Assembly: GCA_017551625.1 (NCBI GenBank)
Contig: JAFZLF010000020.1
Location: 1,427 to 65,426, forward strand
Source of the DNA: Clostridiales bacterium
GTDB taxonomy: Bacteria; Bacillota; Clostridia; Saccharofermentanales; Saccharofermentanaceae
Reading direction: 5' to 3'
Length of the DNA: 64,000 nt
Shown: piece by piece, positions 1-64,000 of the stretch
Position numbering within the stretch: position 1 is the stretch's first letter
Layout of the letters: every line of letters starts with the position of its first letter
Made by a program: the position numbers and the translations under genes
The notes under the pieces: generated by a model
What the model saw: the letters and a program-made list of their open reading frames with translations, nothing else
Told to the model about the DNA's origin: nothing
Database searches by the model: none

Positions 1-2
1 AC

Positions 3-1205
3 TGGTTCTTCTATGAGAACTACGATGTAAACGGCGCCCTCGCTTCCCGCGAGCTGATGCTCACCCGTCTCGAGAACTACATCAAGGGCGTTTTCGAGTA
101 TATCGGCACGAACTACCCGGGTATGTTCTATGCATTTGACGTGGCGAATGAGTGCGTGGATGACAGCTATAATCTCCGCGAGAGCAACTGGACAAAGACC
201 ATCGGTGACGATTTCCTCGAGTATGCTTTTAAATTTGCCAGACAGTATGCACCGGAAGGTGTTCTCCTGTTCTATAACGACTACAACGAGTATGTCGAAG
301 GCAAGCAGAACAAGATCATCGAAGTCTTAAAGCCGATCGCTGAGGCCGGAAACCTCGACGGTATGGGCCTGCAGTCTCATATCTCCAGTCCGATCTCGAT
401 GGAGAAGTATATCGGTGCACTGAAGAAGTATGCGGATGAACTCGGTGTCGTGATCCATGTAACGGAGCTCGATGTCAATGCCGTGAAGTCTTCGAGCAAT
501 CCTGAATATGATCAGGGTGTGTATTATCTGAATCTCTTTAAGGCTCTTCTCGATGCCAAGGCCGAAGGCTATAAGATCGAGAGTGTTACGATCTGGGGCC
601 TGACGGATGCCGGTTCCTGGCGTTCTTCCGAGACTCCGGTACTCTTCCGTGGCGACCTTTCCAAGAAGATGGCCTTTGACGGTGTCGTTCTTGCGAAGAA
701 GGGCGGAGAACTCGAGAAGCCTGCTGATTATGTCGAACCGCCGAAGGATGATGATCCGTTTGATGATAACTTCGAGAATGGTGAATTTGCCGGTTCCCCG
801 CGTGCAAACGCGAATCTGACTGTCGTGACCGATGATCCGCAGGAAGGCGAGAAGTGCCTCTACATCTCCGGCATGACGCAGACATGGGATGGCTACGTGA
901 TCAATCTGACCCGTTACCTCGGTAAGAAGATCAAGTTCTCGTTCGCAGTCAAGTCTACTGCAGATGTCGTAGCATTTAGTGCAGATATTTCCGACCTGTG
1001 GCCTCATATTATCGAGGTGGATACCAGCAGCGGCGAGTGGGTCGTCGTAGAAGGTGAGATGGATCTGACCACCTCCAACTGGGTACTGCCGTCCGGTGAG
1101 GTTGAAGTTCCGGCGGATCTCGATGCACTTAACCTGTACTTCGAGAGCTTCGACTGTGTCGATGATATCTATCTGGATGCAGTGCATCTCGAGGTAGTTG
1201 AGTAA
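3..1205 (+). CDS. Endo-1,4-beta-xylanase, GH10 catalytic domain (5' end lies outside the window) with a C-terminal CBM4/9/22-like carbohydrate-binding module
   Basis: The frame is open from base 3 with no stop, so the ORF-track Met at 57 is internal. GH10 signatures are FDVANE (acid/base Glu) and HVTELDV (nucleophile Glu). A PADYVEPPKDDDP linker is followed by a ~150-aa beta-rich module. Confidence 0.85.
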   Translation, partial: WFFYENYDVNGALASRELMLTRLENYIKGVFEYIGTNYPGMFYAFDVANECVDDSYNLRESNWTKTIGDDFLEYAFKFARQYAPEGVLLFYNDYNEYVEGKQNKIIEVLKPIAEAGNLDGMGLQSHISSPISMEKYIGALKKYADELGVVIHVTELDVNAVKSSSNPEYDQGVYYLNLFKALLDAKAEGYKIESVTIWGLTDAGSWRSSETPVLFRGDLSKKMAFDGVVLAKKGGELEKPADYVEPPKDDDPFDDNFENGEFAGSPRANANLTVVTDDPQEGEKCLYISGMTQTWDGYVINLTRYLGKKIKFSFAVKSTADVVAFSADISDLWPHIIEVDTSSGEWVVVEGEMDLTTSNWVLPSGEVEVPADLDALNLYFESFDCVDDIYLDAVHLEVVE

Positions 1206-1236
1206 ACCGACGAAGAATCAATCAAGTGATTCCGAT

Positions 1237-1269
1237 GGGGGGGCTGCTCGTATGAGCGGTCCCCTTTTT
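1237..1269 (+). terminator. Intrinsic terminator after the xylanase gene
   Basis: GC-rich hairpin GGGGGGCTGCTC-gtat-GAGCGGTCCCC followed by TTTTTG, about 30 nt after the stop codon. Confidence 0.55.
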
Positions 1270-1362
1270 GTCTGGCTTGGGCGGTTGGTATGGTCCGGTC
1301 CCGGTAAAATGTAGTAGGTATGATATACTTGAAAACAGATAATACAGCGGCAGGTAGGGAAT

Positions 1363-1884
1363 ATGAGTATTTGCGCAATTGTAGCAGTGGATAGAAACTG
1401 GGCGATCGGAAATAAGGGGAAGCTCCTGGTTAGTCTTCCTGAAGATCAGAAACAGAACTTCAAAGTAAAGACGATGGGCCATCCTGTCATCTACGGAAGG
1501 AAGACGAAGGATACGTTCCCGGGAGGGAAACTCCTTCCGGGTCGCGAGAACATCATTCTTTCGAGAAACACGGATCTGGTCGTAGATGGCGCGAAGGTCA
1601 TGCATTCTCTTGAGGAAGTTCTGGACTATACGAAGGTTCAGCCGGAAGAGACCTTCTTCATCATCGGCGGGGCCCAGATCTATGAGCAGTTTCTGCCTTA
1701 CTGTGATACATGTATCGTCTCAAGGATCGATGCGGAATATGAAGCGGATACCTACTTTCCCAATCTTGATAATCTCAAAGAGTGGAAGGGTGTCAGGTCC
1801 GAAGGCCCGATCGAGTCGGTAAAGGGCGTGAGCTTTGAAATCTGGACGTTTAGACGTGATAAGAGGTATAAGGCTCATCGTTAA
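1363..1884 (+). CDS. folA: Dihydrofolate reductase
   Basis: 173 aa. N-terminal IVAVDRNWAIGNKGKLL and later GRKT..S.P..LPGR.NIILSR are typical DHFR motifs. An RBS-like GGTAGGGAA lies before the ATG. Confidence 0.9.
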   Translation: MSICAIVAVDRNWAIGNKGKLLVSLPEDQKQNFKVKTMGHPVIYGRKTKDTFPGGKLLPGRENIILSRNTDLVVDGAKVMHSLEEVLDYTKVQPEETFFIIGGAQIYEQFLPYCDTCIVSRIDAEYEADTYFPNLDNLKEWKGVRSEGPIESVKGVSFEIWTFRRDKRYKAHR

Positions 1885-1958
1885 CATGCACAAATCGGCT
1901 ATGTGCAATATGCACAAGCGAAGGCGACTTCGTATGTGCAACCTCTACAAAACGTGCG

Positions 1959-1987
1959 TTGACTCTCATTGGCGGTAAAGCTATAAT
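1959..1987 (+). promoter_or_regulatory. Near-consensus sigma-70/SigA promoter for the 88-aa ORF
   Basis: TTGACT (1959-1964), exact 17-nt spacer, TATAAT (1982-1987). It lies about 75 nt upstream of the ATG at 2062. Confidence 0.6.
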
Positions 1988-2061
1988 GAGCTCGCAAGGT
2001 AAGAAATGACCTTGGCAAGAAAAAAGGAAAAAGAAACACATGATTTAAGGAGGTAGTCACC

Positions 2062-2328
2062 ATGAAGGCTTTTAACATGAGCAATGTAGATGTTCACCAG
2101 TTTATGCAGGCACTTGATTCCTGTTCCGGCGATGTAATGCTTATTACCGATGAAGGTGACAAGTTTAATCTGAAGAGCAAGCTCAGCCAGATCACAGGTC
2201 TGATGAAGCTGATCGAGGGCGGTAAGCTCGTTAGCGCGAAGATCTACTGCTCCAACCAGGAAGATGAAGCGCTGCTGTTCAGACTGAATCTTTTCGGAAC
2301 GGTGGAAGACGTCGAGAGCATCGGCTGA
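2062..2328 (+). CDS. Small acidic hypothetical protein (88 aa)
   Basis: Strong RBS (AAGGAGG, 7-nt spacing), its own consensus promoter, and hairpins downstream. I recognise no family. Confidence 0.6.
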   Translation: MKAFNMSNVDVHQFMQALDSCSGDVMLITDEGDKFNLKSKLSQITGLMKLIEGGKLVSAKIYCSNQEDEALLFRLNLFGTVEDVESIG

Positions 2329-2391
2329 GATTTCGCCAGAAAACCTTAAGCGGAGGACAGTTTCCTTTGCTTAATCAATCTGATCATTCAC

Positions 2392-2429
2392 GGGACCGTG
2401 TCGGAAGAACCGATGCGGTCCTGTTTTCT
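2392..2429 (+). terminator. Intrinsic terminator after the 88-aa ORF
   Basis: Hairpin GGGACCGTGTCGG-aagaa-CCGATGCGGTCCT followed by GTTTTCTG. Confidence 0.55.
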
Positions 2430-2522
2430 GTCGGATCAGTACACAGGTGTTTCTTTACTTTTTCTTAGTACATTCTTCTTATGGATTGACTATAATGATT
2501 CTGCAGGAGGGGAAATCTGTCC

Positions 2523-3362
2523 ATGATCAAAGAATTGAAAGTGAATTTCTACCGCATCATCAGGACGAAGTCATTTATTGTTATTTCGATCCTTCTGATC
2601 CTGGGTGCTTTGATCTCATCTGTGGAGATCAAGTTCTGTGTCGACGATCCTTTCGGTATTATGGATATTCTTAAGCAGGCGGCGACAGAATCCTCTACGA
2701 CTGAGGCGGACAGGGAGTCTTTCGATCTTATCTTCAGGAGTCTGGATGAATTTCGTACTGTGAATAATCTGTCCGGCGTCGTCCGTATGATGATGTGCTC
2801 GGATATAACCTGTTTTCTCCACTGTATATTTGTCGCACTATTTGTGTCTTCGGAATATAAATCACGTTTCCATGTGAATCATTTCTCCCTGAATACGAGA
2901 CCGGAGCATATCGTTTTCATGGAGTGGCTGACGCTGATGATCGTGATTGTTCTGATGGAGATCGTGTGCTATGGGGTGACGCTGGGATTATCGATCCTCA
3001 TGTGTAACTCATTCCACTTTGATGATGGGATGCGGATGCTCAAGTACAGTTCGCTTGCGCTGGGCGTGATTATCGCATTTGCGAGCTTCAGTTTCATGAT
3101 CGCTTTCCTTCGTAAGGCCGGCGCACTTGCGATCGTGCTTAGTTCGCTGTTTGTCTTCGGAGTTTTCGACTTCGTTCTCGGGATCATCTCTGTATGGGCT
3201 TCGTGGGCCGGAAGATTCTCGCTCAATAATATCCTCTCAGGGATCTCGGTCAACGCCATCACTTCCTTTGACTACATGATCGGAATGGGTGTGGTGCTGC
3301 TGTATGTAGTCATTTTCGCGGGCATTCCGATCATTGTCGCAAGTAAGCGGGATCCGTACTAA
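2523..3362 (+). CDS. Multi-pass membrane protein, ABC-2-type permease-like (orphan)
   Basis: 279 aa. The N-terminus (MIKELKVNFYRIIRTKSFIVISILLILGALI) and about six hydrophobic segments resemble ABC-2 permeases. No cognate ATPase gene is adjacent. Confidence 0.5.
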   Translation: MIKELKVNFYRIIRTKSFIVISILLILGALISSVEIKFCVDDPFGIMDILKQAATESSTTEADRESFDLIFRSLDEFRTVNNLSGVVRMMMCSDITCFLHCIFVALFVSSEYKSRFHVNHFSLNTRPEHIVFMEWLTLMIVIVLMEIVCYGVTLGLSILMCNSFHFDDGMRMLKYSSLALGVIIAFASFSFMIAFLRKAGALAIVLSSLFVFGVFDFVLGIISVWASWAGRFSLNNILSGISVNAITSFDYMIGMGVVLLYVVIFAGIPIIVASKRDPY

Positions 3363-3376
3363 GAACTGTTCTTTTG

Positions 3377-3385
3377 TGGTATAAT
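3377..3385 (+). promoter_or_regulatory. Extended -10 promoter element upstream of the 3421 gene
   Basis: TGgTATAAT (TG at 3377-3378, TATAAT at 3380-3385), 35 nt before the ATG. No good -35 element. Confidence 0.4.
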
Positions 3386-3420
3386 AATATGTCACGAAAT
3401 TTGCATTCTTAGGAGATTTT

Positions 3421-4323
3421 ATGATCAACTACCTTTATAATGCCAGAGATATCGCTGCATACTTCAAGTGGGCGGGTGTCACGTCGCATCAGGAGAAGGA
3501 GTATCTGCACTATTTCTTTCAGATCGGTAAAGATATACTGGCGAAACCGCTGACCTATGACTATGAGACCTTTGAGAAGGCCGTCTACAGGGAACTTTAC
3601 TACCTGTGGTCGGAAGGCTTCGAAAATGAGTTCTCCGATATTGCGACGATCGCGCCGAAGGGATCGGTGTCTCTGATCTGTGATCAGGAATTCATCACGC
3701 TCGAATCGTACATGAAGCTTCTGGCACTGCATCTCATCTTCTCGAGAAATCTTCCATATGTTCATGTAAACTTCACGGGGCTGATGCTGCCTCTGGGCTT
3801 GAAGGGCGAGTTTACGGACTTCGAGAGAAATGTGGTCATTGCCTGTGAGACGCTTCATCTGACAACAGAAGATGTATTTGCCCAGCCGTTCGATCTCCAT
3901 TTAGGTATCCCGGATGAGAAACTGAGATTGTGCCTGGAGCCGGAATTCAGAAAGAGTCTCGCGACACATGAGGACTTCCGTAAGCGCTTCATCAAGAATG
4001 CCGCTTCACGTCTTCAGGAACTGAAGAAGACCTCAGCGGAGATCCAGGAGAAGGAAGAGAAGAAAAAGCAGAGGCTCCTTAAGAGAAAACAGGCTCGAGA
4101 GGCGGCCAAGGCAGAAAGGGAAGCTGTTAAGGCGAAGAAGGCACAGGAGGAAGAGAAGGCAGCTAAGCCCAAGAAGACTTCCTCATGCGTAAAGAAAGCA
4201 CCGGCTAAGAAGGTGAAAGCCCAAAAGCCCGAGGGGACAGGTGCGATCGTCGAGATCGTGGTCGGTAAGCCTGAGGAAACTGCTGTTAAGAAAGAGACAA
4301 AACCGAAAAAGAAGGAAGAATAA
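3421..4323 (+). CDS. Hypothetical protein with a ~200-aa globular N-terminal part and a Lys/Glu/Ala-rich C-terminal tail
   Basis: 300 aa, with an AGGAG RBS. The tail (KKKQRLLKRKQAREAAKAEREAVKAKKAQEEEKAAKPKK...) is histone-H1-like low complexity. The gene ends 18 nt before the 1463-aa gene. Confidence 0.55.
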   Translation: MINYLYNARDIAAYFKWAGVTSHQEKEYLHYFFQIGKDILAKPLTYDYETFEKAVYRELYYLWSEGFENEFSDIATIAPKGSVSLICDQEFITLESYMKLLALHLIFSRNLPYVHVNFTGLMLPLGLKGEFTDFERNVVIACETLHLTTEDVFAQPFDLHLGIPDEKLRLCLEPEFRKSLATHEDFRKRFIKNAASRLQELKKTSAEIQEKEEKKKQRLLKRKQAREAAKAEREAVKAKKAQEEEKAAKPKKTSSCVKKAPAKKVKAQKPEGTGAIVEIVVGKPEETAVKKETKPKKKEE

Positions 4324-4341
4324 GAAAGATAGGATAGTTTC

Positions 4342-7300
4342 ATGGAAACAGTGAAGTGTATGGGCCTGGATATAGGCTCGACGACGATCAAGATCGTAAT
4401 CACAGAAGAAGAAAAAGTGGTGTATTCAGAATACAGGAGACACCACTCTGATATTGCCGGAGAACTTTTAAGTGCTTTTGAAGAAGTAAATAAGAAATAC
4501 CCGGGGCTTGAGGCGCGTGTGCAGATCACAGGCTCCGGCGGACTTTCCGTTGCCAAGTGGCTCGGCCTCGATTTCGTGCAGGAAGTTATCGCGGAGACCG
4601 TCGCGATCACGAAGTATCATCCGGAGACGGATGTCATCATCGAGCTTGGCGGTGAGGATGCGAAGATCACGTATCTGCATCCTGTTCCGGAACAGCGAAT
4701 GAACGGTACATGCGCCGGCGGAACAGGGGCATTTATCGATCAGATGGCGACACTTCTTCGTACCGATGCTGACGGCCTTAATGAGATGGCCAAGTCCTAT
4801 ACGACACTTTATACCATCGCATCCCGATGCGGTGTTTTCGCCAAGAGTGACCTACAGCCTCTGATCAACGAAGGCGCGGCGAAGGAGGACCTTGCGGCCT
4901 CGATTTTCCAGGCTGTTGTCAACCAAACGATCGCAGGACTCGCGTGCGGACGTCCGATCAGAGGACATATCGCTTTTCTTGGCGGTCCGCTGTTCTTTAA
5001 CTCCGAACTTCGTAAAGCCTTCGAGAGAACTCTGGAAGAGCAGGTGAAGTCTTTCTGGATCCCGGATAATGCGCAGATCTACGTCGCACTTGGCGCGGCG
5101 CTGGGCGCAAAAGGCGAACCGGTCAAACTCTCGGATCTTATCGCTTCTTTCTCATCCAGAGAGGGCTTCGAGCCGGATATCAAGCGTATCGCGCCGCTTT
5201 TCGCCGATGCCCGTGAAAAAGAACTTTTCGACGAAAGACATCAGCGTGCAACGCTCGATCTCTATCAGCTGTCGAAGCAGAAGGGTCCGTGCTACCTCGG
5301 TATCGATGCTGGTAGTACGACTACGAAGGCCGTTCTTATCAACGAAGAAGGGCAGATGGTCTATACCTACTACGCCAGTAATCAGGGTAATCCGGTTAAG
5401 AGTGCGGTCAATATCGTCAAACAGCTCTATGAGCAGATGCCGCCGGAGACCTATATCGCGAACAGCTGCGTGACCGGTTACGGCGAGAATATCATCCGCG
5501 CTGCGCTCGGCGTCGACCTCGGCGAGATCGAGACGATGGCGCACTTCCAGTCCGCGAAGTATTTCTGCCCGGACGTCGATTTTATCATCGATATCGGCGG
5601 TCAGGACATGAAGTGTATGAAGATCCGTAACGGCGTCATCGACTCCATCATGCTGAACGAGGCCTGTTCTTCGGGCTGCGGATCCTTTATCCAGACATTC
5701 GCCGAGAACCTCAACATGGACGCGCACACATTTTCCATCGAGGCGCTCTCGGCCGAGAACCCGGTCGATCTCGGTACGAGATGTACGGTATTCATGAACT
5801 CGAAAGTAAAGCAGGCGCAGAAAGAAGGCGCGACAGTCGGTGATATCTCCGCGGGTCTTTCCTATTCCGTCGTTCGAAATGCGCTCTATAAGGTCATCAA
5901 GATACGTGATACTCAGGAGCTCGGTAAGAAGATCGTCGTACAGGGAGGTACTTTCCTGAACGATGCGATCCTGCGCTGCTTCGAACTTATCTCCGGACGT
6001 GAGGTCATAAGGCCGAATGTTGCCGGCCTGATGGGGGCCTTTGGCGCGGCGATCATTGCAAAGAAACGTATGCCGAAGGACCAGAAAGTTTCCGGTCTTC
6101 TCGGACTTGAGGAACTGAACCGCTTCGAGATGACGACCGAGATGGCGACCTGCCCGCTCTGCACGAACCACTGTAAACTCACGATCTCCACATTCAGTAA
6201 CGGTGAACGTTTCATTTCCGGTAACCGCTGTGAAAGAGGCGAAGGAAAAGAGAAGGCGAAGGATACGCTCCCGAACCTCATCGCATATAAGTACGCGAGA
6301 ACGTTCCGCTATAAGCCGCTCGCGAAGGATAAGGCTCCGAGAGGCGAGATCGGTATCCCGAGAGCCCTCAACATGTACGAGAACTATCCGTTCTGGTTCA
6401 CGGTCCTTACGGAACTGGGCTTCTCCGTAATCATCTCTCCGAGATCAAATCATGCGCTCTTCGAGAAGGGTATGGACTCGATCCCGTCCGAGAGTGTATG
6501 CTATCCGGCGAAACTTGTGCACGGTCATATCGAGGCTCTGATCGAGAAGGGCATCAAGACGATCTTCTATCCGGACGTTCCCTATGAGCGTCACGAGAAC
6601 AAGGGCTCCGGCAACCACTTTAACTGCCCGATCGTCGCGTCGTATCCGGAAGTCATCCGCAATAACCTCGAGAATATCCAGGACAAGGGCATCAAGTACT
6701 TAAACCCGTTTCTGCCGCTCGATAACGACGAAGCGCTGGCCGAACAGCTCGCCATCGCTTTTGCGGAGTTTGGCGTTACGAAAGACGAGGCGGCGAAGGC
6801 AGTCGCAGCAGGAAATAAGGAATACGACGACTATAAGGCAGATATCAGAAAGAAGGGTCAGGAGGTCATCGAAGACCTCGAGAGAACCGGACAAAAGGGT
6901 ATCGTGCTATCCGGACGTCCGTATCACACCGATCCCGAGATCCATCACGGTATCCCGGAGATGATCAATTCCCTGGGCCTTGCGGTCTTAAGTGAAGACA
7001 GCGTCGCAGTCCCGGGAAGACTCGAGCGTCCGATCCGTGTTGTCGACCAGTGGATGTACCATACACGTCTGTACGAAGCGGCAGCGTATGTCGCGACGAA
7101 CGATAACCTCGAGCTCGTGCAGCTTACATCCTTCGGCTGTGGTCTCGATGCCGTTACCTCTGACCAGGTGCAGGAGATCCTCGAATCACAGGGTAAGCTC
7201 TATACGCTTCTAAAGATCGATGAGGTCAGTAACCTCGGTGCGGCCCGTATCCGTATGCGTTCCCTGAAGGTCGCGATGGATGAGCGTGAAGCGGCGAGAA

Positions 7301-8733
7301 AAGACGGCACGATGCCAAAGAGAGAGAAGAAATCGTATACCATCAAGCGAGTGCCTTTCACGGAGGAGCATAAGAAACGTCATACGATCCTCGCGCCGCA
7401 GATGGCGCCGATCGAGTTCGAATTCGTCGAAGCGGTCTTCCATAACCACGGATATAAGCTGAAAGTTCTGAAAGAAGCGACGCAGGCAGACATCGAGTGC
7501 GGACTCCGGTTCGTCAACAACGATGCATGTTTTCCGACCGTTATCGTTGTCGGACAGATGATCAACGCGATCCTCTCCGGTGATGTCGATAGAGATAACA
7601 CGACGGTTCTCATCACTCAGACGGGTGGTGGCTGCCGTGCGACGAACTATGTCGCCTTCTTGAGAAAAGCACTGCGCGAGGCAGGCTACGGGGATATCCC
7701 GGTCATCGCGCTGTCTGTCCAGCAGTTCGAGAAGAATCCGGGCTTTAGACCGACTCTGCCGTTCATAAACAGCGCGCTGCGTGCGATCTGCTATGGCGAT
7801 ATGCTCCAGACACTTCTTCTTCGCGTGCGTCCGTACGAGAAGGTGAAGGGCTCGGCAAATGCCCTTTATCAGTTCTGGAACCGCTGCGGTAAGCTGTTCT
7901 TCAACCCGAAGGAGAAATTCGAGGATATCACGACCGAGTACATCATGGCGGAAGCCTGCAAGAATGCGCCTCTAACCGATGACGAGAAGAAAGCCGTCGA
8001 GGACCTTTTTAAGGAGCTCCACTGCAGTAAGGTAGGACGTCCATCTTCCTATCGCCGCATGATCGACGCGACGATCGATACTTTCGATAAGTTCCCGATG
8101 CTGAACATCCCGAGAAAACCGCGTGTCGGTCTCGTCGGCGAGATCCTCGTCAAGTTCCAGCCGGATGCGAATAACCATGCAGTTGACGTCGTCGAGCAGG
8201 AAGGCTGCGAAGCCGTTGTTCCGGGACTTCTGGACTTCTTCCTCTACTGTACGATGGGCCCCGTATGGGCGGCCGAACATCTCGGCAGAAGTAAGAAAGA
8301 AGCCTGGCTCAGTAACCGGGGCATCGACCTTCTGCAGTCCTACAGAAGTCACATCGTAAAGAGAATGGAGGCCACAGGAAAGTTCCAGCTTCCGCAGAGC
8401 ATCCGACATATGGCGAAGAAAGCCGAGAGCGTCCTTTCCTGCGGGAACAATAACGGTGAAGGATGGTTCTTAACGGCCGAGATGATCGAGCTGATCGAGA
8501 GCGGTGTACCGAACATCATCTGCGCGCAGCCGTTCGCATGTCTGCCGAACCACGTGACCGGTAAGGGCATGATCAAGGAATTGCGCCGCCAGTATCCGGA
8601 ATCCAACATTATCCCGATCGACTATGACCCGGGCGCCAGCGAAGCGAACCAGCTCAACCGTATAAAGCTCATGGTCAGCACGGCGCACTACCGCGAAGAG
8701 ATGAAGAGACAGGAAGCCGAGAAGAACAAGTAA
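4342..8733 (+). CDS. Fused BcrAD/BadFG-type double activase (two ASKHA ATPase domains) plus 2-hydroxyacyl-CoA-dehydratase-like (DUF2229-type) domains
   Basis: 1463 aa. Two DxGSTTxK phosphate-1 motifs are present ([24 protein letters not shown]). Paired cluster-ligand-like Cys motifs occur in each half ([17 protein letters not shown] and [17 protein letters not shown]). A CPLCTNHC...GNRCERG Cys cluster follows, then long dehydratase-like domains. Confidence 0.8.
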
Positions 8734-8750
8734 AATCGGGAGAGACCGCT

Positions 8751-11525
8751 ATGTCAGATGCCAAAAGATTACTTCTTGTAGATGGAAACAGTATCATCAA
8801 CCGTTCCTACTATGCGACAGCGGGACGGAATAATCTGACGGCACCGGACGGCACACCGACAGGCGCGGTCAATATCTATCTCAATACTCTCGCTAAGTAC
8901 ATGGAAGAGGTCGACCCGACCCATACCTGTACACTCTTTGATTTGAAGGCTCCGACTTTCCGCCATCAGGCGTACGCCGAGTATAAGGGCACGCGTAAGG
9001 GCATGCCCGAGGATCTCGCGGCCCAGATGCCTGTTCTGAAAGAAGTCCTCGACGCGATGGGTTTCCCCAGATACGAGCAGGCCGGGCTTGAAGCCGACGA
9101 CCTGATCGGTACTCTCAAGACGATGGGTGTCAACGCCGGATTCGAGGTCTATATCTTAAGCGGGGATAAGGATGACTTCCAGCTCATCGATGAGCATACG
9201 AAAATCATCATGCCGGTCACGAAGAAGGACGGATCCGGCACGGAGTACTACGATGAAGCGCTTTTCCAGGAGAGATACGGCATCCCGTCGAGAGATTTTG
9301 TCACGGCAAAAGCACTGATGGGCGACAGTTCCGATAACATCCCGGGGGTCAAAGGAATCGGTGAGAAAGGTGCGATGGATCTCGTCAGAAAATACATCAC
9401 TCTCGATGGTCTGTACGAGCATCTCGATGAATTGAGCCCGAAACTCCGTGAGAAACTGGAGACGGATAAAGAGAATGCCTACATGTCCCTGATGCTGAGT
9501 AAGATCGTCACGGACGCCGAGATCTCCATCACGCTTGATGAACTGGAAAGAAAACCGATCGATTCCGCTTCGGCGGCCGCATGTTTCTATAAGTACGGTT
9601 TCCGGAGTCAGATGAAGAAGTGGAACATCGATGAAACTGCGGTCGGGGGAGCCGTACCGGTGGTGGAAGAGTCTGCAGAAGAGAAAAACTATCCGAAACT
9701 CTCCGGCCAAAGACCGATGATCATACTGGATCAGGACGTACTGCGTGCGATCAATGAGATCCTTCCGAAGATCAAGGATACTGATCCGGTCGCCATCGAT
9801 ATGAAAGAAATCAAAGGAAAGCCGGTATTGGGACTTTCTGTTGCGCCTGATCAGGTCTATGTCTGGACGGGTATTCCGGATATCAGAGATGTACTTGGAA
9901 GTCTCGTCGGCTCAGGTGTCGGAAACAAAAGAGAGAATGCGCCGGTTCTTTACAGCGCGAAGAATCACTTCAAGCTTATCGAAGACGGTTTTCCTTTCGA
10001 TATGGTCTTCGATGTCGAGATTGCAGGCTATGTATTAAACCATATCGAGGGCACGGATCCGTCGTTTGAGATGCTGGTCGAACACAGCAGCCGTAAGCCT
10101 TTCCCGATTCTTCCCGGATACGGGGAAGTAAAAGAAGAAGGTAAGAGCAAGGGCCGCCAGCAGGATCTCTTCGCGCTGATCGACGGCATATCCGAGACAG
10201 AACAGCCCCTGACGGAAGAAGATGTGCTCGACTTTTCGTACCGGGTCCTGCTTATCCGCTGGATCTCATACTACCAGAAAGAAGAGATCGATAAGACCTC
10301 TATCGGCAAACTGATCTATGAGATCGAGATGCCGCTAGTACGCGTACTGGACCGTATGGAGAGACGGGGCGTGCTTGTAGATGTGGCGCAGATAGACGAG
10401 CTGCACCGGGAATTTGATGCGAAGGTAAGAGAACTCGAATCCGAGATATATTCCATGGCTGAAGAGGAATTTACGATTCTTTCCCCGAAACAACTGGGCA
10501 AGATCCTCTTCGAGAAACTCGGACTTCCTTCCGGCAAGAAACTCGCAAGCGGCGGGTATTCGACCAACTCCGAGGAACTCGAGAAGATCCGTGACAAGCA
10601 TCCTATCGTCGATAAGATCCTCGAATACCGTCAGATCCAGAAACTCGATTCCACTTTTGTGATGGGCCTCAAAAAGAGCATCTCCGAGAAGGACGGACGT
10701 GTACACACGACATTCAGCCAGGCCATGACGAATACGGGCCGGCTGTCATCCTCGGATCCGAATCTCCAGAATATTCCGATCCGGACGGATCTCGGCTCTC
10801 TTATCCGGAAGACCTTCGTGGCGAAAGAAGGCTATGTCCTGATCGACGCGGACTACTCCCAGATCGAACTGCGTCTCCTGGCCGCGATTTCCCATGACGA
10901 AGAAATGATCTCTTCATTCCTCGAGGGAAAAGATATCCATACTAAGACGGCCTGCGGCATCTTCGGGCTTCCGCCTGAGATGATCGATCCCGGTATGCGC
11001 GCTGCTGCCAAGCGCGTCAACTTCAGTATCGTATACGGAGTCAGCGACTACGGCCTGTCACAGGATCTCGGTGTCAGTATCTATGAGGCGCACCGCTACA
11101 TCGAAGAATACTATCGCCAGTTCCCGACGATCAAGGCATGCCTCGAGGGCTTTAAGAAGGAAGGACACGAGAAGGGCTATGTCAGTACACTCTTCGGAAG
11201 AAGAAGGATCCTTAAGGAACTGACATCGGCGAACTACAATATCCGTAGTTTCGGTGAACGTGCCGCGATGAATACGCCGATCCAGGGAACAGCGGCAGAT
11301 ATCATCAAGCTGGCGATGAATCATGTCGAAACCGCGCTTTCCGAAGCGGGACTCGATGCCCATCTGATCCTGCAGGTCCACGACGAACTGATCGTCGAGG
11401 CCAGAGAAGACATCGCGAAGCAGGCGGCGAAGATATTGCAGGATACGATGGAGAATGTAGTGAAACTGGATGTGCCGCTCCTGGCCGAGGCAAGTATCGG
11501 CCGGACATGGGCAGAAGCACACTGA
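8751..11525 (+). CDS. polA: DNA polymerase I
   Basis: 924 aa. It has an N-terminal 5'-nuclease domain (LLLVDGNSIINRSYYA, GIGEKGA) and family-A polymerase motifs (DYSQIELRLLA, QVHDELIVE). Confidence 0.97.
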   Translation: MSDAKRLLLVDGNSIINRSYYATAGRNNLTAPDGTPTGAVNIYLNTLAKYMEEVDPTHTCTLFDLKAPTFRHQAYAEYKGTRKGMPEDLAAQMPVLKEVLDAMGFPRYEQAGLEADDLIGTLKTMGVNAGFEVYILSGDKDDFQLIDEHTKIIMPVTKKDGSGTEYYDEALFQERYGIPSRDFVTAKALMGDSSDNIPGVKGIGEKGAMDLVRKYITLDGLYEHLDELSPKLREKLETDKENAYMSLMLSKIVTDAEISITLDELERKPIDSASAAACFYKYGFRSQMKKWNIDETAVGGAVPVVEESAEEKNYPKLSGQRPMIILDQDVLRAINEILPKIKDTDPVAIDMKEIKGKPVLGLSVAPDQVYVWTGIPDIRDVLGSLVGSGVGNKRENAPVLYSAKNHFKLIEDGFPFDMVFDVEIAGYVLNHIEGTDPSFEMLVEHSSRKPFPILPGYGEVKEEGKSKGRQQDLFALIDGISETEQPLTEEDVLDFSYRVLLIRWISYYQKEEIDKTSIGKLIYEIEMPLVRVLDRMERRGVLVDVAQIDELHREFDAKVRELESEIYSMAEEEFTILSPKQLGKILFEKLGLPSGKKLASGGYSTNSEELEKIRDKHPIVDKILEYRQIQKLDSTFVMGLKKSISEKDGRVHTTFSQAMTNTGRLSSSDPNLQNIPIRTDLGSLIRKTFVAKEGYVLIDADYSQIELRLLAAISHDEEMISSFLEGKDIHTKTACGIFGLPPEMIDPGMRAAAKRVNFSIVYGVSDYGLSQDLGVSIYEAHRYIEEYYRQFPTIKACLEGFKKEGHEKGYVSTLFGRRRILKELTSANYNIRSFGERAAMNTPIQGTAADIIKLAMNHVETALSEAGLDAHLILQVHDELIVEAREDIAKQAAKILQDTMENVVKLDVPLLAEASIGRTWAEAH

Positions 11526-11538
11526 TGGAGGGAAGAAG

Positions 11539-12147
11539 ATGTTTGTATTAGGCGTGACAGGTGGGATCGGAACCGGCAAAAGCACTGTATCGGGCTATTT
11601 CCGTGATAAGGGAGTCCAGGTCCTCGATGCCGACGAGATCTCCCGTCAGGTGACAGGCGTTGGCGGCGTCGCACTTCCGGAGATCGCCGAGCTCCTCGGA
11701 TCACGCGCGATCGGCAGTAACGGCGCGCTGAACAGGAAGTACGTCGCATCTCTGGTCTTCTCGGAAAAGAAAAAACTCGATAAACTGTCCTCGATCGTTC
11801 ACAGATATGTCCTGTCGACGATCGCCGAAGAGATCGCCAAGGCGGCAGAGAAAAAGGTCAAGCTCATCGTTCTCGATGTGCCGATTCCCGTAAAACACGG
11901 ATTCGTCGATGTGTGTAATCAGATCCTCGTGGTCAGCAGCAGTGACGAGATCCGACTCGAAAGGCTTGTTCTCCGCGGTATGGACAGAGATGACGCCAGA
12001 AAAAGAATGGCCATGCAGATGACCCGGGAAGAATACGAGGAACTGGGTGACCGCGTCCTGATCAATGACGGCACGATCGAAGAACTGTATGCGCAGATCG
12101 ATCAGTATGTCAAGGAAGAACTCAACGAGCGGGGGATCAGGCTATGA
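11539..12147 (+). CDS. coaE: Dephospho-CoA kinase
   Basis: MFVLGVTGGIGTGKSTV P-loop. I chose the ATG at 11539 (GGAGGGAAG RBS) rather than ORF-track 11470, which would overlap polA. Confidence 0.9.
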   Translation: MFVLGVTGGIGTGKSTVSGYFRDKGVQVLDADEISRQVTGVGGVALPEIAELLGSRAIGSNGALNRKYVASLVFSEKKKLDKLSSIVHRYVLSTIAEEIAKAAEKKVKLIVLDVPIPVKHGFVDVCNQILVVSSSDEIRLERLVLRGMDRDDARKRMAMQMTREEYEELGDRVLINDGTIEELYAQIDQYVKEELNERGIRL

Positions 12148-12473
12148 ACGCATCACTCATCGTTTCCGGTGCTTTTGCCGCGGTATCTGTGATCGCGGTC
12201 GTGCTTTGCTTCACGGTCCTTCGGAAATATACTTTCCATAAGATACTGGGAGCTTCGACATGTGTATACGCGTCAGCCTGCTTCTTTATTTTCCTGATCG
12301 GAGTGTTTCGTGAAGATGTGCCCACGCTATTTTTCATTCTGGCGGATATCCTCTCTACTTTTGTTGCGGCGATGATCTCGGTCGTGATCGTTATTCTGAT
12401 GAAGCAGATGGCCGCGTCGTCTGCAGGTGAAGAAAAGAGCGGGGCACAGGCGGAAAACGGAAAGAACGAGTGA
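12144..12473 (+). CDS. Small membrane protein (3 TM segments), hypothetical
   Basis: 109 aa and hydrophobic. An ATGA overlap with the coaE stop suggests translational coupling. Confidence 0.55.
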   Translation: MNASLIVSGAFAAVSVIAVVLCFTVLRKYTFHKILGASTCVYASACFFIFLIGVFREDVPTLFFILADILSTFVAAMISVVIVILMKQMAASSAGEEKSGAQAENGKNE

Positions 12474-12500
12474 ATCTTTTGACATCAGGGGAGGTACGGT

Positions 12501-14402
12501 ATGGGATTTGGTGGTCCGGGACCGATGAGGATGGGACCGAGAGGTTTTCTCACGGAAGAAGAAAAGAAGAATAAGCCGAAGGTCGATAAGAAGCTCCTGA
12601 AGCGTATCGCCTCCTACATGAAGCCGTACCGGCTGCAGTTCGCGATGGTCATCTTCTCGATCCTCCTTTCTGCCGTAGTCGGACTTTTTCCGTCGATCAT
12701 CACCGGAAGAATCGTGGACAAGGCTCTCCTCGGCGACGACATGGGACTTCTGATCAAGCTCCTGATTGCGGCATTTATCGCACTGACGGCTTCGCAGGTC
12801 ATCAGTGTTGTCGAGAGCTACATCAATGCATGGATCTCCCAGCGCATCATCTTCGACATGAAAAACGAGATGTATAGGCATCTGCAGTGGATGCCGCACA
12901 GTTTCTTTACGACGGAGAAACAGGGTGACATCATTACCCGCATGAATACCGATATTTCGGGAGTCAGCTCCGTCATATCCAATACTTTATCGAGCTGCGT
13001 GAATAATGTTGCGACGGTCGTAACGACACTGGTCGCACTCTTTATGATGAGTGTGCCGCTCGCTTTTGTCGGTATCCTGATCATCCCGCTTCTGATCCTG
13101 CCGACCAGAAATGTCGGAAGAAACCGGTATAAACTCCTGACGAAGACACAGGAGAAGAATGATGAACTCAATCAGGTCATCAACGAGACACTGTCCGTAT
13201 CAGGATCCATGCTCGTCAAGCTCTTTACCCGAGAGGACAAAGAATATGAGAATTTTGTCGAGGTCAACGAGCAGGTGACGAAGCTCTCTCTTAAGGAACA
13301 ACGAAGCGGTAAGTGGTTCCGAGTCATGATGGGTATGTTTACCCAGGTCGGTCCGCTCCTCATCTACTTCGCAGGTGGTGTCTGTCTCATCAAGAAATAC
13401 GATCCGAACCTGTCAGTCGGTGTCGTCACGGCGACTGTTGCCCTCATTAACCGGCTCTACCGCCCGGTTGAGTCCCTCATGAATCTGGGTGTCGATTTCA
13501 CGAGATCTCTCGCTCTTTTCACCCGTATCTTCGACTATTTTGACCGAGAGAACCCGTTGAAATCTCCGGAAAACGGCAAGAAACCGGACGTGGCGAATAA
13601 GGATATCGTCTATGATCATGTGAAGTTCTCCTATACACCGGAAAAAGAACTGCTCACGGATGTTTCCTTTACCGTTCCGGGTGGTAAGATGTATGCGATC
13701 GTCGGTCCTTCCGGCTCGGGTAAGTCCACAGTCGTCAACTTCATCCCGCGCCTCTACGATGTCCTCGAGGGCAGTGTAAAGATTGCTGGCGTGGATGTAA
13801 GGGATTTCGATCTTACTTACCTGCGGCAGCAGATCGGTGTCGTCACGCAGGATACCTATCTCTTTAACGGTACCATCAAGGAGAATCTTCTCTATGCGAA
13901 GGACGATGCGACAGATGAAGAGATCGAGAAAGCCTGTAAGATAGCCAGCATACACGAATTCATAAGTAAGCAGCCGGAAGGGTATGATACGATGGTCGGA
14001 AACCGCGGACTGAAACTGTCGGGAGGTGAGAAGCAGCGTATCAGTATCGCTCGGGTTATCCTCAAAGACCCGAAGATCCTGATCCTCGATGAGGCCACAA
14101 GTGCGCTCGATTCTATCTCCGAGAACGCGATTTCCGAGGCTCTTGAATTGCTGATGCAGAACAGAACTTCCATCGTCATCGCGCATAGATTATCGACGAT
14201 CATGAAGGCGGAGAAGATCGTCGTGATTGCTGACGGACATGTCGCCGAGCTCGGCACCCATCAGGAACTTCTCGAGAAGAACGGTATTTACAGAGATCTG
14301 TACGAGACACAGTTCCGTCAGGTCCTCGATATGCAGGAATTGGAGAAGAAAGAAGAACCGGAGTGGGAAGGCAAGAATATGACGCAGAATGACGTCTATT
14401 AA
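12501..14402 (+). CDS. ABC exporter, fused permease/ATPase (MsbA/multidrug-type half transporter)
   Basis: 633 aa. It has a six-TM N-terminal half, Walker A GPSGSGKST, signature LSGGEKQR and Walker B ILILDEATSALD. The RBS is GGGGAGG. Confidence 0.9.
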   Translation: MGFGGPGPMRMGPRGFLTEEEKKNKPKVDKKLLKRIASYMKPYRLQFAMVIFSILLSAVVGLFPSIITGRIVDKALLGDDMGLLIKLLIAAFIALTASQVISVVESYINAWISQRIIFDMKNEMYRHLQWMPHSFFTTEKQGDIITRMNTDISGVSSVISNTLSSCVNNVATVVTTLVALFMMSVPLAFVGILIIPLLILPTRNVGRNRYKLLTKTQEKNDELNQVINETLSVSGSMLVKLFTREDKEYENFVEVNEQVTKLSLKEQRSGKWFRVMMGMFTQVGPLLIYFAGGVCLIKKYDPNLSVGVVTATVALINRLYRPVESLMNLGVDFTRSLALFTRIFDYFDRENPLKSPENGKKPDVANKDIVYDHVKFSYTPEKELLTDVSFTVPGGKMYAIVGPSGSGKSTVVNFIPRLYDVLEGSVKIAGVDVRDFDLTYLRQQIGVVTQDTYLFNGTIKENLLYAKDDATDEEIEKACKIASIHEFISKQPEGYDTMVGNRGLKLSGGEKQRISIARVILKDPKILILDEATSALDSISENAISEALELLMQNRTSIVIAHRLSTIMKAEKIVVIADGHVAELGTHQELLEKNGIYRDLYETQFRQVLDMQELEKKEEPEWEGKNMTQNDVY

Positions 14403-14403
14403 G

Positions 14404-15495
14404 TTAGACGTTGAAACGGAAGAGAACGACGTCTCCATCTTTCATGACGTATTCCTTACCTTCGGATCTTACCAGTCCTTTTTCCTTAGCGGCAGTATAA
14501 GTTCCACATGCCATCAGGTCGTCAAAAGCAACCACTTCCGCGCGAATGAAGCCGCGCTCGAAGTCGGAGTGGATCTTACCTGCGGCCTGCGGCGCCTTGG
14601 TGCCGTTCTTGATGGTCCAGGCGCGGACTTCCTGCGGACCGGCGGTCAGGTAAGAGATGAGTCCCAGAAGCTTATAACTTGCCTGGATCATCTTATCGAG
14701 ACCCGACTGGGAAAGACCAAGCTCTTCAAGGAACATCGCTTTTTCCTCCGGATCGAGCATCGCGATCTCTTCTTCGATCTTCGCGGAGATAACGACGCAT
14801 TCCTCGCCGGAGCGGGAAGCAATCTCCTGAACGGTCTTCACATAGGCGATATCCGGATTTGAAATATCACTCTCGGCGATGTTGGCTACATAGAGGACCG
14901 GCTTTAAGGTAAGAAGTGCCAGATCCTTTACAAATTCCATCTCTTCCTCGTCGAAGGTGAGAGAACGGGCAGGCTTTTCCTCTTCGAGAACCTTGGCGAT
15001 CTTCTCGTAGCAGTCGAGCTCCGCCTGGAACTTCTTATCGCCGCCCTTCATCATCTTTCTGACTTTATCGAGACGACGGTCCATATATTCCATATCGGAA
15101 AGGATCAGTTCGAGCTCGATCGTCTCGATATCACGCTTCGGATCCGCGCCACCGTCTACGTGTACGACATTGGAATCGTCGAAACAGCGTACGACATGTA
15201 CGATCGCATCGACTTCGCGGATGTTCGCGAGGAACTTATTGCCTAAACCCTCGCCTTTGCTCGCACCACGGACAAGACCGGCGATATCCACAAATTCGAT
15301 CACGGCCGGAGTATATTTCTCGGGGTTATACATCTTCGCAAGTTCGTCCAGACGGCTGTCCGGAACAGAAACGACACCGACGTTCGGCTCGATCGTACAG
15401 AAAGGATAGTTCGCGGACTCCGCGCCCGCCTTCGTGATGGCGTTAAAAAGTGTGCTTTTGCCGACATTCGGCAAACCTACGATTCCGAGTTTCAT
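14404..15495 (-). CDS. ychF: Redox-regulated ribosome-binding ATPase YchF
   Basis: 363 aa. MKLGIVGLPNVGKSTLFNA and the C-terminal TGS-like domain are present, with the ending typical of YchF (GKEYVMKDGDVVLFRFNV). Confidence 0.96.
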   Translation of the reverse strand: MKLGIVGLPNVGKSTLFNAITKAGAESANYPFCTIEPNVGVVSVPDSRLDELAKMYNPEKYTPAVIEFVDIAGLVRGASKGEGLGNKFLANIREVDAIVHVVRCFDDSNVVHVDGGADPKRDIETIELELILSDMEYMDRRLDKVRKMMKGGDKKFQAELDCYEKIAKVLEEEKPARSLTFDEEEMEFVKDLALLTLKPVLYVANIAESDISNPDIAYVKTVQEIASRSGEECVVISAKIEEEIAMLDPEEKAMFLEELGLSQSGLDKMIQASYKLLGLISYLTAGPQEVRAWTIKNGTKAPQAAGKIHSDFERGFIRAEVVAFDDLMACGTYTAAKEKGLVRSEGKEYVMKDGDVVLFRFNV

Positions 15496-15703
15496 GATGG
15501 ATAAGCCTCCTAAAGCTGATATGTCTATATGTGTTTCTTCTCTTTATATCTAATCAACAACGACGAATTATACCATATTTACTCTATTTCAGAAAGAATC
15601 GACAATCCTCGTCATTTTGTCGATATTTGTCGAAAAGAACTACGGATATGTACAGGAATCTGCGTTAAGATGTCGTAAAACAAGAAGTCAAAGAGGTAGA
15701 TAT

Positions 15704-17284
15704 ATGGGACAGGCAGTCACGCGTAATGCGAAAGTGAAGACACTCTATCTTCAGGGGCTGGAAGGAAATATAGCTGAGGTGGAGGCGTCGATTTTCCCGG
15801 GTCTTCCGAGTTTCGAGGTTGTCGGCCTCGGTGATTCATCCATACGCGAAGCGAAAGAACGGGTGCGCGCCAGTATCCGGTCATGTGGTTTCACTTTTCC
15901 GAACCAGCGTCTACTGGTGAATATATCTCCGGCGTATCTTCATAAATCAGGATCTTCCTTCGATCTGGCCATCGCGATGGCAATCCTTCTTGCTTCCGGA
16001 CAGGTGACCACCCAGGCGATGAATATCGTGATCTACGGGGAACTGTCATTGGTAGGACAGGTGCGGCCTGTTCCGGGCTCGATCTCGAGACTTCTGTGTC
16101 TGGAGACGATAGACGACACAGTACTTTGCATCGTTCCTTCCAAGGATATGGATGAAGCCGGGCTGCTGGGCTGTGATGTGTATGGCGTGGATACGCTTCA
16201 GGAGGCGATTTCGATTATTTCCGGAGATAAGGGAGAGGCAGAGATCCGGCATGTAGTCTCGGATGAGCCGGGGCAGCTACTGGATCCGCTGCCTGATCCG
16301 CAGACGGATATCTCAGCCCTTCGCGGGCAACCGGATGCCGAGCGGGCGATCGTACTTGCCGCATCCGGCTTTCACAACATGCTCCTGGTCGGTTCACCCG
16401 GGACAGGGAAATCACTGTCGGCGAAGATCCTTCAGGGTATACTTCCTCCACTTTCAAGGGAGGAAAAGATCGAACTTCTCCGTGTGGAGAGTGCGCTGTC
16501 TGTCTTATCGAAGGAAGATATCGCTTCCGGTGCGCGCCCCTTCCGGTATGTGCATCATACCTGCACGCCGACAGCTATGGTCGGAGGCGGGAGGAATGCT
16601 TCTCCGGGGGAGATATCGCGGGCTCTTCACGGGATCCTCTTTCTAGATGAGCTTCCTGAGTTTACACCACATGTCCTTGATCTTCTTCGGGTTCCGATCG
16701 AAAGCGGTGAGATGGTCATCTCGAGAAACAACTGTACTAATGTCTTTCCTGCGCGGTTTATGCTGGTGGCCGCCATGAACCCGTGCCGATGCGGCAAGTG
16801 TATGGAGTCTCCTTCCGAGTGCACCTGTACGCCGTCCATGATCGCCAGTTATCAGGGGAAAGTCAGCGGGGCGCTCCTTGACCGGATGGATATATCGTGC
16901 ACGCTGAACCATATTTCGGAAGAGTCCTTACTTGAGACGATGAAGGGAGACTTCGAACTGCAGAGTATGTCCTGGCGCAGAAGGATCGAAGAAATATGGG
17001 AGAGACAATATGAAAGATGTGATGAAGCCGGGATCGCGCGGTGCAGAAACGGGGAGATGCGGGAGAAGAATCTCGGGGAGATCTTCCGGCTGGGACAGAA
17101 ACAGATGGAGTATGCAGCTATGGCGGCGCATCAGCTCCAGCTCTCCGTAAGAGGACTTCAGCGTGTGGTAAGGCTTGCCCGCACGGTGGCGGATCTTGAT
17201 GAGAAGAAAGATGTGGAGTGTGAGCATATCGTCGAGGCGATTTCATTTCGCCTGCCCCAGTGGGGAAGTAACAGAGGAGGATAA
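15704..17284 (+). CDS. yifB: YifB/ComM family Mg-chelatase-like AAA+ ATPase
   Basis: It has a Lon-protease-like N-terminal domain, Walker A LVGSPGTGKS and GILFLDELPEF. I chose the ATG at 15704 (AAGAGG RBS, 7-nt spacing) over the upstream in-frame ATG at 15617. Confidence 0.9.
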   Translation: MGQAVTRNAKVKTLYLQGLEGNIAEVEASIFPGLPSFEVVGLGDSSIREAKERVRASIRSCGFTFPNQRLLVNISPAYLHKSGSSFDLAIAMAILLASGQVTTQAMNIVIYGELSLVGQVRPVPGSISRLLCLETIDDTVLCIVPSKDMDEAGLLGCDVYGVDTLQEAISIISGDKGEAEIRHVVSDEPGQLLDPLPDPQTDISALRGQPDAERAIVLAASGFHNMLLVGSPGTGKSLSAKILQGILPPLSREEKIELLRVESALSVLSKEDIASGARPFRYVHHTCTPTAMVGGGRNASPGEISRALHGILFLDELPEFTPHVLDLLRVPIESGEMVISRNNCTNVFPARFMLVAAMNPCRCGKCMESPSECTCTPSMIASYQGKVSGALLDRMDISCTLNHISEESLLETMKGDFELQSMSWRRRIEEIWERQYERCDEAGIARCRNGEMREKNLGEIFRLGQKQMEYAAMAAHQLQLSVRGLQRVVRLARTVADLDEKKDVECEHIVEAISFRLPQWGSNRGG

Positions 17285-17286
17285 AC

Positions 17287-18456
17287 ATGGATGGAAAACT
17301 GAAAGCAGATCTGTTCTGTTCGCTACTGATGGCCAGACACATCATGACGGGAAGTCAGATCAAAAGAATTATGGAAGAAGAGGATATCCCATCCGTAGAG
17401 GCCTTTTATGAAGAGCATAAAAGATTCATGGATGAGGAGCATATATCTGCTGAGCAGAAGGAAAACTGGGAAAAGTTTACTTCGAGTGATGCCTATCTGA
17501 GGATCGACGAGTATGTCGAATATGTATCGGCCAGAGAGATACGTTCGATCAACCGTCTCGATCCGGTCTATCCGGAATATATGCAGTGTCTGCCGAATAT
17601 GCCGCTGATCCTCTATTATCGTGGTGATCTTTCTCTTCTTGAGAAGAAAAGGCCTCGCGTCTGTATTGTCGGCACGAGACGGCCGTCTGTATATGGAAGA
17701 AGAGTTACGCGTGACTTCAGTAAGAAGATCTCGATGCATGGAGTCGCTGTCGTAAGTGGAATGGCCAGAGGTGTGGACAGCTGTGCCCATGAAGAATGTC
17801 TCTCGTGCGGGGGGAAGACGATCGCGGTCATGCCCTGCGGGCTCGACCGGATCTACCCGAAGGAGAACCGGGAGCTGTATGAGAGGATCGCACGAGAGGG
17901 CCTTCTCCTTTCAGAGCTTCTTCCGGGTACGGAGCCGATCCGGCAGTACTTCCCGGCAAGAAACAGGATCCTTGCCGCGATCTCGGATGCCGTTGTGATC
18001 ACGGAAGCCGGGAAACTGAGCGGGACGCTTCATACGGCGAGCTTTGCAGCCGCGCAGGGGAGGGAAGTATTTGCCGTTCCCAGTACCATCTACTCGGAGA
18101 CGGCAGAAGGAAATCTGGCGCTTCTTAAGGACGGGGCGACGGTTGCGACTGAACCGGAGGATGTTCTCGCCTTCCTGGCTCATGTTGTTTTCTTCCGTGA
18201 AATGGAGGAGATCCGGGACCAGTGTTATCAGAAACAACTGAAAGAGAAGATCGAGTCCTCTCCGGAAACGATCACTTCATCGGAGATCCGAAAAATCATC
18301 ATGGATATGCTGGCCGTATCCGGAGTCAGTACGGATGAGATGGTTAAAGAGAGCGGTCTGCCTTACCGTATGCTCGTTTGCGAACTGGGAAAGATGGAAC
18401 TGGAGGGGATAATCGCGAAAGATGGGAACAAATATGTTTTGACAATTCGCGTTTAA
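17287..18456 (+). CDS. dprA: DNA-processing protein DprA (Smf)
   Basis: 389 aa. The Rossmann-like core carries VVSGMARGVDSCAHE and FPARNRILA motifs. It sits in the conserved position before topA. Confidence 0.92.
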   Translation: MDGKLKADLFCSLLMARHIMTGSQIKRIMEEEDIPSVEAFYEEHKRFMDEEHISAEQKENWEKFTSSDAYLRIDEYVEYVSAREIRSINRLDPVYPEYMQCLPNMPLILYYRGDLSLLEKKRPRVCIVGTRRPSVYGRRVTRDFSKKISMHGVAVVSGMARGVDSCAHEECLSCGGKTIAVMPCGLDRIYPKENRELYERIAREGLLLSELLPGTEPIRQYFPARNRILAAISDAVVITEAGKLSGTLHTASFAAAQGREVFAVPSTIYSETAEGNLALLKDGATVATEPEDVLAFLAHVVFFREMEEIRDQCYQKQLKEKIESSPETITSSEIRKIIMDMLAVSGVSTDEMVKESGLPYRMLVCELGKMELEGIIAKDGNKYVLTIRV

Positions 18457-18504
18457 TGAATTATATATAAATACTGTCAGATAAATCGACAGGAGAAAGA
18501 AAGC

Positions 18505-20715
18505 ATGAGCAAGTATTTAGTCATAGTAGAGTCACCTGCGAAGGCCAAGACGATCGGCAGGTATTTAGGAAAAGATTACCGGATCGCCGCATCTGTCGGA
18601 CATATCCGTGATCTGCCTTCTTCTACCATTGGCGTGGATGTGCGGCATGATTTCAAACCTACATATATCAATATGCGCGGTAAGGAGAAGGTCATCCGTG
18701 AGCTTAAAGAACTGGCCGCTTCTGCGGAACGCGTCTATATCGCTACCGACCCTGACCGTGAGGGTGAAGCGATTGCCTGGCATATTGCCAAGGTCCTGAA
18801 TATAGATCTTACTGAAAACTGCCGTATCTCCTTTAACGAGATCACTGAAAAAGCAATAAAGAATGCGATACTGGCACCGCGCACGATCGATATCGATCTG
18901 GTGAATGCGCAGCAGGCACGCCGTGTCCTTGACCGTCTGGTCGGTTATGAACTGAGCCCGCTTCTTTGGAAGAAAGTGCAGAAGGGGCTGTCGGCCGGCC
19001 GTGTCCAGTCTGTCGCAACGAAACTTGTCGTTGACCGGGAAAAGGAGATCGAGGCGTTCGTTCCGGAGGAATACTGGAATATCAATGCCGAGCTTACTCC
19101 TGTCGATGAGAAGTTCCCTTTTAAGGCGAGATATCACGGCGAGAAGAAGGGCACACGGATCGAGAAGGTCAAAGTGGGAAGTAAAGAAGAAACCGATGCG
19201 CTTCTGGCCGCGCTCGAAGGTGGAGAGTATGTCGTAGACTCGATCAAAAAGGGTAGAAAACTTCGTCAGCCATTCGCGCCGTTTACGACCAGTACGCTGC
19301 AACAGGAGGCCTCCAGAAGGATCAGTTTCACCTCCAGGAAGACGATGAGCGTCGCCCAGCAGCTCTACGAAGGTGTAGAGATTGCAGGTCAGGGCCAGAT
19401 CGCGCTTGTTTCCTACATCCGTACTGACTCAGTCCGTATCTCTGACGAGGCGATGGCCGCGGCCAGACGTCTGATCGGGGAAAAGTACGGAGAGAAATAT
19501 CTTCCGAAGTCTCCGAGAAAGTATACGAATAAGAATTCCGCGCAGGACGCGCACGAAGCGATCCGTCCGGCGCACTTCGAGCTGAATCCGGAATCGATCC
19601 GTTCCTCGCTGAGTCTCGATCAGTACAGGCTCTACAAGCTGATATGGGACCGTTTCCTGTCTTCGCAGATGGCTTCGGCCGAGGTGGATACGGTGTCTCT
19701 CGATGTCAGATGCAATCGTTCGATCTTCCGCGCCCAGGGCGAGACGATCAAGTTCCAGGGTTTCCTGGCGGCCTATGCTGATCTGGCGGAGGATGTCAGT
19801 GAAGATGAAAAGAATGCCAAGGCCAAGCTTCCCGAACTACTGGACGGTCAGGCCCTGAAACTTCTGGATATCAAATCGGAGCAGAAGTTTACTTTGCCAC
19901 CGGCGAGATACACGGAGGCCACATTGATCAAGACTCTGGAAGAAAAAGGGATCGGACGTCCGTCTACATATGCTCCGACGATCTCGACGATCCTTGAGAG
20001 ACAGTATATCGATAAGGACGGTAAAGTCATCCATCCTACAGAGCTCGGCAAGGTCGTTACAGATCTTCTGGCGGACAACTTTACGGAGATCGTGGATGTT
20101 TCCTTTACTGCGGATATGGAGTCAAAGCTCGATGAGATCGAAGTCGGCAAGAAGGACTGGGTCAAGGTCCTTTCGGATTTTTATCCTTCCTTCCATGAGC
20201 TTATCGAGAAAGCCGATACTGCAGTAACGAAGGTCAAGATGGAAGAGAAGAAGACCGGCGAGAAGTGTCCCGAGTGCGGCGGTGATCTCGTGATCAAGAG
20301 AGGCCGTTTCGGTGAATTTGAAGCCTGCTCCAATTTCCCGGAGTGCAGTTTCACCAGAAATCTCGAAGTAGTAGCGAAGGGGACCTGCCCGACATGCGGT
20401 TCCGGTCTGGTCTCGCACCGTTCCAGAAAGTACAAGGGACGTGTGTTCTATACCTGTGATAAGAAGGGCAGTAACCCGGATTGCGATTTCATCAGCTGGT
20501 ATCTGCCGGTCGATGGCCAGAAGTGCGAAGCATGCGGAAGTTATATGATCTGGAAGCGTTTCCGCGGACGTGCATATCCGAAGTGTGCCAATCCGGAGTG
20601 CGTTAAGAATAAGACGAAGAGATCCTCGAAGTCCGATGACGGAGAGGGAGGCGCTTCTTCTGAGAAGAAGACGACGCGTAGAAAATCCGGTTCCGAGAAG
20701 AACAAAGAGGAGTGA
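18505..20715 (+). CDS. topA: DNA topoisomerase I
   Basis: 736 aa. It has a TOPRIM N-terminus (LVIVESPAKAKTI), the active-site region SYIRTDS, and C-terminal Cys4 zinc ribbons (CPECGG..., CPTCGS...). Confidence 0.97.
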   Translation: MSKYLVIVESPAKAKTIGRYLGKDYRIAASVGHIRDLPSSTIGVDVRHDFKPTYINMRGKEKVIRELKELAASAERVYIATDPDREGEAIAWHIAKVLNIDLTENCRISFNEITEKAIKNAILAPRTIDIDLVNAQQARRVLDRLVGYELSPLLWKKVQKGLSAGRVQSVATKLVVDREKEIEAFVPEEYWNINAELTPVDEKFPFKARYHGEKKGTRIEKVKVGSKEETDALLAALEGGEYVVDSIKKGRKLRQPFAPFTTSTLQQEASRRISFTSRKTMSVAQQLYEGVEIAGQGQIALVSYIRTDSVRISDEAMAAARRLIGEKYGEKYLPKSPRKYTNKNSAQDAHEAIRPAHFELNPESIRSSLSLDQYRLYKLIWDRFLSSQMASAEVDTVSLDVRCNRSIFRAQGETIKFQGFLAAYADLAEDVSEDEKNAKAKLPELLDGQALKLLDIKSEQKFTLPPARYTEATLIKTLEEKGIGRPSTYAPTISTILERQYIDKDGKVIHPTELGKVVTDLLADNFTEIVDVSFTADMESKLDEIEVGKKDWVKVLSDFYPSFHELIEKADTAVTKVKMEEKKTGEKCPECGGDLVIKRGRFGEFEACSNFPECSFTRNLEVVAKGTCPTCGSGLVSHRSRKYKGRVFYTCDKKGSNPDCDFISWYLPVDGQKCEACGSYMIWKRFRGRAYPKCANPECVKNKTKRSSKSDDGEGGASSEKKTTRRKSGSEKNKEE

Positions 20716-20719
20716 TCCC

Positions 20720-22051
20720 ATGTCCAAACCGGAAATCATAGTCATCGGTGCCGGTCTGGCCGGCTCGGAGGCAGCGTATCAGGCGTCGAGACTGGGCGTT
20801 GGTGTCCGTCTCTTCGAGATGAAGAAGAAAAGGAAAAGTCCTGCGCATCACAGCGATGGCTTTGCCGAACTTGTCTGTAGTAATTCCTTGCGTTCCAATC
20901 AGCTCGAGAACGGTGTCGGCCTTCTCAAAGAAGAGCTCCGCATCCTCGGTTCTCTTATCATGGAGTCCGCAGACAGAAGTGCCGTGCCTGCCGGTGGTGC
21001 GCTTGCTGTAGACCGAGAAGAATTCTCTTCGTATATCACGGATAAGATCGTAAATGACCCGAATATCGAAGTTATTCACGATGAAGTCCATAAGATCCCG
21101 GATGACGCGATCGTAGTGATAGCGACCGGACCGCTCACGGATGGGGATCTTTATGACGATATCATGGAGAGGATCGGACATCAGGATATGCATTTCTTTG
21201 ATGCAGCTGCGCCGATCGTTCTGAAGTCCAGTATCGATCTTTCGATCTGTTTCGCTATGTCCCGCTATGGAAAAGGCGGAAACGATTATCTGAACTGTCC
21301 CATGAATGAGGAAGAATACCGCCGATTCTATGAGGCGCTCGTTTCGGCCGAACTTGCGGATGTAAAGGATTTTGACAAGGAGACGGTCTTCGAAGGCTGC
21401 ATGCCGATCGAGACGATGGCGAAGCGTGGATATGACACGATGCGTTTCGGTCCGCTCAAGCCTGTCGGTCTGATCGATCCGAGAACCGGTGAAGAGCCGT
21501 ATGCCTGCGTGCAGCTCCGCCAGGATGACCGCATGGCTTCGATCTATAATATCGTAGGTTTTCAGACGAGACTTCGTTTCCCGGAACAGCAGCGTGTCTT
21601 CCGCATGATTCCCGGCCTTGAAAATGCCGAGTTTACCCGCTTTGGAGTCATGCATCGGAATACGTATATTGAATCGCCGCGTCTTCTTGATTCCTCCTAT
21701 CGGATGAGAGATTATCCGAATGTGTTCTTTGGAGGACAGATCACGGGGGTCGAGGGGTATATCGAGTCCACGGCATCAGGTTATATCGCCGGATATTACG
21801 CTGCTCTTCAGGCGCTTTCGCAGGAAAGCCCTGTGACATTCTCCGCAAACACGATGATTGGAGCGATGGCTCAGTATTGCTCCGATCCCGTGGTGAAGAA
21901 TTTCGTGCCGATGAATGCCAACTTCGGACTCATTGCTCCGCTCGGATACCGGGTGAAGGGGAAAAAGAAAGAAAAGTACCTGGCTTATGCGGAGCGCGCG
22001 CTTGCTGAAGTGCGGGAAAACAAAGAAAAAATGGAGAGTCTGTGGAAATGA
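20720..22051 (+). CDS. trmFO: Methylenetetrahydrofolate--tRNA-(uracil54-C5)-methyltransferase TrmFO
   Basis: MSKPEIIVIGAGLAGSEAA FAD-binding fold in conserved topA-trmFO synteny. I chose the ATG at 20720 rather than ORF-track 20570, which lies inside topA. Confidence 0.95.
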   Translation: MSKPEIIVIGAGLAGSEAAYQASRLGVGVRLFEMKKKRKSPAHHSDGFAELVCSNSLRSNQLENGVGLLKEELRILGSLIMESADRSAVPAGGALAVDREEFSSYITDKIVNDPNIEVIHDEVHKIPDDAIVVIATGPLTDGDLYDDIMERIGHQDMHFFDAAAPIVLKSSIDLSICFAMSRYGKGGNDYLNCPMNEEEYRRFYEALVSAELADVKDFDKETVFEGCMPIETMAKRGYDTMRFGPLKPVGLIDPRTGEEPYACVQLRQDDRMASIYNIVGFQTRLRFPEQQRVFRMIPGLENAEFTRFGVMHRNTYIESPRLLDSSYRMRDYPNVFFGGQITGVEGYIESTASGYIAGYYAALQALSQESPVTFSANTMIGAMAQYCSDPVVKNFVPMNANFGLIAPLGYRVKGKKKEKYLAYAERALAEVRENKEKMESLWK

Positions 22052-22917
22052 CGCAAAGACCTTTTGATGCCTCGCAGTGGGAAGAAACCGGTAAAATCAA
22101 GGGATTCTGGCGCTCTTATGCGCGTGATTGGGGGAAAGTATGTGGATGCAATGCACTCCTAATGGGGGTGAACATGCTCTCGTTCGTGATCGGTATCTGT
22201 CTGGTCATGTTCCTGCTTCCATTGATCTTTACCTCATTTACCCCGGCCGGCCTTAAGGATTTTATACTCGAGACGGAAATGGTCGAGGCGACCAGTGTCA
22301 CAGATGAAGCAGTAGAGAATATTTTCTATACTTTATGCATGCTCAGTTCTTTTTTTATGATTGGGATGCTTTTGGTCGTTAACGGACCTTTCTATTCCGC
22401 GGTCAGTTTCTATTTCCGTAATCTGATCACGGGAGAAGGTGACTTCCGAGTTGACTTCAAGAAAGGTCTGAAAGAAAACTGGAAGAAGTCTCTGGCCGCA
22501 TCTATACTGTCGATCGTGGTGACTGTTGTGATCCTTTTCAATATCGGGTACTACCAGCGAGCAGAGATGGGTACGCTCTCGCTCGCGGCGAAATCTTTCT
22601 TTACGGTGCTTCTGTCGTTCTGGTGCTGGATACAGCTTTTCGTGTATCCGCTGATCGCCTGTGTCGAGCTCTCTTTCAAAGAAGTGTACCGTAATGCCGT
22701 GATCATGTCCGTCAAGAATTTCCCGGTCGTGATCGGCGTTTTCTTCCTGCAGATCATACTCTTCGGCGTCATCCCATATGGATTGATGTTTTCTTTCGGA
22801 ACGATCGGGTATGCGATCACCATGCTTCTTTATATGATTTTTTCATTCGGCTTTCTCAGTTATGTGGCGATGTATATCACATGGAAAGCCATACAGAAGA
22901 TCATCCAGTCACAGTGA
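22042..22917 (+). CDS. Integral membrane protein, DUF624/YesL-like
   Basis: 291 aa, about six TM helices, with a short soluble N-terminus containing FW..Y motifs. It overlaps the trmFO end by 10 nt. Confidence 0.5.
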   Translation: MEMTQRPFDASQWEETGKIKGFWRSYARDWGKVCGCNALLMGVNMLSFVIGICLVMFLLPLIFTSFTPAGLKDFILETEMVEATSVTDEAVENIFYTLCMLSSFFMIGMLLVVNGPFYSAVSFYFRNLITGEGDFRVDFKKGLKENWKKSLAASILSIVVTVVILFNIGYYQRAEMGTLSLAAKSFFTVLLSFWCWIQLFVYPLIACVELSFKEVYRNAVIMSVKNFPVVIGVFFLQIILFGVIPYGLMFSFGTIGYAITMLLYMIFSFGFLSYVAMYITWKAIQKIIQSQ

Positions 22918-23067
22918 CATCACTTTTCAAAGACGGACTGTATCGTAAATCAACAAGCAAGAGTGACCTCGTTTAAGAAAATCGCATCTTTTTGATTAGT
23001 TTGTTGTACTTTTACAAACAAATACGGTAAAATAAAGGATAATACGTAAAAGTGAGGTAGTAGCCGT

Positions 23068-24747
23068 ATGATTCAGTGTGTACGTGGTCATTTCTTTGAT
23101 GAGAATCGATATGCAGACTGCCCTTATTGCAGTCAGGCGTCCAGCAAACCGAGAGCGGTCACGCCGCCTGTTGCCCCAAATATGGAGATCCCGAAACCGT
23201 CGTGCGGTAAAACGGTCGCGGTTGAGGGCGTCGCAACAGAACCGGCCGTTAGTAAGACGGTAGCAATCGAGAATTTCGAGGAGACTCTTCCTCCGGTAAA
23301 TAAGACAGTAGCTATCAGTGAGCAGCCCTCGGCTTATACCCCGGGCCCGTCTCCGGATGGACTTCCGAGCATGGCTCCGGCCGCAGTTCCGGTTCCGGCT
23401 CCTGCTCCGGTGCCTCCGATGGCCGCGCCTGTAGCTCAGGAAGTGCCGGCTGTACCGGTGGCTGCGCCTGTTGCTCCTATAGAAACTCCTGTTGTACCCG
23501 TTGAGTTCCAGCCGGCTCCGATGGCAGCGCCCGTAGCTCCGATGGATGCTCCGGTTGCACCTGTTGCGCCTGTTGTGCAAGCCCCGGACGCACCCGTTGC
23601 TCCGGTAGTTCCTGCCGCCCCGGTGGAACGTCCGATCCCATCTTATACAGCAGATCTGCGGGCTGAAATTCCTTTTGACGGTGTGTCGGATACTCCGGAA
23701 AGAGTTCTGACAGAAGAGATTTCCGTAGATATTCCTGTCACGGGTCTGGGTGTTTCCGATCATCCGACACCGCTTGCTTCGGAAGAGAATTACTATCATT
23801 CCAATCCGGATAGACCCTATGCCGTTACCGGATTAGGTGTAAAAGAAAACCCGACTCCGATCCCGAATGATACGGGCGCGACGTTCCCGATCCCAGGTGG
23901 AGAAGGCCAGAGTGTCCCGGCTGGGCAGCCCGCATCTGCGGAAGCCGCAGCGTTTGCTGCGTTTGGATTCCCGGGTGGACCGATGCCCGGAATGATGCCG
24001 GGTGGACCGATGCCCGGAGCTCCGATGCCGGGTGCGCCTGTTCCACCGCCGGCTCCGATCGCATCGCCTGTTGATGCCACCCCGGCCCCGATAGCAGAAC
24101 CGGCCCCGATCGTGGAAGAAACTCCGGTCGAGCCGATTCCCGAACCGGCCCCGATGGCGGAGGCCGTAACTCCGGCTGCCCCGATACCGGAACCTGCCCC
24201 GATGGCGGAGGTCGTAGCTCCGGCTGCTCCGATGCCGGAACCGGCTCCGATCGTGGAGGAGGCTCCCGCGGCTCAGGCTGCTGAGATTCCTGCTGCTCCG
24301 GTGGCCGAAGCACCTGTGGCGCCTGTTCCCGGACCGATGTTTGTGGATACAAAACCGAGAGATCCGAATGCTACTGTCGCGATGACCGAGTCCGATATGG
24401 ACTATATGCCGCGTGTACATGCCAGAGCTTTTCTGGTGTGCGTAGACGGCCCTATGACCGGCGCGAGCTTCGTGTTCCAGGAGAACCGGGCTATCGTCGG
24501 ACGTCAGAAGAACTATGAGATAGCGCTTTTCCGTGATAATTCCGTATCGAGAAGTCCGCATGCGATTATTGCTTACGACAAGGATGCAGTGCGTTATACG
24601 GTTGCCCAGGGTGATCCGGAGAAGAAGGTGTCCGTCAACGGTACCTTTATCAATGCGGAACAGGAACTCAAACTGTACGATATCATCGGTATCGGACAGA
24701 CGAGGATGCTCTTTATTCCGGTATGCAGTGAGAAGTTTGCATGGTAA
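23068..24747 (+). CDS. Zinc-ribbon / Pro-Ala-rich linker / C-terminal FHA-domain protein
   Basis: 559 aa. The N-terminus is MIQCVRGHFFDENRYADCPYC (C-x3-H-x9-C-x2-C). About 400 aa of P/A/V-rich low complexity follow. The C-terminal FHA carries the GR...SRSPH...NG signature (IVGRQ, SRSPHA, VNGT). Confidence 0.85.
   Translation: MIQCVRGHFFDENRYADCPYCSQASSKPRAVTPPVAPNMEIPKPSCGKTVAVEGVATEPAVSKTVAIENFEETLPPVNKTVAISEQPSAYTPGPSPDGLPSMAPAAVPVPAPAPVPPMAAPVAQEVPAVPVAAPVAPIETPVVPVEFQPAPMAAPVAPMDAPVAPVAPVVQAPDAPVAPVVPAAPVERPIPSYTADLRAEIPFDGVSDTPERVLTEEISVDIPVTGLGVSDHPTPLASEENYYHSNPDRPYAVTGLGVKENPTPIPNDTGATFPIPGGEGQSVPAGQPASAEAAAFAAFGFPGGPMPGMMPGGPMPGAPMPGAPVPPPAPIASPVDATPAPIAEPAPIVEETPVEPIPEPAPMAEAVTPAAPIPEPAPMAEVVAPAAPMPEPAPIVEEAPAAQAAEIPAAPVAEAPVAPVPGPMFVDTKPRDPNATVAMTESDMDYMPRVHARAFLVCVDGPMTGASFVFQENRAIVGRQKNYEIALFRDNSVSRSPHAIIAYDKDAVRYTVAQGDPEKKVSVNGTFINAEQELKLYDIIGIGQTRMLFIPVCSEKFAW
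24091..24267 (+). repeat. In-frame tandem repeat (about 3.5 copies of a 45-48-nt unit) inside the FHA-protein gene
   Basis: The 24136-24183 and 24184-24231 units encode IPEPAPMAE(A/V)V(T/A)PAAP. More diverged copies flank them (IAEPAPIVEETPVEP, MPEPAPIVEEAP). Confidence 0.85.
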
Positions 24748-25685
24748 TTGATTGGAACACAATTAAGGATACGTTTCTTAAGTATGTGAGCGGCATGCGC
24801 TGGATCTTCCTCGGATGTGCAGGTGCGATCCTCCTGATCGTGGTGGTCGTGCTTATCCTTCGGAGTATGAAGAAAAAGAAAGTCGAACCTTCGGGAAAAA
24901 CGGAAGAAACGAAGCCTATCCATAAGAGCATGGTCATGGATAATGGCCGATTCCGTATAGAGATCGGAAATGTTCAGGGAACCGGTGACAGAGAAGAACA
25001 GCAGGATGCTTTTGCCTTCTCGCCGACGGCAAAATGGAAGGAGAAGGGATTCCTCGCAGTGCTCTGTGATGGGATGGGCGGTCTCGACGCAGGTGCAGCG
25101 ATCTCTAATAAGCTCGTGTCCGATATTATCGCCGAGTTTCCGTATTCTTTCGAAGAACTCAAGGATGGCTGGATCCTCGATTCTCTTTCCAATGAGATCT
25201 ATGAGAACTACCGAGGCCGTGGCGGCACGACGGTGATCATCACATATCTGAAGGACGATAAGATGTGGTTCGCCTCTGTGGGAGACAGTGATCTTCTGCT
25301 TTTGCGAGACGGCCGTATCTATGCCATGAATGTGCGTCAGGAGTATGGAAATACACTTTTGAATAGAGCTCTTGACGGCGCGGTATCGGTCGAGCAGGCC
25401 CTGACGCATCGGGATGCGCCTGCGCTTACGGAATTTATGGGCGCTCAGCACGCTAATCCTGACTATTCGATCGTACCGTGGGATGTCAAGGATAAGGATG
25501 TGTATCTGTTGTGCTCGGACGGAATCAGTGATACCCTTTCCTTCGAGGAGATCCGTGAAGCGATGAAGCATGATCCTTCAGAGTGTGCCGAGATCCTCGA
25601 GAAGGGGATCATGACGAAAAATAAACGTTATCAGGATAACTACACAGCTATCATTTTCGCTGTGCATGAAATAGGAGGTAATTAG
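24741..25685 (+). CDS. Membrane-anchored PP2C-family Ser/Thr phosphatase
   Basis: 314 aa. One N-terminal TM helix (WIFLGCAGAILLIVVVVLIL) is followed by PP2C motifs EEQQDAF, LCDGMGG, GGTTVI, ASVGDSDLLL, LLCSDGISD and DNYTAIIF. It overlaps the upstream gene by 7 nt. Confidence 0.88.
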   Translation: MVIDWNTIKDTFLKYVSGMRWIFLGCAGAILLIVVVVLILRSMKKKKVEPSGKTEETKPIHKSMVMDNGRFRIEIGNVQGTGDREEQQDAFAFSPTAKWKEKGFLAVLCDGMGGLDAGAAISNKLVSDIIAEFPYSFEELKDGWILDSLSNEIYENYRGRGGTTVIITYLKDDKMWFASVGDSDLLLLRDGRIYAMNVRQEYGNTLLNRALDGAVSVEQALTHRDAPALTEFMGAQHANPDYSIVPWDVKDKDVYLLCSDGISDTLSFEEIREAMKHDPSECAEILEKGIMTKNKRYQDNYTAIIFAVHEIGGN

Positions 25686-25686
25686 T

Positions 25687-27120
25687 ATGAAGTGGGTAAG
25701 AAGAATCTTTATGTTCCTCTTGATTCTTGCAATTGGCGGTTCCGGCTTTATGGCTTTCCGCAATTTCAAGCCCTGGCGTGATGCACAGGAGGAACTGGAT
25801 GAGGTCAAGAGTGAGACATTCCAGGCCAAGGATGTGAAGAGAAGCTTCACTCCTCAGGAGAATCAGCACTCTGTCGCATTTGTTTTCTGTCAGAACGGCA
25901 GTTCGTGGGCGGCAGGTTCCTGCTACGCAGTCGGAGATCCGGATGGAAAAGTCCAGTACTTCGTAACAAACGGACATGTTGTCGAGCCATTCATGGAAGA
26001 AGGCTATTCTATCACGATCTATTTTGATGATCTGGAAAACATCGTTCCTGAGGTCATTTTCTATGAGTTTGATGAGAATCTGGATATGGCTATCCTGAAG
26101 CTCCCCGAGCCGGTCGACATGAGAACGGCCCTGATCATCCGTGATTCTGCCGAGGTAGAGACTGGTGAAAAGTGTACAGCGATCGGTTATCCGGATAAGG
26201 CGATGGAGTTTGACGGAAACTTTATTGGCGATATGGCCGGTCAGACAGTCTCCAGCGGCGTTATCTCCAAGGTAGACTTTGTTCCGAGTGCTGTCGGTGT
26301 GGCGTACCACACATTCCAGCATGACACATTTACCTCTCATGGTAACTCCGGCGGACCGCTCCTCGACGGAAACGGCTTCCTCATCGGTATGAATACCCTG
26401 GGCAATCCGGAATCGGAGAGCGTAAACTATGCGATCACTTCTGCAGAGATCATGCAGAGACTCGATGAGAATAATGTTGACTATGTGACCAGTAAGGAAT
26501 ATCTCGGTGCCATCGACAAGTCTATCGCAGCCGATCAGAAGAAGTTTGACAAGAAGCATGACGCAGCTGTCGAGGAAGCGGAAACGGAAGTTACCGAGAC
26601 AAGGAATAAGTTCCTGCTCTTCTGCGCGATCGCAGCGGCCTGCGCTATCGTTCTCCTGATCCTCTTCATCGTCGGCAACAAGAAGGTCGTTATGGTCGGT
26701 GAACAGGATGATGGAAAGAAGTCTTTCGTGTACTGCACGAAGGGTGTATTTGCGGGACAGAAATTTGAGGTGACCGGTCAGACGATGACGATCGGCCGTG
26801 ACCAGAACTCCTGTACGATCGTATTCCCTGAACAGACTCCTGGTATCAGCTCGAACCACTGCTCGATCTACTTCGATGCGAGAACCAAGGCGTTCGTCCT
26901 TACGGATAACGGTTCCACATACGGCACATATCTCAGTGATGGCAGAAAGCTGACGAAGGGCGTTCCGGAGAAACTTCTCCCGGGTTCCACTTTTGCTCTG
27001 GCCGATAAGGCAAACGAGTTCCTCGTAGACAGAGAAGAGGGCGACGGTAAGAAGAAAGAAAAGAAAGAAAAGAAGTCTAAGAAAGCTGCGGAGATTCCGA
27101 CAGATACTTCGATTCAATAA
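25687..27120 (+). CDS. Bitopic trypsin-like (S1/S1C) serine protease fused to a cytoplasmic FHA domain
   Basis: 477 aa. The order is TM1 (aa ~7-24), a protease domain with candidate triad His97 (TNGHVV), Asp133 (DMAILKL) and Ser221 (GNSGGPLLD), TM2 (FLLFCAIAAACAIVLLILFIVG), then an FHA domain (TIGRD, SSNHC, DNGSTYGT) and a K/E-rich tail. Confidence 0.85.
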   Translation: MKWVRRIFMFLLILAIGGSGFMAFRNFKPWRDAQEELDEVKSETFQAKDVKRSFTPQENQHSVAFVFCQNGSSWAAGSCYAVGDPDGKVQYFVTNGHVVEPFMEEGYSITIYFDDLENIVPEVIFYEFDENLDMAILKLPEPVDMRTALIIRDSAEVETGEKCTAIGYPDKAMEFDGNFIGDMAGQTVSSGVISKVDFVPSAVGVAYHTFQHDTFTSHGNSGGPLLDGNGFLIGMNTLGNPESESVNYAITSAEIMQRLDENNVDYVTSKEYLGAIDKSIAADQKKFDKKHDAAVEEAETEVTETRNKFLLFCAIAAACAIVLLILFIVGNKKVVMVGEQDDGKKSFVYCTKGVFAGQKFEVTGQTMTIGRDQNSCTIVFPEQTPGISSNHCSIYFDARTKAFVLTDNGSTYGTYLSDGRKLTKGVPEKLLPGSTFALADKANEFLVDREEGDGKKKEKKEKKSKKAAEIPTDTSIQ

Positions 27121-27138
27121 AGGTAGATAGATAGCAAG

Positions 27139-27846
27139 ATGGATCACTATTCATACACCAATGTGGGTGGCCACGAGCCGAACTGCGACTACGCGCAGGT
27201 CATCGAACATGACGACCAGGTCCTGATCGTTCTGTGCGATGGGCTGAATGGCCTTCCCAGCGGTGATCAGGCATCAAAGATCATATCAGACGCAGCGATG
27301 GAGGCTTTCCTTCAAGGAAAGTCTCCTGCTGACGCCTGTATCTTCGCCAATGAGAAATTCCGCGGGATGCAGTTCGATAATGTCGATCTTCGACGCGCGG
27401 GGGCGACGATCTGTGCGGTAAGGATCGCGGACGGTAAGTGCTCCTGGGCCAATGTGGGTGATTCACATATCTACCATTTTTCAAAAGGCAAACTCATGCA
27501 CCACTCCGTCGATGATACGCCGACCTATAAGGCCTATTCCCGCGGTGATTTCGATTATGAGGGGATCCGCGAGCAGGATGACCGGACCGGAATGACTGTC
27601 TGTATAGGACAGAAGGAAACGGTCGAGCCTCATGTGGAATCCTTCAATATGGAGGAAGGCGATGCGATCCTGGTCTGTTCGGATGGCCTGTGGGAATATG
27701 TGTATGAGACGGAGATGCTTATCGATCTTCACAAATCCTTCAATTCTAAAGAATGGGCGGAGAAGATGCTCCTTCGGGCGACACAGAGGAGTCACCTCAA
27801 GGGAGACAATATGACTTTAGTAACTTATTTCAGGCTGGCAGGTTAA
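27139..27846 (+). CDS. Soluble PP2C-family Ser/Thr phosphatase (second copy)
   Basis: 235 aa with no TM helix. Motifs are LCDGLNG, GATICAV, ANVGDSHIY, LVCSDGLWEY and GDNMTLV. Confidence 0.85.
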   Translation: MDHYSYTNVGGHEPNCDYAQVIEHDDQVLIVLCDGLNGLPSGDQASKIISDAAMEAFLQGKSPADACIFANEKFRGMQFDNVDLRRAGATICAVRIADGKCSWANVGDSHIYHFSKGKLMHHSVDDTPTYKAYSRGDFDYEGIREQDDRTGMTVCIGQKETVEPHVESFNMEEGDAILVCSDGLWEYVYETEMLIDLHKSFNSKEWAEKMLLRATQRSHLKGDNMTLVTYFRLAG

Positions 27847-27850
27847 CGAC

Positions 27851-30235
27851 ATGGACACGAATAATCTCTGTTTCGGATGTTTTAGAGAACACAATAATGT
27901 TGGTCCGTGTCCGCACTGCGGGTATGACCTGGCGACGGCCAAGCATCCTTTCGTAGCGCTTCCTATCGGTACGATCCTTAACGGCCGTTATCTGACTGGC
28001 CGTGTCCTTGGTGTGGGTGGCTTTGGCGTAACGTATCTGGCTTTTGATATGACGCTGGAGATCGCCGTGGCGGTCAAGGAGTTCCTGCCTTCTGGCATCG
28101 CGCTTCGTGAGTCAGACCGCTACACCATGACGGTCAGCTCACCGGAAGAACAGCCGAAATTTGATACCGGTGCGACGAAGTTCCTCGATGAGGCCAGACT
28201 TCTCGCCAAACTCCGTGATGTGCCGAACATCGTGACGGTTCAGGACTATTTCCGTGAGAACAACACAGCCTACTTCGTCATGGAGTATATCGAGGGCGTC
28301 GACCTCATGAAGTATGCGCAGAATAAGGGCGGAACGCTCTCCTATAACGAGGCGCTGTACCTGATCCTGCCTGTTATCGATTCTCTGGCACATGTGCACG
28401 CGCACAATCTCCTTCACAGAGATATCAGCCCGGACAATATTGTCGTCATGAAGAATGGCTCGACGAGACTTCTTGACTTCGGCGCAGCGCGTGTGGCAAT
28501 CGATACCGAGAAGAGTAAGTCCATCATCCTCAAGCATGGTTTCGCGCCGGAAGAACAGTACAGGAAACACGGCAATCAGGGGCCTTGGTCCGATGAGTAC
28601 GCACTGGCCGCTACGATGTATCTGATCATCACTGGTGTGATGCCGCCGGATGCGATCGAGCGTGTGCACGAAGATACGCTGGTCTCCCCGAAGGATCTCG
28701 GCGTGGATATCCCGGATTATGCGAATGACGCCCTGATGAAAGCACTGTCCGTCCATGCTTCCGGACGCTTCCCGGATATGGCTTCTTTCTCTGTTGCGTT
28801 GACGGGCAATCAACCGGTCGGATCTTCTGTTTCCTATGCCCCATCTATGACTGTGTCATCGCAGGATGCGTTCCCATCCGGTGTGGTTTCCGGGCAGGAC
28901 GGTCCGATGGTCGAGGGAAAGACTGTCGGTATGGAGCAGGACCAGATATCACAACCGTATGCGCCGCAGAAGATGATCTCGCCGTCGATTCTTGCTGGAG
29001 AGAACGGAAAATCGGATGCGGAAGAGAAATCGGAAGTAGAAAAGCCGAAGACGAAAAAGAAGAAAAGTATATGGAAGAGACCGGTCACTTATATCCTGAT
29101 GGGTATAGTGGCATTGGCTATCGCGGCATTCCCAATCGGAAACTATATCACGGAAAACTACGAGTGGGGGCCGACTACGACCACTGCGAAGAAAACCTCG
29201 AAAAAAACGTCCAAGGAGACGTCTAAGCCTACGACACCTCCTTCTGAAACGATCCCGGATCCACAGATAGAGGAAAATGGAGATAGTATCACCTATAACG
29301 ACACGGTCCGTACGTTCTCCCTTTCTGCTCCGGCGAAGTATTCCTTTACAAATAAGGATGGCCTTTTCACGCTGGTCCGGGACGATCAGGCGACGTCGAT
29401 CTACATCAATGCGGTCAAGAGTGTCGGTGATTACCGTGTAGAAACGTTAAATGATATGATCGCGCAGAGCGAAGATGTCATCAAAACGTATCTGCTGAAC
29501 ACACTCGGATTGTCTGAGGTAGAGGTCAACGATGACTATCTCTACATAACTACGCTCGGTGTCGGTTCGACTACGCTGGAATTTGATGTTTCTGCGTCTT
29601 CGGATACAGGAAAGGTGAATGTGACTTTCCTGGCTGTCGAGAGAAAAGCCGATACAGGAGTTTTCCTCCTCTGCGGTATCATGCCGATCGATGATTACCG
29701 TATGTATTCCGGAGATGACTGGGAAGATATTAAGAACGTGCTCATGACTTTTGTCGAGAATTCGGATGTCCCGTCTTCGTACTCCTATTATTACGGTGAC
29801 AACATGCCGGACTTCCTCTATAACAGTAATTTTGTAAGCGAAGTCGAGGAAGTGACGATCGGGAATAATCTGGATTGTCTGGATCTGCATCTTGTCAATC
29901 TGGAAGATAAAGAATGTAAGGTCCAGGTCGTCAATCTCGGTGAGCAGGACTCGATCACCAATGCATGTACCGCAGCCGAGCAGGTCCTCGGAGCGAATTA
30001 TAAGTTCGGTGGGTATACTTCTGTCACGCCTACAGTCCGTAAAAGCTATGAGATGCGAATCCGGAATTATACACTGACAAAGATCTATGATGAGGATGTC
30101 ATCGTGGAGTGTACAGTCTGCGTCATCAACATGAACGGGACGTACTATGCGGTCATCGCTACTTGTGATGATGATGCGGTGCTTGAAAGAGTCACGCTCG
30201 ACTTTACTATGGTCGTGAGAACACTGACAGACTGA
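27851..30235 (+). CDS. Hanks-type Ser/Thr protein kinase with an N-terminal zinc ribbon, one TM helix and a ~370-aa unrecognised extracellular domain
   Basis: 794 aa. It has CFGC-x11-CPHC, the Gly loop GVGGFGVTY, AVKEF (catalytic Lys), HRDISPDNIVV, DFGAAR and APEE. The TM helix is YILMGIVALAIAAFPIGNYI. A Thr/Ser/Lys-rich stalk precedes an ectodomain with no PASTA repeats. Confidence 0.9.
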   Translation: MDTNNLCFGCFREHNNVGPCPHCGYDLATAKHPFVALPIGTILNGRYLTGRVLGVGGFGVTYLAFDMTLEIAVAVKEFLPSGIALRESDRYTMTVSSPEEQPKFDTGATKFLDEARLLAKLRDVPNIVTVQDYFRENNTAYFVMEYIEGVDLMKYAQNKGGTLSYNEALYLILPVIDSLAHVHAHNLLHRDISPDNIVVMKNGSTRLLDFGAARVAIDTEKSKSIILKHGFAPEEQYRKHGNQGPWSDEYALAATMYLIITGVMPPDAIERVHEDTLVSPKDLGVDIPDYANDALMKALSVHASGRFPDMASFSVALTGNQPVGSSVSYAPSMTVSSQDAFPSGVVSGQDGPMVEGKTVGMEQDQISQPYAPQKMISPSILAGENGKSDAEEKSEVEKPKTKKKKSIWKRPVTYILMGIVALAIAAFPIGNYITENYEWGPTTTTAKKTSKKTSKETSKPTTPPSETIPDPQIEENGDSITYNDTVRTFSLSAPAKYSFTNKDGLFTLVRDDQATSIYINAVKSVGDYRVETLNDMIAQSEDVIKTYLLNTLGLSEVEVNDDYLYITTLGVGSTTLEFDVSASSDTGKVNVTFLAVERKADTGVFLLCGIMPIDDYRMYSGDDWEDIKNVLMTFVENSDVPSSYSYYYGDNMPDFLYNSNFVSEVEEVTIGNNLDCLDLHLVNLEDKECKVQVVNLGEQDSITNACTAAEQVLGANYKFGGYTSVTPTVRKSYEMRIRNYTLTKIYDEDVIVECTVCVINMNGTYYAVIATCDDDAVLERVTLDFTMVVRTLTD

Positions 30236-30266
30236 TCCTGCTCTTAAGATAGCCGGTATCTACTGC

Positions 30267-32455
<2,189 letters not shown>

Positions 32456-32476
32456 AGCCTGTTATTATAAATGCAA

Positions 32477-32506
32477 TTGACGGTTCTGTATAGTAGGTGG
32501 TATCAT
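32477..32506 (+). promoter_or_regulatory. Candidate promoter for dapA-dapB
   Basis: TTGACG (32477-32482), 18-nt spacer, TGgTATCAT extended -10 (TATCAT at 32501-32506). Confidence 0.35.
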
Positions 32507-32602
32507 TTTATAAGTTTTCATAAGGCTTCTTGCGCAAGCAGTTATGCTTTTTCATGGAAACGGAAAACTATTGAAAATATTGAAGAAATGGAGGCATGAG
32601 TT

Positions 32603-33496
32603 ATGAAGAAGCCCGTTTTTGTCGGTTCGGCTGTCGCCCTGATCACACCCTTTAACGAAGGAGGTGTGGATACGAAAAAACTTAAGGCTTTGATCGACTT
32701 CCATTTAGCACATAAGACGGATGCCATCGTGGTCGCGGCGACCACAGGTGAAGCGGCAACGATGCCGGATGAGGAGCACCTCGCGACGATCCGTACCGTA
32801 GTCGAGTATGTCGATAAGAGAGTCCCGGTCATTGCCGGTACCGGAAGTAATGATACAGTCCACGGCATGAAGCTCGCTCGTGAAGCTACGGCGATCGGCG
32901 CGGATGCGCTTCTGGTCGTTACGCCTTACTACAACAAGGCGTCCCAGGAAGGGATCTACCGTCACTTTAAGGCAACGGCCGAGGTTACGGATCTTCCGAT
33001 CATCGTGTATAACGTTCCTTCGAGAACGAATCTCAATATCAACCCGTCGACGTACCGGCGTCTGGCTGAGATCGAGAATATCGTGGGCGTCAAGGAATGT
33101 AATATGAATCAGGTTCCGGAGACGGTGAATCTCGTCGGGGACGATCTGGTTCTGTATTCCGGCGAGGACGGACTGGTTGTTCCGCTGCTTTCTATGGGCG
33201 GTAAGGGTGTCATCTCCGTAGCATCCCATCTCATCCCGGAGACGATGCACGATATGGTCATGGCTTTTCTAAACGGCGATGTCGCAGGTGCGGCGAAGAT
33301 GCAGGCGGATATTGTCCCTCTAGTTAAGGCGCTGTTCTCGGATGTCAATCCGATCCCCGTGAAGGAAGCGCTCAACATCCTCGGCTGGGATATCGGTTCC
33401 TGCCGTATGCCGCTGTGCGACATGAGTGACGAAGGTAAGGCGAATCTTTCTGCGGTACTGAAGAAGTACGATCTTTCCTTTCACCCGAAGTATTGA
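32603..33496 (+). CDS. dapA: 4-hydroxy-tetrahydrodipicolinate synthase
   Basis: 297 aa. GSAVALITPF, GTTGE-type TTGEAATM, the active-site YN in TPYYNK, and GVKE (Schiff-base Lys) are present. Confidence 0.95.
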   Translation: MKKPVFVGSAVALITPFNEGGVDTKKLKALIDFHLAHKTDAIVVAATTGEAATMPDEEHLATIRTVVEYVDKRVPVIAGTGSNDTVHGMKLAREATAIGADALLVVTPYYNKASQEGIYRHFKATAEVTDLPIIVYNVPSRTNLNINPSTYRRLAEIENIVGVKECNMNQVPETVNLVGDDLVLYSGEDGLVVPLLSMGGKGVISVASHLIPETMHDMVMAFLNGDVAGAAKMQADIVPLVKALFSDVNPIPVKEALNILGWDIGSCRMPLCDMSDEGKANLSAVLKKYDLSFHPKY

Positions 33497-33574
33497 TCAA
33501 GTAAGAAAGTGATGATTCCCGAAATATCGGAATTTCCGGTGTTTCGGGAGTTCTTGTAAGAAAGAGAGTAATGT

Positions 33575-34339
33575 ATGTCTGAAGTAAGAATATTCCTGAG
33601 CGGCTGTATGGGCCGTATGGGTCGCGTCATCACGGAGATGTGTGAAGGCTATGACGATGTGACCATCGTTGCCGGATCTGACGTAGTCAGTAATCCGAAT
33701 TCCGCATTCCCGATCTACGAAGATCCGAATACCTGCGAAGAAGAGTTTGATGTCATCATCGATTTTTCGCACGTAAGTGCTTTTGCCAATATAACCAGAC
33801 TCGCGCAGACGAGAAATAAGCCGATCGTCATGTGTACGACCGGTCTTTCGGAAGAACAGAAGACTTCGCTTGTCGAACTTTCGCAGAAGGTCGGTGTTTT
33901 CTACTCGGGGAACATGTCCCTCGGGATCAATGTGCTCATCAACCTCGTCAAGAAAGCCGCGGCGAAGCTGTATCCGGATTTCGACATCGAGCTGATCGAA
34001 GAACACCACAATAAGAAGCTCGATGCGCCATCGGGAACAGCTCTTATGATCGCGGATGCGATGAATGAGACGCTCGATAATCAGCTGGAGTATGTCTATG
34101 AGCGCCAGTCCAGACGCCAGATGCGCGAGAAGAAGGAACTCGGTATCCACGCGATCCGCGGCGGCAATATCGTCGGCGAGCACAAGGTGATGTTTATCGG
34201 CGGCGAGGAGATATTGACTATCTCCCACAGTGCCCAGACGAGATCCGTCTTCGGCCGGGGCGCGGTGGCTGCGGCCAGGTATATGATCGATAAGGGCCCC
34301 GGCATGTACGACATGCAGGATATGATCGGGGACGATTGA
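33575..34339 (+). CDS. dapB: 4-hydroxy-tetrahydrodipicolinate reductase
   Basis: 254 aa. GCMGRMG (NAD-binding), EEHHNKKLDAPSGTA and IRGGNIVGEH are typical DapB motifs. Confidence 0.95.
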   Translation: MSEVRIFLSGCMGRMGRVITEMCEGYDDVTIVAGSDVVSNPNSAFPIYEDPNTCEEEFDVIIDFSHVSAFANITRLAQTRNKPIVMCTTGLSEEQKTSLVELSQKVGVFYSGNMSLGINVLINLVKKAAAKLYPDFDIELIEEHHNKKLDAPSGTALMIADAMNETLDNQLEYVYERQSRRQMREKKELGIHAIRGGNIVGEHKVMFIGGEEILTISHSAQTRSVFGRGAVAAARYMIDKGPGMYDMQDMIGDD

Positions 34340-34373
34340 TAAAGGAAACACAAGAAACGGGAGGAAAGTATAG

Positions 34374-34820
34374 ATGTTTCGATTTTTGTTAGATGCAGGG
34401 GCTTCCGGTGGTGATGGCGGCAGTATGCTGATCATGGTGGCGATTTTTGCGGTCTTCTTTATTCTATGGTACGTGATCGCGCTTCGTCCGCAGAGGAAGA
34501 AAGAAAAGGAACTTCAGGAGAAGATCAGCAAGATGCGTGTCGGTGATCAGGTCGTCACGATCGGCGGTCTGGTCGGTAAGGTCGCGAATATCCGCGATGA
34601 CGAGGTGACGATCATGACGTCTGCGGCCAATACTCTGGTCACCTTTAAGAAATCGGCAGTAAACACGATTATCTCGCGTGACGCGAAGCCGGAAGATACG
34701 GCCTCTAAGGAAGAGAAGAAAGACAAACTGGTTCTGAAGAAGAAGGAAAAGGATACTTCGGAAGAATCGGAAGAGACTTCGGAAAAGGAAGCAACGGATC
34801 TGGGCAAAATCAAGGAGTAA
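34374..34820 (+). CDS. yajC: Preprotein translocase subunit YajC with a long K/E-rich C-terminal tail
   Basis: A single TM helix is followed by RPQRKKEKE....GD.V.T.GG..G.V, the YajC core. The RBS is GGGAGG. Confidence 0.85.
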   Translation: MFRFLLDAGASGGDGGSMLIMVAIFAVFFILWYVIALRPQRKKEKELQEKISKMRVGDQVVTIGGLVGKVANIRDDEVTIMTSAANTLVTFKKSAVNTIISRDAKPEDTASKEEKKDKLVLKKKEKDTSEESEETSEKEATDLGKIKE

Positions 34821-34835
34821 GATAGGACGGGAAAA

Positions 34836-36719
34836 ATGAGCAGCGGCGGCCACGGCAGAATCCCCCAAGAAGTAGTGGAAGAGATTATCGCCAAGAACGA
34901 CATCGTCTCGGTCGTGGGTCAATATGTGCAGTTTACGAAGAGCTCCGGACGGAATCTGTTCGGGCTCTGTCCTTTTCACTCGGAAGATACGCCGTCCTTT
35001 TCGGTGTCGTCTTCTGCTGACAAACAGATATTCTATTGTTTCGGCTGTCATAAGGGCGGCGATGTCGTCAAGTTCATCCAGGAGATCGAGCACTTGAGTT
35101 ATGTGGAGGCCCTGCGGTTTCTCGCTGAGCGGGCCGGCGTGAAGATCCCGGAGACCAATGATCCCCGATACCAGAAAGAAGAATACCTCAGGAAAAGAGT
35201 CTATGAGGTACTTAAGGCGGCGGCGATCTATTTCTACAAGAGTTATATGTCCGACAAGGGCTTGGTCGCCAGGGAATATCTCAGCAAACGAGCGATCACC
35301 AAGGCTACTGCAGTGAACTTCGGGCTTGGATATGCTCCGGATGAGTGGAACGGACTATATAATTTTCTCAGTTTGAAAAACTTTACCAAAGAAGAAATCA
35401 TGGCGTCCGGGCTTTTCGGAACGGCGAAGAATGGCCGCCCGTACGATCTTTTCCGCGGCAGGCTGATGTTCCCGATCTTCGACTCGATGGGGAAGATCAT
35501 CGCATTTGGCGGACGTATCCTCGGAGACGGACAGCCTAAGTATGTCAATTCTCCGGAATCGATCGTCTACTCGAAGCAGAGAAATCTGTATGGACTGAAT
35601 TTCGCCAAGCAGAGTAAGCCGAAGCAGATCATCGTGGTAGAAGGGTATATGGACGTCATCTCCATGCACCAGGCCGGTGTGACAAATGCGGTCGCCTCTC
35701 TCGGCACAGCTCTTACCGAGCGTCAGCTGGATCTTCTCGAGAGATACTGTGAAGAGGTCGTGCTTTTCTACGATTCGGACCGTGCCGGTCAGACTGCGGC
35801 GATCAGAGGCCTTCGGATGCTGATGGACAGAAAGAAGAAGCACTCGGCCATGTCGACGCAGGTGCGCGTGGCGAAGGTACCGAACGGGAAAGACCCGGAC
35901 GAGTTTATCCGTGAATATGGAAAGGATGAGTTTGCCAAGATCGTCGAGCATGCGATGCCGGTCCTCGACTACCTCGTTGATTCGGCGCACCGGCAGAGTC
36001 AGGAGGACGGGAGATTTGACCCGGTAAAGTTCCAGCAGCTGGTGTCCACCTATCTGTCGTGGGAACCCAACGAGATCCTGCGGGAAAGAGGTGCCTATCA
36101 GGCAGCGCAGATCTTAGGGGTCTCTACTGCGGCGGTCATGGCGGAAGCGAAGAAAAGCTCGGATAAGACCCATGAAGAAGATGTGATCCGTACAAAGAAA
36201 GTAGTAGATAAACAGGCGGAACTCGCTCCACAGAAGAATCCGGGTGAGTCTGCGACCCGTGACGAACTGGTGCTTATTTGTCTTCTTGCGTCACTGGGAC
36301 AAAACTATTCGGCGTTTGTAAGTAAGTACAAGGAAGAACCGCTCGTTACAGACTTTACGATGGGATCGATGCGTACGATCGTCAAGGAGGTCCTGCCGGA
36401 CCTGAAGGCGGGCAAACTGAACGGACGCCGGCTCGTGGAGGCAGGCGAGAATCTGATCCTTAACCAGAAGCCGGCCGAGTCGACACTGTCTGAAGCGCTC
36501 GTTTCCGTCCAGTACGGTGAGGGGCTCGATTCTCTGATGCTTCACACGATCGATTATCTCTACCGTGTCCGCACGGATGTGTACACGAGACAGAAGAAGA
36601 CGCTGGCGAAACAGCTCGATGTGATGCCGGAAGGTCCCGACCGTGTGGCGACACAGGAAGCCCTAAAGAAGACGAGCGATTATCTCAAGTACTTGAAAGG
36701 AAAGATAGGGAAGCTCTGA
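34836..36719 (+). CDS. dnaG: DNA primase
   Basis: 627 aa. It has the zinc-binding CPFHSEDTPSFSV...CFGCHKGGD motif and TOPRIM motifs (VVEGYMDVIS, FYDSDRAG). Confidence 0.96.
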   Translation: MSSGGHGRIPQEVVEEIIAKNDIVSVVGQYVQFTKSSGRNLFGLCPFHSEDTPSFSVSSSADKQIFYCFGCHKGGDVVKFIQEIEHLSYVEALRFLAERAGVKIPETNDPRYQKEEYLRKRVYEVLKAAAIYFYKSYMSDKGLVAREYLSKRAITKATAVNFGLGYAPDEWNGLYNFLSLKNFTKEEIMASGLFGTAKNGRPYDLFRGRLMFPIFDSMGKIIAFGGRILGDGQPKYVNSPESIVYSKQRNLYGLNFAKQSKPKQIIVVEGYMDVISMHQAGVTNAVASLGTALTERQLDLLERYCEEVVLFYDSDRAGQTAAIRGLRMLMDRKKKHSAMSTQVRVAKVPNGKDPDEFIREYGKDEFAKIVEHAMPVLDYLVDSAHRQSQEDGRFDPVKFQQLVSTYLSWEPNEILRERGAYQAAQILGVSTAAVMAEAKKSSDKTHEEDVIRTKKVVDKQAELAPQKNPGESATRDELVLICLLASLGQNYSAFVSKYKEEPLVTDFTMGSMRTIVKEVLPDLKAGKLNGRRLVEAGENLILNQKPAESTLSEALVSVQYGEGLDSLMLHTIDYLYRVRTDVYTRQKKTLAKQLDVMPEGPDRVATQEALKKTSDYLKYLKGKIGKL

Positions 36720-36721
36720 GT

Positions 36722-37432
36722 ATGTATGATTCTTCTGCAAAAGATCCGTTACCCGGATCCTCTTTTTCGAAGACGGTGGAACTGTCTCCCAGGCTTCAGA
36801 CTGTCGCGGATCTGATCCCTTCTTGCGAAACGGTCGTCGATGTGGGCTCGGATCACGGAAAACTCGGTGTATGGTGCCTGCGGTCGGAGATATGTAAGAA
36901 TGTGATCGCGACGGATATCCACGAACTTCCCGCGAAAAGAACGGAAGCACTTCTAGAAGAGAACGATATGAGCGACAGAAGCCGGGTGCTCGTGACGGAT
37001 GGCCTTTCCGGAGTCGATCTAAACAAAGAGATGACGGTCGTGATCGCGGGGATGGGAGGCCTCGAGATCTGTAAGATCCTTTCGGAGGCAAAAAGCAGGT
37101 TGGACGGGATTCCCGAGGGGATGAAGATGGTCCTCCAGCCACAACGGTCGTTTCATGAAGTGCGCTCCTTTCTGTGTGAGAATGGATTCATAATTCGGCA
37201 GGAGCGGATCGCGAAGGAGAAGAAATACTTCTACACGGTGATCCTAGTGGAGTATACGGGGGCCTCTTACGGGCTTTCGGAGGCAGAGCGTTTCTTAGGA
37301 CCTGTGATACTATCGAAGAAACCGGAATACTATGAGGAATATATGAAGCATCAGAAAGCAGTGATGGAAAGTCGCGCTCTAGGCGATCCTCGCTGTAAAG
37401 AAATACTGAATACGTGGGAGAAATGGTTATGA
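36722..37432 (+). CDS. trmK: tRNA (adenine22-N1)-methyltransferase TrmK
   Basis: 236 aa. It has the RL..VA..I......DVGSDHG.L pattern and IAGMGG. It holds the conserved position next to the Nif3 gene. Confidence 0.85.
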   Translation: MYDSSAKDPLPGSSFSKTVELSPRLQTVADLIPSCETVVDVGSDHGKLGVWCLRSEICKNVIATDIHELPAKRTEALLEENDMSDRSRVLVTDGLSGVDLNKEMTVVIAGMGGLEICKILSEAKSRLDGIPEGMKMVLQPQRSFHEVRSFLCENGFIIRQERIAKEKKYFYTVILVEYTGASYGLSEAERFLGPVILSKKPEYYEEYMKHQKAVMESRALGDPRCKEILNTWEKWL

Positions 37433-38211
37433 ACGAAGAATACTATGTACAGGATGTCATCGCGGCGATGGAGAAGATCGCCCCGACGGAACTGGCGTGT
37501 GAATGGGACCGGGTGGGCCTGATGATCGGGGACCCCGGCGCGAAAGTGGAGGGAGTGCTTCTCGCACTTGATGCCAGTGCCGCGGCGATCGACAGGGCGA
37601 TGGAGGTCGGCGCGAATCTGATTATCACGCACCATCCGCTTCTCTTCGAGCCGCTTCATCAAGTGGACTATACGACACCACGCGGCGCGAATATCCGAAA
37701 ACTCATCAGGAACGATATCCATGTCTTCTCTGCGCATACGAATCTGGATAAGGCGCCCAAAGGCGTCAATTATGCTCTGGCGACCGTGCTCGGGCTCGTG
37801 ATGCAGATCAATCTGGTCGATGTGGAGATCGGACTATGCGGCAGCGTCGGTCAGGAGTCGATGACTCTCTTCGGATTTGCCGATCTGGTTAAGAACAGAC
37901 TCGGGGCGAGCGGTCTGATCCTGAATACGGACAAGGACAGGGAAGTGTCGAGAGTCTTCGTGCAGGGCGGCGCTTTTGACGAGGAATCGATCCCGGTCCT
38001 TAAGCTCTACCGTGTCGATGTCGTCGTGACGGGAGAGATGAAACACCATCACATGCTCGAACTCGAAGACGCGGGCATCGCCGTCATCGTAGCAGGACAT
38101 GAGGCCACAGAACGCATAGTGCTCGGAAGTTTGGAGGAAGAACTTTTGAACAAATTGCCGAATTTGCCGACTACGATCTATCTGGGACATAATTGGTGTG
38201 AAAATCGCTAG
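37429..38211 (+). CDS. Nif3-family dinuclear metal-centre protein (YqfO/YbgI-like)
   Basis: WDRVGLMIGD, LIITHHPLLF and HTNLD motifs are present. The ATG at 37429 forms an ATGA overlap with the trmK stop (GGGAG RBS, 8 nt upstream). Confidence 0.9.
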   Translation: MNEEYYVQDVIAAMEKIAPTELACEWDRVGLMIGDPGAKVEGVLLALDASAAAIDRAMEVGANLIITHHPLLFEPLHQVDYTTPRGANIRKLIRNDIHVFSAHTNLDKAPKGVNYALATVLGLVMQINLVDVEIGLCGSVGQESMTLFGFADLVKNRLGASGLILNTDKDREVSRVFVQGGAFDEESIPVLKLYRVDVVVTGEMKHHHMLELEDAGIAVIVAGHEATERIVLGSLEEELLNKLPNLPTTIYLGHNWCENR

Positions 38212-38249
38212 AAGTCCCGGCAAGGTTCGATTATAATATACATGTTTTC

Positions 38250-38600
38250 TGAGCTGGACCGGATGATCGCGGGCACAGGTGCCGAAAGGCCGTGCGTGAG
38301 GAAAGTCCGGGCTCCATAGGACAAGGGTGCCGGGCAGTTCCCGGTGAAGGTAACTTTAAGGAAAGTGCAACAGAAAAGAAGACCGCCGTTTCCTTCGGGA
38401 TTCGGTAAGGATGAAAAGGCGAGGTAAGAGCTCACCGGCGGTACGGTAACGTACCGGCCTTGTAAACCCCACCCGGAGCAACGCCATGGAAAGACATTAC
38501 TGTGGTCCGCAGGTCTTGAGGAGGCGGCTTGAGCCGGAACGAAATTTCCGGTCTAGATAGATGATCATCTTCTACAGAACCCGGCTTACAGGTTCAACTT
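38250..38600 (+). ncRNA. rnpB: RNase P RNA, bacterial type A
   Basis: Universal blocks are present: GAGGAAAGTCCGGGCTCCATAGG, AGTGCAACAGAAA, GGTAAGAGCTCACCGG and ACAGAACCCGGCTTA. P1 can form between 38251-38260 (GAGCTGGACC) and 38591-38600 (GGTTCAACTT). A TATAAT lies at 38232-38237. Ends are approximate (about +/-5 nt). Confidence 0.93.
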
Positions 38601-38695
38601 AGAAGACTTTTTCTCGCTCGAGCCATGTATTCATGACGGGCAGAATAGAGATAAAAACCTCGCATCGAGGACGATAGAAAGAGAGGACATGTTTC

Positions 38696-39868
38696 ATGGC
38701 AGAATCATATTTAAGTCGCGGAGTTTCCCCTACGAAGGACGATGTAAAGAAGGCCGTCGCCAATCAGGATAAGGGTGCTTTTCCCGGTGCTTTTTGCAAG
38801 CTGATCGATGACCTCGCGGGCGATCCGGATTACTGCTCGGCGATCCATGCGGACGGCGCGGGTACGAAGTCCTCGGTCGCATATATCGCATATCGTGAGA
38901 CGGGTGACCTCAAGTGGTTCCGCGGCATCGCCCAGGATTCTCTGGTCATGAATACCGATGACCTCGCCTGTGTCGGCGCCATCGAGAAACTTTCCCTCTC
39001 GAATACCATCGGCCGTAACGCCCACCGTGTCGACGGCAAGTGTATCGCGGCTGTCATCGAAGGCTACAACGACATCGTCGGTAAACTTCAGAATATGGGG
39101 TTTGACATCAACATGTGCGGCGGTGAGACTGCAGATGTCGGTGACCTCGTCCGTACCCTCATCGTAGACTCCACGCTCGTGACCCGTGTGGCCAGAAAGA
39201 ATGTCATCAATGCGGCGAATATCAAGCCCGGTCATGTGATCGTAGGTCTTGCATTCTTCGGTCAGGCGACCTACGAGGATTCCTATAACTCCGGCATGTC
39301 CAGTAACGGCCTTACCGCGGCCCGTCATATGCTGCTTTGCAAGGATTATCTTAAGGAATATCCGGAGTCCGTCTCCGAGACGATTCCCGAAGATAAAGTA
39401 TATTGCGGTAAGTTCCGCCTCTCGGATAAGCTCCCGGGAAGTGAGCAGACCGTAGGTGAGGCGATCCTTTCTCCGACACGTACCTATCTTCCGGTCATCC
39501 GTGATGTGCTTGATGCTTACCGTGCTTCGATCTCCGGTATCATCCACTGCACCGGCGGCGGACAGGCCAAGTGCCGTGACTTCGGTAAGAACCTTCGCAT
39601 CGTGAAGGACAATCTGTTCCCGTTCCCGCCGCTTTTCCAGGCGATCTACGAGTCCGGTGAGATCCCGATGAAGGAGATGTACCAGGTATTTAACTGCGGT
39701 CACCGTATCGAGTTCTACTGCGACGAGAGTGTCGCCCAGGGCATCATCGATATCGCCGGCAAGTATAACATCGAGGGCCGTATTGTCGGCCGCGTCGAGG
39801 CTCTGCCGGAGGGCTCCGAGAATCAGGTCGTCATCCGCGCTAACGGTGAAGAATTCATCTACGGGTGA
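38696..39868 (+). CDS. purM: Phosphoribosylformylglycinamidine cyclo-ligase (AIR synthase), long ~390-aa form
   Basis: The N-terminus reads RGVSPTKDDVKKAV...KGAFPGAFCK...GDPDYC..IHADGAGTKSS, as in the Bacteroidetes/Clostridia-type PurM. It has the AIRS N- and C-domain layout. Confidence 0.78.
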   Translation: MAESYLSRGVSPTKDDVKKAVANQDKGAFPGAFCKLIDDLAGDPDYCSAIHADGAGTKSSVAYIAYRETGDLKWFRGIAQDSLVMNTDDLACVGAIEKLSLSNTIGRNAHRVDGKCIAAVIEGYNDIVGKLQNMGFDINMCGGETADVGDLVRTLIVDSTLVTRVARKNVINAANIKPGHVIVGLAFFGQATYEDSYNSGMSSNGLTAARHMLLCKDYLKEYPESVSETIPEDKVYCGKFRLSDKLPGSEQTVGEAILSPTRTYLPVIRDVLDAYRASISGIIHCTGGGQAKCRDFGKNLRIVKDNLFPFPPLFQAIYESGEIPMKEMYQVFNCGHRIEFYCDESVAQGIIDIAGKYNIEGRIVGRVEALPEGSENQVVIRANGEEFIYG

Positions 39869-39915
39869 AGGAGACAGGTCAGTATTTGAATGCCGATTCG
39901 GAAAAGAACAGAAAC

Positions 39916-40824
39916 ATGAACAGGCGTGTATCGCAAATCAGAAGAAAAAAAGCATCGCTATCCGTCATGATGGCGATGCTTCTGTCTCTTACGTCCTGCT
40001 CTCTCGGTAGTCTTCCGTCGCGAACTTCCGCTTTAGACTCGATTTCCGATTCTTCTGTTTCGTCCTCGGAGGGGAGCGTTTCGCAGTCTTCTTCTGATTC
40101 TGGTGAAACGGTGGAACTAGACAGCAGGGAAGACCGGCTGTACGGCTATGTAGATGGGTATATGTCGACACTTTGTCTGGGTGATCCGAATCTGGTATGT
40201 GAATCCTTCGGTGTCCGCTATTCGGAAATCCTGCCGAAAACATACGATTGCGATGAACTGGTCTTTGCGACGATCTTTCAGAATCTGGATTACTACTACA
40301 GCGCTGTGGTCACCAGCGATTATGTGGATTATACGGTAGATGTGACCTGTAAGATCCCGGATATACGCGGCTGCGTAGAGGAGATCCTCGCGGATGAAAC
40401 GTTCATGAATGAGGTATGCCGGCCGTGGCTTCTGGCTCTGACGGAAGGGGATGATCCGACGGATCCCTCAGTTCAGGCCGCTTCCGATGAGGCGTATACG
40501 AAGATGAAAGAAGAGATACTTATGGAGGCATTGGGACGGATAACACGCGGTGAATATACCGAGAAAATCATGCGTACCGACTACTTCTCCGTCCACAACA
40601 ATGGCGGCGAAAACTGGATCTGCACCGGTTTCCCTGATGTCGTTTATCTCTGTGCGAAGGAGTACTACATGGTAAGCCTTACCTATATCGATTTGATTTT
40701 CGAATATATGCTGATCGAGAAGTGTGGCAACGTCATGGTCAGTAACGGGGAGTTGAAACAGGAAAAACTCGATGCGCTTCTTGAGAAGAAAAAACAGGAG
40801 ATCATCGACGTGCAGCAGGGGTAA
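39916..40824 (+). CDS. Hypothetical lipoprotein
   Basis: It has a signal peptide with lipobox LLSLTS-C and a Ser-rich linker, then a ~230-aa domain with no recognised family. The start is uncertain: alternative in-frame starts are GTG 39865 and TTG 39886. Confidence 0.6.
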   Translation: MNRRVSQIRRKKASLSVMMAMLLSLTSCSLGSLPSRTSALDSISDSSVSSSEGSVSQSSSDSGETVELDSREDRLYGYVDGYMSTLCLGDPNLVCESFGVRYSEILPKTYDCDELVFATIFQNLDYYYSAVVTSDYVDYTVDVTCKIPDIRGCVEEILADETFMNEVCRPWLLALTEGDDPTDPSVQAASDEAYTKMKEEILMEALGRITRGEYTEKIMRTDYFSVHNNGGENWICTGFPDVVYLCAKEYYMVSLTYIDLIFEYMLIEKCGNVMVSNGELKQEKLDALLEKKKQEIIDVQQG

Positions 40825-40880
40825 GGCATCCATAGTGAAACCTGTGGTAGAAAATTCCTTGGAGGATTCGAAAAAATATG

Positions 40881-40909
40881 TTGACATCGTGATTCTCTAT
40901 CGCTATAAT
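40881..40909 (+). promoter_or_regulatory. Consensus SigA promoter of tRNA-Lys
   Basis: TTGACA (40881-40886), exact 17-nt spacer, TATAAT (40904-40909). It lies 24 nt upstream of the mature tRNA 5' end. Confidence 0.7.
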
Positions 40910-40932
40910 AATCAACGTTCGCAAGAACAGAT

Positions 40933-41008
40933 GTACCTTTAGCTCAGTTGGTAGAGCAACTGACTCTTAATCAGTGGGCCCAGGGTTCGAGTCCCTGAAG
41001 GTGCACCA
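40933..41008 (+). tRNA. tRNA-Lys (anticodon CTT), CCA encoded
   Basis: I folded the 76-nt cloverleaf by hand. The acceptor stem is GTACCTT/AAGGTGC, the D arm GCTC-AGTTGGTA-GAGC, the anticodon stem ACTGA/TCAGT with loop CTCTTAA, and the T arm CAGGG-TTCGAGT-CCCTG, ending ACCA. Confidence 0.93.
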
Positions 41009-41010
41009 GA

Positions 41011-41047
41011 AGATCCGAATCGGTAACGGTTCGGATCTTTTCTTTTT
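41011..41047 (+). terminator. Intrinsic terminator after tRNA-Lys
   Basis: AGATCCGAA-tcggtaacgg-TTCGGATCT followed by TTTCTTTTT. Confidence 0.8.
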
Positions 41048-41177
41048 CCAGAAGAAAAACATCCCTAAAGTTCGAAACAGATAAACCCACGTATCACGAT
41101 CAGTAGAAGAATGTGCCGTGATTTCGGAAATGAGAGTATAATCAAAAAAGAGAATCCGATTAGGGGGGTGTACGATT

Positions 41178-42083
41178 ATGATTCAGCCTGAAGTATATCT
41201 TTTCGGCCAGATCCTGGGCACGCACTCGTTTCTTCTTAGAGACGGTTTTCTGAAGCCTGATGAGTACTCAGAGATCGAGGCGCAGTATTTCCTGCCGGGA
41301 GGGGAAACAGGAACGGCTGCTACGGTTCTCGATTCACTGGGTGTCTCGGTAAGAATGACAGGCACGCATGTCGGTACGGAAGTCGCCCCGATGCTCCGTA
41401 AATTCTATGAGAATAAGAATGTCGATCTGTCGTGTATCGACTTCATCGAGGACGATAAGGGCGTCATGGATTATGTCGTGATCGCCGGACTCGTCCGTTC
41501 CCCGATGGGCCGATTCGCGACGCTGTTTTCGAGCGGGAAGCGTTTCTGGAGTGTCCCGAAGGAAGAGGATATCGCCGGTTGCAAGGTTGCAGCCATCGAT
41601 CCGTTCTTCGGAGAAGAGACACAGAAGGTCGCGGAGATCTGCGTGAAGAATCATATCCCGTATGTGACGATAGATAGTCCCCATGAATCATATCTGCACC
41701 AGCATGCCGCCATTAACGTGGTCTCGAAAGAGTGCACCGCGAAGGACTATGCGGGAAAAGCACCGGATGAGATCATGGAGTGCTTAAAGAGTACGTCCGC
41801 AGGTCTTACTATCCTGACGCAGGGCGGAGGGGAGATGCTGTATGGACGGAAAGGACAGGAGACAAAGAGGATGAGTGCTTTTGACGTAGAGGTAAGAAGC
41901 ACCCTCGGTGCCGGCGATACCTATAAGGCCGGATGTGTCTATGCGGTCCTTCACGGCATGAGTGACGACGAGACGGTAAGATTTGCGAGCGCGTGCTCGG
42001 GTATTGCGATCTCGAGATTCCCGCTGCCGCTTTTTCCACCGAAATTTGAAGAAGTAAATGATTTGATAAATAGTGTGATATAA
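41178..42083 (+). CDS. PfkB-family (ribokinase-like) carbohydrate/nucleoside kinase, substrate unknown
   Basis: 301 aa. It has the PGGETGTAA (GG) motif and the C-terminal anion-hole motif TLGAGDTYKAGCVYAV. Confidence 0.75.
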   Translation: MIQPEVYLFGQILGTHSFLLRDGFLKPDEYSEIEAQYFLPGGETGTAATVLDSLGVSVRMTGTHVGTEVAPMLRKFYENKNVDLSCIDFIEDDKGVMDYVVIAGLVRSPMGRFATLFSSGKRFWSVPKEEDIAGCKVAAIDPFFGEETQKVAEICVKNHIPYVTIDSPHESYLHQHAAINVVSKECTAKDYAGKAPDEIMECLKSTSAGLTILTQGGGEMLYGRKGQETKRMSAFDVEVRSTLGAGDTYKAGCVYAVLHGMSDDETVRFASACSGIAISRFPLPLFPPKFEEVNDLINSVI

Positions 42084-42128
42084 TCTTTTGTTGTGGCAAT
42101 AAAGCCGATGTCTCAGGAGGAAGTAAAC

Positions 42129-43412
42129 ATGGATAATAATTTCAGAATTGAAACGAATTGTGTTCAGGGCGCATATCAGCCGAAGAACGGTGAATCTAGA
42201 GTCATGCCGATCGTGCAGAGTACGACATGGAAGTACTCTACAACCGAGCAGATGGGCCGTCTTTTCGACCTCGAGGAGAGCGGATATTTCTATACGCGTC
42301 TTGCGAACCCGACCAGTGACCTCGTAGCGGCAAAGATCTGCATGCTCGAAGGCGGTGTTGCGGCCATGCTGACTTCTTCCGGTCAGGCTGCAAACTTCTA
42401 TTCGATCTTCAATCTCTGCTCTGCAGGAGACCACATCGTATGCTCTTCCGCTCTTTATGGCGGTACATACAACCTTTTCGCACACACCATCAAGAAGATG
42501 GGTATCGATGCGACATTCGTATCTCCGGATGCGACAGAAGCAGAGATCGAGGCAGCGATCCAGCCGAACACGAAGCTGGTTTTCGGTGAGACGATCGCAA
42601 ACCCGGCACTCAATGTTCTCGACATCGAGACATTTGCCAAGACAGCACATAAGAACGGTCTTCCGTTCATGATCGATAACACATTCGCGACACCGATCAA
42701 CTGCCGTCCGATCGAGTGGGGCGCCGATATCGTTATCCACTCCACGACCAAGTACATGGACGGTCACGCGACATCCGTTGGTGGCTGTATCGTTGACGCA
42801 GGTACCTTCGACTGGACAAAGTATCCGGATAAGTTCGCAGGACTCGTCGAGCCGGATGAGACTTATCACGGCGTATCCTACACAGGCCGTTTCGGAAAGT
42901 CCGCTTTCATCATGAAGGCGGTCGCTCAGCTGATGCGTGACCTCGGCTCCATCCCGGGTCCGATGAATGCATTCCTTCTGAACCTGGGCCTCGAGACACT
43001 GCATCTGCGTATGCCGCGTCACTGCGAGAATGCGCAGGCTGTTGCCGAGTATCTGCAGAATCATCCGAAGATCGCATGGGTATCTTTCCCGGGCCTGCCT
43101 GGTGATAAGGAATACGAGAAGGCGAAGAAGTACTGCCCGAACGGCACCTGTGGCGTTCTATCCTTCGGTGTAAAGGGCGGCAGAGAAGCCTGCATCAAGT
43201 TCATGGATTCCCTGAAGCTTGCTGCGATCTGCACACACGTTGCGGACTGCAGAACCTGCGTACTGCACCCGGCTTCCCATACACACCGTCAGATGAATGA
43301 TGAAGAATTGAAGGCGGCTGGCGTAAGTCCTGATCTCATCCGTTTCTCTACGGGTATCGAGAGCAAGGAAGACATCATTGCCGATATCGAGCAGGCCCTC
43401 GCGAACGTCTGA
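42129..43412 (+). CDS. metY: O-acetylhomoserine sulfhydrylase / aminocarboxypropyltransferase (Cys/Met-metabolism PLP enzyme)
   Basis: It has the YTRLANPT motif and the PLP lysine in HSTTKYMDGH. I chose the ATG at 42129 (AGGAGG, 8-nt spacing); the ORF-track GTG at 42093 is less likely. Confidence 0.88.
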   Translation: MDNNFRIETNCVQGAYQPKNGESRVMPIVQSTTWKYSTTEQMGRLFDLEESGYFYTRLANPTSDLVAAKICMLEGGVAAMLTSSGQAANFYSIFNLCSAGDHIVCSSALYGGTYNLFAHTIKKMGIDATFVSPDATEAEIEAAIQPNTKLVFGETIANPALNVLDIETFAKTAHKNGLPFMIDNTFATPINCRPIEWGADIVIHSTTKYMDGHATSVGGCIVDAGTFDWTKYPDKFAGLVEPDETYHGVSYTGRFGKSAFIMKAVAQLMRDLGSIPGPMNAFLLNLGLETLHLRMPRHCENAQAVAEYLQNHPKIAWVSFPGLPGDKEYEKAKKYCPNGTCGVLSFGVKGGREACIKFMDSLKLAAICTHVADCRTCVLHPASHTHRQMNDEELKAAGVSPDLIRFSTGIESKEDIIADIEQALANV

Positions 43413-43511
43413 TTGAAATAACGAAATCGATTTCGAAAAAGCATTTCATTTTGCGCTCCTTTTATGTACAATAGAGGGAGCGTAAATTATTTCCTTAAGG
43501 AGGATCAAGAC

Positions 43512-44147
43512 ATGAAGATTTACAGCGTTCTCGATAAAGAATTCGCACCTTACGGCAAGGTACTCACAGGTTACGATGTATCCGGTCTGATCAAGGCTCT
43601 CGATGAGAAGACACCGCTTCCGGATGGCGTCGAGTATGTGATGAGCTGTGCAGATCTCGAGTACACCGATGCTTTTGGCGTACTGCAGAATAACGCATAC
43701 GGCGGCATGCCGATCCAGCTCGGCTACTGCAATGGCCATAACACGAAGCTCAACTGCCTCGAGTATCACCGTGACAGCGAGCTGAACATCGGTTCCACCG
43801 ATTTCATCCTGCTCCTGGCGAAGGCTGACGATATCGTAGACGGCAAGCTCGACACATCCAAGGTCATGGCTTTTAAGGCGGAAAAAGGACAGGTCGTCGA
43901 AGTTTATGAGACGTCTCTCCACTATGCTCCGTGCTCTGCCAAGAAGGGCGAAGGCTTCAAGGTCGTTATCGTTCTGCCAAAGGGCACCAATGGCCCGGTT
44001 CCGGCGCTGACCGCTTATAACGAAGAAGATAAGTGGATGACTGCATGCAATAAGTGGCTCCTCGCTCATGAAGAATCCTCTGAGGCGAAGAGTGGCGCTT
44101 ATGTGGGACTCACAGGTGTGAATCCGGATATCGCGGATCTGATCTGA
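43512..44147 (+). CDS. DUF4867-like (cupin/ureidoglycolate-lyase-like) protein
   Basis: 211 aa starting MKIYSVLDKEFAPYGKVL, with RBS AAGGAGGA. I assigned the family from memory of similar clostridial proteins, not from a search. Confidence 0.55.
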   Translation: MKIYSVLDKEFAPYGKVLTGYDVSGLIKALDEKTPLPDGVEYVMSCADLEYTDAFGVLQNNAYGGMPIQLGYCNGHNTKLNCLEYHRDSELNIGSTDFILLLAKADDIVDGKLDTSKVMAFKAEKGQVVEVYETSLHYAPCSAKKGEGFKVVIVLPKGTNGPVPALTAYNEEDKWMTACNKWLLAHEESSEAKSGAYVGLTGVNPDIADLI

Positions 44148-44167
44148 TTTCCGATTAATTGATTATT

Positions 44168-44230
44168 GCGAAAAAGAAAAGCTTTCTTGTGCTGACCTTT
44201 GGAGGCACTTGAAAGCTTTTCTTTTTGCGC
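44168..44230. repeat. Palindromic intergenic element, copy A (also a likely bidirectional terminator)
   Basis: Arm GCGAAAAAGAAAAGCTTTC (44168-44186) pairs with GAAAGCTTTTCTTTTTGCGC (44211-30), giving 16 contiguous bp. The 24-nt loop has an inner GTGC/GCAC stem. Confidence 0.75.
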
Positions 44231-44234
44231 ATAT

Positions 44235-44289
44235 GCAAGTTTCTCGGAAAAGGCGAAAAATATTAGGCCGCCGGAGAGATTTCTTTTGC
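44235..44289. repeat. Palindromic intergenic element, degenerate copy E (inverted relative to copy C)
   Basis: The reverse complement, GCAAAAGAAATCTCTCCGGCGGCC..., matches the left arm of copy C at 22 of 23 positions. The opposite arm is eroded. Confidence 0.6.
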
Positions 44290-44396
44290 TTTGGATTCAT
44301 GAATCACAGAATAGTATACATGGATAAGCTCTGGGAAATTAATCAGCTCAAGCCTTCGCGGATCGATTGGGAAAACCTCTGATTACTACACTGATT

Positions 44397-44425
44397 TTGA
44401 CAAAACGGCGATGAAAGTGTAAAAT
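44397..44425 (+). promoter_or_regulatory. Near-consensus promoter for the 44521 lipoprotein gene
   Basis: TTGACA (44397-44402), 17-nt spacer, TAAAAT (44420-44425). It lies about 95 nt upstream of the ATG. Confidence 0.6.
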
Positions 44426-44520
44426 TTCGTTTAGAGTTTAGAAAGGCAGAGTGGCTATCGTTTTCGGATGTGACCCATTCTTTCTTTTTGGCTCAAAAAG
44501 AAATGAGTGAGGTAAGTAGT

Positions 44521-45738
44521 ATGAAAAACACAACGAAATTCTTATCTGTACTGCTTGCTCTTTCCATGACTGCCGGTTTGGCTGCTTGTGGAAGCAAGGA
44601 AACAGAAAAGGAAGAAAAAGACGACAAGACGAAGAAGACTGAGGCGTCAGGAGACACGGATGATACCGAGTCCCAGCCGGATGCTACGACAACAGAAGCT
44701 ACCGAGGCGACAACAGAGGAAACAACCACCGCCGAGACCACGCCGGCTATTCCGGATGGATATGAGCAGATCTCTTTTACTGACACTCAGTTTGGTGTAG
44801 AAGTTACTATGAATGTTCTTTCCGGCGGACTTCTTGAGCAGAAGTATGATGACACATACTATACCTATGAGATGGCGGATAAGAGTGATGAGGGGTATCG
44901 CATCTCTTATAAGTTCGATGTCATTGCCGTAAACTATGACGATGATTTCTGGGCATATAAAACCAAAAACTCTGAAACGATCGACGGCGGAAACCATCCG
45001 ATCATGTACAATCCGCATAGTGAAAGTCTGCAGTATCTTTCTATTTGGGGCGGAGAATGCTACAACGGTCAATATCTTGCAAAAATCACACTCAGTAATT
45101 CAGAAGGAAAATATCCGGAAGATGCTATGAGAGAACTGGCTGAAAATGTCGGACGTTCTGTCGAATTCCATTCTATCGGCTCTGATGAGTTTACGGATGC
45201 AGATGGGAATTTTGTATGCACACAGGATTATATCAAGTTCGGAAAAAGTATGACGGTCGATGGCAAAGAAATGACTCCTTATATCTACATCTATGAGGGG
45301 GAAAGTGCCTATCCGTACTGGAAAGTGGATTTTGAAAATGCCGAAGGTGAACACATTGATGTGCTGGCCCGTGGCGGATATAACGGAACATACTATAATG
45401 CCCGTCTGGAAAATGATGATTGGAGACAATGCATGGTTTCCGGTTATCCGGCGATCTGTCATCTGTCTAATGACGGCGGAAAACTCGTTGCTGAATATGT
45501 TATCGTTCTGGGTCATGAGGATAGAGAAACATCTGATGGCGATAAGTATGAAGAAGATGTGATGATCTATGAGATCATCGACGGTGATTACGGTGATGAT
45601 TTCATTAAGGATCTCATCAAAGGCAGTTCTGATCATCCGGAGCTTTACGAGCGCATGGATGCCTATGCCGGCGGTTACCTCGATGCTGTGATCTACACAC
45701 CGCTTGAAGGTGCCACTCCGGTAGAAAAGCAGGGCTGA
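44521..45738 (+). CDS. Hypothetical lipoprotein with an acidic Thr/Glu-rich linker
   Basis: MKNTTKFLSVLLALSMTAGLAA-C lipobox with a GAGG RBS 8 nt upstream. A ~330-aa domain follows with no recognised family. The ORF-track start at 44470 lacks an RBS. Confidence 0.7.
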   Translation: MKNTTKFLSVLLALSMTAGLAACGSKETEKEEKDDKTKKTEASGDTDDTESQPDATTTEATEATTEETTTAETTPAIPDGYEQISFTDTQFGVEVTMNVLSGGLLEQKYDDTYYTYEMADKSDEGYRISYKFDVIAVNYDDDFWAYKTKNSETIDGGNHPIMYNPHSESLQYLSIWGGECYNGQYLAKITLSNSEGKYPEDAMRELAENVGRSVEFHSIGSDEFTDADGNFVCTQDYIKFGKSMTVDGKEMTPYIYIYEGESAYPYWKVDFENAEGEHIDVLARGGYNGTYYNARLENDDWRQCMVSGYPAICHLSNDGGKLVAEYVIVLGHEDRETSDGDKYEEDVMIYEIIDGDYGDDFIKDLIKGSSDHPELYERMDAYAGGYLDAVIYTPLEGATPVEKQG

Positions 45739-45756
45739 TTTTTCCTGCATAATCGG

Positions 45757-45790
45757 GTAAGCGGATACAAGGCGTATTCGCTTGCTTTCT
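45757..45790 (+). terminator. Terminator-like hairpin after the lipoprotein gene
   Basis: GTAAGCGGATAC-aaggc-GTATTCGCTTGC (12-bp stem with one mismatch and one wobble) followed by TTTCT. Confidence 0.5.
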
Positions 45791-45798
45791 AAAAGAAA

Positions 45799-45876
45799 GA
45801 CAAAAAGAAATCTCTCCAGCGGCGAGTTTTGCGGTTTCGCAAACTGTTTGAGCCGAGGGAGAGATTTCTTTTTGCC
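45799..45876. repeat. Palindromic intergenic element, copy C (between convergent genes)
   Basis: A 17-bp perfect stem, CAAAAAGAAATCTCTCC (45801-45817) with GGAGAGATTTCTTTTTG (45858-45874). The 40-nt loop contains an inner AGTTTTGCG/CGCAAACT hairpin. Confidence 0.8.
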
Positions 45877-45890
45877 GATTAGCGAATCAA

Positions 45891-47240
45891 TTAACCGAAG
45901 AACTCCTTGTAGAGCGTCCTTACCGCATAGGAGCAGTATTCTTCGCGTACGCCGAACATGACGGAGATCTCGGAAGCGCCCTGGTTGATAAGCTCGAGGT
46001 TGATACCGGCTTTGGAAAGGGCGGTAGCGGCACGGGCCGTGGTACCTACGGTATTGGCCATCGCCTGACCAACGATCATAACAATGGCGAGATCACGGTG
46101 CACAGAGATGTTATCCACATTCAGTTCTAGGCTGATGCGCTGGATGATGCGGCGCTCTTTTTCAGGTGTGAAGTCAGAGGCACGCAGGATGATGGAGACG
46201 GAATCGATACCGGAAGGCATGTGCTCGATGGAGATGCCCTCATCCGCGATAATGGAGAGGACCTTTACGAGGAAGCCGACCTCACGGTTCATCAGATACT
46301 TGCTCATGTTCAGGGCGCAGAAGCCTTTCTCGCCAGCGATGCCGGTTACGAGGGAATCGTAGTGGGTACGCTTGTTGACGATCATGGTGCCCTTGCTGTC
46401 CGGGTTGTTGGTATTTCTGATGTTGACCGGGATACCGCGGACAAATGCCGGGTACAGCGCCTCTTCGTGAAGCACAGAGAAACCGGCGTAAGCAAGCTCT
46501 CTCATCTCATCATAGGTGATCTCGGTGACCGGGAACGGATCCTTTACGAGATTCGGGTTTACGGCATAAACATTGTCGACGTCTGTCCAGTTCTCGTATA
46601 CGGAAGCATGAACAGCCGCGGCAAGGATCGCACCGGTAATATCGGAACCGCCGCGTGAGAAGGTGATGATCTCGCCTTCCTTGGAGAATCCGTAGAAGCC
46701 CGGGAATACACAGATCTCACGGAGTTTACTGATATCTGCCAAGTTGTCATAGGACTCCGGAAGGATCTTAACGTGGCCACCGACCTCGGTCTCGAGGAAG
46801 AGTCCGGCCACTCTCGGGTTGCAGTAAGTGGCCTTGTGACCGATCTTCTTGAGGTAGGTTGCGACGAGGCGCGCACAGCTGTCTTCGCCAAGAGCCTTGG
46901 TCGCGTCCATATATCTGCCGGCATCTTTGATCGGGGAATTGATCGAATCTTCGATGTTCTCCTTGATGGAATCCATACACTCGGGGATCTCGAGTTCTTC
47001 GCAAATAGAAGAGAAGCGGTCGAGAACGGCCTGCAGTTCCTTCTCACCGGACTGCCCGGAAATCTTCGCGTTTGCGAGGGCGATCAGAAGGTCCGTCACC
47101 TTGATGTCGGACGGGAAGCGCTTACCGGGTGCAGAGACGACGATGACACGTCTCTCCGGATCGCTGAGCAATATTTCGCAGACCTTCTTAATCTGGGTGG
47201 CGTCTGCACAGGATGAACCACCGAACTTGGTTACTTTCAT
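45891..47240 (-). CDS. Aspartate kinase
   Basis: MKVTKFGGSSCA start, VVSAPG motif and C-terminal ACT domains. The ORF track extends 14 codons further upstream (to 47282). The start is uncertain because neither ATG has a well-spaced RBS. Confidence 0.9.
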   Translation of the reverse strand: MKVTKFGGSSCADATQIKKVCEILLSDPERRVIVVSAPGKRFPSDIKVTDLLIALANAKISGQSGEKELQAVLDRFSSICEELEIPECMDSIKENIEDSINSPIKDAGRYMDATKALGEDSCARLVATYLKKIGHKATYCNPRVAGLFLETEVGGHVKILPESYDNLADISKLREICVFPGFYGFSKEGEIITFSRGGSDITGAILAAAVHASVYENWTDVDNVYAVNPNLVKDPFPVTEITYDEMRELAYAGFSVLHEEALYPAFVRGIPVNIRNTNNPDSKGTMIVNKRTHYDSLVTGIAGEKGFCALNMSKYLMNREVGFLVKVLSIIADEGISIEHMPSGIDSVSIILRASDFTPEKERRIIQRISLELNVDNISVHRDLAIVMIVGQAMANTVGTTARAATALSKAGINLELINQGASEISVMFGVREEYCSYAVRTLYKEFFG

Positions 47241-47452
47241 ATGTCTGTCAGGAGAATTCCTGAGCCTCCTTTTCATTTTCACACGCTATTATATAGTTAT
47301 AGTAGGCTTTCGTGCAAGTGAATGGCGGTATACTTGCGGTTTTTCTTGAGGATTGGTATCCTACTACTGGTTTTCGGGCGATCTTCCGGCTTCTAATGAA
47401 GTGGACGATTCTTCCGTATTCCGAAGAGAAGGAAACTGTGAGGAGCGATCGA

Positions 47453-47944
47453 ATGGGCAATATTTTCCGTCCGAGTCTGTGTGCGAAGAAAGTCAGCGAT
47501 CTTGATTTTTCTGACCTTTATGCCAAGGGTTTCCGCTACGCACTTCTTGATTTCGACAACACCCTTGCTCCGGACCACTATACGGAGCCGATCCCGTACT
47601 CTTATGAGATGGTCAAAAGGATGCAGGAGGCCGGATTCTCGCTGTGCCTGGTTTCAAATGCCAAGTCCGAGCGATCGAAGAAGATCGCCGATATGCTGAA
47701 GATCCCCTGTGTGTCCTACGCCAATAAACCTGGAACTTCCGGCGTGCTGAAGGCCATGGCACTGATCGGCGCGGCTAAAGAGAATACCATGATGATCGGT
47801 GACCAGCTCTTCACGGACATCGCTGCCGGGAATCGCGCGGGGCTTTATACCATCCTCGTCGAGCGCTATGCGAAGAAGGAAGTCTTCTATGTCGTCCTCA
47901 AACGCTTCCCCGAGTGGATCATAAGGAAAGTGTGCCGGTTCTGA
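47453..47944 (+). CDS. yqeG: YqeG-family HAD-IIIA phosphatase
   Basis: MGNIFRPS..., the LLDFDNTL (DxDxT) motif, SNA, and GDQLFTDI. GAGGAG RBS 7 nt upstream. The ORF-track start at 47312 adds 47 unsupported residues. Confidence 0.85.
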   Translation: MGNIFRPSLCAKKVSDLDFSDLYAKGFRYALLDFDNTLAPDHYTEPIPYSYEMVKRMQEAGFSLCLVSNAKSERSKKIADMLKIPCVSYANKPGTSGVLKAMALIGAAKENTMMIGDQLFTDIAAGNRAGLYTILVERYAKKEVFYVVLKRFPEWIIRKVCRF

Positions 47945-48133
47945 GGATGCATCTCGCCGGAAAGACACTGCGCAACAGAAGCAGGAGCGTTCCTCATACT
48001 GTGCTTTTTGTGAAAAATAGATAAAATCGCGTTTTTCTCGCCTTTTCACTTGCAGATTCACTTTCCTTCAAGTAAACTATAGTATCGTGAATAAATTTGT
48101 TATCAAATATATGTATATTTCGGAGGATTATTT

Positions 48134-48691
48134 ATGATTAGCGCTGGTGATTTTAGAAACGGTATGTGCTTCGAGATGGACGGCCAGGTTTTCCAGGTAG
48201 TGGAATTCCAGCACGTTAAGCCGGGTAAGGGTGCGGCTTTCGTACGTACGAAGTACAAGAACGTAAAGACCGGTTCCGTTGTGGAGCGCAGCTTCAACCC
48301 GAACGAGAAGTTCGAGCAGGCTCAGCTGGAGAGAAATGACATGCAGTACACCTACAACGATGGTGACCTGTATCACTTCATGGATATGGAGACATATGAG
48401 GACCGTCCGATCGCCAAGGAGAGCATCGGTGAAAACATCCGCTTCCTCAAGGAAGAGATGATTTGTAAGGTCCTTTCTTATAAGGGTGAGATCTTCGGTG
48501 TAGAACTTCCGATCGTTGTTGAGCTCGAGATCACTGAGTGCGAGCCCGGTGTTCGTGGTGATACGACAAACAACGCGACCAAGATCGCAACGCTGGAGAC
48601 AGGCGCTACCGTTAAGGTTCCGCTCTTCGTGAACCAGAACGAGATTATCCGTGTCGATACACGTACCGGTGAATATCTGGAGCGTGCGTAA
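48134..48691 (+). CDS. efp: Translation elongation factor P
   Basis: 185 aa. [15 protein letters not shown]....[17 protein letters not shown] is the canonical EF-P N-terminus. The RBS is GGAGG. Confidence 0.97.
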
Positions 48692-48731
48692 TCTCACGTT
48701 CTGATCTTCGTCGAGAAGGGAATTGCCGAAA

Positions 48732-49112
48732 ATGGGAGAGAATCTCGTATCGGAATCGATCAAAGGCGAACGCTCGATGTCGCAGGGCTTTGTTGCTCAG
48801 TATGCAGCAGAAGCCGCCCTGCGTGCAGAGGGCGTTGCTCGTCTTACGGCTTCCGTGCCGGTGGTCCTTAAGGAGTCCCTCGGATTCGTCCATGAGGGCA
48901 AGGGCGTCCGTGTCGAGTTCTCCGAGACAGAAGAGGGCTTCGTCTCTGTGACTGTCTATCCCATCGTGTATTATGGTATGATTATTCCAGAGGTGGCCTG
49001 GGCGATCCAGGAGCGCGTCAAGGAAGACGTCGAGAAGTTTACGGGACTGGTCGTGGAATCGGTCAATGTCCATGTCTGCGGCGTGGTATTAAGGGAGGAA
49101 AAGAACTCATGA
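48732..49112 (+). CDS. Asp23/Gls24-family envelope stress protein
   Basis: The Asp23 pattern is present (AEAALRAEGVARL..., V.V.VYPIVYYG..IPEVA..IQE.V...VE..TGL.V..VNVHV). TTG 48723 is an alternative start. Confidence 0.85.
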   Translation: MGENLVSESIKGERSMSQGFVAQYAAEAALRAEGVARLTASVPVVLKESLGFVHEGKGVRVEFSETEEGFVSVTVYPIVYYGMIIPEVAWAIQERVKEDVEKFTGLVVESVNVHVCGVVLREEKNS

Positions 49113-49660
49113 ATCGGATCATTCGTTTTGTGCTGATTGTTTATTCGACACTCCTGGCGATCCTTTCGCTTCTTCTGCTGTATGCGCTGGCGGACGACGG
49201 CATCTTCGCCGATCTTCTTTCGCCTCTGGCCAATATCGTTACTGACCCGTATAAGAAATATATCTATCTGGCCGTTCTTCTGGTGATCCTGGTCTCGTGC
49301 GTGGTCACGGTGACATACTGCCTGCTGAATGGCCGTCTGAGTAAGACCCGTATCCGCCAGACGGAGATCGGCTTTGTCGAGATCGGTGTCGATGCGATCG
49401 AGAGTATCGCCCTGAACTCCGCTAAGAGCGCGCAGGCCGGCATCAAGGCTGCCCGTGCGCGTGTATCGTCGGCGAAGAATAACGCGATCCGCGTGTATAT
49501 GAGTGCTGTTCTTTACTCGAACGTCGAGGTGCCGTCGACGATGGGCAAGGTACAGGAACGCGTCAAGAAGGATATCGAGCGCTATACAGGGATCACGGTC
49601 GAGAGCGTCACCGTGAAGGTAAGCCGCGTCGAGCCTGTCGTGGCGAAAGTCGAGCGGTAA
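49109..49660 (+). CDS. amaP: Alkaline shock response membrane anchor protein AmaP-like
   Basis: 183 aa. Two N-terminal TM helices are followed by an Asp23-like soluble part. An ATGA overlap links it to the preceding Asp23 gene. Confidence 0.75.
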   Translation: MNRIIRFVLIVYSTLLAILSLLLLYALADDGIFADLLSPLANIVTDPYKKYIYLAVLLVILVSCVVTVTYCLLNGRLSKTRIRQTEIGFVEIGVDAIESIALNSAKSAQAGIKAARARVSSAKNNAIRVYMSAVLYSNVEVPSTMGKVQERVKKDIERYTGITVESVTVKVSRVEPVVAKVER

Positions 49661-49694
49661 TTCCGGTAAGACAGCAGGAGTGGAGCGGTAAGAC

Positions 49695-49931
49695 ATGAGA
49701 GCCCTGATCATCAAATTCTTTGATATGCTGAAGGATAAGAGCTCCGGCAAGATCGGTGCCGGTATCGCTTTTGTCTTCGCACTTTTTCTGGTGATCTTCG
49801 GTTTTTTCAAGACATTATTCATAATCATCCTGACCGTGGTAGGATACGTCGTCGGCGCACTCCTGTTCTCGGATAAGGATAAAGTCAAGGACTGGATGGA
49901 CAAGATCCTTCCGCCCGGGAGGTTTCGATGA
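49695..49931 (+). CDS. DUF2273-type small integral membrane protein
   Basis: 78 aa with two TM helices, third member of the conserved Asp23-AmaP-DUF2273 triad just upstream of nusB. Confidence 0.7.
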   Translation: MRALIIKFFDMLKDKSSGKIGAGIAFVFALFLVIFGFFKTLFIIILTVVGYVVGALLFSDKDKVKDWMDKILPPGRFR

Positions 49932-50332
49932 GCAGAAGAGAAGCGCGTGAAGCGGCCTTCACATTTTTATACCAGCTGGAATTTCGGGATGAACCGGTCG
50001 CCGAACAGAGAGCGCAGTATCTGGAACAGCATCCTCTGGAAGAAGAGGATATTCCGTATTTTACTCTCATTACGGACGGAGTCTTCGAGGAACGTGAGAA
50101 ACTCGATGAAATATATGCTCCTTATCTCAAGGACTGGAAACTCTCCCGCCTTCCGAAGGTCGATGTGATCCTTTTGCGTATCGCAGTCTATGAGATGCTG
50201 CATATCGAGGATGTTCCGACGAATGTCTCGATCAGCGAGGCCGTCATTCTCACCAAGCGCTACAGCACAGAGGATTCCCGCGCGTATATCAATGCGGTTC
50301 TCGGCAAGGTGGGCCGCGCACTCGAAAAATGA
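49928..50332 (+). CDS. nusB: Transcription antitermination factor NusB
   Basis: 134 aa. MSRREAREAAF..LYQ and the late YINAVLGKV motif are present. The RBS is GGGAGG. Confidence 0.95.
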   Translation: MSRREAREAAFTFLYQLEFRDEPVAEQRAQYLEQHPLEEEDIPYFTLITDGVFEEREKLDEIYAPYLKDWKLSRLPKVDVILLRIAVYEMLHIEDVPTNVSISEAVILTKRYSTEDSRAYINAVLGKVGRALEK

Positions 50333-51564
50333 TGGAAAGATCTGTCCTGACCGTAACTGAGCTGAATGAATATGTCGGGCAGCTCCTAAGCGCCGATAGT
50401 GTACTGAGCCAGCTTTGTGTCAGCGGCGAGATCTCCGGGTATAAGCGCTATCCTTCCGGACATGCCTATTTCCAGCTAAAAGATAAGAAAAGTTCTGTTC
50501 AGTGCGTCCTTTTTAACGGAAGTTTCGGACGCATCTCTTTTGTTCCGGAAAACGGCATGCAGGTCCGCATCTATGGCCGTGCGTCACTGTATTCCGTAGA
50601 CGGGAAGTTCCAGGTGATCGTGTCGATCATGCAGGAAGAGGGCCTCGGCGACCTCTTTAAGGAATTCGAGAAAAGAAAACAGAAGATGGCCGAGGAAGGC
50701 CTCTTTGACGAATCTCATAAGAAACCGATCCCGTATCTTCCGAAGCGTATCGGTGTCGTGACTTCTCCGAAAGGTGCCGTCATCCAGGATATCCTGAATG
50801 TCCTTTCACGCAGATTCCCGAACTTTGATCTTCTTCTGGCGCCGTCGGCTGTACAGGGGAAGGGGGCGGCGGAGGAACTGATCCGCGGCCTGAAACTTCT
50901 CGATGCGCGTGAGGATATCGATGTGATCATCATCGCGCGTGGCGGAGGCTCGATGGAGGACCTGTGGTGTTTTAACGATGAAGCTCTCGGCCGGGCCATC
51001 TATGAGGCGAGAAAACCGGTCATCTCGGCTGTCGGTCATGAGACGGACTATACGATCTGTGATTTCTGTTCGGATCTTCGTGCGCCGACTCCGTCTGCTG
51101 CGGCAGAACTCGTGATGCCGAATAAAGAAGAAGTCCTGGCGCGATTGGATATGTCGCGCAGAAATCTCGACTCGGCGATGCAGCACTTTATCCGCATGAA
51201 GAACCATAAGTGGGAAACCCTCACGAAGCACCGCGCGCTTCTGACGCCTCAGGTAAGACTCGAAAAAGAGATGCAGCGGCATGATATCCTAGAGGCAAAG
51301 CTCGATGAGAGATTTCAAGCAGAATACGAAAAGAGGAAAAGTGCTTTTGCTACAGAACTTGCTAAACTTCAGGCGCTCGATCCGATGCGTGTCCTGCTTC
51401 GCGGGTATGCCAGAACGACGGATAAGGCGGGGCGAACGGTAGACTCCGTAAATTGTGTTAATATAGAAGATGAGGTTTCGATCGCGGTCGCGGACGGGGT
51501 CATCCGTTCGCAGGTAGTGGCGGTCGAGAGGAAGGAGAGGGGATCCGATGGAAGAAAAGATTGA
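50329..51564 (+). CDS. xseA: Exodeoxyribonuclease VII large subunit
   Basis: 411 aa. LTVTELNEYV, the OB fold, GVVTSPKGAVIQDI, and ARGGGSMEDLW.FN are present. Confidence 0.96.
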   Translation: MMERSVLTVTELNEYVGQLLSADSVLSQLCVSGEISGYKRYPSGHAYFQLKDKKSSVQCVLFNGSFGRISFVPENGMQVRIYGRASLYSVDGKFQVIVSIMQEEGLGDLFKEFEKRKQKMAEEGLFDESHKKPIPYLPKRIGVVTSPKGAVIQDILNVLSRRFPNFDLLLAPSAVQGKGAAEELIRGLKLLDAREDIDVIIIARGGGSMEDLWCFNDEALGRAIYEARKPVISAVGHETDYTICDFCSDLRAPTPSAAAELVMPNKEEVLARLDMSRRNLDSAMQHFIRMKNHKWETLTKHRALLTPQVRLEKEMQRHDILEAKLDERFQAEYEKRKSAFATELAKLQALDPMRVLLRGYARTTDKAGRTVDSVNCVNIEDEVSIAVADGVIRSQVVAVERKERGSDGRKD

Positions 51565-51769
51565 CCTTACGTACGAGCAGGCGGTAGCCGAACTGGAAGG
51601 AATCATCCGGAAACTGGAGTCGGGCGAGGCCTCTCTGGATGATTCGATCTCCCTGTATTCCAGAGGGATGGAACTGTCGAAGTTCTGTAAAGAGAAACTC
51701 GACTCCATCGTCAAGCAGATCAGTGCTCTCGGCGAAGACGGCAAGAGCGAGAGTCCTCTGGGCGAGTGA
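51548..51769 (+). CDS. xseB: Exodeoxyribonuclease VII small subunit
   Basis: 73 aa. YEQAVAELEGIIRKLESGEASLDDSISLYSRGMELSKFC is the XseB signature. It overlaps the xseA end. Confidence 0.93.
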   Translation: MEEKIDLTYEQAVAELEGIIRKLESGEASLDDSISLYSRGMELSKFCKEKLDSIVKQISALGEDGKSESPLGE

Positions 51770-51780
51770 GGGGAAGACCT

Positions 51781-52683
51781 ATGAGTGAGAAAATCTCATT
51801 TTTTATGAAGAAATACCAGGATCGTATCGAATCGCTGCTCCTTACGGTTTTCCCTCCGGAGCTGTCCGAAGATCCTACGGTAAAAGCCTCGATGTACAGT
51901 CTGCTGGCTGGCGGGAAGCGGATCCGCCCGGTGCTGATGTATATGGTGGCGGAGATGCTCTGCGTCGAGCTTTCTGTCGTGGATGATTTCGCGGCCGCCA
52001 TGGAGATGGTCCATACTTATTCTCTGATCCATGACGATCTGCCGTGCATGGATAATGATACGCTCCGTAGAGGAAAGCCGACCTGCCATGTGGCGCACGG
52101 TGAAGCATTTGCCCTTCTTGCCGGCGACGCGCTTCTGAACCGCGCCTTTGAGAGGGTGCTTCTGGCAGTGAATAATAATCCGCATACAGCCCGTGCGGCG
52201 GTGTGTTTTTCCGAGAATACCGGGATATGCGGCATGATCGGCGGCCAGAGTATCGATCTGGCCTCAGAAGGAAAGAAGATCGATACCGGACGTTTATGTG
52301 AACTTCATGAGAAGAAGACGGGTGCGCTGATCAATGCGTCATGTCTGATCCCATATTATATCTACGCGGCCGAAAAGGGCGAGGATAAGGAGCTTTATGA
52401 CCTGATCCACCGTTTCTCGGCGGGAACGGGACTGGGCTTCCAGATCAATGACGATCTGCTGGATGTACAGGCGGATGCGAGCGTCCTCGGTAAGTCAACG
52501 GGAAAAGATGAGCGTGACCAGAAGTCGACGTTTGTGACGGTCTTCGGTGAAAAGAGTGCGCAGCAGATGCTCGATGATACATACAGCGATGTGTTCGAGT
52601 CGCTCGATGAGCTCGCCGAGCGTGGCTGGGATGTTAGTGAACTCCGCGAGTTCAGCGAACTTCTTCTGAATCGGGTGCAGTAG
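51781..52683 (+). CDS. ispA: Polyprenyl (farnesyl/geranylgeranyl) diphosphate synthase
   Basis: It has the first DDxxD motif (LIHDDLPCMDNDTLRRGK) and the second (FQINDDLLD). ATG at 51781 with a GAGGGGAAG RBS. Confidence 0.92.
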   Translation: MSEKISFFMKKYQDRIESLLLTVFPPELSEDPTVKASMYSLLAGGKRIRPVLMYMVAEMLCVELSVVDDFAAAMEMVHTYSLIHDDLPCMDNDTLRRGKPTCHVAHGEAFALLAGDALLNRAFERVLLAVNNNPHTARAAVCFSENTGICGMIGGQSIDLASEGKKIDTGRLCELHEKKTGALINASCLIPYYIYAAEKGEDKELYDLIHRFSAGTGLGFQINDDLLDVQADASVLGKSTGKDERDQKSTFVTVFGEKSAQQMLDDTYSDVFESLDELAERGWDVSELREFSELLLNRVQ

Positions 52684-52686
52684 ACC

Positions 52687-54606
52687 ATGAAGCCGACTCC
52701 GATACTTGATGGGATCTCGCGTCCGGAAGATGTGGCGCAGCTGAGTCACGATGAGTGCAGGCTCCTCGCGGATGAACTGCGTGACGTCATCGTCGAGCGC
52801 GTCAGTAAAAACGGAGGACATCTGGCATCGAGTCTCGGTGTGGTGGATCTGACGATCGCGCTATTGTCCAAGTTTGCGCCTCCACATGACCAGATCGTCT
52901 GGGATGTCGGCCATCAGGCGTATGCCTATAAGCTTCTGACCGGACGAAAAGACAGATTTGACACGCTTCGGCAGTATGGCGGTGTCGCGGGTTTCCCGAA
53001 ACAAAGTGAAAGTGTTTACGATGTTTTTGGCGTCGGACATAGCAGTACTTCTGTGTCTGCGGCACTGGGTCTTCTTCGAGCGAAGAAACTCCAGGGGGAT
53101 GACGGACATGTTATCGCCGTGATCGGTGACGGCGCCATGACCGGCGGTATGGCCTTCGAGGGACTTAATGATACAGGGCATTTCAAGGAAAATCTGACGG
53201 TAATCTTAAATGATAACCAGATGTCGATCGATAAGAACGTCGGCGGGCTTTCGAGAGCGCTGGCCAATCTCCGTTCTACACAAGGGTATATCAAGGCCAA
53301 GAGCAAGGTCGAGCGTTTCCTTCTGGCGATTCCGCTGATCGGGCGCCCCATCGCGCGATTCCTGCGGATGGTGAAGACGTGGTTCCGACTGCTGATCCGG
53401 AGAAATACTCCGCCGGTGATCTTCGAGGATCTGGGTTTCCAGTATTTCGGGCCTTTTGACGGGCATAACATCGCGCTTCTTAAGAAAAAACTCGAGATCT
53501 CCAAGACGATCAACGGCCCGGTCCTTATCCATATCGTGACGCAGAAAGGTAAGGGGTATCCATTTGCCGAGGAGAATCCTTCGATCTATCACGGAGTCTC
53601 GCCTTTCGATCGAGAAAAGGGCGTCCAGCCATCGACGGCGCCGACCTTTACATCTACCTTTTCGGATTCTATCGTGCGAGTCGGTAAGGCGAATGAAAAG
53701 GTGGTCGCGATCTGTGCAGCCATGATGACCAGCACGGGACTTAAGGCTTTCCGCCAGAATTTGAAACTGCGTTTCTTTGATGTAGGTATTGCCGAGGAGC
53801 ATGCCGTCACGATGGCGGCCGGTATGGCGACAAATGGATTTGTACCCGTGGTGGCGCTGTATTCCACGTTTGCCCAGCGTGCTTACGATCAGATGCTCCA
53901 TGACGTCTGCCTACAGAACCTGCATGTGGTTCTCGCGCTCGACCGTGCCGGTATCGTCGGCGCGGATGGTATGACACATCAGGGGATCTACGACATCTCC
54001 ATGATGCTCTCGATGCCGAACGTTACACTTCTGTCTCCCTGTGATTTCGCCGAGCTCGACAGGATGCTCGAGTGGGCCGTCGAAGAGGGGACGGGTCTTG
54101 TCGCCGTGCGCTATCCGCGCGGAGGACAGAGTGAAGTGCTCGGGTCGATCCCGGCGAAAGCGGGAATCGGGCCACGAATCATCCGGGATGGTTCGCCTGA
54201 TGCGTCCGGTTCTGAACATCACGGAAGCGTGGCGATCGTGGCGCTGGGTGTCATGTGCGAGCAGGCCATTCAGTCGGCGGAGAAACTGGCGGAAAAAGGC
54301 ATTTCCTGCCGCGTGATCGATGCTCGCTGCTGTAAACCTCTGGATATTACTGCATGGAGACAGGTACTGGACGGAGTTTCCTCTATCGTGACGATCGAGG
54401 ACGGAGTGGCTCATGCCGGCTTCGGCAATTATCTTCTCTCCGAGCTTCGGAAAGCTGGAGGTTTCCCGTGTGTGGCACATGCCGAAGTCCTGGGTGTCTC
54501 GGACCAGCCGCTCGTGGCGGGTAAGCGCGAGCAGCTTCTGGAAATTGAGGGTATGGATGCGACTTCTGTTGCGGCGGCGGTGGAGCGTGTGATCACTTCC
54601 ATATAG
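52687..54606 (+). CDS. dxs: 1-deoxy-D-xylulose-5-phosphate synthase
   Basis: 639 aa. GGHLASSLG, WDVGHQAY.YK.LTGR, GDGAMTGGMAFE (ThDP motif) and VGIAEEHAVT are present. Confidence 0.97.
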   Translation: MKPTPILDGISRPEDVAQLSHDECRLLADELRDVIVERVSKNGGHLASSLGVVDLTIALLSKFAPPHDQIVWDVGHQAYAYKLLTGRKDRFDTLRQYGGVAGFPKQSESVYDVFGVGHSSTSVSAALGLLRAKKLQGDDGHVIAVIGDGAMTGGMAFEGLNDTGHFKENLTVILNDNQMSIDKNVGGLSRALANLRSTQGYIKAKSKVERFLLAIPLIGRPIARFLRMVKTWFRLLIRRNTPPVIFEDLGFQYFGPFDGHNIALLKKKLEISKTINGPVLIHIVTQKGKGYPFAEENPSIYHGVSPFDREKGVQPSTAPTFTSTFSDSIVRVGKANEKVVAICAAMMTSTGLKAFRQNLKLRFFDVGIAEEHAVTMAAGMATNGFVPVVALYSTFAQRAYDQMLHDVCLQNLHVVLALDRAGIVGADGMTHQGIYDISMMLSMPNVTLLSPCDFAELDRMLEWAVEEGTGLVAVRYPRGGQSEVLGSIPAKAGIGPRIIRDGSPDASGSEHHGSVAIVALGVMCEQAIQSAEKLAEKGISCRVIDARCCKPLDITAWRQVLDGVSSIVTIEDGVAHAGFGNYLLSELRKAGGFPCVAHAEVLGVSDQPLVAGKREQLLEIEGMDATSVAAAVERVITSI

Positions 54607-54741
54607 ATTTAGTGATCATTCTATACACCTTCTGCATATGTTTCTGCAGGATATACCTAAGTAGAATAATTATTTGGATATATCATCATGCATGAGAAGA
54701 AATTTCCTTGTATAATTGTCTGTATAAATTCTTGAAATGGA

Positions 54742-54773
54742 GTATAATTATGCAAAAGCGGCATAATTATGCA
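54742..54773. promoter_or_regulatory. Two ARG-box-like A/T-centred palindromes (candidate ArgR operator) upstream of nadK-argR-recN
   Basis: GTATAATTATGCA (54742-54754) and GCATAATTATGCA (54761-54773; GCATAATTATGC is a perfect 12-bp palindrome). Centres are 19 bp apart. The shape TGCAT-W4-ATGCA compares with the canonical TGAAT-W4-ATTCA. Confidence 0.4.
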
Positions 54774-54851
54774 TCACTGTTTGGGAGAGCCTGATCCGGA
54801 AGGAGGTCTTTCTGGAGTTAGGCAGCACTCAATCAGGAAGGAGGGTGTGCG

Positions 54852-55727
54852 ATGCGATTCGGAATTGTGGTGAACAAAGACAAAGACCCGGGTTATGCTT
54901 TTTCCAAGTATGCGACGGAAGTGATGAAGGCGCGCGGATGTGAGGTCGTGCTCGACCCGACGTATGCGGAAACAGAACTTGCCGATGTCCCGGGCGTGAT
55001 CCTCGATGATTATAAGAACTGCGACATTCTCATCTCGATGGGCGGCGATGGAACATTCCTCCGTACGGCACACAAACACCTCGATTCCAAGGTCCCGCTC
55101 ATCGGAGTCAATCTCGGAAGTATCGGCTTCATGACCGAGATCAGCAAGGAAGATTTCGAAGATGCGGTCGATCGTCTGATCGACGGAAAATATTCGCTCG
55201 AGACGCGGACCCAGCTCGATGTCACTCTGATGTCGGAGGACGGTACGGTCAGGGAACACGGGGTCTGTCTAAATGACGCGGTAGTCGCACGTGGCGCGAA
55301 CCTTCATGTCGTTACGCTGGATCTGCTGATCGACCATGACCACGTCGAACGTCTCTCCGGAGATGGCGTCATCCTATCGACCGCGACCGGATGTACGGCT
55401 TATTGCCTCGCGGCCGGCGGCCCGATCGTCAAGCCGGATCTGGACATCTGCATGGTCACGCCGATCTGCCCGCATACACTTCATAACCGCACTTATATCG
55501 TTTCCGGTGACAGTTCGGTCGAGCTGATCATCGAGAGATTCTCCGAGCCGCCGATCCTCTCCCTCGACGGAAGGCAGAATATAGAGCTTGCGCTCCATGA
55601 CCGTATTGTGGTAAGAAAGTCCGAGGTGGGCGTCGTTGTCGCCAAACTCGGCTACAAGAACTTCTATCAGACAGTAAGACAGAAGATCCGTGCAAGAGGT
55701 AGTTTCTATGAAGATGGCAAAAAATGA
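54852..55727 (+). CDS. nadK: NAD kinase
   Basis: 291 aa. GGDGTFLR and the NDAVV motif are present. The RBS is GGAAGGAGGG. Confidence 0.94.
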   Translation: MRFGIVVNKDKDPGYAFSKYATEVMKARGCEVVLDPTYAETELADVPGVILDDYKNCDILISMGGDGTFLRTAHKHLDSKVPLIGVNLGSIGFMTEISKEDFEDAVDRLIDGKYSLETRTQLDVTLMSEDGTVREHGVCLNDAVVARGANLHVVTLDLLIDHDHVERLSGDGVILSTATGCTAYCLAAGGPIVKPDLDICMVTPICPHTLHNRTYIVSGDSSVELIIERFSEPPILSLDGRQNIELALHDRIVVRKSEVGVVVAKLGYKNFYQTVRQKIRARGSFYEDGKK

Positions 55728-56187
55728 ACGTCAGGAAGCGATGCTGCGTCTGGTACGCGCCAAGGAGATCAGCACACAGGAAGAATTGGCCCGTGAGCTC
55801 GAAGCGGCCGGCTGGCAGGTTACTCAGGCCACGGTCTCACGAGATATCAAGGACCTCGGCATCATCAAGGTCACGCTTCCCTCGGGCGGCACGAAGTACA
55901 GTGTGCTCGACCGCACGGGAGATGTGGCGCCGGGCAGGCTCCTGTCCGTATTTGCGCACTCGGTGCTCTCGAGCGATGTAGCCATGAACCTCGTAGTCAT
56001 CAAGACTCTCCCGGGCATGGCGAACGCTGCGGCTTCTGCGCTCGACTCCATCCATCTTTCTGGCGTGGTCGGTTCCATCGCCGGCGATGATACGATCTTC
56101 GTCGCGACGCCGAGCTATGAAGATGCGCTGGCCATCAATGCCACCATCAAAGACATGAATAACAGGAATTCCATCGATTATCAGTGA
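55708..56187 (+). CDS. argR: Arginine repressor
   Basis: It has an N-terminal winged helix (RQEAMLRLVRAKEISTQEELARELEAAGWQVTQATVSRDIKDLG) and a C-terminal GSIAGDDTIFV motif. ATG at 55708 with an AGAGG RBS. It overlaps the nadK end by 20 nt. Confidence 0.94.
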   Translation: MKMAKNERQEAMLRLVRAKEISTQEELARELEAAGWQVTQATVSRDIKDLGIIKVTLPSGGTKYSVLDRTGDVAPGRLLSVFAHSVLSSDVAMNLVVIKTLPGMANAAASALDSIHLSGVVGSIAGDDTIFVATPSYEDALAINATIKDMNNRNSIDYQ

Positions 56188-56194
56188 GGCACAG

Positions 56195-57868
56195 GTGTTA
56201 GTTCAGCTTACGATACAAGATTTTGCCATAGTGGAGTATGCCTCCTTCACGCCGGGCCGGGGACTGAATATCCTGACCGGTGAGACGGGCGCGGGAAAAT
56301 CACTGATCATCGATGCGATCGGCGCGCTTCTGGGGCACCGTATCGGGCGTGACTATGTTCGTAAGGGTTGTGATAAGGCTGTCATTGAAGCGGTTTTCGA
56401 TGAGATCGGATCCGTCATCCCGGCTGAGCTTCTTCTGGAATTCGGGATCGAGGCAGAAGAGGACACGCTGATCCTTCTTCGCGAAATCACGAAAGATGGA
56501 AGAAGTATCGTGCGCGTCAATGGCCGCACGATGCCTGTCTCGGTGCTTCGGGCGATCGGAGCGTATCTTCTTGATATCCACGGCCAGCATGACCAACAGA
56601 CGATCTTTGATAGCAGTAAGCACCTGGGGATTCTCGACGATTATCTCGGCGTCACGATCAAGCCGCATATCGCCGCTTTCTCTGAAAAACTCGAGGAGTA
56701 CAGAGCGATTCTCCAGAGCAGAAAACAGTATGAGACTGATCCCGAGAAGAGCCGTCAGATGCAGGAACTGCTGAGATACCAGATCAAGGAAATCGAGGAC
56801 GGTGCTTTTGGCGAGGAAGAAGAAGAACAGCTCGTCGAGAAACTAAAGGTCCTCAAGCAGGAAGAGAAGAGGCGTTTCCATCTGTCTTTCGTGCAGGGCG
56901 CCCTATCTTCCGAGGATTCAGATTCTCCGCTTTCTTCGCTTCAGACGGCCGCCGAGCATCTGGATGCCCTTGCAGCGATGGATCCGACTTTCGCCGAGAG
57001 CGCACAGCAGCTCCGTTCGTCTGTCATGGATCTCGAAGGCGTGAGAGATACGATCGGCGTGGACGATGCCCTGGCGCAGGAATCTTACGATGAAGTCGAA
57101 GCACGGCTCGAGAAACTTCGTGCCTGTACGATGAAGTACGGCGGCTCGGTGCCGGCGATGCATGCATTTGTAAAAGAAGCCCGGGAGAGACTCGAGCTCC
57201 TATCTGAAGGAGATACGAAACTCAAACAGCTGAATGCCGAGCGTATCCGCGTGGAGCGGGAGCTGGTCGCACTGGCGGATACGATCCATGATATCCGAGT
57301 CGAGGCAGGAAGACGCTTGTCAGAGGACATCGTCGCCGAGGTAGAATTCCTGGGCCTTCCAAATGCGACATTTGAGGTGGCCTTTACGAAACGTCCGAAA
57401 GAGCGTTTCTTCAGTAAGACCGGCTACGATGAAGTCGAGTTCCTGTTCTCTGCGAATAAAGGCGAAGAACTAAAGCCTCTTTCCAAGACGGCATCAGGCG
57501 GTGAGGCGGCGAGGATCATGCTCGCGATCAAGACGATCCTGGCACGCGCCGATGCGACGCCTGTCCTGATCTTCGATGAAGTGGACTCCGGCATCTCCGG
57601 CGAGGCGGCCAAGGCCGTATCCCAGTCCATGAAGAAACTCTCGAAGTATCATCAGGTTTTCTGTGTCACGCACATGGGACAGATTGCCGCGGCGGCCGAC
57701 CAGCACTTCTTTATCAGCAAAGACCAGAGCGGCGAGAGAACGAAGACGAACATCTCCGAACTGGATGATGATGGACGCATCGCAGAAGTCGCCAGACTTC
57801 TCTCCGGCAACTCGGCTGATGAACAATCGCAGCGCCTGGCTAAAAACCTCATCGAAGAGAGAAGATAA
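56195..57868 (+). CDS. recN: DNA repair protein RecN
   Basis: 557 aa with a GTG start. Walker A GETGAGKSLIIDAI, coiled-coil middle, SGGEAARIMLA and LIFDEVDSGISG are present. Confidence 0.96.
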   Translation: MLVQLTIQDFAIVEYASFTPGRGLNILTGETGAGKSLIIDAIGALLGHRIGRDYVRKGCDKAVIEAVFDEIGSVIPAELLLEFGIEAEEDTLILLREITKDGRSIVRVNGRTMPVSVLRAIGAYLLDIHGQHDQQTIFDSSKHLGILDDYLGVTIKPHIAAFSEKLEEYRAILQSRKQYETDPEKSRQMQELLRYQIKEIEDGAFGEEEEEQLVEKLKVLKQEEKRRFHLSFVQGALSSEDSDSPLSSLQTAAEHLDALAAMDPTFAESAQQLRSSVMDLEGVRDTIGVDDALAQESYDEVEARLEKLRACTMKYGGSVPAMHAFVKEARERLELLSEGDTKLKQLNAERIRVERELVALADTIHDIRVEAGRRLSEDIVAEVEFLGLPNATFEVAFTKRPKERFFSKTGYDEVEFLFSANKGEELKPLSKTASGGEAARIMLAIKTILARADATPVLIFDEVDSGISGEAAKAVSQSMKKLSKYHQVFCVTHMGQIAAAADQHFFISKDQSGERTKTNISELDDDGRIAEVARLLSGNSADEQSQRLAKNLIEERR

Positions 57869-57881
57869 GAAATCAGAAATA

Positions 57882-57957
57882 GAGCAAAAGATAATGCTTT
57901 CGAAAGCCTCCGCAGGGCAAAGCCCGAGGACCAGCTGAGAAAGCTTTTCTTTTGCTC
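57882..57957. repeat. Palindromic intergenic element, copy B (bidirectional terminator between recN and the pseudouridine synthase gene)
   Basis: Arm GAGCAAAAGATAATGCTTTC (57882-57901) pairs with GAAAGCTTTTCTTTTGCTC (57939-57957). The right arm is nearly identical to that of copy A. The loop contains a CCTC..GGGCaaaGCCC..GAGG hairpin. Confidence 0.75.
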
Positions 57958-58843
57958 AAATGATCAGATTCTTCATATCTGCCGGCATTTCCGATGTGAA
58001 TTCCATCCATTCGTTCGTGATCGGGTGATAGAATCCGAGTTTGCACGCGTGAAGTGCTTGCCGATCTATCCGGTCTTCGTTCTCGATGTGCGGCATGTCG
58101 GGGTTCGGGAAGTCGTTCGATCGGGGACCGTAGAGCCCGTCGCCGACGAGCGGATGTCCCATGTAGAGAGAGTGGACACGGATCTGATGACAGCGTCCTG
58201 TCTCGAGCTTATAGGAGACGATCGAGAGATTCCTGTCGGTAAGGACCTGAAGCGTCCTGTAGTGTGTGATGGAAGGATGGCCGTCTTCCCTCACGATGCG
58301 GATCATGATGGAGTTCTCGTCGCGGCCGATGGGGCGGTCAATCGTACCCGCTTCCGGTTCAAAAGCACCGTAGACGATGCCGACATATTCTTTTTCCATC
58401 TTGTTCTTCGAGACGGTATTATGCGCGTAGCCGTTCTTGGCGATGACGATGAGACCGGATGTTTCCCGGTCGAGGCGCATGATTGGGTGGAGACGCTGGT
58501 CACAGAGACGCTGCAGAAGCGAATCGTCCATGTGCTGCCAGGAAGGGTGAGTCACGAGATTCCCGGGCTTTTCGCAGACAACGATCCAGTCATCTTCGTA
58601 GTAGATATGGATATCGGTATCCTGCTTCGTGTGGATGATCCCCTCGGCATCGTCGTAGATGATGAGGACCTGATCGCCCTCCTCGGGCTCGGCGATCATG
58701 CGGGCTGGGAAGCCGTTCAGATAGAGCTCTCCATACAGGCGGATACGCTTGCAGAGAAGGTTCGACATCTGGTAGCGGGTACGAAGGATGTCGTAGATCT
58801 TCTTGCCGGAATCTTCGGGAAGGATACGGAACGTAAGCTGCAT
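57956..58843 (-). CDS. RluA/RluD-family pseudouridine synthase
   Basis: 295 aa. It has an S4-like N-terminus, the catalytic motif HRLDRETSGLIVIAKN, and a late HQIRVH motif. Confidence 0.9.
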   Translation of the reverse strand: MQLTFRILPEDSGKKIYDILRTRYQMSNLLCKRIRLYGELYLNGFPARMIAEPEEGDQVLIIYDDAEGIIHTKQDTDIHIYYEDDWIVVCEKPGNLVTHPSWQHMDDSLLQRLCDQRLHPIMRLDRETSGLIVIAKNGYAHNTVSKNKMEKEYVGIVYGAFEPEAGTIDRPIGRDENSIMIRIVREDGHPSITHYRTLQVLTDRNLSIVSYKLETGRCHQIRVHSLYMGHPLVGDGLYGPRSNDFPNPDMPHIENEDRIDRQALHACKLGFYHPITNEWMEFTSEMPADMKNLII

Positions 58844-59088
58844 GCGGGACCTCCATTAAACTGCTACACATTTTAACTGCATTTGCGGAAAATGGGAAGG
58901 GCGGTAAGATGAGAGACGTTCTGTGGCGAACAGTGCTTTTGGAGCGGAATTCTCCAAATGATTTTCATTTTGAACAAAATTTGTGTCTATTCTGTTATTT
59001 TTCAGTAGAACTTGACAAGAAATTTCTTCTTTTCCATTGAGTAGAAATTGAGGATATGTTATCCTACCATGTGGGAGGTGAGTCAACT

Positions 59089-59577
59089 GTGGGAAAACAA
59101 AAAATGACTCCGGAAGAAATGAGCGCAAAGCTCGATGAAGTTCTTTCGAAATACAAGGGCCAGGGCCAGAAGGCTTTGATGGCCACGTTGCAGCAGGCGC
59201 AGGAAATTTACGGGTATCTGCCGCTTCCTGTCCAGAGAAAAGTAGCGGATGCGCTTGAGGTATCTGTTGCTGAGGTGTACGGCGTAATTTCGTTCTACTC
59301 TTTCTTCTCTCTGAAGCCAAAGGGAGAAAACGCCATCAGCGTATGCCTGGGTACAGCCTGCTATGTTAAAGGTTCGCAGGCCCTGCTCGATAAGATCGAG
59401 GATGAACTGGGCATCAAGAACGGTGACGTTACCAAGGATGGTAAGTTCTCGATCTCTGCGTGCCGTTGTGTAGGTGCCTGTGGTCTGGCACCGGTTATCA
59501 TGGTCGGTGACGATGTTTATGGTCGTCTGACACCGGATGAGATTCCCGGTATTATCGCAAAGTATAAGGAGGCTTAA
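59089..59577 (+). CDS. hydC: NuoE-like [2Fe-2S] subunit of an electron-bifurcating-type [FeFe] hydrogenase (HydC/HndA)
   Basis: It has the thioredoxin-like 2Fe-2S pattern C..GTAC...C....GAC. I prefer the GTG start at 59089 (GGGAGGTG about 10 nt upstream). ATG 59104 and ATG 59056 are alternatives. Confidence 0.88.
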   Translation: MGKQKMTPEEMSAKLDEVLSKYKGQGQKALMATLQQAQEIYGYLPLPVQRKVADALEVSVAEVYGVISFYSFFSLKPKGENAISVCLGTACYVKGSQALLDKIEDELGIKNGDVTKDGKFSISACRCVGACGLAPVIMVGDDVYGRLTPDEIPGIIAKYKEA

Positions 59578-59579
59578 TC

Positions 59580-61388
59580 ATGGATTTATTTCGTGCGCAC
59601 GTCCTTGTTTGCTGTGGTACAGGATGCACATCTTCGAACTCTGCTAAGATCTTAGAGCAGTTCGAGCAGCAGATTCCGGCTCAGGGACTTGAAAAAGAAG
59701 TAAAAGTAGTTCAGACAGGATGCTTCGGCCTTTGCGCCCAGGGTCCTATCGTAGTTATCTATCCGGAAGGCGTTATGTACTATCGCGTAACTCCTGAGGA
59801 TGTTACTGAGATCGTAAGCGAGCACCTGCTCAAGGGTCGTTATGTTGAGCGCCTCATGGCTCCGAAGCATGATAGTGCTGTTGAAGAAAAAACAGCTGCT
59901 GAAGACAGCAACTTCTTCAAGAAGCAGATGCGTATCGCTCTCCGTAACTGCGGCAACATCAATCCGGAAAATATCGATGAGTATATCGCTCATGACGGTT
60001 ATCAGGCTCTTGGTAAGATCCTTACTGAGAAGAGAGATCCGGATGAGATCATCGAAGAGATCATTAAGTCCGGTCTTCGTGGCCGTGGCGGCGGCGGATT
60101 CCCGACTGGTATGAAGTGGAAGTTCGCTTCCGGTAACAGAGGCCAGGGCATCACCAAGTATGTATGCTGTAACGCTGACGAAGGTGACCCGGGTGCATTT
60201 ATGGACCGTTCCATCCTCGAGGGTGACCCGCATAGTGTCATCGAGGCTATGGCGATCGCTGCTTACTGCATCGACGCTCACCAGGGTTATGTTTATATCC
60301 GTGCTGAGTACCCGATCGCGGTTAAGAGACTGCAGATCGCTATCAATCAGGCTAGAGAATATGGTCTCCTCGGTGAGAACATCTTCGATTCCGGATTCTC
60401 CTTCGACCTCGATATCCGTCTCGGCGCAGGCGCATTCGTTTGCGGTGAGGAAACAGCTCTCATGCGTTCTATCGAAGGTAAGCGTGGTAACCCGACACCG
60501 CGTCCGCCGTTCCCGGCTATCAAGGGTCTTTTCGGTAAGCCGACGATCCTCAACAACGTTGAGACATATGCCAATATCCCGGTTATCCTCAATAAGGGTG
60601 CAGACTGGTTCGCATCTATCGGTACTGAGAAGTCCAAGGGTACGAAGGTGTTCGCTCTCGGCGGTAAGGTCAATAACGTAGGTCTCGTCGAGATCCCGAT
60701 GGGTACTACAGTTCGTGAGATCGTTTTCGATATCGGTGGCGGTATCCCGAATGGTAAGGCCTTCAAGGCTGTTCAGACCGGTGGTCCGTCCGGCGGATGT
60801 ATCCCGGCTTCTCTCCTTGACACACCGATCGACTACGATAACCTCGTAGCAGCCGGCTCCATGATGGGCTCCGGCGGTATGATCGTCATGGACGAAGATA
60901 CCTGTATGGTAGATATCGCGAAGTTCTTCCTCGAGTTTACCGTAGATGAGTCCTGTGGTAAGTGTTCTCCGTGCCGTATCGGTACTAAGAGAATGTTTGA
61001 ACTTCTCACGAAGATCACAGACGGTACCGGTACACTCGAAGACATCGACTCCCTCGAAGAGATCGCTCTGTCCCTGAAGAATGGTTCTCTCTGTGCCCTC
61101 GGCCAGACAGCTGCGAACCCGATCCTGTCTACACTCAAGCATTTCCGTGAGGAGTATGTCGAGCACGTAGTGGATAAGAAGTGCCGCTGCCATGTTTGTA
61201 AGGGTCTCACCGAATACTACATCGATCCTGAGATCTGTAAGAAGTGTTCTCTGTGCGCGAAGAAGTGCCCGGTCAACGCGATCTCCGGTGAGGTCGGTAA
61301 GGTAGCTTACTCGATCGATACGACGAAGTGCATCAAGTGCGGCGCCTGCATCGAGAACTGTAAGTTCAAGGCTGTTCAGAAGAGATAA
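59580..61388 (+). CDS. hydB: NuoF-like flavoprotein subunit (HydB/HndC): N-terminal 2Fe-2S domain, FMN/NADH domain, C-terminal 2x[4Fe-4S] ferredoxin
   Basis: 602 aa. VLVCCGTGCTSS, GRGGGGFPTGMKW (FMN), ESCGKCSPCR (N3 cluster), CKKCSLCAKKCP and CIKCGACIENC are present. Confidence 0.93.
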   Translation: MDLFRAHVLVCCGTGCTSSNSAKILEQFEQQIPAQGLEKEVKVVQTGCFGLCAQGPIVVIYPEGVMYYRVTPEDVTEIVSEHLLKGRYVERLMAPKHDSAVEEKTAAEDSNFFKKQMRIALRNCGNINPENIDEYIAHDGYQALGKILTEKRDPDEIIEEIIKSGLRGRGGGGFPTGMKWKFASGNRGQGITKYVCCNADEGDPGAFMDRSILEGDPHSVIEAMAIAAYCIDAHQGYVYIRAEYPIAVKRLQIAINQAREYGLLGENIFDSGFSFDLDIRLGAGAFVCGEETALMRSIEGKRGNPTPRPPFPAIKGLFGKPTILNNVETYANIPVILNKGADWFASIGTEKSKGTKVFALGGKVNNVGLVEIPMGTTVREIVFDIGGGIPNGKAFKAVQTGGPSGGCIPASLLDTPIDYDNLVAAGSMMGSGGMIVMDEDTCMVDIAKFFLEFTVDESCGKCSPCRIGTKRMFELLTKITDGTGTLEDIDSLEEIALSLKNGSLCALGQTAANPILSTLKHFREEYVEHVVDKKCRCHVCKGLTEYYIDPEICKKCSLCAKKCPVNAISGEVGKVAYSIDTTKCIKCGACIENCKFKAVQKR

Positions 61389-61429
61389 TTCAAGTGACGA
61401 TTCAATTCGATAAAGGAGTGTGAAACAAT

Positions 61430-63199
61430 ATGGATATGGTCAATGTAACCATTGATGGGGTTTCGGTACAGGTTCCTTCGAACTACACCGTTCTTGAAGC
61501 AGCTAAAAAAGCCGGCATTAAGATCCCGACCCTGTGTTATTTAAAAGATGTAAACGAAGTTGGCGCATGCCGCGTCTGCCTCGTTGAAGTTGAGAAGGCC
61601 CGTGCACTTGCAGCTGCCTGCGTTATGCCGGTAAGCGAAGGTATGGTCGTTCATACAAACAGTAAGAAGGTTCGTGATACCAGAAGAGCAACACTCGAGA
61701 TGATCCTCAGTGATCATAACCGTGACTGCCTCTCCTGTATCCGTAACCAGAACTGCGAACTCCAGACTCTGGCTGAAGAGTATGGAATCCGTAAGGTCAC
61801 TTTCGAAGGTGAGAAGAGCCCGTCTAACTTCGATGACAAGTCTTTCTCCATTGTTCGTGATGGCAGCAAGTGTATCAAGTGCGGACGTTGCGTATCTGCT
61901 TGTAAGAAGCAGGGCATCGGCGTTCTTTCCTTCCTCAACCGTGGCTTCAGCACATCTGTTGGCCCGGCTTACGATATCTCCATGGCAGATGCTCCGTGTA
62001 TCTACTGCGGTCAGTGCATCATCGCCTGCCCGGTCGGCGCTCTTCATGAGAAGGAAGAGACCGAGAAGGTATGGGATGCCATCAATGATCCGAGCAAGCA
62101 TGTCGTCATGCAGGTTGCTCCGGCTGTCCGTGCAGCTATCGGTGAAGAATTCGGTCTGCCGATCGGAACACGTGCTACAGGTAAGATGTTCGCAGCTATG
62201 AAGCGCCTCGGTGCAGATAAGGTCTTCGACACCAACTGGGGTGCTGACCTTACGATCATGGAAGAGGGTACAGAGCTTCTGAATCGTATTCAGAACGGCG
62301 GTGTGCTCCCGATGATCACTTCCTGTTCTCCGGGATGGATCCGCTTCTGCGAATTCTACTATCCTGAGTTCATCCCGAACCTTTCTACATGTAAGTCTCC
62401 GCACGAGATGGAAGGCGCCATCATCAAGTCTTACTATGCGAAGCAGAATAACATCGATCCGAAGGATATCGTTGTTGTATCCGTTATGCCTTGTACTTCC
62501 AAGAAGACTGAGGCAGCTCGTGAGCAGATGGTCAATGCAGACGGTCTCCGAGATGTTGATATCGTTATTACCACTCGTGAACTGGCCCGCATGATCCGTG
62601 AAGCAGGTCTGGATTTCAATTCTCTTCCGGATGAAGGTCCGGATCAGGATCTCCTCGGCGAGTACACCGGTGCTGCGGTTATCTTCGGTGCGACAGGTGG
62701 TGTTATGGAAGCGGCTGTTCGTACAGTTGCCGACATTCTCGAGGAAAAAGATCTGCCTGAGTTCGAGTACAAGGCAGTTCGTGGCGTAGAGGCCGATATC
62801 AAGGAAGCAGAGCTCACCCTCGGCGGAAAGAACATCCGCGTAGCTGTTGCCCACAGTACAGCTGCAGCCAGAAAGCTTCTTGATTCGATCCGTGACGGTT
62901 CTGCTCCTGAGTACACCTTCATCGAGATCATGGGTTGTTCCGGCGGATGCGTCTGCGGTGGTGGTCAGCCTCAGGTTCCGGCTCAGAAGCTCATGGATAT
63001 CGATATCCGTGCAGAGCGTGCAAAGGCCCTCTACGAGGAAGACCTGATCATGCCTGAGCGTAAGAGCCATAAGAACTCTCAGGTCGACAAGCTCTACAAA
63101 GAGTTCCTCGGTGCTCCGAACGGTCACCTGGCTCACGAACTCCTGCATACAACTTATGTAAAGAGAGAGATCTATCCGGATTCTGTTCTCGAAGAGTAA
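61430..63199 (+). CDS. hydA: [FeFe] hydrogenase catalytic subunit, CpI-like M3 architecture, with a variant L1 motif (TSCSP)
   Basis: 589 aa. It has an N-terminal 2Fe-2S ferredoxin, H-x3-C-x2-C-x5-C, two CxxCxxCxxxCP motifs, and H-cluster motifs MPCTSKKTE and EIMGCSGGCVCGGGQP. L1 reads ITSCSPGW instead of TSCCPGW. Confidence 0.93.
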   Translation: MDMVNVTIDGVSVQVPSNYTVLEAAKKAGIKIPTLCYLKDVNEVGACRVCLVEVEKARALAAACVMPVSEGMVVHTNSKKVRDTRRATLEMILSDHNRDCLSCIRNQNCELQTLAEEYGIRKVTFEGEKSPSNFDDKSFSIVRDGSKCIKCGRCVSACKKQGIGVLSFLNRGFSTSVGPAYDISMADAPCIYCGQCIIACPVGALHEKEETEKVWDAINDPSKHVVMQVAPAVRAAIGEEFGLPIGTRATGKMFAAMKRLGADKVFDTNWGADLTIMEEGTELLNRIQNGGVLPMITSCSPGWIRFCEFYYPEFIPNLSTCKSPHEMEGAIIKSYYAKQNNIDPKDIVVVSVMPCTSKKTEAAREQMVNADGLRDVDIVITTRELARMIREAGLDFNSLPDEGPDQDLLGEYTGAAVIFGATGGVMEAAVRTVADILEEKDLPEFEYKAVRGVEADIKEAELTLGGKNIRVAVAHSTAAARKLLDSIRDGSAPEYTFIEIMGCSGGCVCGGGQPQVPAQKLMDIDIRAERAKALYEEDLIMPERKSHKNSQVDKLYKEFLGAPNGHLAHELLHTTYVKREIYPDSVLEE

Positions 63200-63225
63200 G
63201 TCGTATAAGCAAAATCAAAACTTCG

Positions 63226-63256
63226 AAAGAGCGTCCTTCGGGGCGCTCTTTTTTGT
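63226..63256 (+). terminator. Intrinsic terminator of the hydCBA operon
   Basis: AAAGAGCGTCC-ttcg-GGGCGCTCTTT (11-bp stem, UUCG loop) followed by TTTTG. Confidence 0.85.
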
Positions 63257-63295
63257 CGGGTGAGAGATATTCTGTACATCATATTAATAGTTTGC

Positions 63296-63375
63296 ATTCG
63301 CGAAAGAAATCTCCGTCGCTGGTCCTCGATGCTTCGCGTCTGCGGAATCGCTCCTTGAGATTTCTTATCGCGAAT
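63296..63375. repeat. Palindromic intergenic element, copy D
   Basis: Arm ATTCGCGAAAGAAATCTC (63296-63313) pairs with GAGATTTCTTATCGCGAAT (63357-63375), giving 18 bp with one bulge. The 43-nt loop shares TCCGCAG and CGAGGACCAGC blocks with copy B in inverted orientation. Confidence 0.75.
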
Positions 63376-63398
63376 TGCCATTTAACATGAGTGTTAGT

Positions 63399-63483
63399 AA
63401 AAAAACCTACCCATAGGATCGCGACCTTAAGGTAGGTTTAAAAACTCATCTTAAGCAACCGTCCTTGCAGACTGTGCTTTTCT
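63399..63483 (-). ncRNA. Candidate small RNA (about 85 nt) bounded by its own promoter and intrinsic terminator
   Basis: A minus-strand promoter lies at 63490-63518. On the minus strand a perfect 9-bp stem (63431-63439 with 63403-63411) is followed by seven T (63405-63399). The only ORF inside is Met-Ser-Phe-stop. Ends are predicted only. Confidence 0.4.
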
Positions 63484-63489
63484 AATGCC

Positions 63490-63518
63490 ATTGTACCATC
63501 GTCAATATGCTCCGTCAA
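63490..63518 (-). promoter_or_regulatory. Strong SigA-type promoter on the minus strand with no protein gene downstream
   Basis: The reverse complement reads TTGACG-GAGCATATTGACGATGG-TACAAT. That is a -35 with 5 of 6 matches, an exact 17-nt spacer ending in TGG (extended -10 TGn), and a -10 with 5 of 6 matches. Confidence 0.55.
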
Positions 63519-63556
63519 ATCCCGATTAATACTAACGATGCACACTTTTTTGTCTA

Positions 63557-63565
63557 TGGTATACT
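63557..63565 (+). promoter_or_regulatory. Extended -10 element for the zinc-ribbon gene at 63621
   Basis: TGgTATACT (TG at 63557-63558, TATACT at 63560-63565), 55 nt upstream of the ATG. No clear -35 element. Confidence 0.35.
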
Positions 63566-63620
63566 CGTAGTGTCAGTTAGTAGAAGGGTATCTTTCGTTA
63601 CATGTATTGGAGGAACTGAA

Positions 63621-64000
63621 ATGTCAGAAAAGATGTGTTCTCTTTGTGGGCATGAGATGAGTTTTGATGATTTTACCCGTGCATGGGTCTGCCCGGTATG
63701 TGGTAACAGCATTTCGGAGAGCAGGGAGTCTGTCGCAGAGTTCGTTTCTGAGTCTATTTCTACACCTGTTTCTAAGCCGATAATTGATCCTGTAATACCA
63801 CCTGATGTTGAATCGGAGCCGATTAATGAACTGAAAGCGTCTGAAGAGAAGGACGTACCTGCTGAACCAATCGTGCCGACTCAACCAATCATTACGAAGG
63901 AAGAACGGCTGGCACGGGCGAAAGAGTCGCTCCGGAGCCGTGGTTTTGAGAAAGCCATGGAGGATCTGTCTGAACTTCGGAAGAAGAGATTCTTTTTCCC
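63621..64000 (+). CDS. Zinc-ribbon protein with a Pro-rich linker (3' end lies outside the window)
   Basis: It is not in the ORF track because no stop is reached. ATG at 63621 is preceded by GGAGG (63609-63613). The protein starts MSEKMCSLCGHEMSFDDFTRAWVCPVCG (C-x2-C-x15-C-x2-C), followed by a P/V/I/E-rich linker. The frame is open to base 64000. Confidence 0.7.
   Translation, partial: MSEKMCSLCGHEMSFDDFTRAWVCPVCGNSISESRESVAEFVSESISTPVSKPIIDPVIPPDVESEPINELKASEEKDVPAEPIVPTQPIITKEERLARAKESLRSRGFEKAMEDLSELRKKRFFF

Follow-up and report, generated by a model that had tools for sequence, protein, structure and literature searches.

A tightly packed five-gene cassette encoding a Ser/Thr kinase, two PP2C phosphatases, an FHA adaptor and a membrane-spanning protease-FHA fusion in a Clostridiales genome

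Calling of open reading frames (ORFs) on the window, the whole stretch of 64,000 nucleotides of Clostridiales DNA that was analysed, revealed five consecutive ORFs on the forward strand, designated g1 to g5. They are spaced by −7 (an overlap), +1, +18 and +4 nt, and both these spacings and the coordinates agree exactly with those of an earlier sequence-only reading. The cassette lies between topA, trmFO and a gene for a DUF624/MusI-like membrane protein on the upstream side and the convergent genes tgt and queA on the downstream side.

18505-20715, topA, upstream flank
trmFO, upstream flank
22042-22917, DUF624/MusI-like membrane protein, upstream flank
23004..23033, forward strand, promoter-like element: TTGTAC (23004-23009), 18-nt spacer, TAAAAT (23028-23033)
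23068-24747, forward strand, g1, 559 aa, adaptor with zinc knuckle, [KR]TV[AG] repeats, Pro-Ala-rich region and FHA domain
24741-25685, forward strand, g2, 314 aa, PP2C phosphatase with N-terminal membrane anchor
25687-27120, forward strand, g3, 477 aa, bitopic protease-FHA fusion (TM, HtrA-like protease, TM, FHA)
27139-27846, forward strand, g4, 235 aa, soluble PP2C phosphatase
27851-30235, forward strand, g5, 794 aa, zinc-ribbon Hanks Ser/Thr kinase
30267-31391, tgt, downstream flank, convergent to the cassette
31388-32455, queA, downstream flank, convergent to the cassette

By hydropathy, g2 and g5 have one transmembrane (TM) helix each and g3 has two; g1 and g4 lack any. A run of five domain-bearing ORFs in one direction, so spaced and conserved across genomes, is not a product of chance, and the cassette is a real and tightly packed phosphothreonine signalling set.

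The element upstream of g1 is a putative promoter. It was not flagged by a generic consensus promoter scan, and generic promoter and terminator scans of the cassette gave uninformative output. A block TGTACTTTT...TA[AG]AAT is nevertheless kept upstream of g1 at three related loci (L081, L083 and L001), although their proteins are only 55-85% identical. The spacing, the conserved gene order and this conserved promoter-like element form the whole basis for predicting that g1 to g5 are a single transcript.

The kinase g5 consists of the following parts, all on the forward strand.

aa 7-23, zinc ribbon, CxxC-x9-CxxC
aa ~45-310, kinase domain
aa ~353-361 (nt ~28907-28933), conserved juxtamembrane MVxGKTV motif
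aa ~411-433, TM helix by hydropathy
aa ~472-631 and ~644-791 (nt ~29261-30232), ecto-domain of two PsbP/Mog1-like modules

Its kinase domain matches Pfam Pkinase (1.5e-29) and alignment showed all catalytic motifs to be intact (VAVKE Lys, EARLLA Glu, HRD...N, DFG, APE), as expected of the one active Hanks kinase that had been proposed; PASTA repeats, likewise said to be absent, gave no match in the domain search. The best PDB sequence match is the type VI secretion (T6SS) kinase PpkA (5hnv, 1.1e-39), with weaker matches to PknB, StkP and PknA (about 1e-21 to 1e-16). Among 31 orthologues, the zinc ligands C7/C10/C20/C23 are at least 90% conserved, as is G-K-T-V within the otherwise variable linker. 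Most of the distant kinases have a looser version, [KR]-T-x-[AG] (RTTA in L089), and in L088 the Thr is not preceded by a basic residue. The ecto-domain was modelled with AF2 at a pLDDT of 88.1, and Foldseek related it to PsbP (1v2b, 1.5e-6) and CyanoP (2xb3, TM 0.70). Between cassettes the zinc ribbon and kinase N-terminus are 47-55% identical in most cases (38% in L096), whereas the ecto-domain is not conserved, being PsbP-like, LRR_5, beta-propeller or RDD, and this pattern is typical of a sensor input.

The cytoplasmic adaptor g1 carries the other zinc-binding N-terminus that the sequence-only reading had noticed, together with one of the two FHA readers. Its parts are again on the forward strand.

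aa 4-21 (nt 23077-23130), CHCC zinc knuckle
K at aa 48, 63 and 79 (nt ~23200-23325), three KTVA[VI] motifs
aa ~90-430, Pro/Ala-rich disordered region
aa ~452-550 (nt ~24421-24717), FHA domain

The zinc ligands C4/H8/C18/C21 are invariant across eight distant orthologues, and the Pro/Ala expansion is absent from orthologues of about 180 aa. The C-terminal domain scored slightly below the Pfam cut-offs (Yop-YscD_cpl 2.1e-7, FHA 8e-4), which its orthologues exceed. An alignment with OdhI retained GR, SR..H and NGT, with an S-R-x-x-H spacing that exceeds the canonical one by a single residue; given this spacing and the sub-cut-off score, phosphothreonine binding by the g1 FHA domain is plausible, not certain. 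The KTVA[VI]-type motif was observed three times against 0.09 expected from shuffles. The broader [KR]T[VI][AGSP] is enriched in all 12 orthologues tested: in ten, none of 2000 shuffles reached the observed count, and the other two gave P = 0.0005 (L094) and P = 0.03 (L093). A further Thr motif, GKTVG[IAM].., is conserved directly N-terminal of the FHA domain. Bacterial FHA domains prefer pT-x-x-[ILV], with which KTVA[VI] is compatible, and the g1 repeats and the similar kinase juxtamembrane motif are candidate phospho-acceptor and FHA-docking sites.

The sequence-only reading had counted two PP2C phosphatases, one of them membrane-anchored. In g2, a TM helix at aa ~19-41 (forward strand) is followed by KKKK, which places the catalytic domain (aa ~80-310, forward strand) in the cytoplasm. 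Alignment showed the PP2C motifs to be intact both in g2 (R..QQD as REEQQD, DGMGG, GDS, SDG, DN), which is 41-47% identical to its orthologues in distant cassettes, and in g4 (NCD, DGLNG, GDS, SDG, DN), which matches PP2C_2 (2.7e-11). Two phosphatases are thus present here, but the second is not general: three loci (L085, L086 and L089) have a protein of 107-134 aa in its place and the L090 copy lacks the final, metal-binding DN motif. The g4 gene occupies an accessory, variable slot outside the core of the cassette.

The second FHA reader is g3, in which it is fused to an extracytoplasmic serine protease, as had been suggested. The order of its parts on the forward strand is as follows.

aa ~6-25, TM1 by hydropathy
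aa ~56-261 (nt ~25852-26469), extracytoplasmic HtrA-like S1 protease
aa 269-329, helical stalk and TM2 (TM2 by hydropathy at aa ~309-329)
aa 344-451 (nt ~26716-27039), cytoplasmic FHA domain after a short linker

Pfam matches were Trypsin_2 (1.1e-19) and FHA (2e-12), and no PDZ domain was found in the domain search. The catalytic triad H97, D133 and S221 (GNSGGP) is invariant in 19 homologues, so that catalytic residues were found in alignments of kinase, phosphatases and protease alike, and the FHA residues R371, S388 and H391 are invariant as well. The AF2 model (pLDDT 85.5) has the protease flanked by two long helices, followed by a disordered linker and the FHA domain. Best Foldseek matches were DegQ, DegP, Deg1 and M. 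tuberculosis HtrA (E ~1e-14), with a TM-score of up to 0.78 to DegS without its PDZ. The protease-TM-FHA family is large, the best 150 clusters at 50% identity being nearly all full-length matches (E < 1e-79). With the S1C proteases HtrA, DegS and DegP and with MarP the g3 protease domain shares the HtrA catalytic triad and fold, and its membrane anchorage and outward orientation are those of Gram-positive HtrA and MarP. It differs from them in lacking a PDZ and in the second TM helix that leads to a cytoplasmic FHA; a full-text literature search turned up no characterised HtrA built in this way.

Co-conservation of the gene set is strong: FHA adaptor, PP2C, protease-FHA and zinc-ribbon kinase recur at 14 further distinct loci (L001, L002, L081, L083, L085, L086, L088, L089, L090, L091/L092, L093, L094, L095 and L096), ten of which have unrelated surrounding genes. 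The order is permuted in L002, where the kinase comes first, and in L095 a 526-aa membrane protein, not a kinase, occupies the adjacent slot. The set recurs in many gut Clostridia, apparently including the cultured species Neglectibacter timonensis. One genome is acidobacterial (L093, a Blastocatellia MAG), so the cassette is not specific to Clostridia. No conserved candidate substrate gene accompanies it.

One Neglectibacter-type locus adjoins conjugative-element and transposase genes, and PADLOC matched the kinase domain to PD-T4-6 and mad6 and the protease to RT-Protease and Avs1b, as might suit a system for phage defence or conflict with a protease effector that kinase signalling sets off. 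This is very improbable: the matches concern generic kinase and trypsin domains and do not extend to g1 or g2, the protease faces outward, unlike abortive-infection effectors, no other defence genes were seen adjoining the cassette, and within the clade of the window housekeeping genes surround the cassette in conserved synteny, in genomes sharing only ~55% protein identity.

Those housekeeping surroundings could also suit a regulator of cell-envelope growth or division, a functional counterpart of actinobacterial FhaA-FhaB-PstP-PknA/B with g3 as a septum or wall quality-control protease replacing RodA/PbpA. The cluster fhaA-fhaB-pstP-rodA-pbpA-pknA-pknB (M. tuberculosis Rv0014c-Rv0020c) is likewise a single operon for a TM Hanks kinase, a membrane-anchored PP2C and two FHA proteins, of which the first has a long disordered linker and a C-terminal FHA (like g1) and the second a membrane anchor (like g3). 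The parts run parallel (g1 to FhaA, g3 to FhaB/FipA, g2 to PstP), and both FHA domains weakly match NCBIfam FhaB_Rv0019c. However, SEDS/PBP genes (RodA/PbpA) and PASTA repeats are absent, the kinase domain is PpkA-like rather than PknB-like, and the g2 anchor is N-terminal, that of PstP being C-terminal. The zinc ribbons of g1 and g5, the ecto-protease on the membrane FHA protein and the two PP2Cs also set the cassette apart. In other genomes it lies amid sugar-utilisation, surface-protein, two-component-system or mobile-element genes and behaves as a movable module, not as a fixed component of a division cluster. A role in envelope growth or division is accordingly quite unlikely.

The T6SS pathway PpkA-PppA-Fha1 shares with the cassette, besides the kinase similarity, a reset by PP2C (g2 and g4 also match PppA, 6jkv), and its FHA scaffold is a phospho-target or reader promoting assembly of an envelope machine. 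No T6SS genes were found within about 10 kb of the cassette in the window and its syntenic relatives; moreover, the cassette belongs to a Clostridiales MAG of Gram-positive type, its g5 ecto-domain is PsbP-like, not vWA, and the probable output here is a protease. A self-contained, operon-encoded module is also formed by vWA-kinase-FHA-PP2C operons (TerY-P-type triads; Deinococcus DRA0331-0334; bioRxiv 10.64898/2026.01.23.701218), which have a vWA protein where a protease stands here, and neither a protease-FHA fusion nor a g1-type adaptor. As the sequence-only reading had supposed, no published description of the present gene set was found in the full-text literature search.

Phosphorylation inside the cell gating a protease outside it, or the reverse, appears the most natural reading of this anatomy. 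Tentatively, and with somewhat less than even confidence, we regard the cassette as a self-contained membrane-associated phosphothreonine switch, the dedicated output of which is probably the extracytoplasmic protease; the direction of information flow is taken from domain logic only. A signal at the g5 ecto-domain would activate the kinase, and the conserved [KR]-T-V-[AG] motifs, both in g1 and in the juxtamembrane linker of the kinase itself, would become phosphorylated by it. These phosphothreonines would then serve as docking sites for the FHA domains of g3 and g1, giving a multivalent membrane-proximal assembly in which g3 is clustered. Oligomerisation and allostery activate proteases of the HtrA family, and PDZ domains normally mediate this; since TM2 and FHA replace the PDZ in g3, clustering from inside would turn on extracellular proteolysis or determine where it takes place. 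Removal of the phospho-marks by g2 and g4 would reset the system.

In both NCBIfam and PDB, OdhI is the best match of the g1 FHA, though a weak one (E 5.5e-5 and 0.02). Because a Thr motif lies directly upstream of this FHA, a layout that allows self-binding in phosphorylated GarA/OdhI, g1 may be a self-binding switch, which may compete with g3 for the kinase. Unlike GarA/OdhI, g1 also has a zinc knuckle and multiple Thr motifs, and the cassette has no link to genes of 2-oxoglutarate dehydrogenase, other TCA-cycle or glutamate metabolism. A model for possible clustering of g1 and g3 is Rv1747, an ABC transporter with two FHA domains and a disordered phospho-acceptor linker with multiple phospho-Thr sites, in which kinase-dependent multivalent clustering of a membrane protein occurs. 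The effector there is an ABC exporter, here an ecto-protease, and FHA domains and Thr motifs are here spread over three proteins.

Information could also flow from outside in, with g3 as a sensing or ligand-processing co-receptor that binds or cleaves the PsbP-like ecto-domain of the kinase or some other protein or peptide outside the cell. Its FHA would tether it to the phosphorylated kinase, and proteolysis would tune or end signalling by ectodomain shedding or feedback, like DegS site-1 cleavage. DegS-type HtrA proteases are sensors of envelope state, g3 is nearest in fold to DegS/DegP/HtrA, and the PsbP/Mog1-type fold of the kinase, a protein- or ligand-binding one, adjoins the protease on the same membrane face; ECF-like sigma-factor genes lie beside two cassettes (L096 and L085). 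Yet these neighbours are not conserved, the sensing PDZ of DegS is missing from g3, and ecto-domains differ wholly between cassettes while the protease is conserved, which argues against a specific pairing of the two. We therefore consider this reading doubtful. If control instead runs from the inside out, intracellular phosphothreonine marks would recruit or cluster the protease-FHA protein and so turn on proteolysis outside the cell, with the PP2C phosphatases resetting the switch.

The sequence-only reading had described five closely packed genes, and the ORF table reproduced them exactly in strand, coordinates and spacing:

23068-24747, + strand, g1, FHA adaptor
24741-25685, + strand, g2, membrane-anchored PP2C phosphatase
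25687-27120, + strand, g3, protease-FHA fusion
27139-27846, + strand, g4, soluble PP2C phosphatase
27851-30235, + strand, g5, zinc-ribbon kinase

Successive genes are spaced by -7, +1, +18 and +4 nt. The 5' flank consists of topA, trmFO and a DUF624/MusI-like membrane protein, the 3' flank of tgt and queA, which are convergent to the cassette. Shine-Dalgarno-like sequences precede g1 (GAGG) and g3 (AGGAGG). A block TGTACTTTT...TA[AG]AAT, located 35-65 nt upstream of g1, is kept in three orthologous loci of which the proteins are only 55-85% identical, and this conservation suggests a putative promoter at 23004-23033. A scan of the locus for consensus promoters and terminators gave no more sites than in shuffled sequence; within g1-g5 no promoter or terminator stood out convincingly from chance, and the 31 nt separating g5 from tgt contain no terminator. 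The spacing, the kept gene order, the promoter-like element and this result of the generic scan are indirect indications of a putative single transcript from g1 to g5.

Strong homologues of the + strand genes were the reason to dismiss three antisense ORFs of up to 498 aa across g1-g3 (25651-27147, 23833-24762 and 24594-25571, all - strand). Nothing independent supports these ORFs, which are most likely shadows of the GC-balanced coding strand. The mechanically called trmFO ORF (20570-22051, 493 aa, GTG start) overlaps the end of topA; its orthologues in two related loci (L081 and L083) are called at 443 aa, and translation probably begins at an internal ATG near 20720. The DUF624/MusI-like gene directly upstream of the cassette (22042-22917) encodes a multi-pass membrane protein of 291 aa and is kept at that site only in the close clade (L081, L083 and L001). 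In a distant locus, L089, a DUF624 gene lies about 6 kb downstream on the opposite strand, which is probably coincidence. Ordinary housekeeping RNA genes were located downstream of the cassette, namely a bacterial class A RNase P RNA (38251-38604, 275 bits) and a tRNA-Lys(CTT) (40933-41008).

The third gene encodes a protein of 477 aa. Its AF2 model (pLDDT 85.5) shows a first transmembrane (TM) helix, then an HtrA-like protease and a long helix that continues as TM2, which a short disordered linker joins to an FHA domain. The trypsin-fold His-Asp-Ser triad typical of HtrA (peptidase S1C) is present as H97/D133/S221 and is invariant in 19 homologues, as are the FHA residues R371, S388 and H391. 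The FHA domain (score 2e-12) shows the full signature of its family, with G370-R371, S388...H391 and an invariant TDNGSxxGT. Foldseek grouped the protease with DegQ, DegP, DegS and M. tuberculosis HtrA (E around 1e-14 for DegQ, DegP and HtrA). The triad and fold are thus shared with canonical HtrA, whereas the C-terminal PDZ domain of the latter had no Pfam match in g3 and its usual place in the model is occupied by TM2 and the FHA domain; the NCBIfam HtrA/DegP/DegS scores were 30-68 bits, far under the cut-offs of 357-800. Since ligands of FHA domains occur only in the cytoplasm and a TM helix lies on either side of the protease, the topology implies that the protease must face outside the cytoplasm. 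According to a rival reading of this protein, the protease would act as an outside-in co-receptor or a shedding element.

When 1.84 billion representative proteins were searched with a profile, 1563 clusters matched at E <= 1e-30. Of the best 150 of these, nearly all cover the full profile (E < 1e-79), which makes the protease-TM-FHA architecture a large family. A contig scan with the g3 alignment was flooded by generic HtrA proteases because GNSGGP was one of the search patterns, and only two of its loci, L001 and L002, were informative.

The kinase g5 (794 aa) consists of a CxxC-x9-CxxC ribbon whose ligands show at least 90% conservation across 31 orthologues, a Hanks kinase domain, a linker, one TM helix and an ecto-region of 360 aa. 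It is a Hanks-type Ser/Thr kinase (Pkinase score 1.5e-29). Its catalytic Lys, HRD and DFG had been claimed to be intact, which was confirmed by alignment to PpkA (5hnv), where the motifs GVGGFG, VAVKE, EARLLA, HRDISPDN, DFG and APE were recognized. The proposed lack of PASTA repeats also held, with no Pfam match and an NCBIfam PknB_PASTA_kin score of 144.7 against a cut-off of 450. Whereas PASTA kinases (PknB/PrkC/Stk1) carry extracellular PASTA repeats, the ecto-region of g5 was modelled (pLDDT 88.1) as two tandem alpha/beta modules of the PsbP/Mog1p/DcrB/DUF1795 fold. A homologue search with only the C-terminal 360 aa gave a single match and the full-length query more than 30 orthologues covering that part, so the single match looks like a word-index limitation and not rarity. 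The host is an uncultured Clostridiales bacterium, and a kinase of a "Clostridiales bacterium" MAG (P0122) is 99% identical to g5.

Both phosphatases carry the PP2C/PPM motifs (R..xD, DGxxG, GDS, DG, DN) and score above the Pfam cut-offs. In g2 (314 aa) a single N-terminal TM helix and a KKKK stretch precede the PP2C domain, of which the metal-binding motifs are complete (REEQQD, DGMGG, GDS, SDG, DN); g4 is a soluble PP2C of 235 aa with intact NCD, DGLNG, GDS, SDG and DN. The fourth position differs between genomes. In the distant loci L085, L086 and L089 it is taken by a protein of 107-134 aa without a Pfam domain, which in L085 shows faint similarity to the C-terminus of g4, and the g4 copy of L090 lacks the final DN motif. 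The slot is variable in the sequences compared, and the core set comprises the g1 adaptor, a PP2C, the protease-FHA protein and the zinc-ribbon kinase.

The adaptor g1 (559 aa) starts with a CxxxH-x9-CxxC knuckle, followed by three KTVA[VI] motifs (K at aa 48, 63 and 79), about 340 aa of Pro/Ala-rich sequence and a C-terminal FHA domain. In the Pro/Ala-rich part, DNA tandem repeats were found at 24085-24260 (period 48 nt, 3.7 copies, 78% matches) and at 23971-24034 (period 15, 4.5 copies). Lengths among relatives are 559, 540, 497 and 487 aa, with about 180 aa in distant cassettes; built from tandem repeats and varying in length, the linker is an expandable spacer. Assignment of g1 to the FHA domain family is made with some reservation. 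In the alignment to OdhI the GR, S-R-x-x-H and NGT elements are retained, the second being one residue longer than the canonical Ser-x-x-His, and the Pfam scores lie slightly below the cut-offs (20.2 vs 20.7 and 31.5 vs 33.2), those of the orthologues above.

All g1 orthologues examined, the acidobacterial one included, share the zinc knuckle, and all contain one to four strict [KR]-T-[VI]-[AGSP] copies, a number raised further in L002 by looser [KR]-T-[AM]-P copies. In 10 of the 12 orthologues tested the count was reached by none of 2000 shuffles; for the remaining two, L094 and L093, P was 0.0005 and 0.03. The last copy, GKTVG[IAM].., directly precedes the FHA domain in every orthologue examined. 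A related MVxGKTV is found in the kinase linker; the linker around it varies, but G, T and V are at least 90% conserved (31 orthologues). Most of the distant cassette kinases have a looser [KR]-T-x-[AG] in the corresponding linker (RTTA in L089), and in L088 the Thr has no basic residue before it. Bacterial FHA domains prefer pT-x-x-[I/L/V], to which KTVA[VI] conforms as a sequence, and the Thr residues of these adaptor and linker motifs are candidate phospho-acceptor and docking sites, the predicted positions being Thr49/64/80 in g1 and Thr358 in g5.

The closest species-representative genome found was a sheep-omasum MAG (L001). Here and in L081 and L083/L084 (g3 identity 54-82%) the five genes have an unchanged order and chromosomal position. 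At 33-40% g3 identity the cassette occurs in wholly different surroundings (L085, L086/L087, L088-L092, L094-L096), with the five-gene order of the window in L088 and L094. Pfam found no domain in a 526-aa protein of L095. In L002 (Candidatus Oscillibacter avistercoris) the kinase lies ahead of g1-g4, and in a Blastocatellia MAG of the Acidobacteria (L093) two zinc-ribbon kinases, a g1-type adaptor, a PP2C and a protease-FHA-FHA protein are encoded side by side. NCBI attributes the kinase of L091/L092 to Neglectibacter timonensis, a human-gut species that has been cultured. The cassette there includes an extra paralogous kinase and DUF3592 proteins, and 3807 blocks of the assembly collection list the kinase sequence of this type.

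The Neglectibacter-type cassette contains further genes (L085, 11324-19544; L091/L092, 5508-13129): besides the second paralogous zinc-ribbon kinase there are small conserved ORFs (103-108 aa), a double-zinc-ribbon (DZR) protein and two to three membrane proteins resembling DUF3592, with large LRR_5 surface proteins coming next. These extra genes may be accessory components or targets. On the 1.05-Mb contig of L091 (12897-22151) the cassette adjoins IS110 and Mutator-type transposases, a group II intron-type reverse transcriptase, fragments of a TraG/VirD4-like coupling protein and a MobL relaxase, a mobile-element junction absent from the sister contig L092. In a Lachnospira MAG (L039, 10001-12840) an adjacent HtrA-like protease, PP2C and kinase have only 27-30% identity with g3, g2 and g5. 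They may represent a remoter kinase/phosphatase arrangement linked to a protease and were left out of the cassette count.

The individual domain families are all familiar, and operons of kinase, PP2C and FHA genes are already a known kind. The kinase domain of g5 is far closer to the type VI secretion (T6SS) kinase PpkA (1.1e-39) than to StkP, PknB or PknA (approximately 1e-21 to 1e-16), but the gene linkage of the T6SS threonine-phosphorylation pathway is not present: the neighbours within about 10 kb (comM, dprA, topA, trmFO, the DUF624-like gene, tgt, queA, dapA, dapB, yajC and dnaG) include no T6SS core genes. Under another rival reading the cassette would be a division or envelope regulator analogous to FhaA/FhaB/PstP/PknB. 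rodA (SEDS) and pbpA genes are absent from all cassettes examined, and scores against the FhaB_Rv0019c equivalog were 19-30 bits with a cut-off of 125. Because the linked genes are lacking, the cassette belongs neither to the T6SS pathway nor to the actinobacterial FhaA/FhaB/PstP/PknAB cluster. A role as a defence system was also considered, but the PADLOC matches are generic kinase or trypsin domain matches only and were rejected as evidence for it. The literature searched full-text contained no account of the cassette, of its protease-FHA fusion or of adaptors of the g1 family; the FHA and PP2C passages of PMC7159879 describe neither such a fusion nor such a cassette.

The most economical reading is a scheme leading from the kinase to the ecto-protease. 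The kinase g5, with its variable sensor ecto-domain, would provide the input and place phosphothreonine marks on its own linker and on g1. These would be read by the FHA domains of g3 and g1, and recruitment or clustering of g3 would activate or position an ecto-protease that lacks the usual PDZ regulator; the PP2Cs would reset the system. The adaptor might be a multivalent cross-linker, by analogy with Rv1747, or a self-inhibited switch of the GarA/OdhI type. A broader formulation is put forward tentatively and judged rather unlikely: a general, cross-phylum principle of phosphothreonine-gated extracellular proteolysis, in which the allosteric PDZ sensor of HtrA was swapped for a TM helix and a cytoplasmic FHA domain, and a Hanks kinase, tuned by a GarA-like multi-phospho-site zinc-knuckle adaptor, switches the protease on from within the cell by phospho-dependent clustering.

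Outputs of bacterial Hanks kinases are usually diffuse and difficult to define. In this cassette the reader domain is fused to the effector across the membrane, so that the gene itself shows the pathway's output and the coupling of kinase to effector is directly testable. If the scheme is true, this would be a bacterial Ser/Thr kinase with a dedicated, hard-wired effector. The cassette also suggests a new control of HtrA-type proteases, from the cytoplasm via FHA and phosphothreonine and not via PDZ. The repeated KTVA motifs offer concrete, mutable predicted phospho-sites, and a cultured species, Neglectibacter timonensis, appears to carry the cassette. Besides being mechanistically suggestive, the cassette is widespread: it is common among Clostridia of the human and animal gut, and its range extends to the Acidobacteria. 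Given this spread and the size of the protease-TM-FHA family, gut commensals may widely carry an uncharacterised device for signalling or surface remodelling.

Follow-up and report, generated by a model that had tools for sequence, protein, structure and literature searches.

HtrA-type serine proteases act outside the cytoplasm, and the trimer is the basic functional unit that they need for activity. Stress peptides activate members of this family, for which DegS is the paradigm. Another membrane-held periplasmic S1 protease, MarP (Rv3671c) of Mycobacterium tuberculosis, processes an envelope enzyme. Hanks-type Ser/Thr kinases of bacteria have known targets in the cytoplasm, and for the most part it is not known how signals from these kinases arrive at the cell surface. 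FHA domains depend on ATP-dependent phosphorylation, a cytoplasmic event, and many of them prefer an aliphatic residue at position T+3 of the phosphothreonine (pThr) peptide. In M. tuberculosis, FHA proteins, a phosphatase and kinases are encoded together in the fhaA-fhaB-pstP-rodA-pbpA-pknA-pknB operon, which serves as a point of comparison in this study.

Proteins that combine a protease with an FHA domain have received little description. PrsW-FHA fusions have been predicted to function as "signaling peptidases" in a computational proposal (Zhang et al. 2012, PMC3482391), and a Bacteroides thetaiotaomicron protein, NP_811686.1, appears in a 2008 survey (PMC2605481) with the architecture FHA-FHA-Trypsin. 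A further FHA-bearing membrane protein is the ABC transporter Rv1747, whose FHA domains are cytoplasmic; it is encoded in the PknF operon and is reported to be positively regulated by Ser/Thr phosphorylation (PMC3138270).

Here, we describe a protein that joins an HtrA-type protease to an FHA domain through a transmembrane (TM) segment. It is encoded in a 64,000-nucleotide stretch of DNA from a Clostridiales bacterium (GenBank assembly GCA_017551625.1, contig JAFZLF010000020.1), which is referred to below as the window. In the full-text literature, no paper was found on a trypsin/HtrA-TM-FHA protein, the sole mentions of related fusions being the FHA-FHA-Trypsin survey entry and the PrsW-FHA remark. 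The closest concepts to the protein are DegS/HtrA, mycobacterial FhaB/FipA (Rv0019c) and the predicted PrsW-FHA signaling peptidases.

Results

The protease-FHA gene occupies positions 25687..27120 of the forward strand and encodes 477 aa. A GGAGG sequence precedes its ATG, and the stop codon of the upstream gene, which encodes a membrane PP2C phosphatase, lies 2 bases ahead of the start codon. The protein consists of an N-terminal anchor (TM1), an HtrA-type S1 protease, a second TM segment (TM2), a flexible linker and an FHA domain, in that order, and its AF2 model has a mean pLDDT of 92.3. Pfam placed Trypsin_2 (PF13365) at aa 84-235 (E 1.1e-19; 72.1 bits vs. a gathering threshold of 27.6) and FHA (PF00498) at aa 368-438 (E 2e-12; 47.8 bits vs. 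a gathering threshold of 20.7). Chance is excluded as the source of these domain and motif matches. Exactly two hydrophobic segments were apparent in Kyte-Doolittle plots (aa ~7-25 and ~309-331), and the union of a trypsin-like protease, a TM segment and an FHA domain on one chain, which an earlier note had proposed from the DNA sequence, was confirmed. No model among the curated NCBIfam families reached its cut-off.

The protease domain, predicted to be extracytoplasmic, spans aa 56-261 (25852..26469, forward strand) and was delimited using Pfam, PDB sequence matches and Foldseek. It belongs to the PA clan, family S1. Its PDB sequence matches were to HtrA, DegP, DegQ and DegS, and its top Foldseek matches were DegQ, DegP, Deg1, DegS and HTRA1 (E 1e-15 to 1e-13), with a target TM-score of up to 0.79 against DegQ, DegP, Deg1 and DegS. 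The His-Asp-Ser triad is present in canonical order and within canonical motifs, as judged by alignment to HtrA: His97 in TNGHV (25975..25977), Asp133 in DMAILK (26083..26085) and Ser221 in GNSGGPL (26347..26349), all on the forward strand. These three residues, previously named as the S1 triad, align with the catalytic motifs TN[AN]HV, DLAVLK and GNSGGPL of M. tuberculosis HtrA1 chains, and each is kept in 230 of 231 homologues, which supports that assignment. Judging from its sequence, the protease is apparently active, and the strict conservation of the triad argues that catalysis, beyond mere binding, is under selection.

The likeness to DegS and other HtrA proteases (S1C) comprises the chymotrypsin fold, the top matches in sequence and in fold, and a triad set in TNxHV, D(I/L/M)A(I/V)LK and GNSGG(P/A)L. 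With its N-terminal membrane anchor and outward-facing protease, the N-terminal half is laid out like DegS minus the PDZ domain. A Pfam search of the protein revealed no PDZ domain; instead, the protease is followed by a helix, TM2 and a cytoplasmic FHA domain, and scores are far under the HtrA, DegP and DegS cut-offs (NCBIfam degP_htrA_DO, 68.1 bits vs. 416.2; DegS, 33.7 vs. 423). This arrangement suggests that the regulatory or targeting module sits across the membrane from the protease, where it would read pThr rather than the C-terminal peptides read in DegS/HtrA. MarP likewise carries an S1 ectodomain on the membrane, and a weak family similarity to it was detected (45.6 bits vs. an NCBIfam cut-off of 250). 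However, MarP is anchored by four N-terminal TM segments and lacks both an FHA domain and a return TM segment, whereas a single hydrophobic segment lies ahead of the protease domain in the present protein.

TM1, a signal-anchor at aa 7-25 (25705..25761, forward strand), follows the basic N-terminus MKWVRR and was assigned from hydropathy, homologues, charge and AF2, in which one continuous helix spans aa 2-42. It is present in all listed full-length homologues, and the N-terminus is K/R-rich across the family (mean of 4.2 positive charges). Cleavage of the N-terminal segment as a signal peptide, rather than its retention as an anchor, is conceivable and would leave the sidedness as it is. A long helix at aa 269-330 of the AF2 model (26491..26679, forward strand) runs from a putative extracellular stalk (aa 269-308) into TM2 (aa 309-331 by hydropathy, with a peak of 3.2). 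Homologues also have a TM segment at the position of TM2; both TM segments occur in all full-length homologues listed and in 135 of 144 full-length representatives. The stalk part of the helix is near-clade-specific. Across the family, TM1 and the catalytic His lie a median of 52 aa apart, and the median interval between the catalytic Ser and TM2 is 63 aa. A family-wide helical-hairpin stalk was considered and rejected, since these two extracellular tethers do not lengthen jointly (non-significant Spearman correlation of 0.07; Pearson 0.30, owing to a few sequences); such a stalk is a near-clade feature at most.

A protease outside the cell and an FHA domain inside it, as claimed in the earlier note, are the predicted sides given two conserved TM segments, the K/R-rich N-terminus, the positive-inside bias at TM2 and the HtrA type of the protease. 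The cytoplasmic catalytic domains of the operon kinase and phosphatases, described below, provide further support for this orientation. TM2 is joined to the FHA domain by a disordered cytoplasmic linker at aa 331-343 (26677..26715, forward strand), with a pLDDT below 50 at aa 331-340. Across the family, 34 to 121 aa separate TM2 from the GR motif of the FHA domain. Given this low model confidence and variable length, the linker would be a tether rather than a rigid coupling between membrane and FHA domain.

The cytoplasmic FHA domain (aa 344-451; 26716..27039, forward strand) was assigned from Pfam, AF2, residue counts and alignment, and is modeled as a beta-sandwich with a pLDDT of about 96. 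Its predicted pThr-contact residues are conserved among the 231 homologues: Arg371 in 228, Ser388 in 230, His391 in all 231 and Ser/Thr411 in 224. A canonical FHA signature, "GR...SxxH...NGS", had been proposed. The G370/R371 and S388/H391 parts of this signature were correct, but the "NGS" does not contain the canonical Asn: when HMMER aligns the domain with the FHA domain of SLMAP (6ar0), the Asn of the S-x-N-G-T motif aligns with Tyr412 (STYGT), and the Asn408 position is variable (Leu in 131 of 231 homologues). Position 412 is Tyr in 207 homologues, Phe in 14 and Asn in 6. With Tyr in place of Asn the domain is not fully canonical, and Tyr or Phe at this position in 221 of 231 homologues suggests that the mode or specificity of peptide binding may depart from that of a textbook FHA domain. 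The near-invariance of both the triad and the FHA residues points to a need for both predicted activities, proteolysis and pThr reading. The poly-Lys/Glu tail reported earlier is indeed present (aa 452-477; 27040..27117, forward strand; low pLDDT), yet it is a lineage-specific element and no feature of the family, as most aligned relatives end near aa 450 and sufficient length to include it is confined to the nearest ones.

When clustered at 50% identity, the protease-TM-FHA family forms at least 246 groups, and its loci are found in 369 GTDB species. The best 80 loci are all from Bacillota, and those with a name at a rank lower than phylum all belong to Clostridia lineages. Cultured carriers include Christensenella, Massiliimalia and Catenibacillus. 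The habitat of the family is that of gut and rumen Clostridia. The architecture had been called unusual, which is accurate insofar as the literature holds no description of it, but it is not rare, given these counts.

The gene is part of an operon that encodes, in this order, a Zn-ribbon/FHA scaffold, a membrane PP2C phosphatase, the protease-FHA protein and one or two receptor Ser/Thr kinases, with a second PP2C ahead of the kinases in some loci. The order Zn-ribbon/FHA, TM-PP2C, protease-FHA, kinase was found in nearly all of 83 loci, with identities of 28% to 82%, in three Clostridia orders, and the linkage is kept across those orders despite differing flanking genes. In the near clade the locus adjoins the housekeeping genes dprA, topA, trmFO, tgt and queA. 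Some loci have two kinases and variable accessory genes.

Upstream on the forward strand, the scaffold (559 aa; 23068..24747) consists of a Zn-ribbon, a Pro-rich linker and a C-terminal divergent FHA domain, a layout like that of FhaA. Pfam FHA and Yop-YscD_cpl each scored slightly under cut-off; the assignment draws on synteny as well, the scaffold gene being syntenic in nearly all loci with its GR, VSRxxHA and N conserved. The membrane PP2C (314 aa; 24741..25685; Pfam PP2C and PP2C_2) has an N-terminal TM segment (aa 21-40) and a predicted cytoplasmic phosphatase domain. Its NCBIfam Stp1-like score of 90 bits is below cut-off, its catalytic motifs are conserved in 70 orthologues, and it lies directly upstream of the protease-FHA gene in nearly every locus that reaches that far. 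Downstream on the same strand are a second, soluble PP2C (235 aa; 27139..27846; Pfam and NCBIfam), found mainly in the near clade and in a minority of other loci, and the receptor Ser/Thr kinase (794 aa; 27851..30235; Pfam Pkinase and AF2). The kinase comprises a Zn-ribbon, the kinase domain, a disordered juxtamembrane region, a TM segment at ~aa 408-433 and a two-domain ectodomain at aa 470-794 (AF2), with a disordered Thr/Pro/Lys-rich stretch separating the TM segment from the ectodomain. From Pfam, conserved motifs and AF2, the catalytic domains of the operon kinase and PP2C are predicted to be cytoplasmic. The ectodomain is confidently modeled in the full-length AF2 prediction, and its first ~180 aa are common to the kinases of distant loci. 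A Foldseek search of the full-length model against a viral structure library alone was dominated by kinase-domain matches, and the ectodomain by itself gave one match in a word-indexed homology search.

In two loci (L077 and L079), the gene neighboring the protease-FHA gene encodes a Zn-ribbon/PrsW/FHA protein, a PrsW-family membrane protease with a C-terminal FHA domain of like kind. A scan for promoters and terminators across the operon returned no more sites than shuffled sequence, and Rfam and tRNA scans gave no match near the locus. A known anti-phage defense system was considered as an identity for the operon and rejected, because PADLOC returned matches at the domain level only (generic trypsin, kinase and PP2C domains), with none for the scaffold or the TM-PP2C.

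The scaffold has three KTVA[V/I] repeats (Thr49, Thr64 and Thr80; 23206..23316, forward strand) that are candidate phospho-acceptor and FHA docking sites on the basis of motif enrichment. The motif KT[VI][AGS] occurs 8.2 times per 1000 aa in 73 scaffold orthologues vs. 0.19 in background ORFs, an enrichment of ~40-fold. Residue T+3 of the scaffold repeats is I, A, V or L. Across the family the scaffold repeats take the form (G)KTV(A/G). Exactly three repeats are present in 39 of 62 scaffolds and 0, 1, 2 or 4 in the other 23. A related sequence, GKTVGM, lies in the juxtamembrane region of the kinase (aa 356-361), and a KTV motif at this place is confined to part of the near clade.

Discussion

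The C-terminal half of the protein, with its TM segment, linker and cytoplasmic FHA domain, resembles FhaB/FipA, which is also its top NCBIfam FHA match and is likewise encoded alongside a kinase and a PP2C. The match is nevertheless below cut-off (30.5 bits vs. 125), and FhaB lacks an ectodomain, whereas the present protein has a protease ectodomain of ~280 aa. The operon as a whole shares with the M. tuberculosis fhaA-fhaB operon an FhaA-like long-linker FHA protein, a membrane PP2C, a membrane FHA protein and a receptor kinase. It differs from that operon in having no rodA or pbpA, in a kinase ectodomain that is not PASTA, and in its occurrence in Clostridia rather than Actinobacteria. The PrsW-FHA fusions, one of which adjoins the Trypsin-FHA gene in each of L077 and L079, similarly combine a membrane-associated protease with an intracellular phosphopeptide-binding FHA domain. 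PrsW, however, is an intramembrane or site-1 metalloprotease and is unrelated to the soluble-fold serine protease ectodomain described here; the PrsW-FHA proteins at these two loci are an independent parallel to a reading in which a protease is recruited by a kinase. Rv1747 is reportedly likewise an FHA-bearing membrane effector under an operon Ser/Thr kinase and is a precedent for the mechanism proposed below, with the differences that it is a transporter and not a protease and that its FHA domains are N-terminal. NP_811686.1 is the only bacterial protein for which an earlier mention of combined FHA and trypsin domains was found. It is an uncharacterized protein from a different phylum with the reverse domain order (two N-terminal FHA domains), and it was not among the relatives recovered for the protease-FHA protein.

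The near-constant place of the gene in a kinase/phosphatase operon suggests that kinase signaling steers proteolysis at the cell surface. The earlier note had offered two directions of coupling, a kinase that positions or clusters the protease and a protease that senses and relays inward. Positioning or clustering by the kinase fits best with the disordered, variable linker and the candidate pThr docking repeats in the neighboring scaffold. We infer inside-out control of surface proteolysis, in which Thr phosphorylation recruits the extracellular protease, and give this mechanism an even chance of being correct. The receptor kinase, activated via its ectodomain, would phosphorylate Thr in the KTV repeats of the scaffold, and in the clade of the window its own juxtamembrane GKTVGM may be a further target. 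The FHA domain of the protease protein would bind these pThr marks, and docking would bring the protein to active kinase complexes and cluster it there. A scaffold with three sites could favor the trimer required for HtrA activity. Proteolysis of envelope or membrane-protein substrates would then be limited to the place and time of active kinase, and the PP2C phosphatases would reset the system. In a stronger form of this idea, up to three pThr residues on the scaffold would serve as a template for an active HtrA-like trimer of protease-FHA chains outside the membrane. We consider templating unlikely, the idea being weakened by the 23 of 62 scaffolds that deviate from three repeats. If true, it would describe an inside-out device that is in logic a bacterial counterpart of integrin-type activation, and one held in common with the neighboring PrsW-FHA fusions, in which a different protease is used.

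The FHA-bearing, site-1-type PrsW protease of the L077 and L079 operons also fits a different role for the protease-FHA protein, in which the HtrA-type protease mainly cuts the stalk or ectodomain of its partner kinase, or another membrane protein of the operon (DUF3592-like). The FHA domain would pick the phosphorylated, active kinase, and its sensor would be shed as negative feedback or signal conversion. Most members do tether the protease near the membrane on both sides (medians of 52 and 63 aa), in a manner like that of the site-1 protease DegS; the Thr/Pro/Lys-rich stretch between kinase TM segment and ectodomain is disordered, and the kinase ectodomain module accompanies the protease across clades. 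Against cleavage of this kind, the helical stalk raises the protease off the membrane in the clade of the window itself, and the two-kinase loci and variable accessory genes point to no single obligatory substrate; we hold it to be improbable. Signaling could instead run from outside to inside: the HtrA-like domain would sense unfolded or damaged envelope proteins, and a change in its oligomeric state would alter the clustering or availability of the FHA domain, so that pThr sites are protected or sequestered. The activation of HtrA-family proteases by stress peptides and the fold match to DegS and DegP agree with this, and an FHA domain without enzymatic output could be a competitive pThr binder. 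Yet the PDZ sensor domain of DegS/HtrA is missing, a floppy linker of variable length would be a poor relay for a conformational signal, and a dedicated receptor kinase, itself equipped with a large ectodomain, is already part of the operon. The strict conservation of the triad, which implies selection for catalysis too, further weakens the view of the protease as a sensor, which we judge to be quite improbable.

Housekeeping quality control would require no role in a kinase pathway; the protein would be the membrane-anchored HtrA of its lineage, with the FHA domain serving merely to place it at a division or secretion site or to stabilize it. HtrA, DegP and DegQ are nearest to the protease domain, and the housekeeping genes that flank the near-clade locus suit such a role. 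It is nonetheless difficult to reconcile with the strict linkage to kinase, PP2C and FHA scaffold in three orders with differing flanks, with the near-invariant predicted pThr-binding residues, or with the missing PDZ domain and HtrA model scores far under cut-off (68 bits vs. 416), and we regard it as very unlikely. The opposite sidedness, a cytoplasmic protease with an external FHA domain, or hydrophobic segments that do not span the membrane, draws on the family-wide charge bias at TM2, which by itself is modest (net charge +1.17 after the segment and -0.18 before it), and on the fact that the topology is a prediction. The protein begins, however, as a classical N-in signal-anchor does, with basic residues ahead of a hydrophobic segment, and both hydrophobic segments are conserved across the family. 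Moreover, the FHA domain needs cytoplasmic phosphorylation, the kinase and PP2C catalytic domains of the operon are cytoplasmic, and HtrA-type proteases work outside the cytoplasm. An inverted or non-spanning topology is therefore extremely improbable.

Conclusions

In hundreds of species of gut and rumen Clostridia, proteins of this family physically connect an apparently active extracellular protease with a predicted pThr reader in the cytoplasm. The cultured carriers Christensenella, Massiliimalia and Catenibacillus make recruitment of the protease by the kinase a directly testable idea, and the KTV repeats are concrete, mutable candidate phospho-sites. If the kinase recruits or activates the protease, regulated extracellular proteolysis would be a new output class of bacterial Ser/Thr signaling, and a function would be provided for a conserved five-gene module that is annotated at present by generic domain names only.

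Results

Domain layout and predicted topology of the protease-FHA protein

The 477-aa open reading frame at 25687-27120 (+ strand) has a GGAGG ribosome-binding site 5' of its ATG, which lies two bases past the stop codon of the upstream gene. Pfam searches identified a Trypsin_2 domain (aa 84-235; E = 1.1e-19) and an FHA domain (aa 368-438; E = 2e-12), both far over the gathering score. A Kyte-Doolittle scan found exactly two hydrophobic segments. One (TM1, aa ~7-25) is preceded by the basic N-terminus MKWVRR, and the other (TM2, aa ~309-331) is very hydrophobic and separates the protease and FHA domains. The catalytic triad proposed in the earlier note is placed correctly. In a PDB sequence search, His97 (TNGHV), Asp133 (DMAILK) and Ser221 (GNSGGPL) aligned with the M. 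tuberculosis HtrA1 catalytic motifs. The GR and SxxH elements of the note's FHA motif also hold, but Asn408, the Asn of its "NGS" element, is not the canonical FHA Asn; HMMER alignment to the SLMAP FHA domain (6ar0) and the family counts below place the canonical Asn position of the S-x-N-G-T loop at Tyr412 (STYGT). A Lys/Glu-rich C-terminal tail is present as described (aa 452-477; 27040-27117, + strand), but it is absent from the aligned relatives, whose sequences stop around aa 450; at 462-463 aa, the nearest relatives alone have the length for it.

An AlphaFold2 model built from 87 homologues was confident (mean pLDDT 92.3). It consists of a helix (aa 2-42) comprising TM1 and a short extracellular extension, a compact protease domain (aa 56-261), a single long helix (aa 269-330) forming an extracellular stalk that runs into TM2, a disordered linker (aa 331-343) and an FHA beta-sandwich (aa 344-451) followed by a low-confidence tail. 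Foldseek matched the protease domain to DegQ, DegP, plant Deg1, DegS and human HTRA1 in the PDB (E = 1e-15 to 1e-13), with target TM-scores up to 0.79 for protease-only chains, and the PDB sequence search returned the same protease families. The protease half would work like DegS/HtrA and the FHA half resembles FhaB/FipA, but the protein falls outside the DegS/HtrA family. No PDZ domain was found by Pfam or in the model, and no curated NCBIfam family reached its cut-off (HtrA/DegP, 68 bits against 416; MarP, 45.6 against 250; FhaB/FipA, 30.5 against 125). For these reasons, the N-terminal half is best described as a DegS-like anchored HtrA-type protease domain, followed, in place of the PDZ module, by a return TM helix and a cytoplasmic FHA domain resembling that of FhaB/FipA. 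The ectodomain is apparently catalytically competent.

Both TM segments were found in all full-length homologues listed in the first search and in 135/144 more distant representatives. Across the family, the N-terminus carries a mean of 4.2 positive charges ahead of TM1, and net charge around TM2 is +1.17 after and -0.18 before the segment. The operon's kinase domain and both of its PP2C domains are predicted to be cytoplasmic by their own topology. FHA domains read phosphothreonine, which is made by ATP-dependent kinases, and HtrA-type proteases work outside the cytoplasm. All of these points agree with the layout in the earlier note, protease outside and FHA inside, which is a prediction from sequence rather than a measurement. 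TM1 may be a cleaved signal peptide or an anchor; the sidedness is the same either way.

Family size and residue conservation

Of 326 relatives returned by the first homology search, 120 were listed, and both Pfam domains are present in every one of them. In an exhaustive HMMER search, 1.84 billion cluster representatives yielded at least 246 clusters with E <= 1e-30, and at such scores the listed matches cover both halves of the protein. When one genome was scanned for each GTDB species, 369 loci emerged. The best 80 are Bacillota without exception, each one named below phylum belonging to a Clostridia lineage, and the closest among the loci listed are rumen MAGs (82% identity). Cultured carriers include Christensenella hongkongensis, C. 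tenuis, Massiliimalia massiliensis, Catenibacillus scindens and Hominifimenecus microfluidus, with three orders represented among the cultured species looked up. The architecture is therefore common in nature, and the earlier note's "unusual" stands in the sense of uncharacterised, not of rare. NCBI names the family proteins only 'trypsin-like peptidase domain-containing protein', and a full-text literature search found neither the trypsin-TM-FHA architecture nor the operon described.

In a 231-sequence family alignment, the triad residues His97, Asp133 and Ser221 were each conserved in 230 sequences. In the FHA domain, Arg371 was conserved in 228/231, Ser388 in 230/231 and His391 in 231/231, and position 411 was Ser or Thr in 224/231. 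These counts point to selection on both catalysis and phosphopeptide recognition. Position 412 was Tyr in 207 sequences, Phe in 14 and Asn in only 6, which in this alignment gives the family a signature of its own at the usual FHA Asn position.

A conserved kinase operon

The gene is the third of five closely packed + strand genes. It follows a 559-aa scaffold protein (23068-24747), in which a long Pro-rich linker joins an N-terminal Zn-ribbon to a divergent FHA domain at the C-terminus, and a PP2C (TM-PP2C; 24741-25685) whose catalytic motifs are all conserved and whose N-terminus carries a TM helix. Downstream are a soluble PP2C (27139-27846) and a receptor Ser/Thr kinase (27851-30235). ORFs were called in 83 related loci and classed by phmmer. 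Nearly all, down to 28-35% identity, share the order scaffold-FHA, TM-PP2C, protease-FHA, kinase, although flanking genes vary. The second PP2C occurs chiefly in the near clade, the group of close relatives, and a minority of the other loci also have it; in its place, two kinases and small DUF3592-like membrane proteins are present in many of the distant loci. In one such locus (L001), two-TM proteins of this kind lie between the protease-FHA gene and the two kinases (9647-10168, 12518-13063 and 13145-13588); they may be accessory components or substrates.

In the kinase model, the juxtamembrane region (aa 321-466) is disordered, and the ectodomain (aa 470-794; 29261-30232, + strand) forms two confident alpha/beta domains (pLDDT ~90) with no Pfam match. 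One structure search of the kinase model against a viral structure library gave matches dominated by the kinase domain. Because a profile of near-clade ectodomains detected the first ~180 aa in distant-locus kinases, the kinase is judged to be part of the module. A Zn-ribbon-like Cys/His motif opens both the kinase (27851-27930; CFGCF...CPHCG, with C7, C10, C20 and C23 invariant in the kinase alignment) and the scaffold (23068-23140; C..H...CPYC, in 56/62 scaffolds).

Directly upstream of the operon, a multi-TM protein (22042-22917) with weak MusI/DUF624 similarity, under cut-offs, is syntenic in the near clade only. A class A bacterial RNase P RNA (38251-38604; 275 bits) and a tRNA-Lys(CTT) gene (40933-41008) indicate an ordinary chromosomal context.

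KTV repeats in the scaffold

Three KTVA[V/I] repeats lie at scaffold aa 47-83 (23206-23316, + strand): GKTVAV (Thr49), SKTVAI (Thr64) and NKTVAI (Thr80). The 73 scaffold orthologues contain 177 copies of the pattern KT[VI][AGS] (8.2 per 1000 aa), about 40-fold over background ORFs of the same loci (0.19 per 1000 aa), and the pattern is absent from the protease-FHA proteins and PP2Cs of the loci scanned. Exactly three copies is the mode (39/62 distinct scaffolds). The T+3 residue, a kind of position selected by many FHA domains, is Ile, Ala, Val or Leu. Within the window's clade, the motif recurs in the disordered kinase juxtamembrane region, as GKTVGM in the window's own kinase (aa 356-361; 28916-28933, + strand) and with a GKTVAM variant in some near-clade kinases. 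The KTV motifs are likely candidate phospho-acceptor and FHA-binding sites; we found no description of the scaffold repeats.

Discussion

The earlier note's observations are confirmed apart from one residue, and its interpretation is partly supported. We infer that the protein most likely works by kinase-driven recruitment and clustering of the protease. The kinase would phosphorylate the scaffold, its own juxtamembrane region, or both, and the FHA domain, predicted to be cytoplasmic and with its phosphothreonine-binding residues kept across the family, would dock on those sites. Docking would gather the protease at active kinase complexes and make extracellular proteolysis kinase-dependent, with the PP2Cs resetting the system. 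The distance from TM2 to the GR motif spans 34-121 aa in the family, and this floppy linker favors tethering or clustering over a conformational relay across the membrane. HtrA proteases function as trimers, so a three-site scaffold could favor protease assembly, an idea we hold loosely because 23/62 scaffolds have other repeat numbers.

The substrate may be the kinase's own ectodomain or stalk, with the FHA domain picking the active kinase for site-1-type shedding; this fits the short tethers that keep the protease near the membrane in most family members. Four points weaken the earlier note's alternative, that the protease domain is an outside-in sensor: the PDZ domain is missing, the triad is invariant, the linker is floppy and the operon already has a dedicated receptor kinase. 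Strict operon linkage and near-invariant phosphothreonine-binding residues likewise weaken a housekeeping HtrA that merely carries FHA as a localization tag. An incorrect topology is unlikely, since the charge bias, conserved TM segments, cytoplasmic kinase and PP2C domains and HtrA location are all contrary to it.

The operon resembles the actinobacterial fhaA-fhaB-pstP-...-pknB cluster in logic, but rodA and pbpA are missing from it, and its kinase has a non-PASTA ectodomain. Rv1747 is a precedent for an FHA-bearing membrane effector in a kinase operon (PMC3138270). A 2008 survey listed an uncharacterised Bacteroides FHA-FHA-Trypsin protein (PMC2605481), and Zhang et al. predicted PrsW-FHA fusions to be 'signaling peptidases' (PMC3482391). 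In two Bacillota MAGs, a gene directly 3' of the Trypsin-TM-FHA gene encodes a Zn-ribbon, a PrsW-family membrane protease and a C-terminal FHA domain (L079, 9303-10718; L077, 9338-10741; PF13367 E = 3e-20 and 2e-17, FHA E = 4e-11 and 1e-11, respectively). A second, unrelated membrane protease that shares both the cytoplasmic reader and the kinase operon is an independent parallel that strengthens the membrane protease-FHA theme. Neither the components nor, as a prediction for a different protease, the concept is new; what is undescribed is the combination and the module.

For specialists in bacterial Ser/Thr signaling, a hard-wired connection from phosphorylation in the cytoplasm to proteolysis outside the cell would be worth testing, and the cultured carriers and concrete candidate phospho-sites make such a test feasible.
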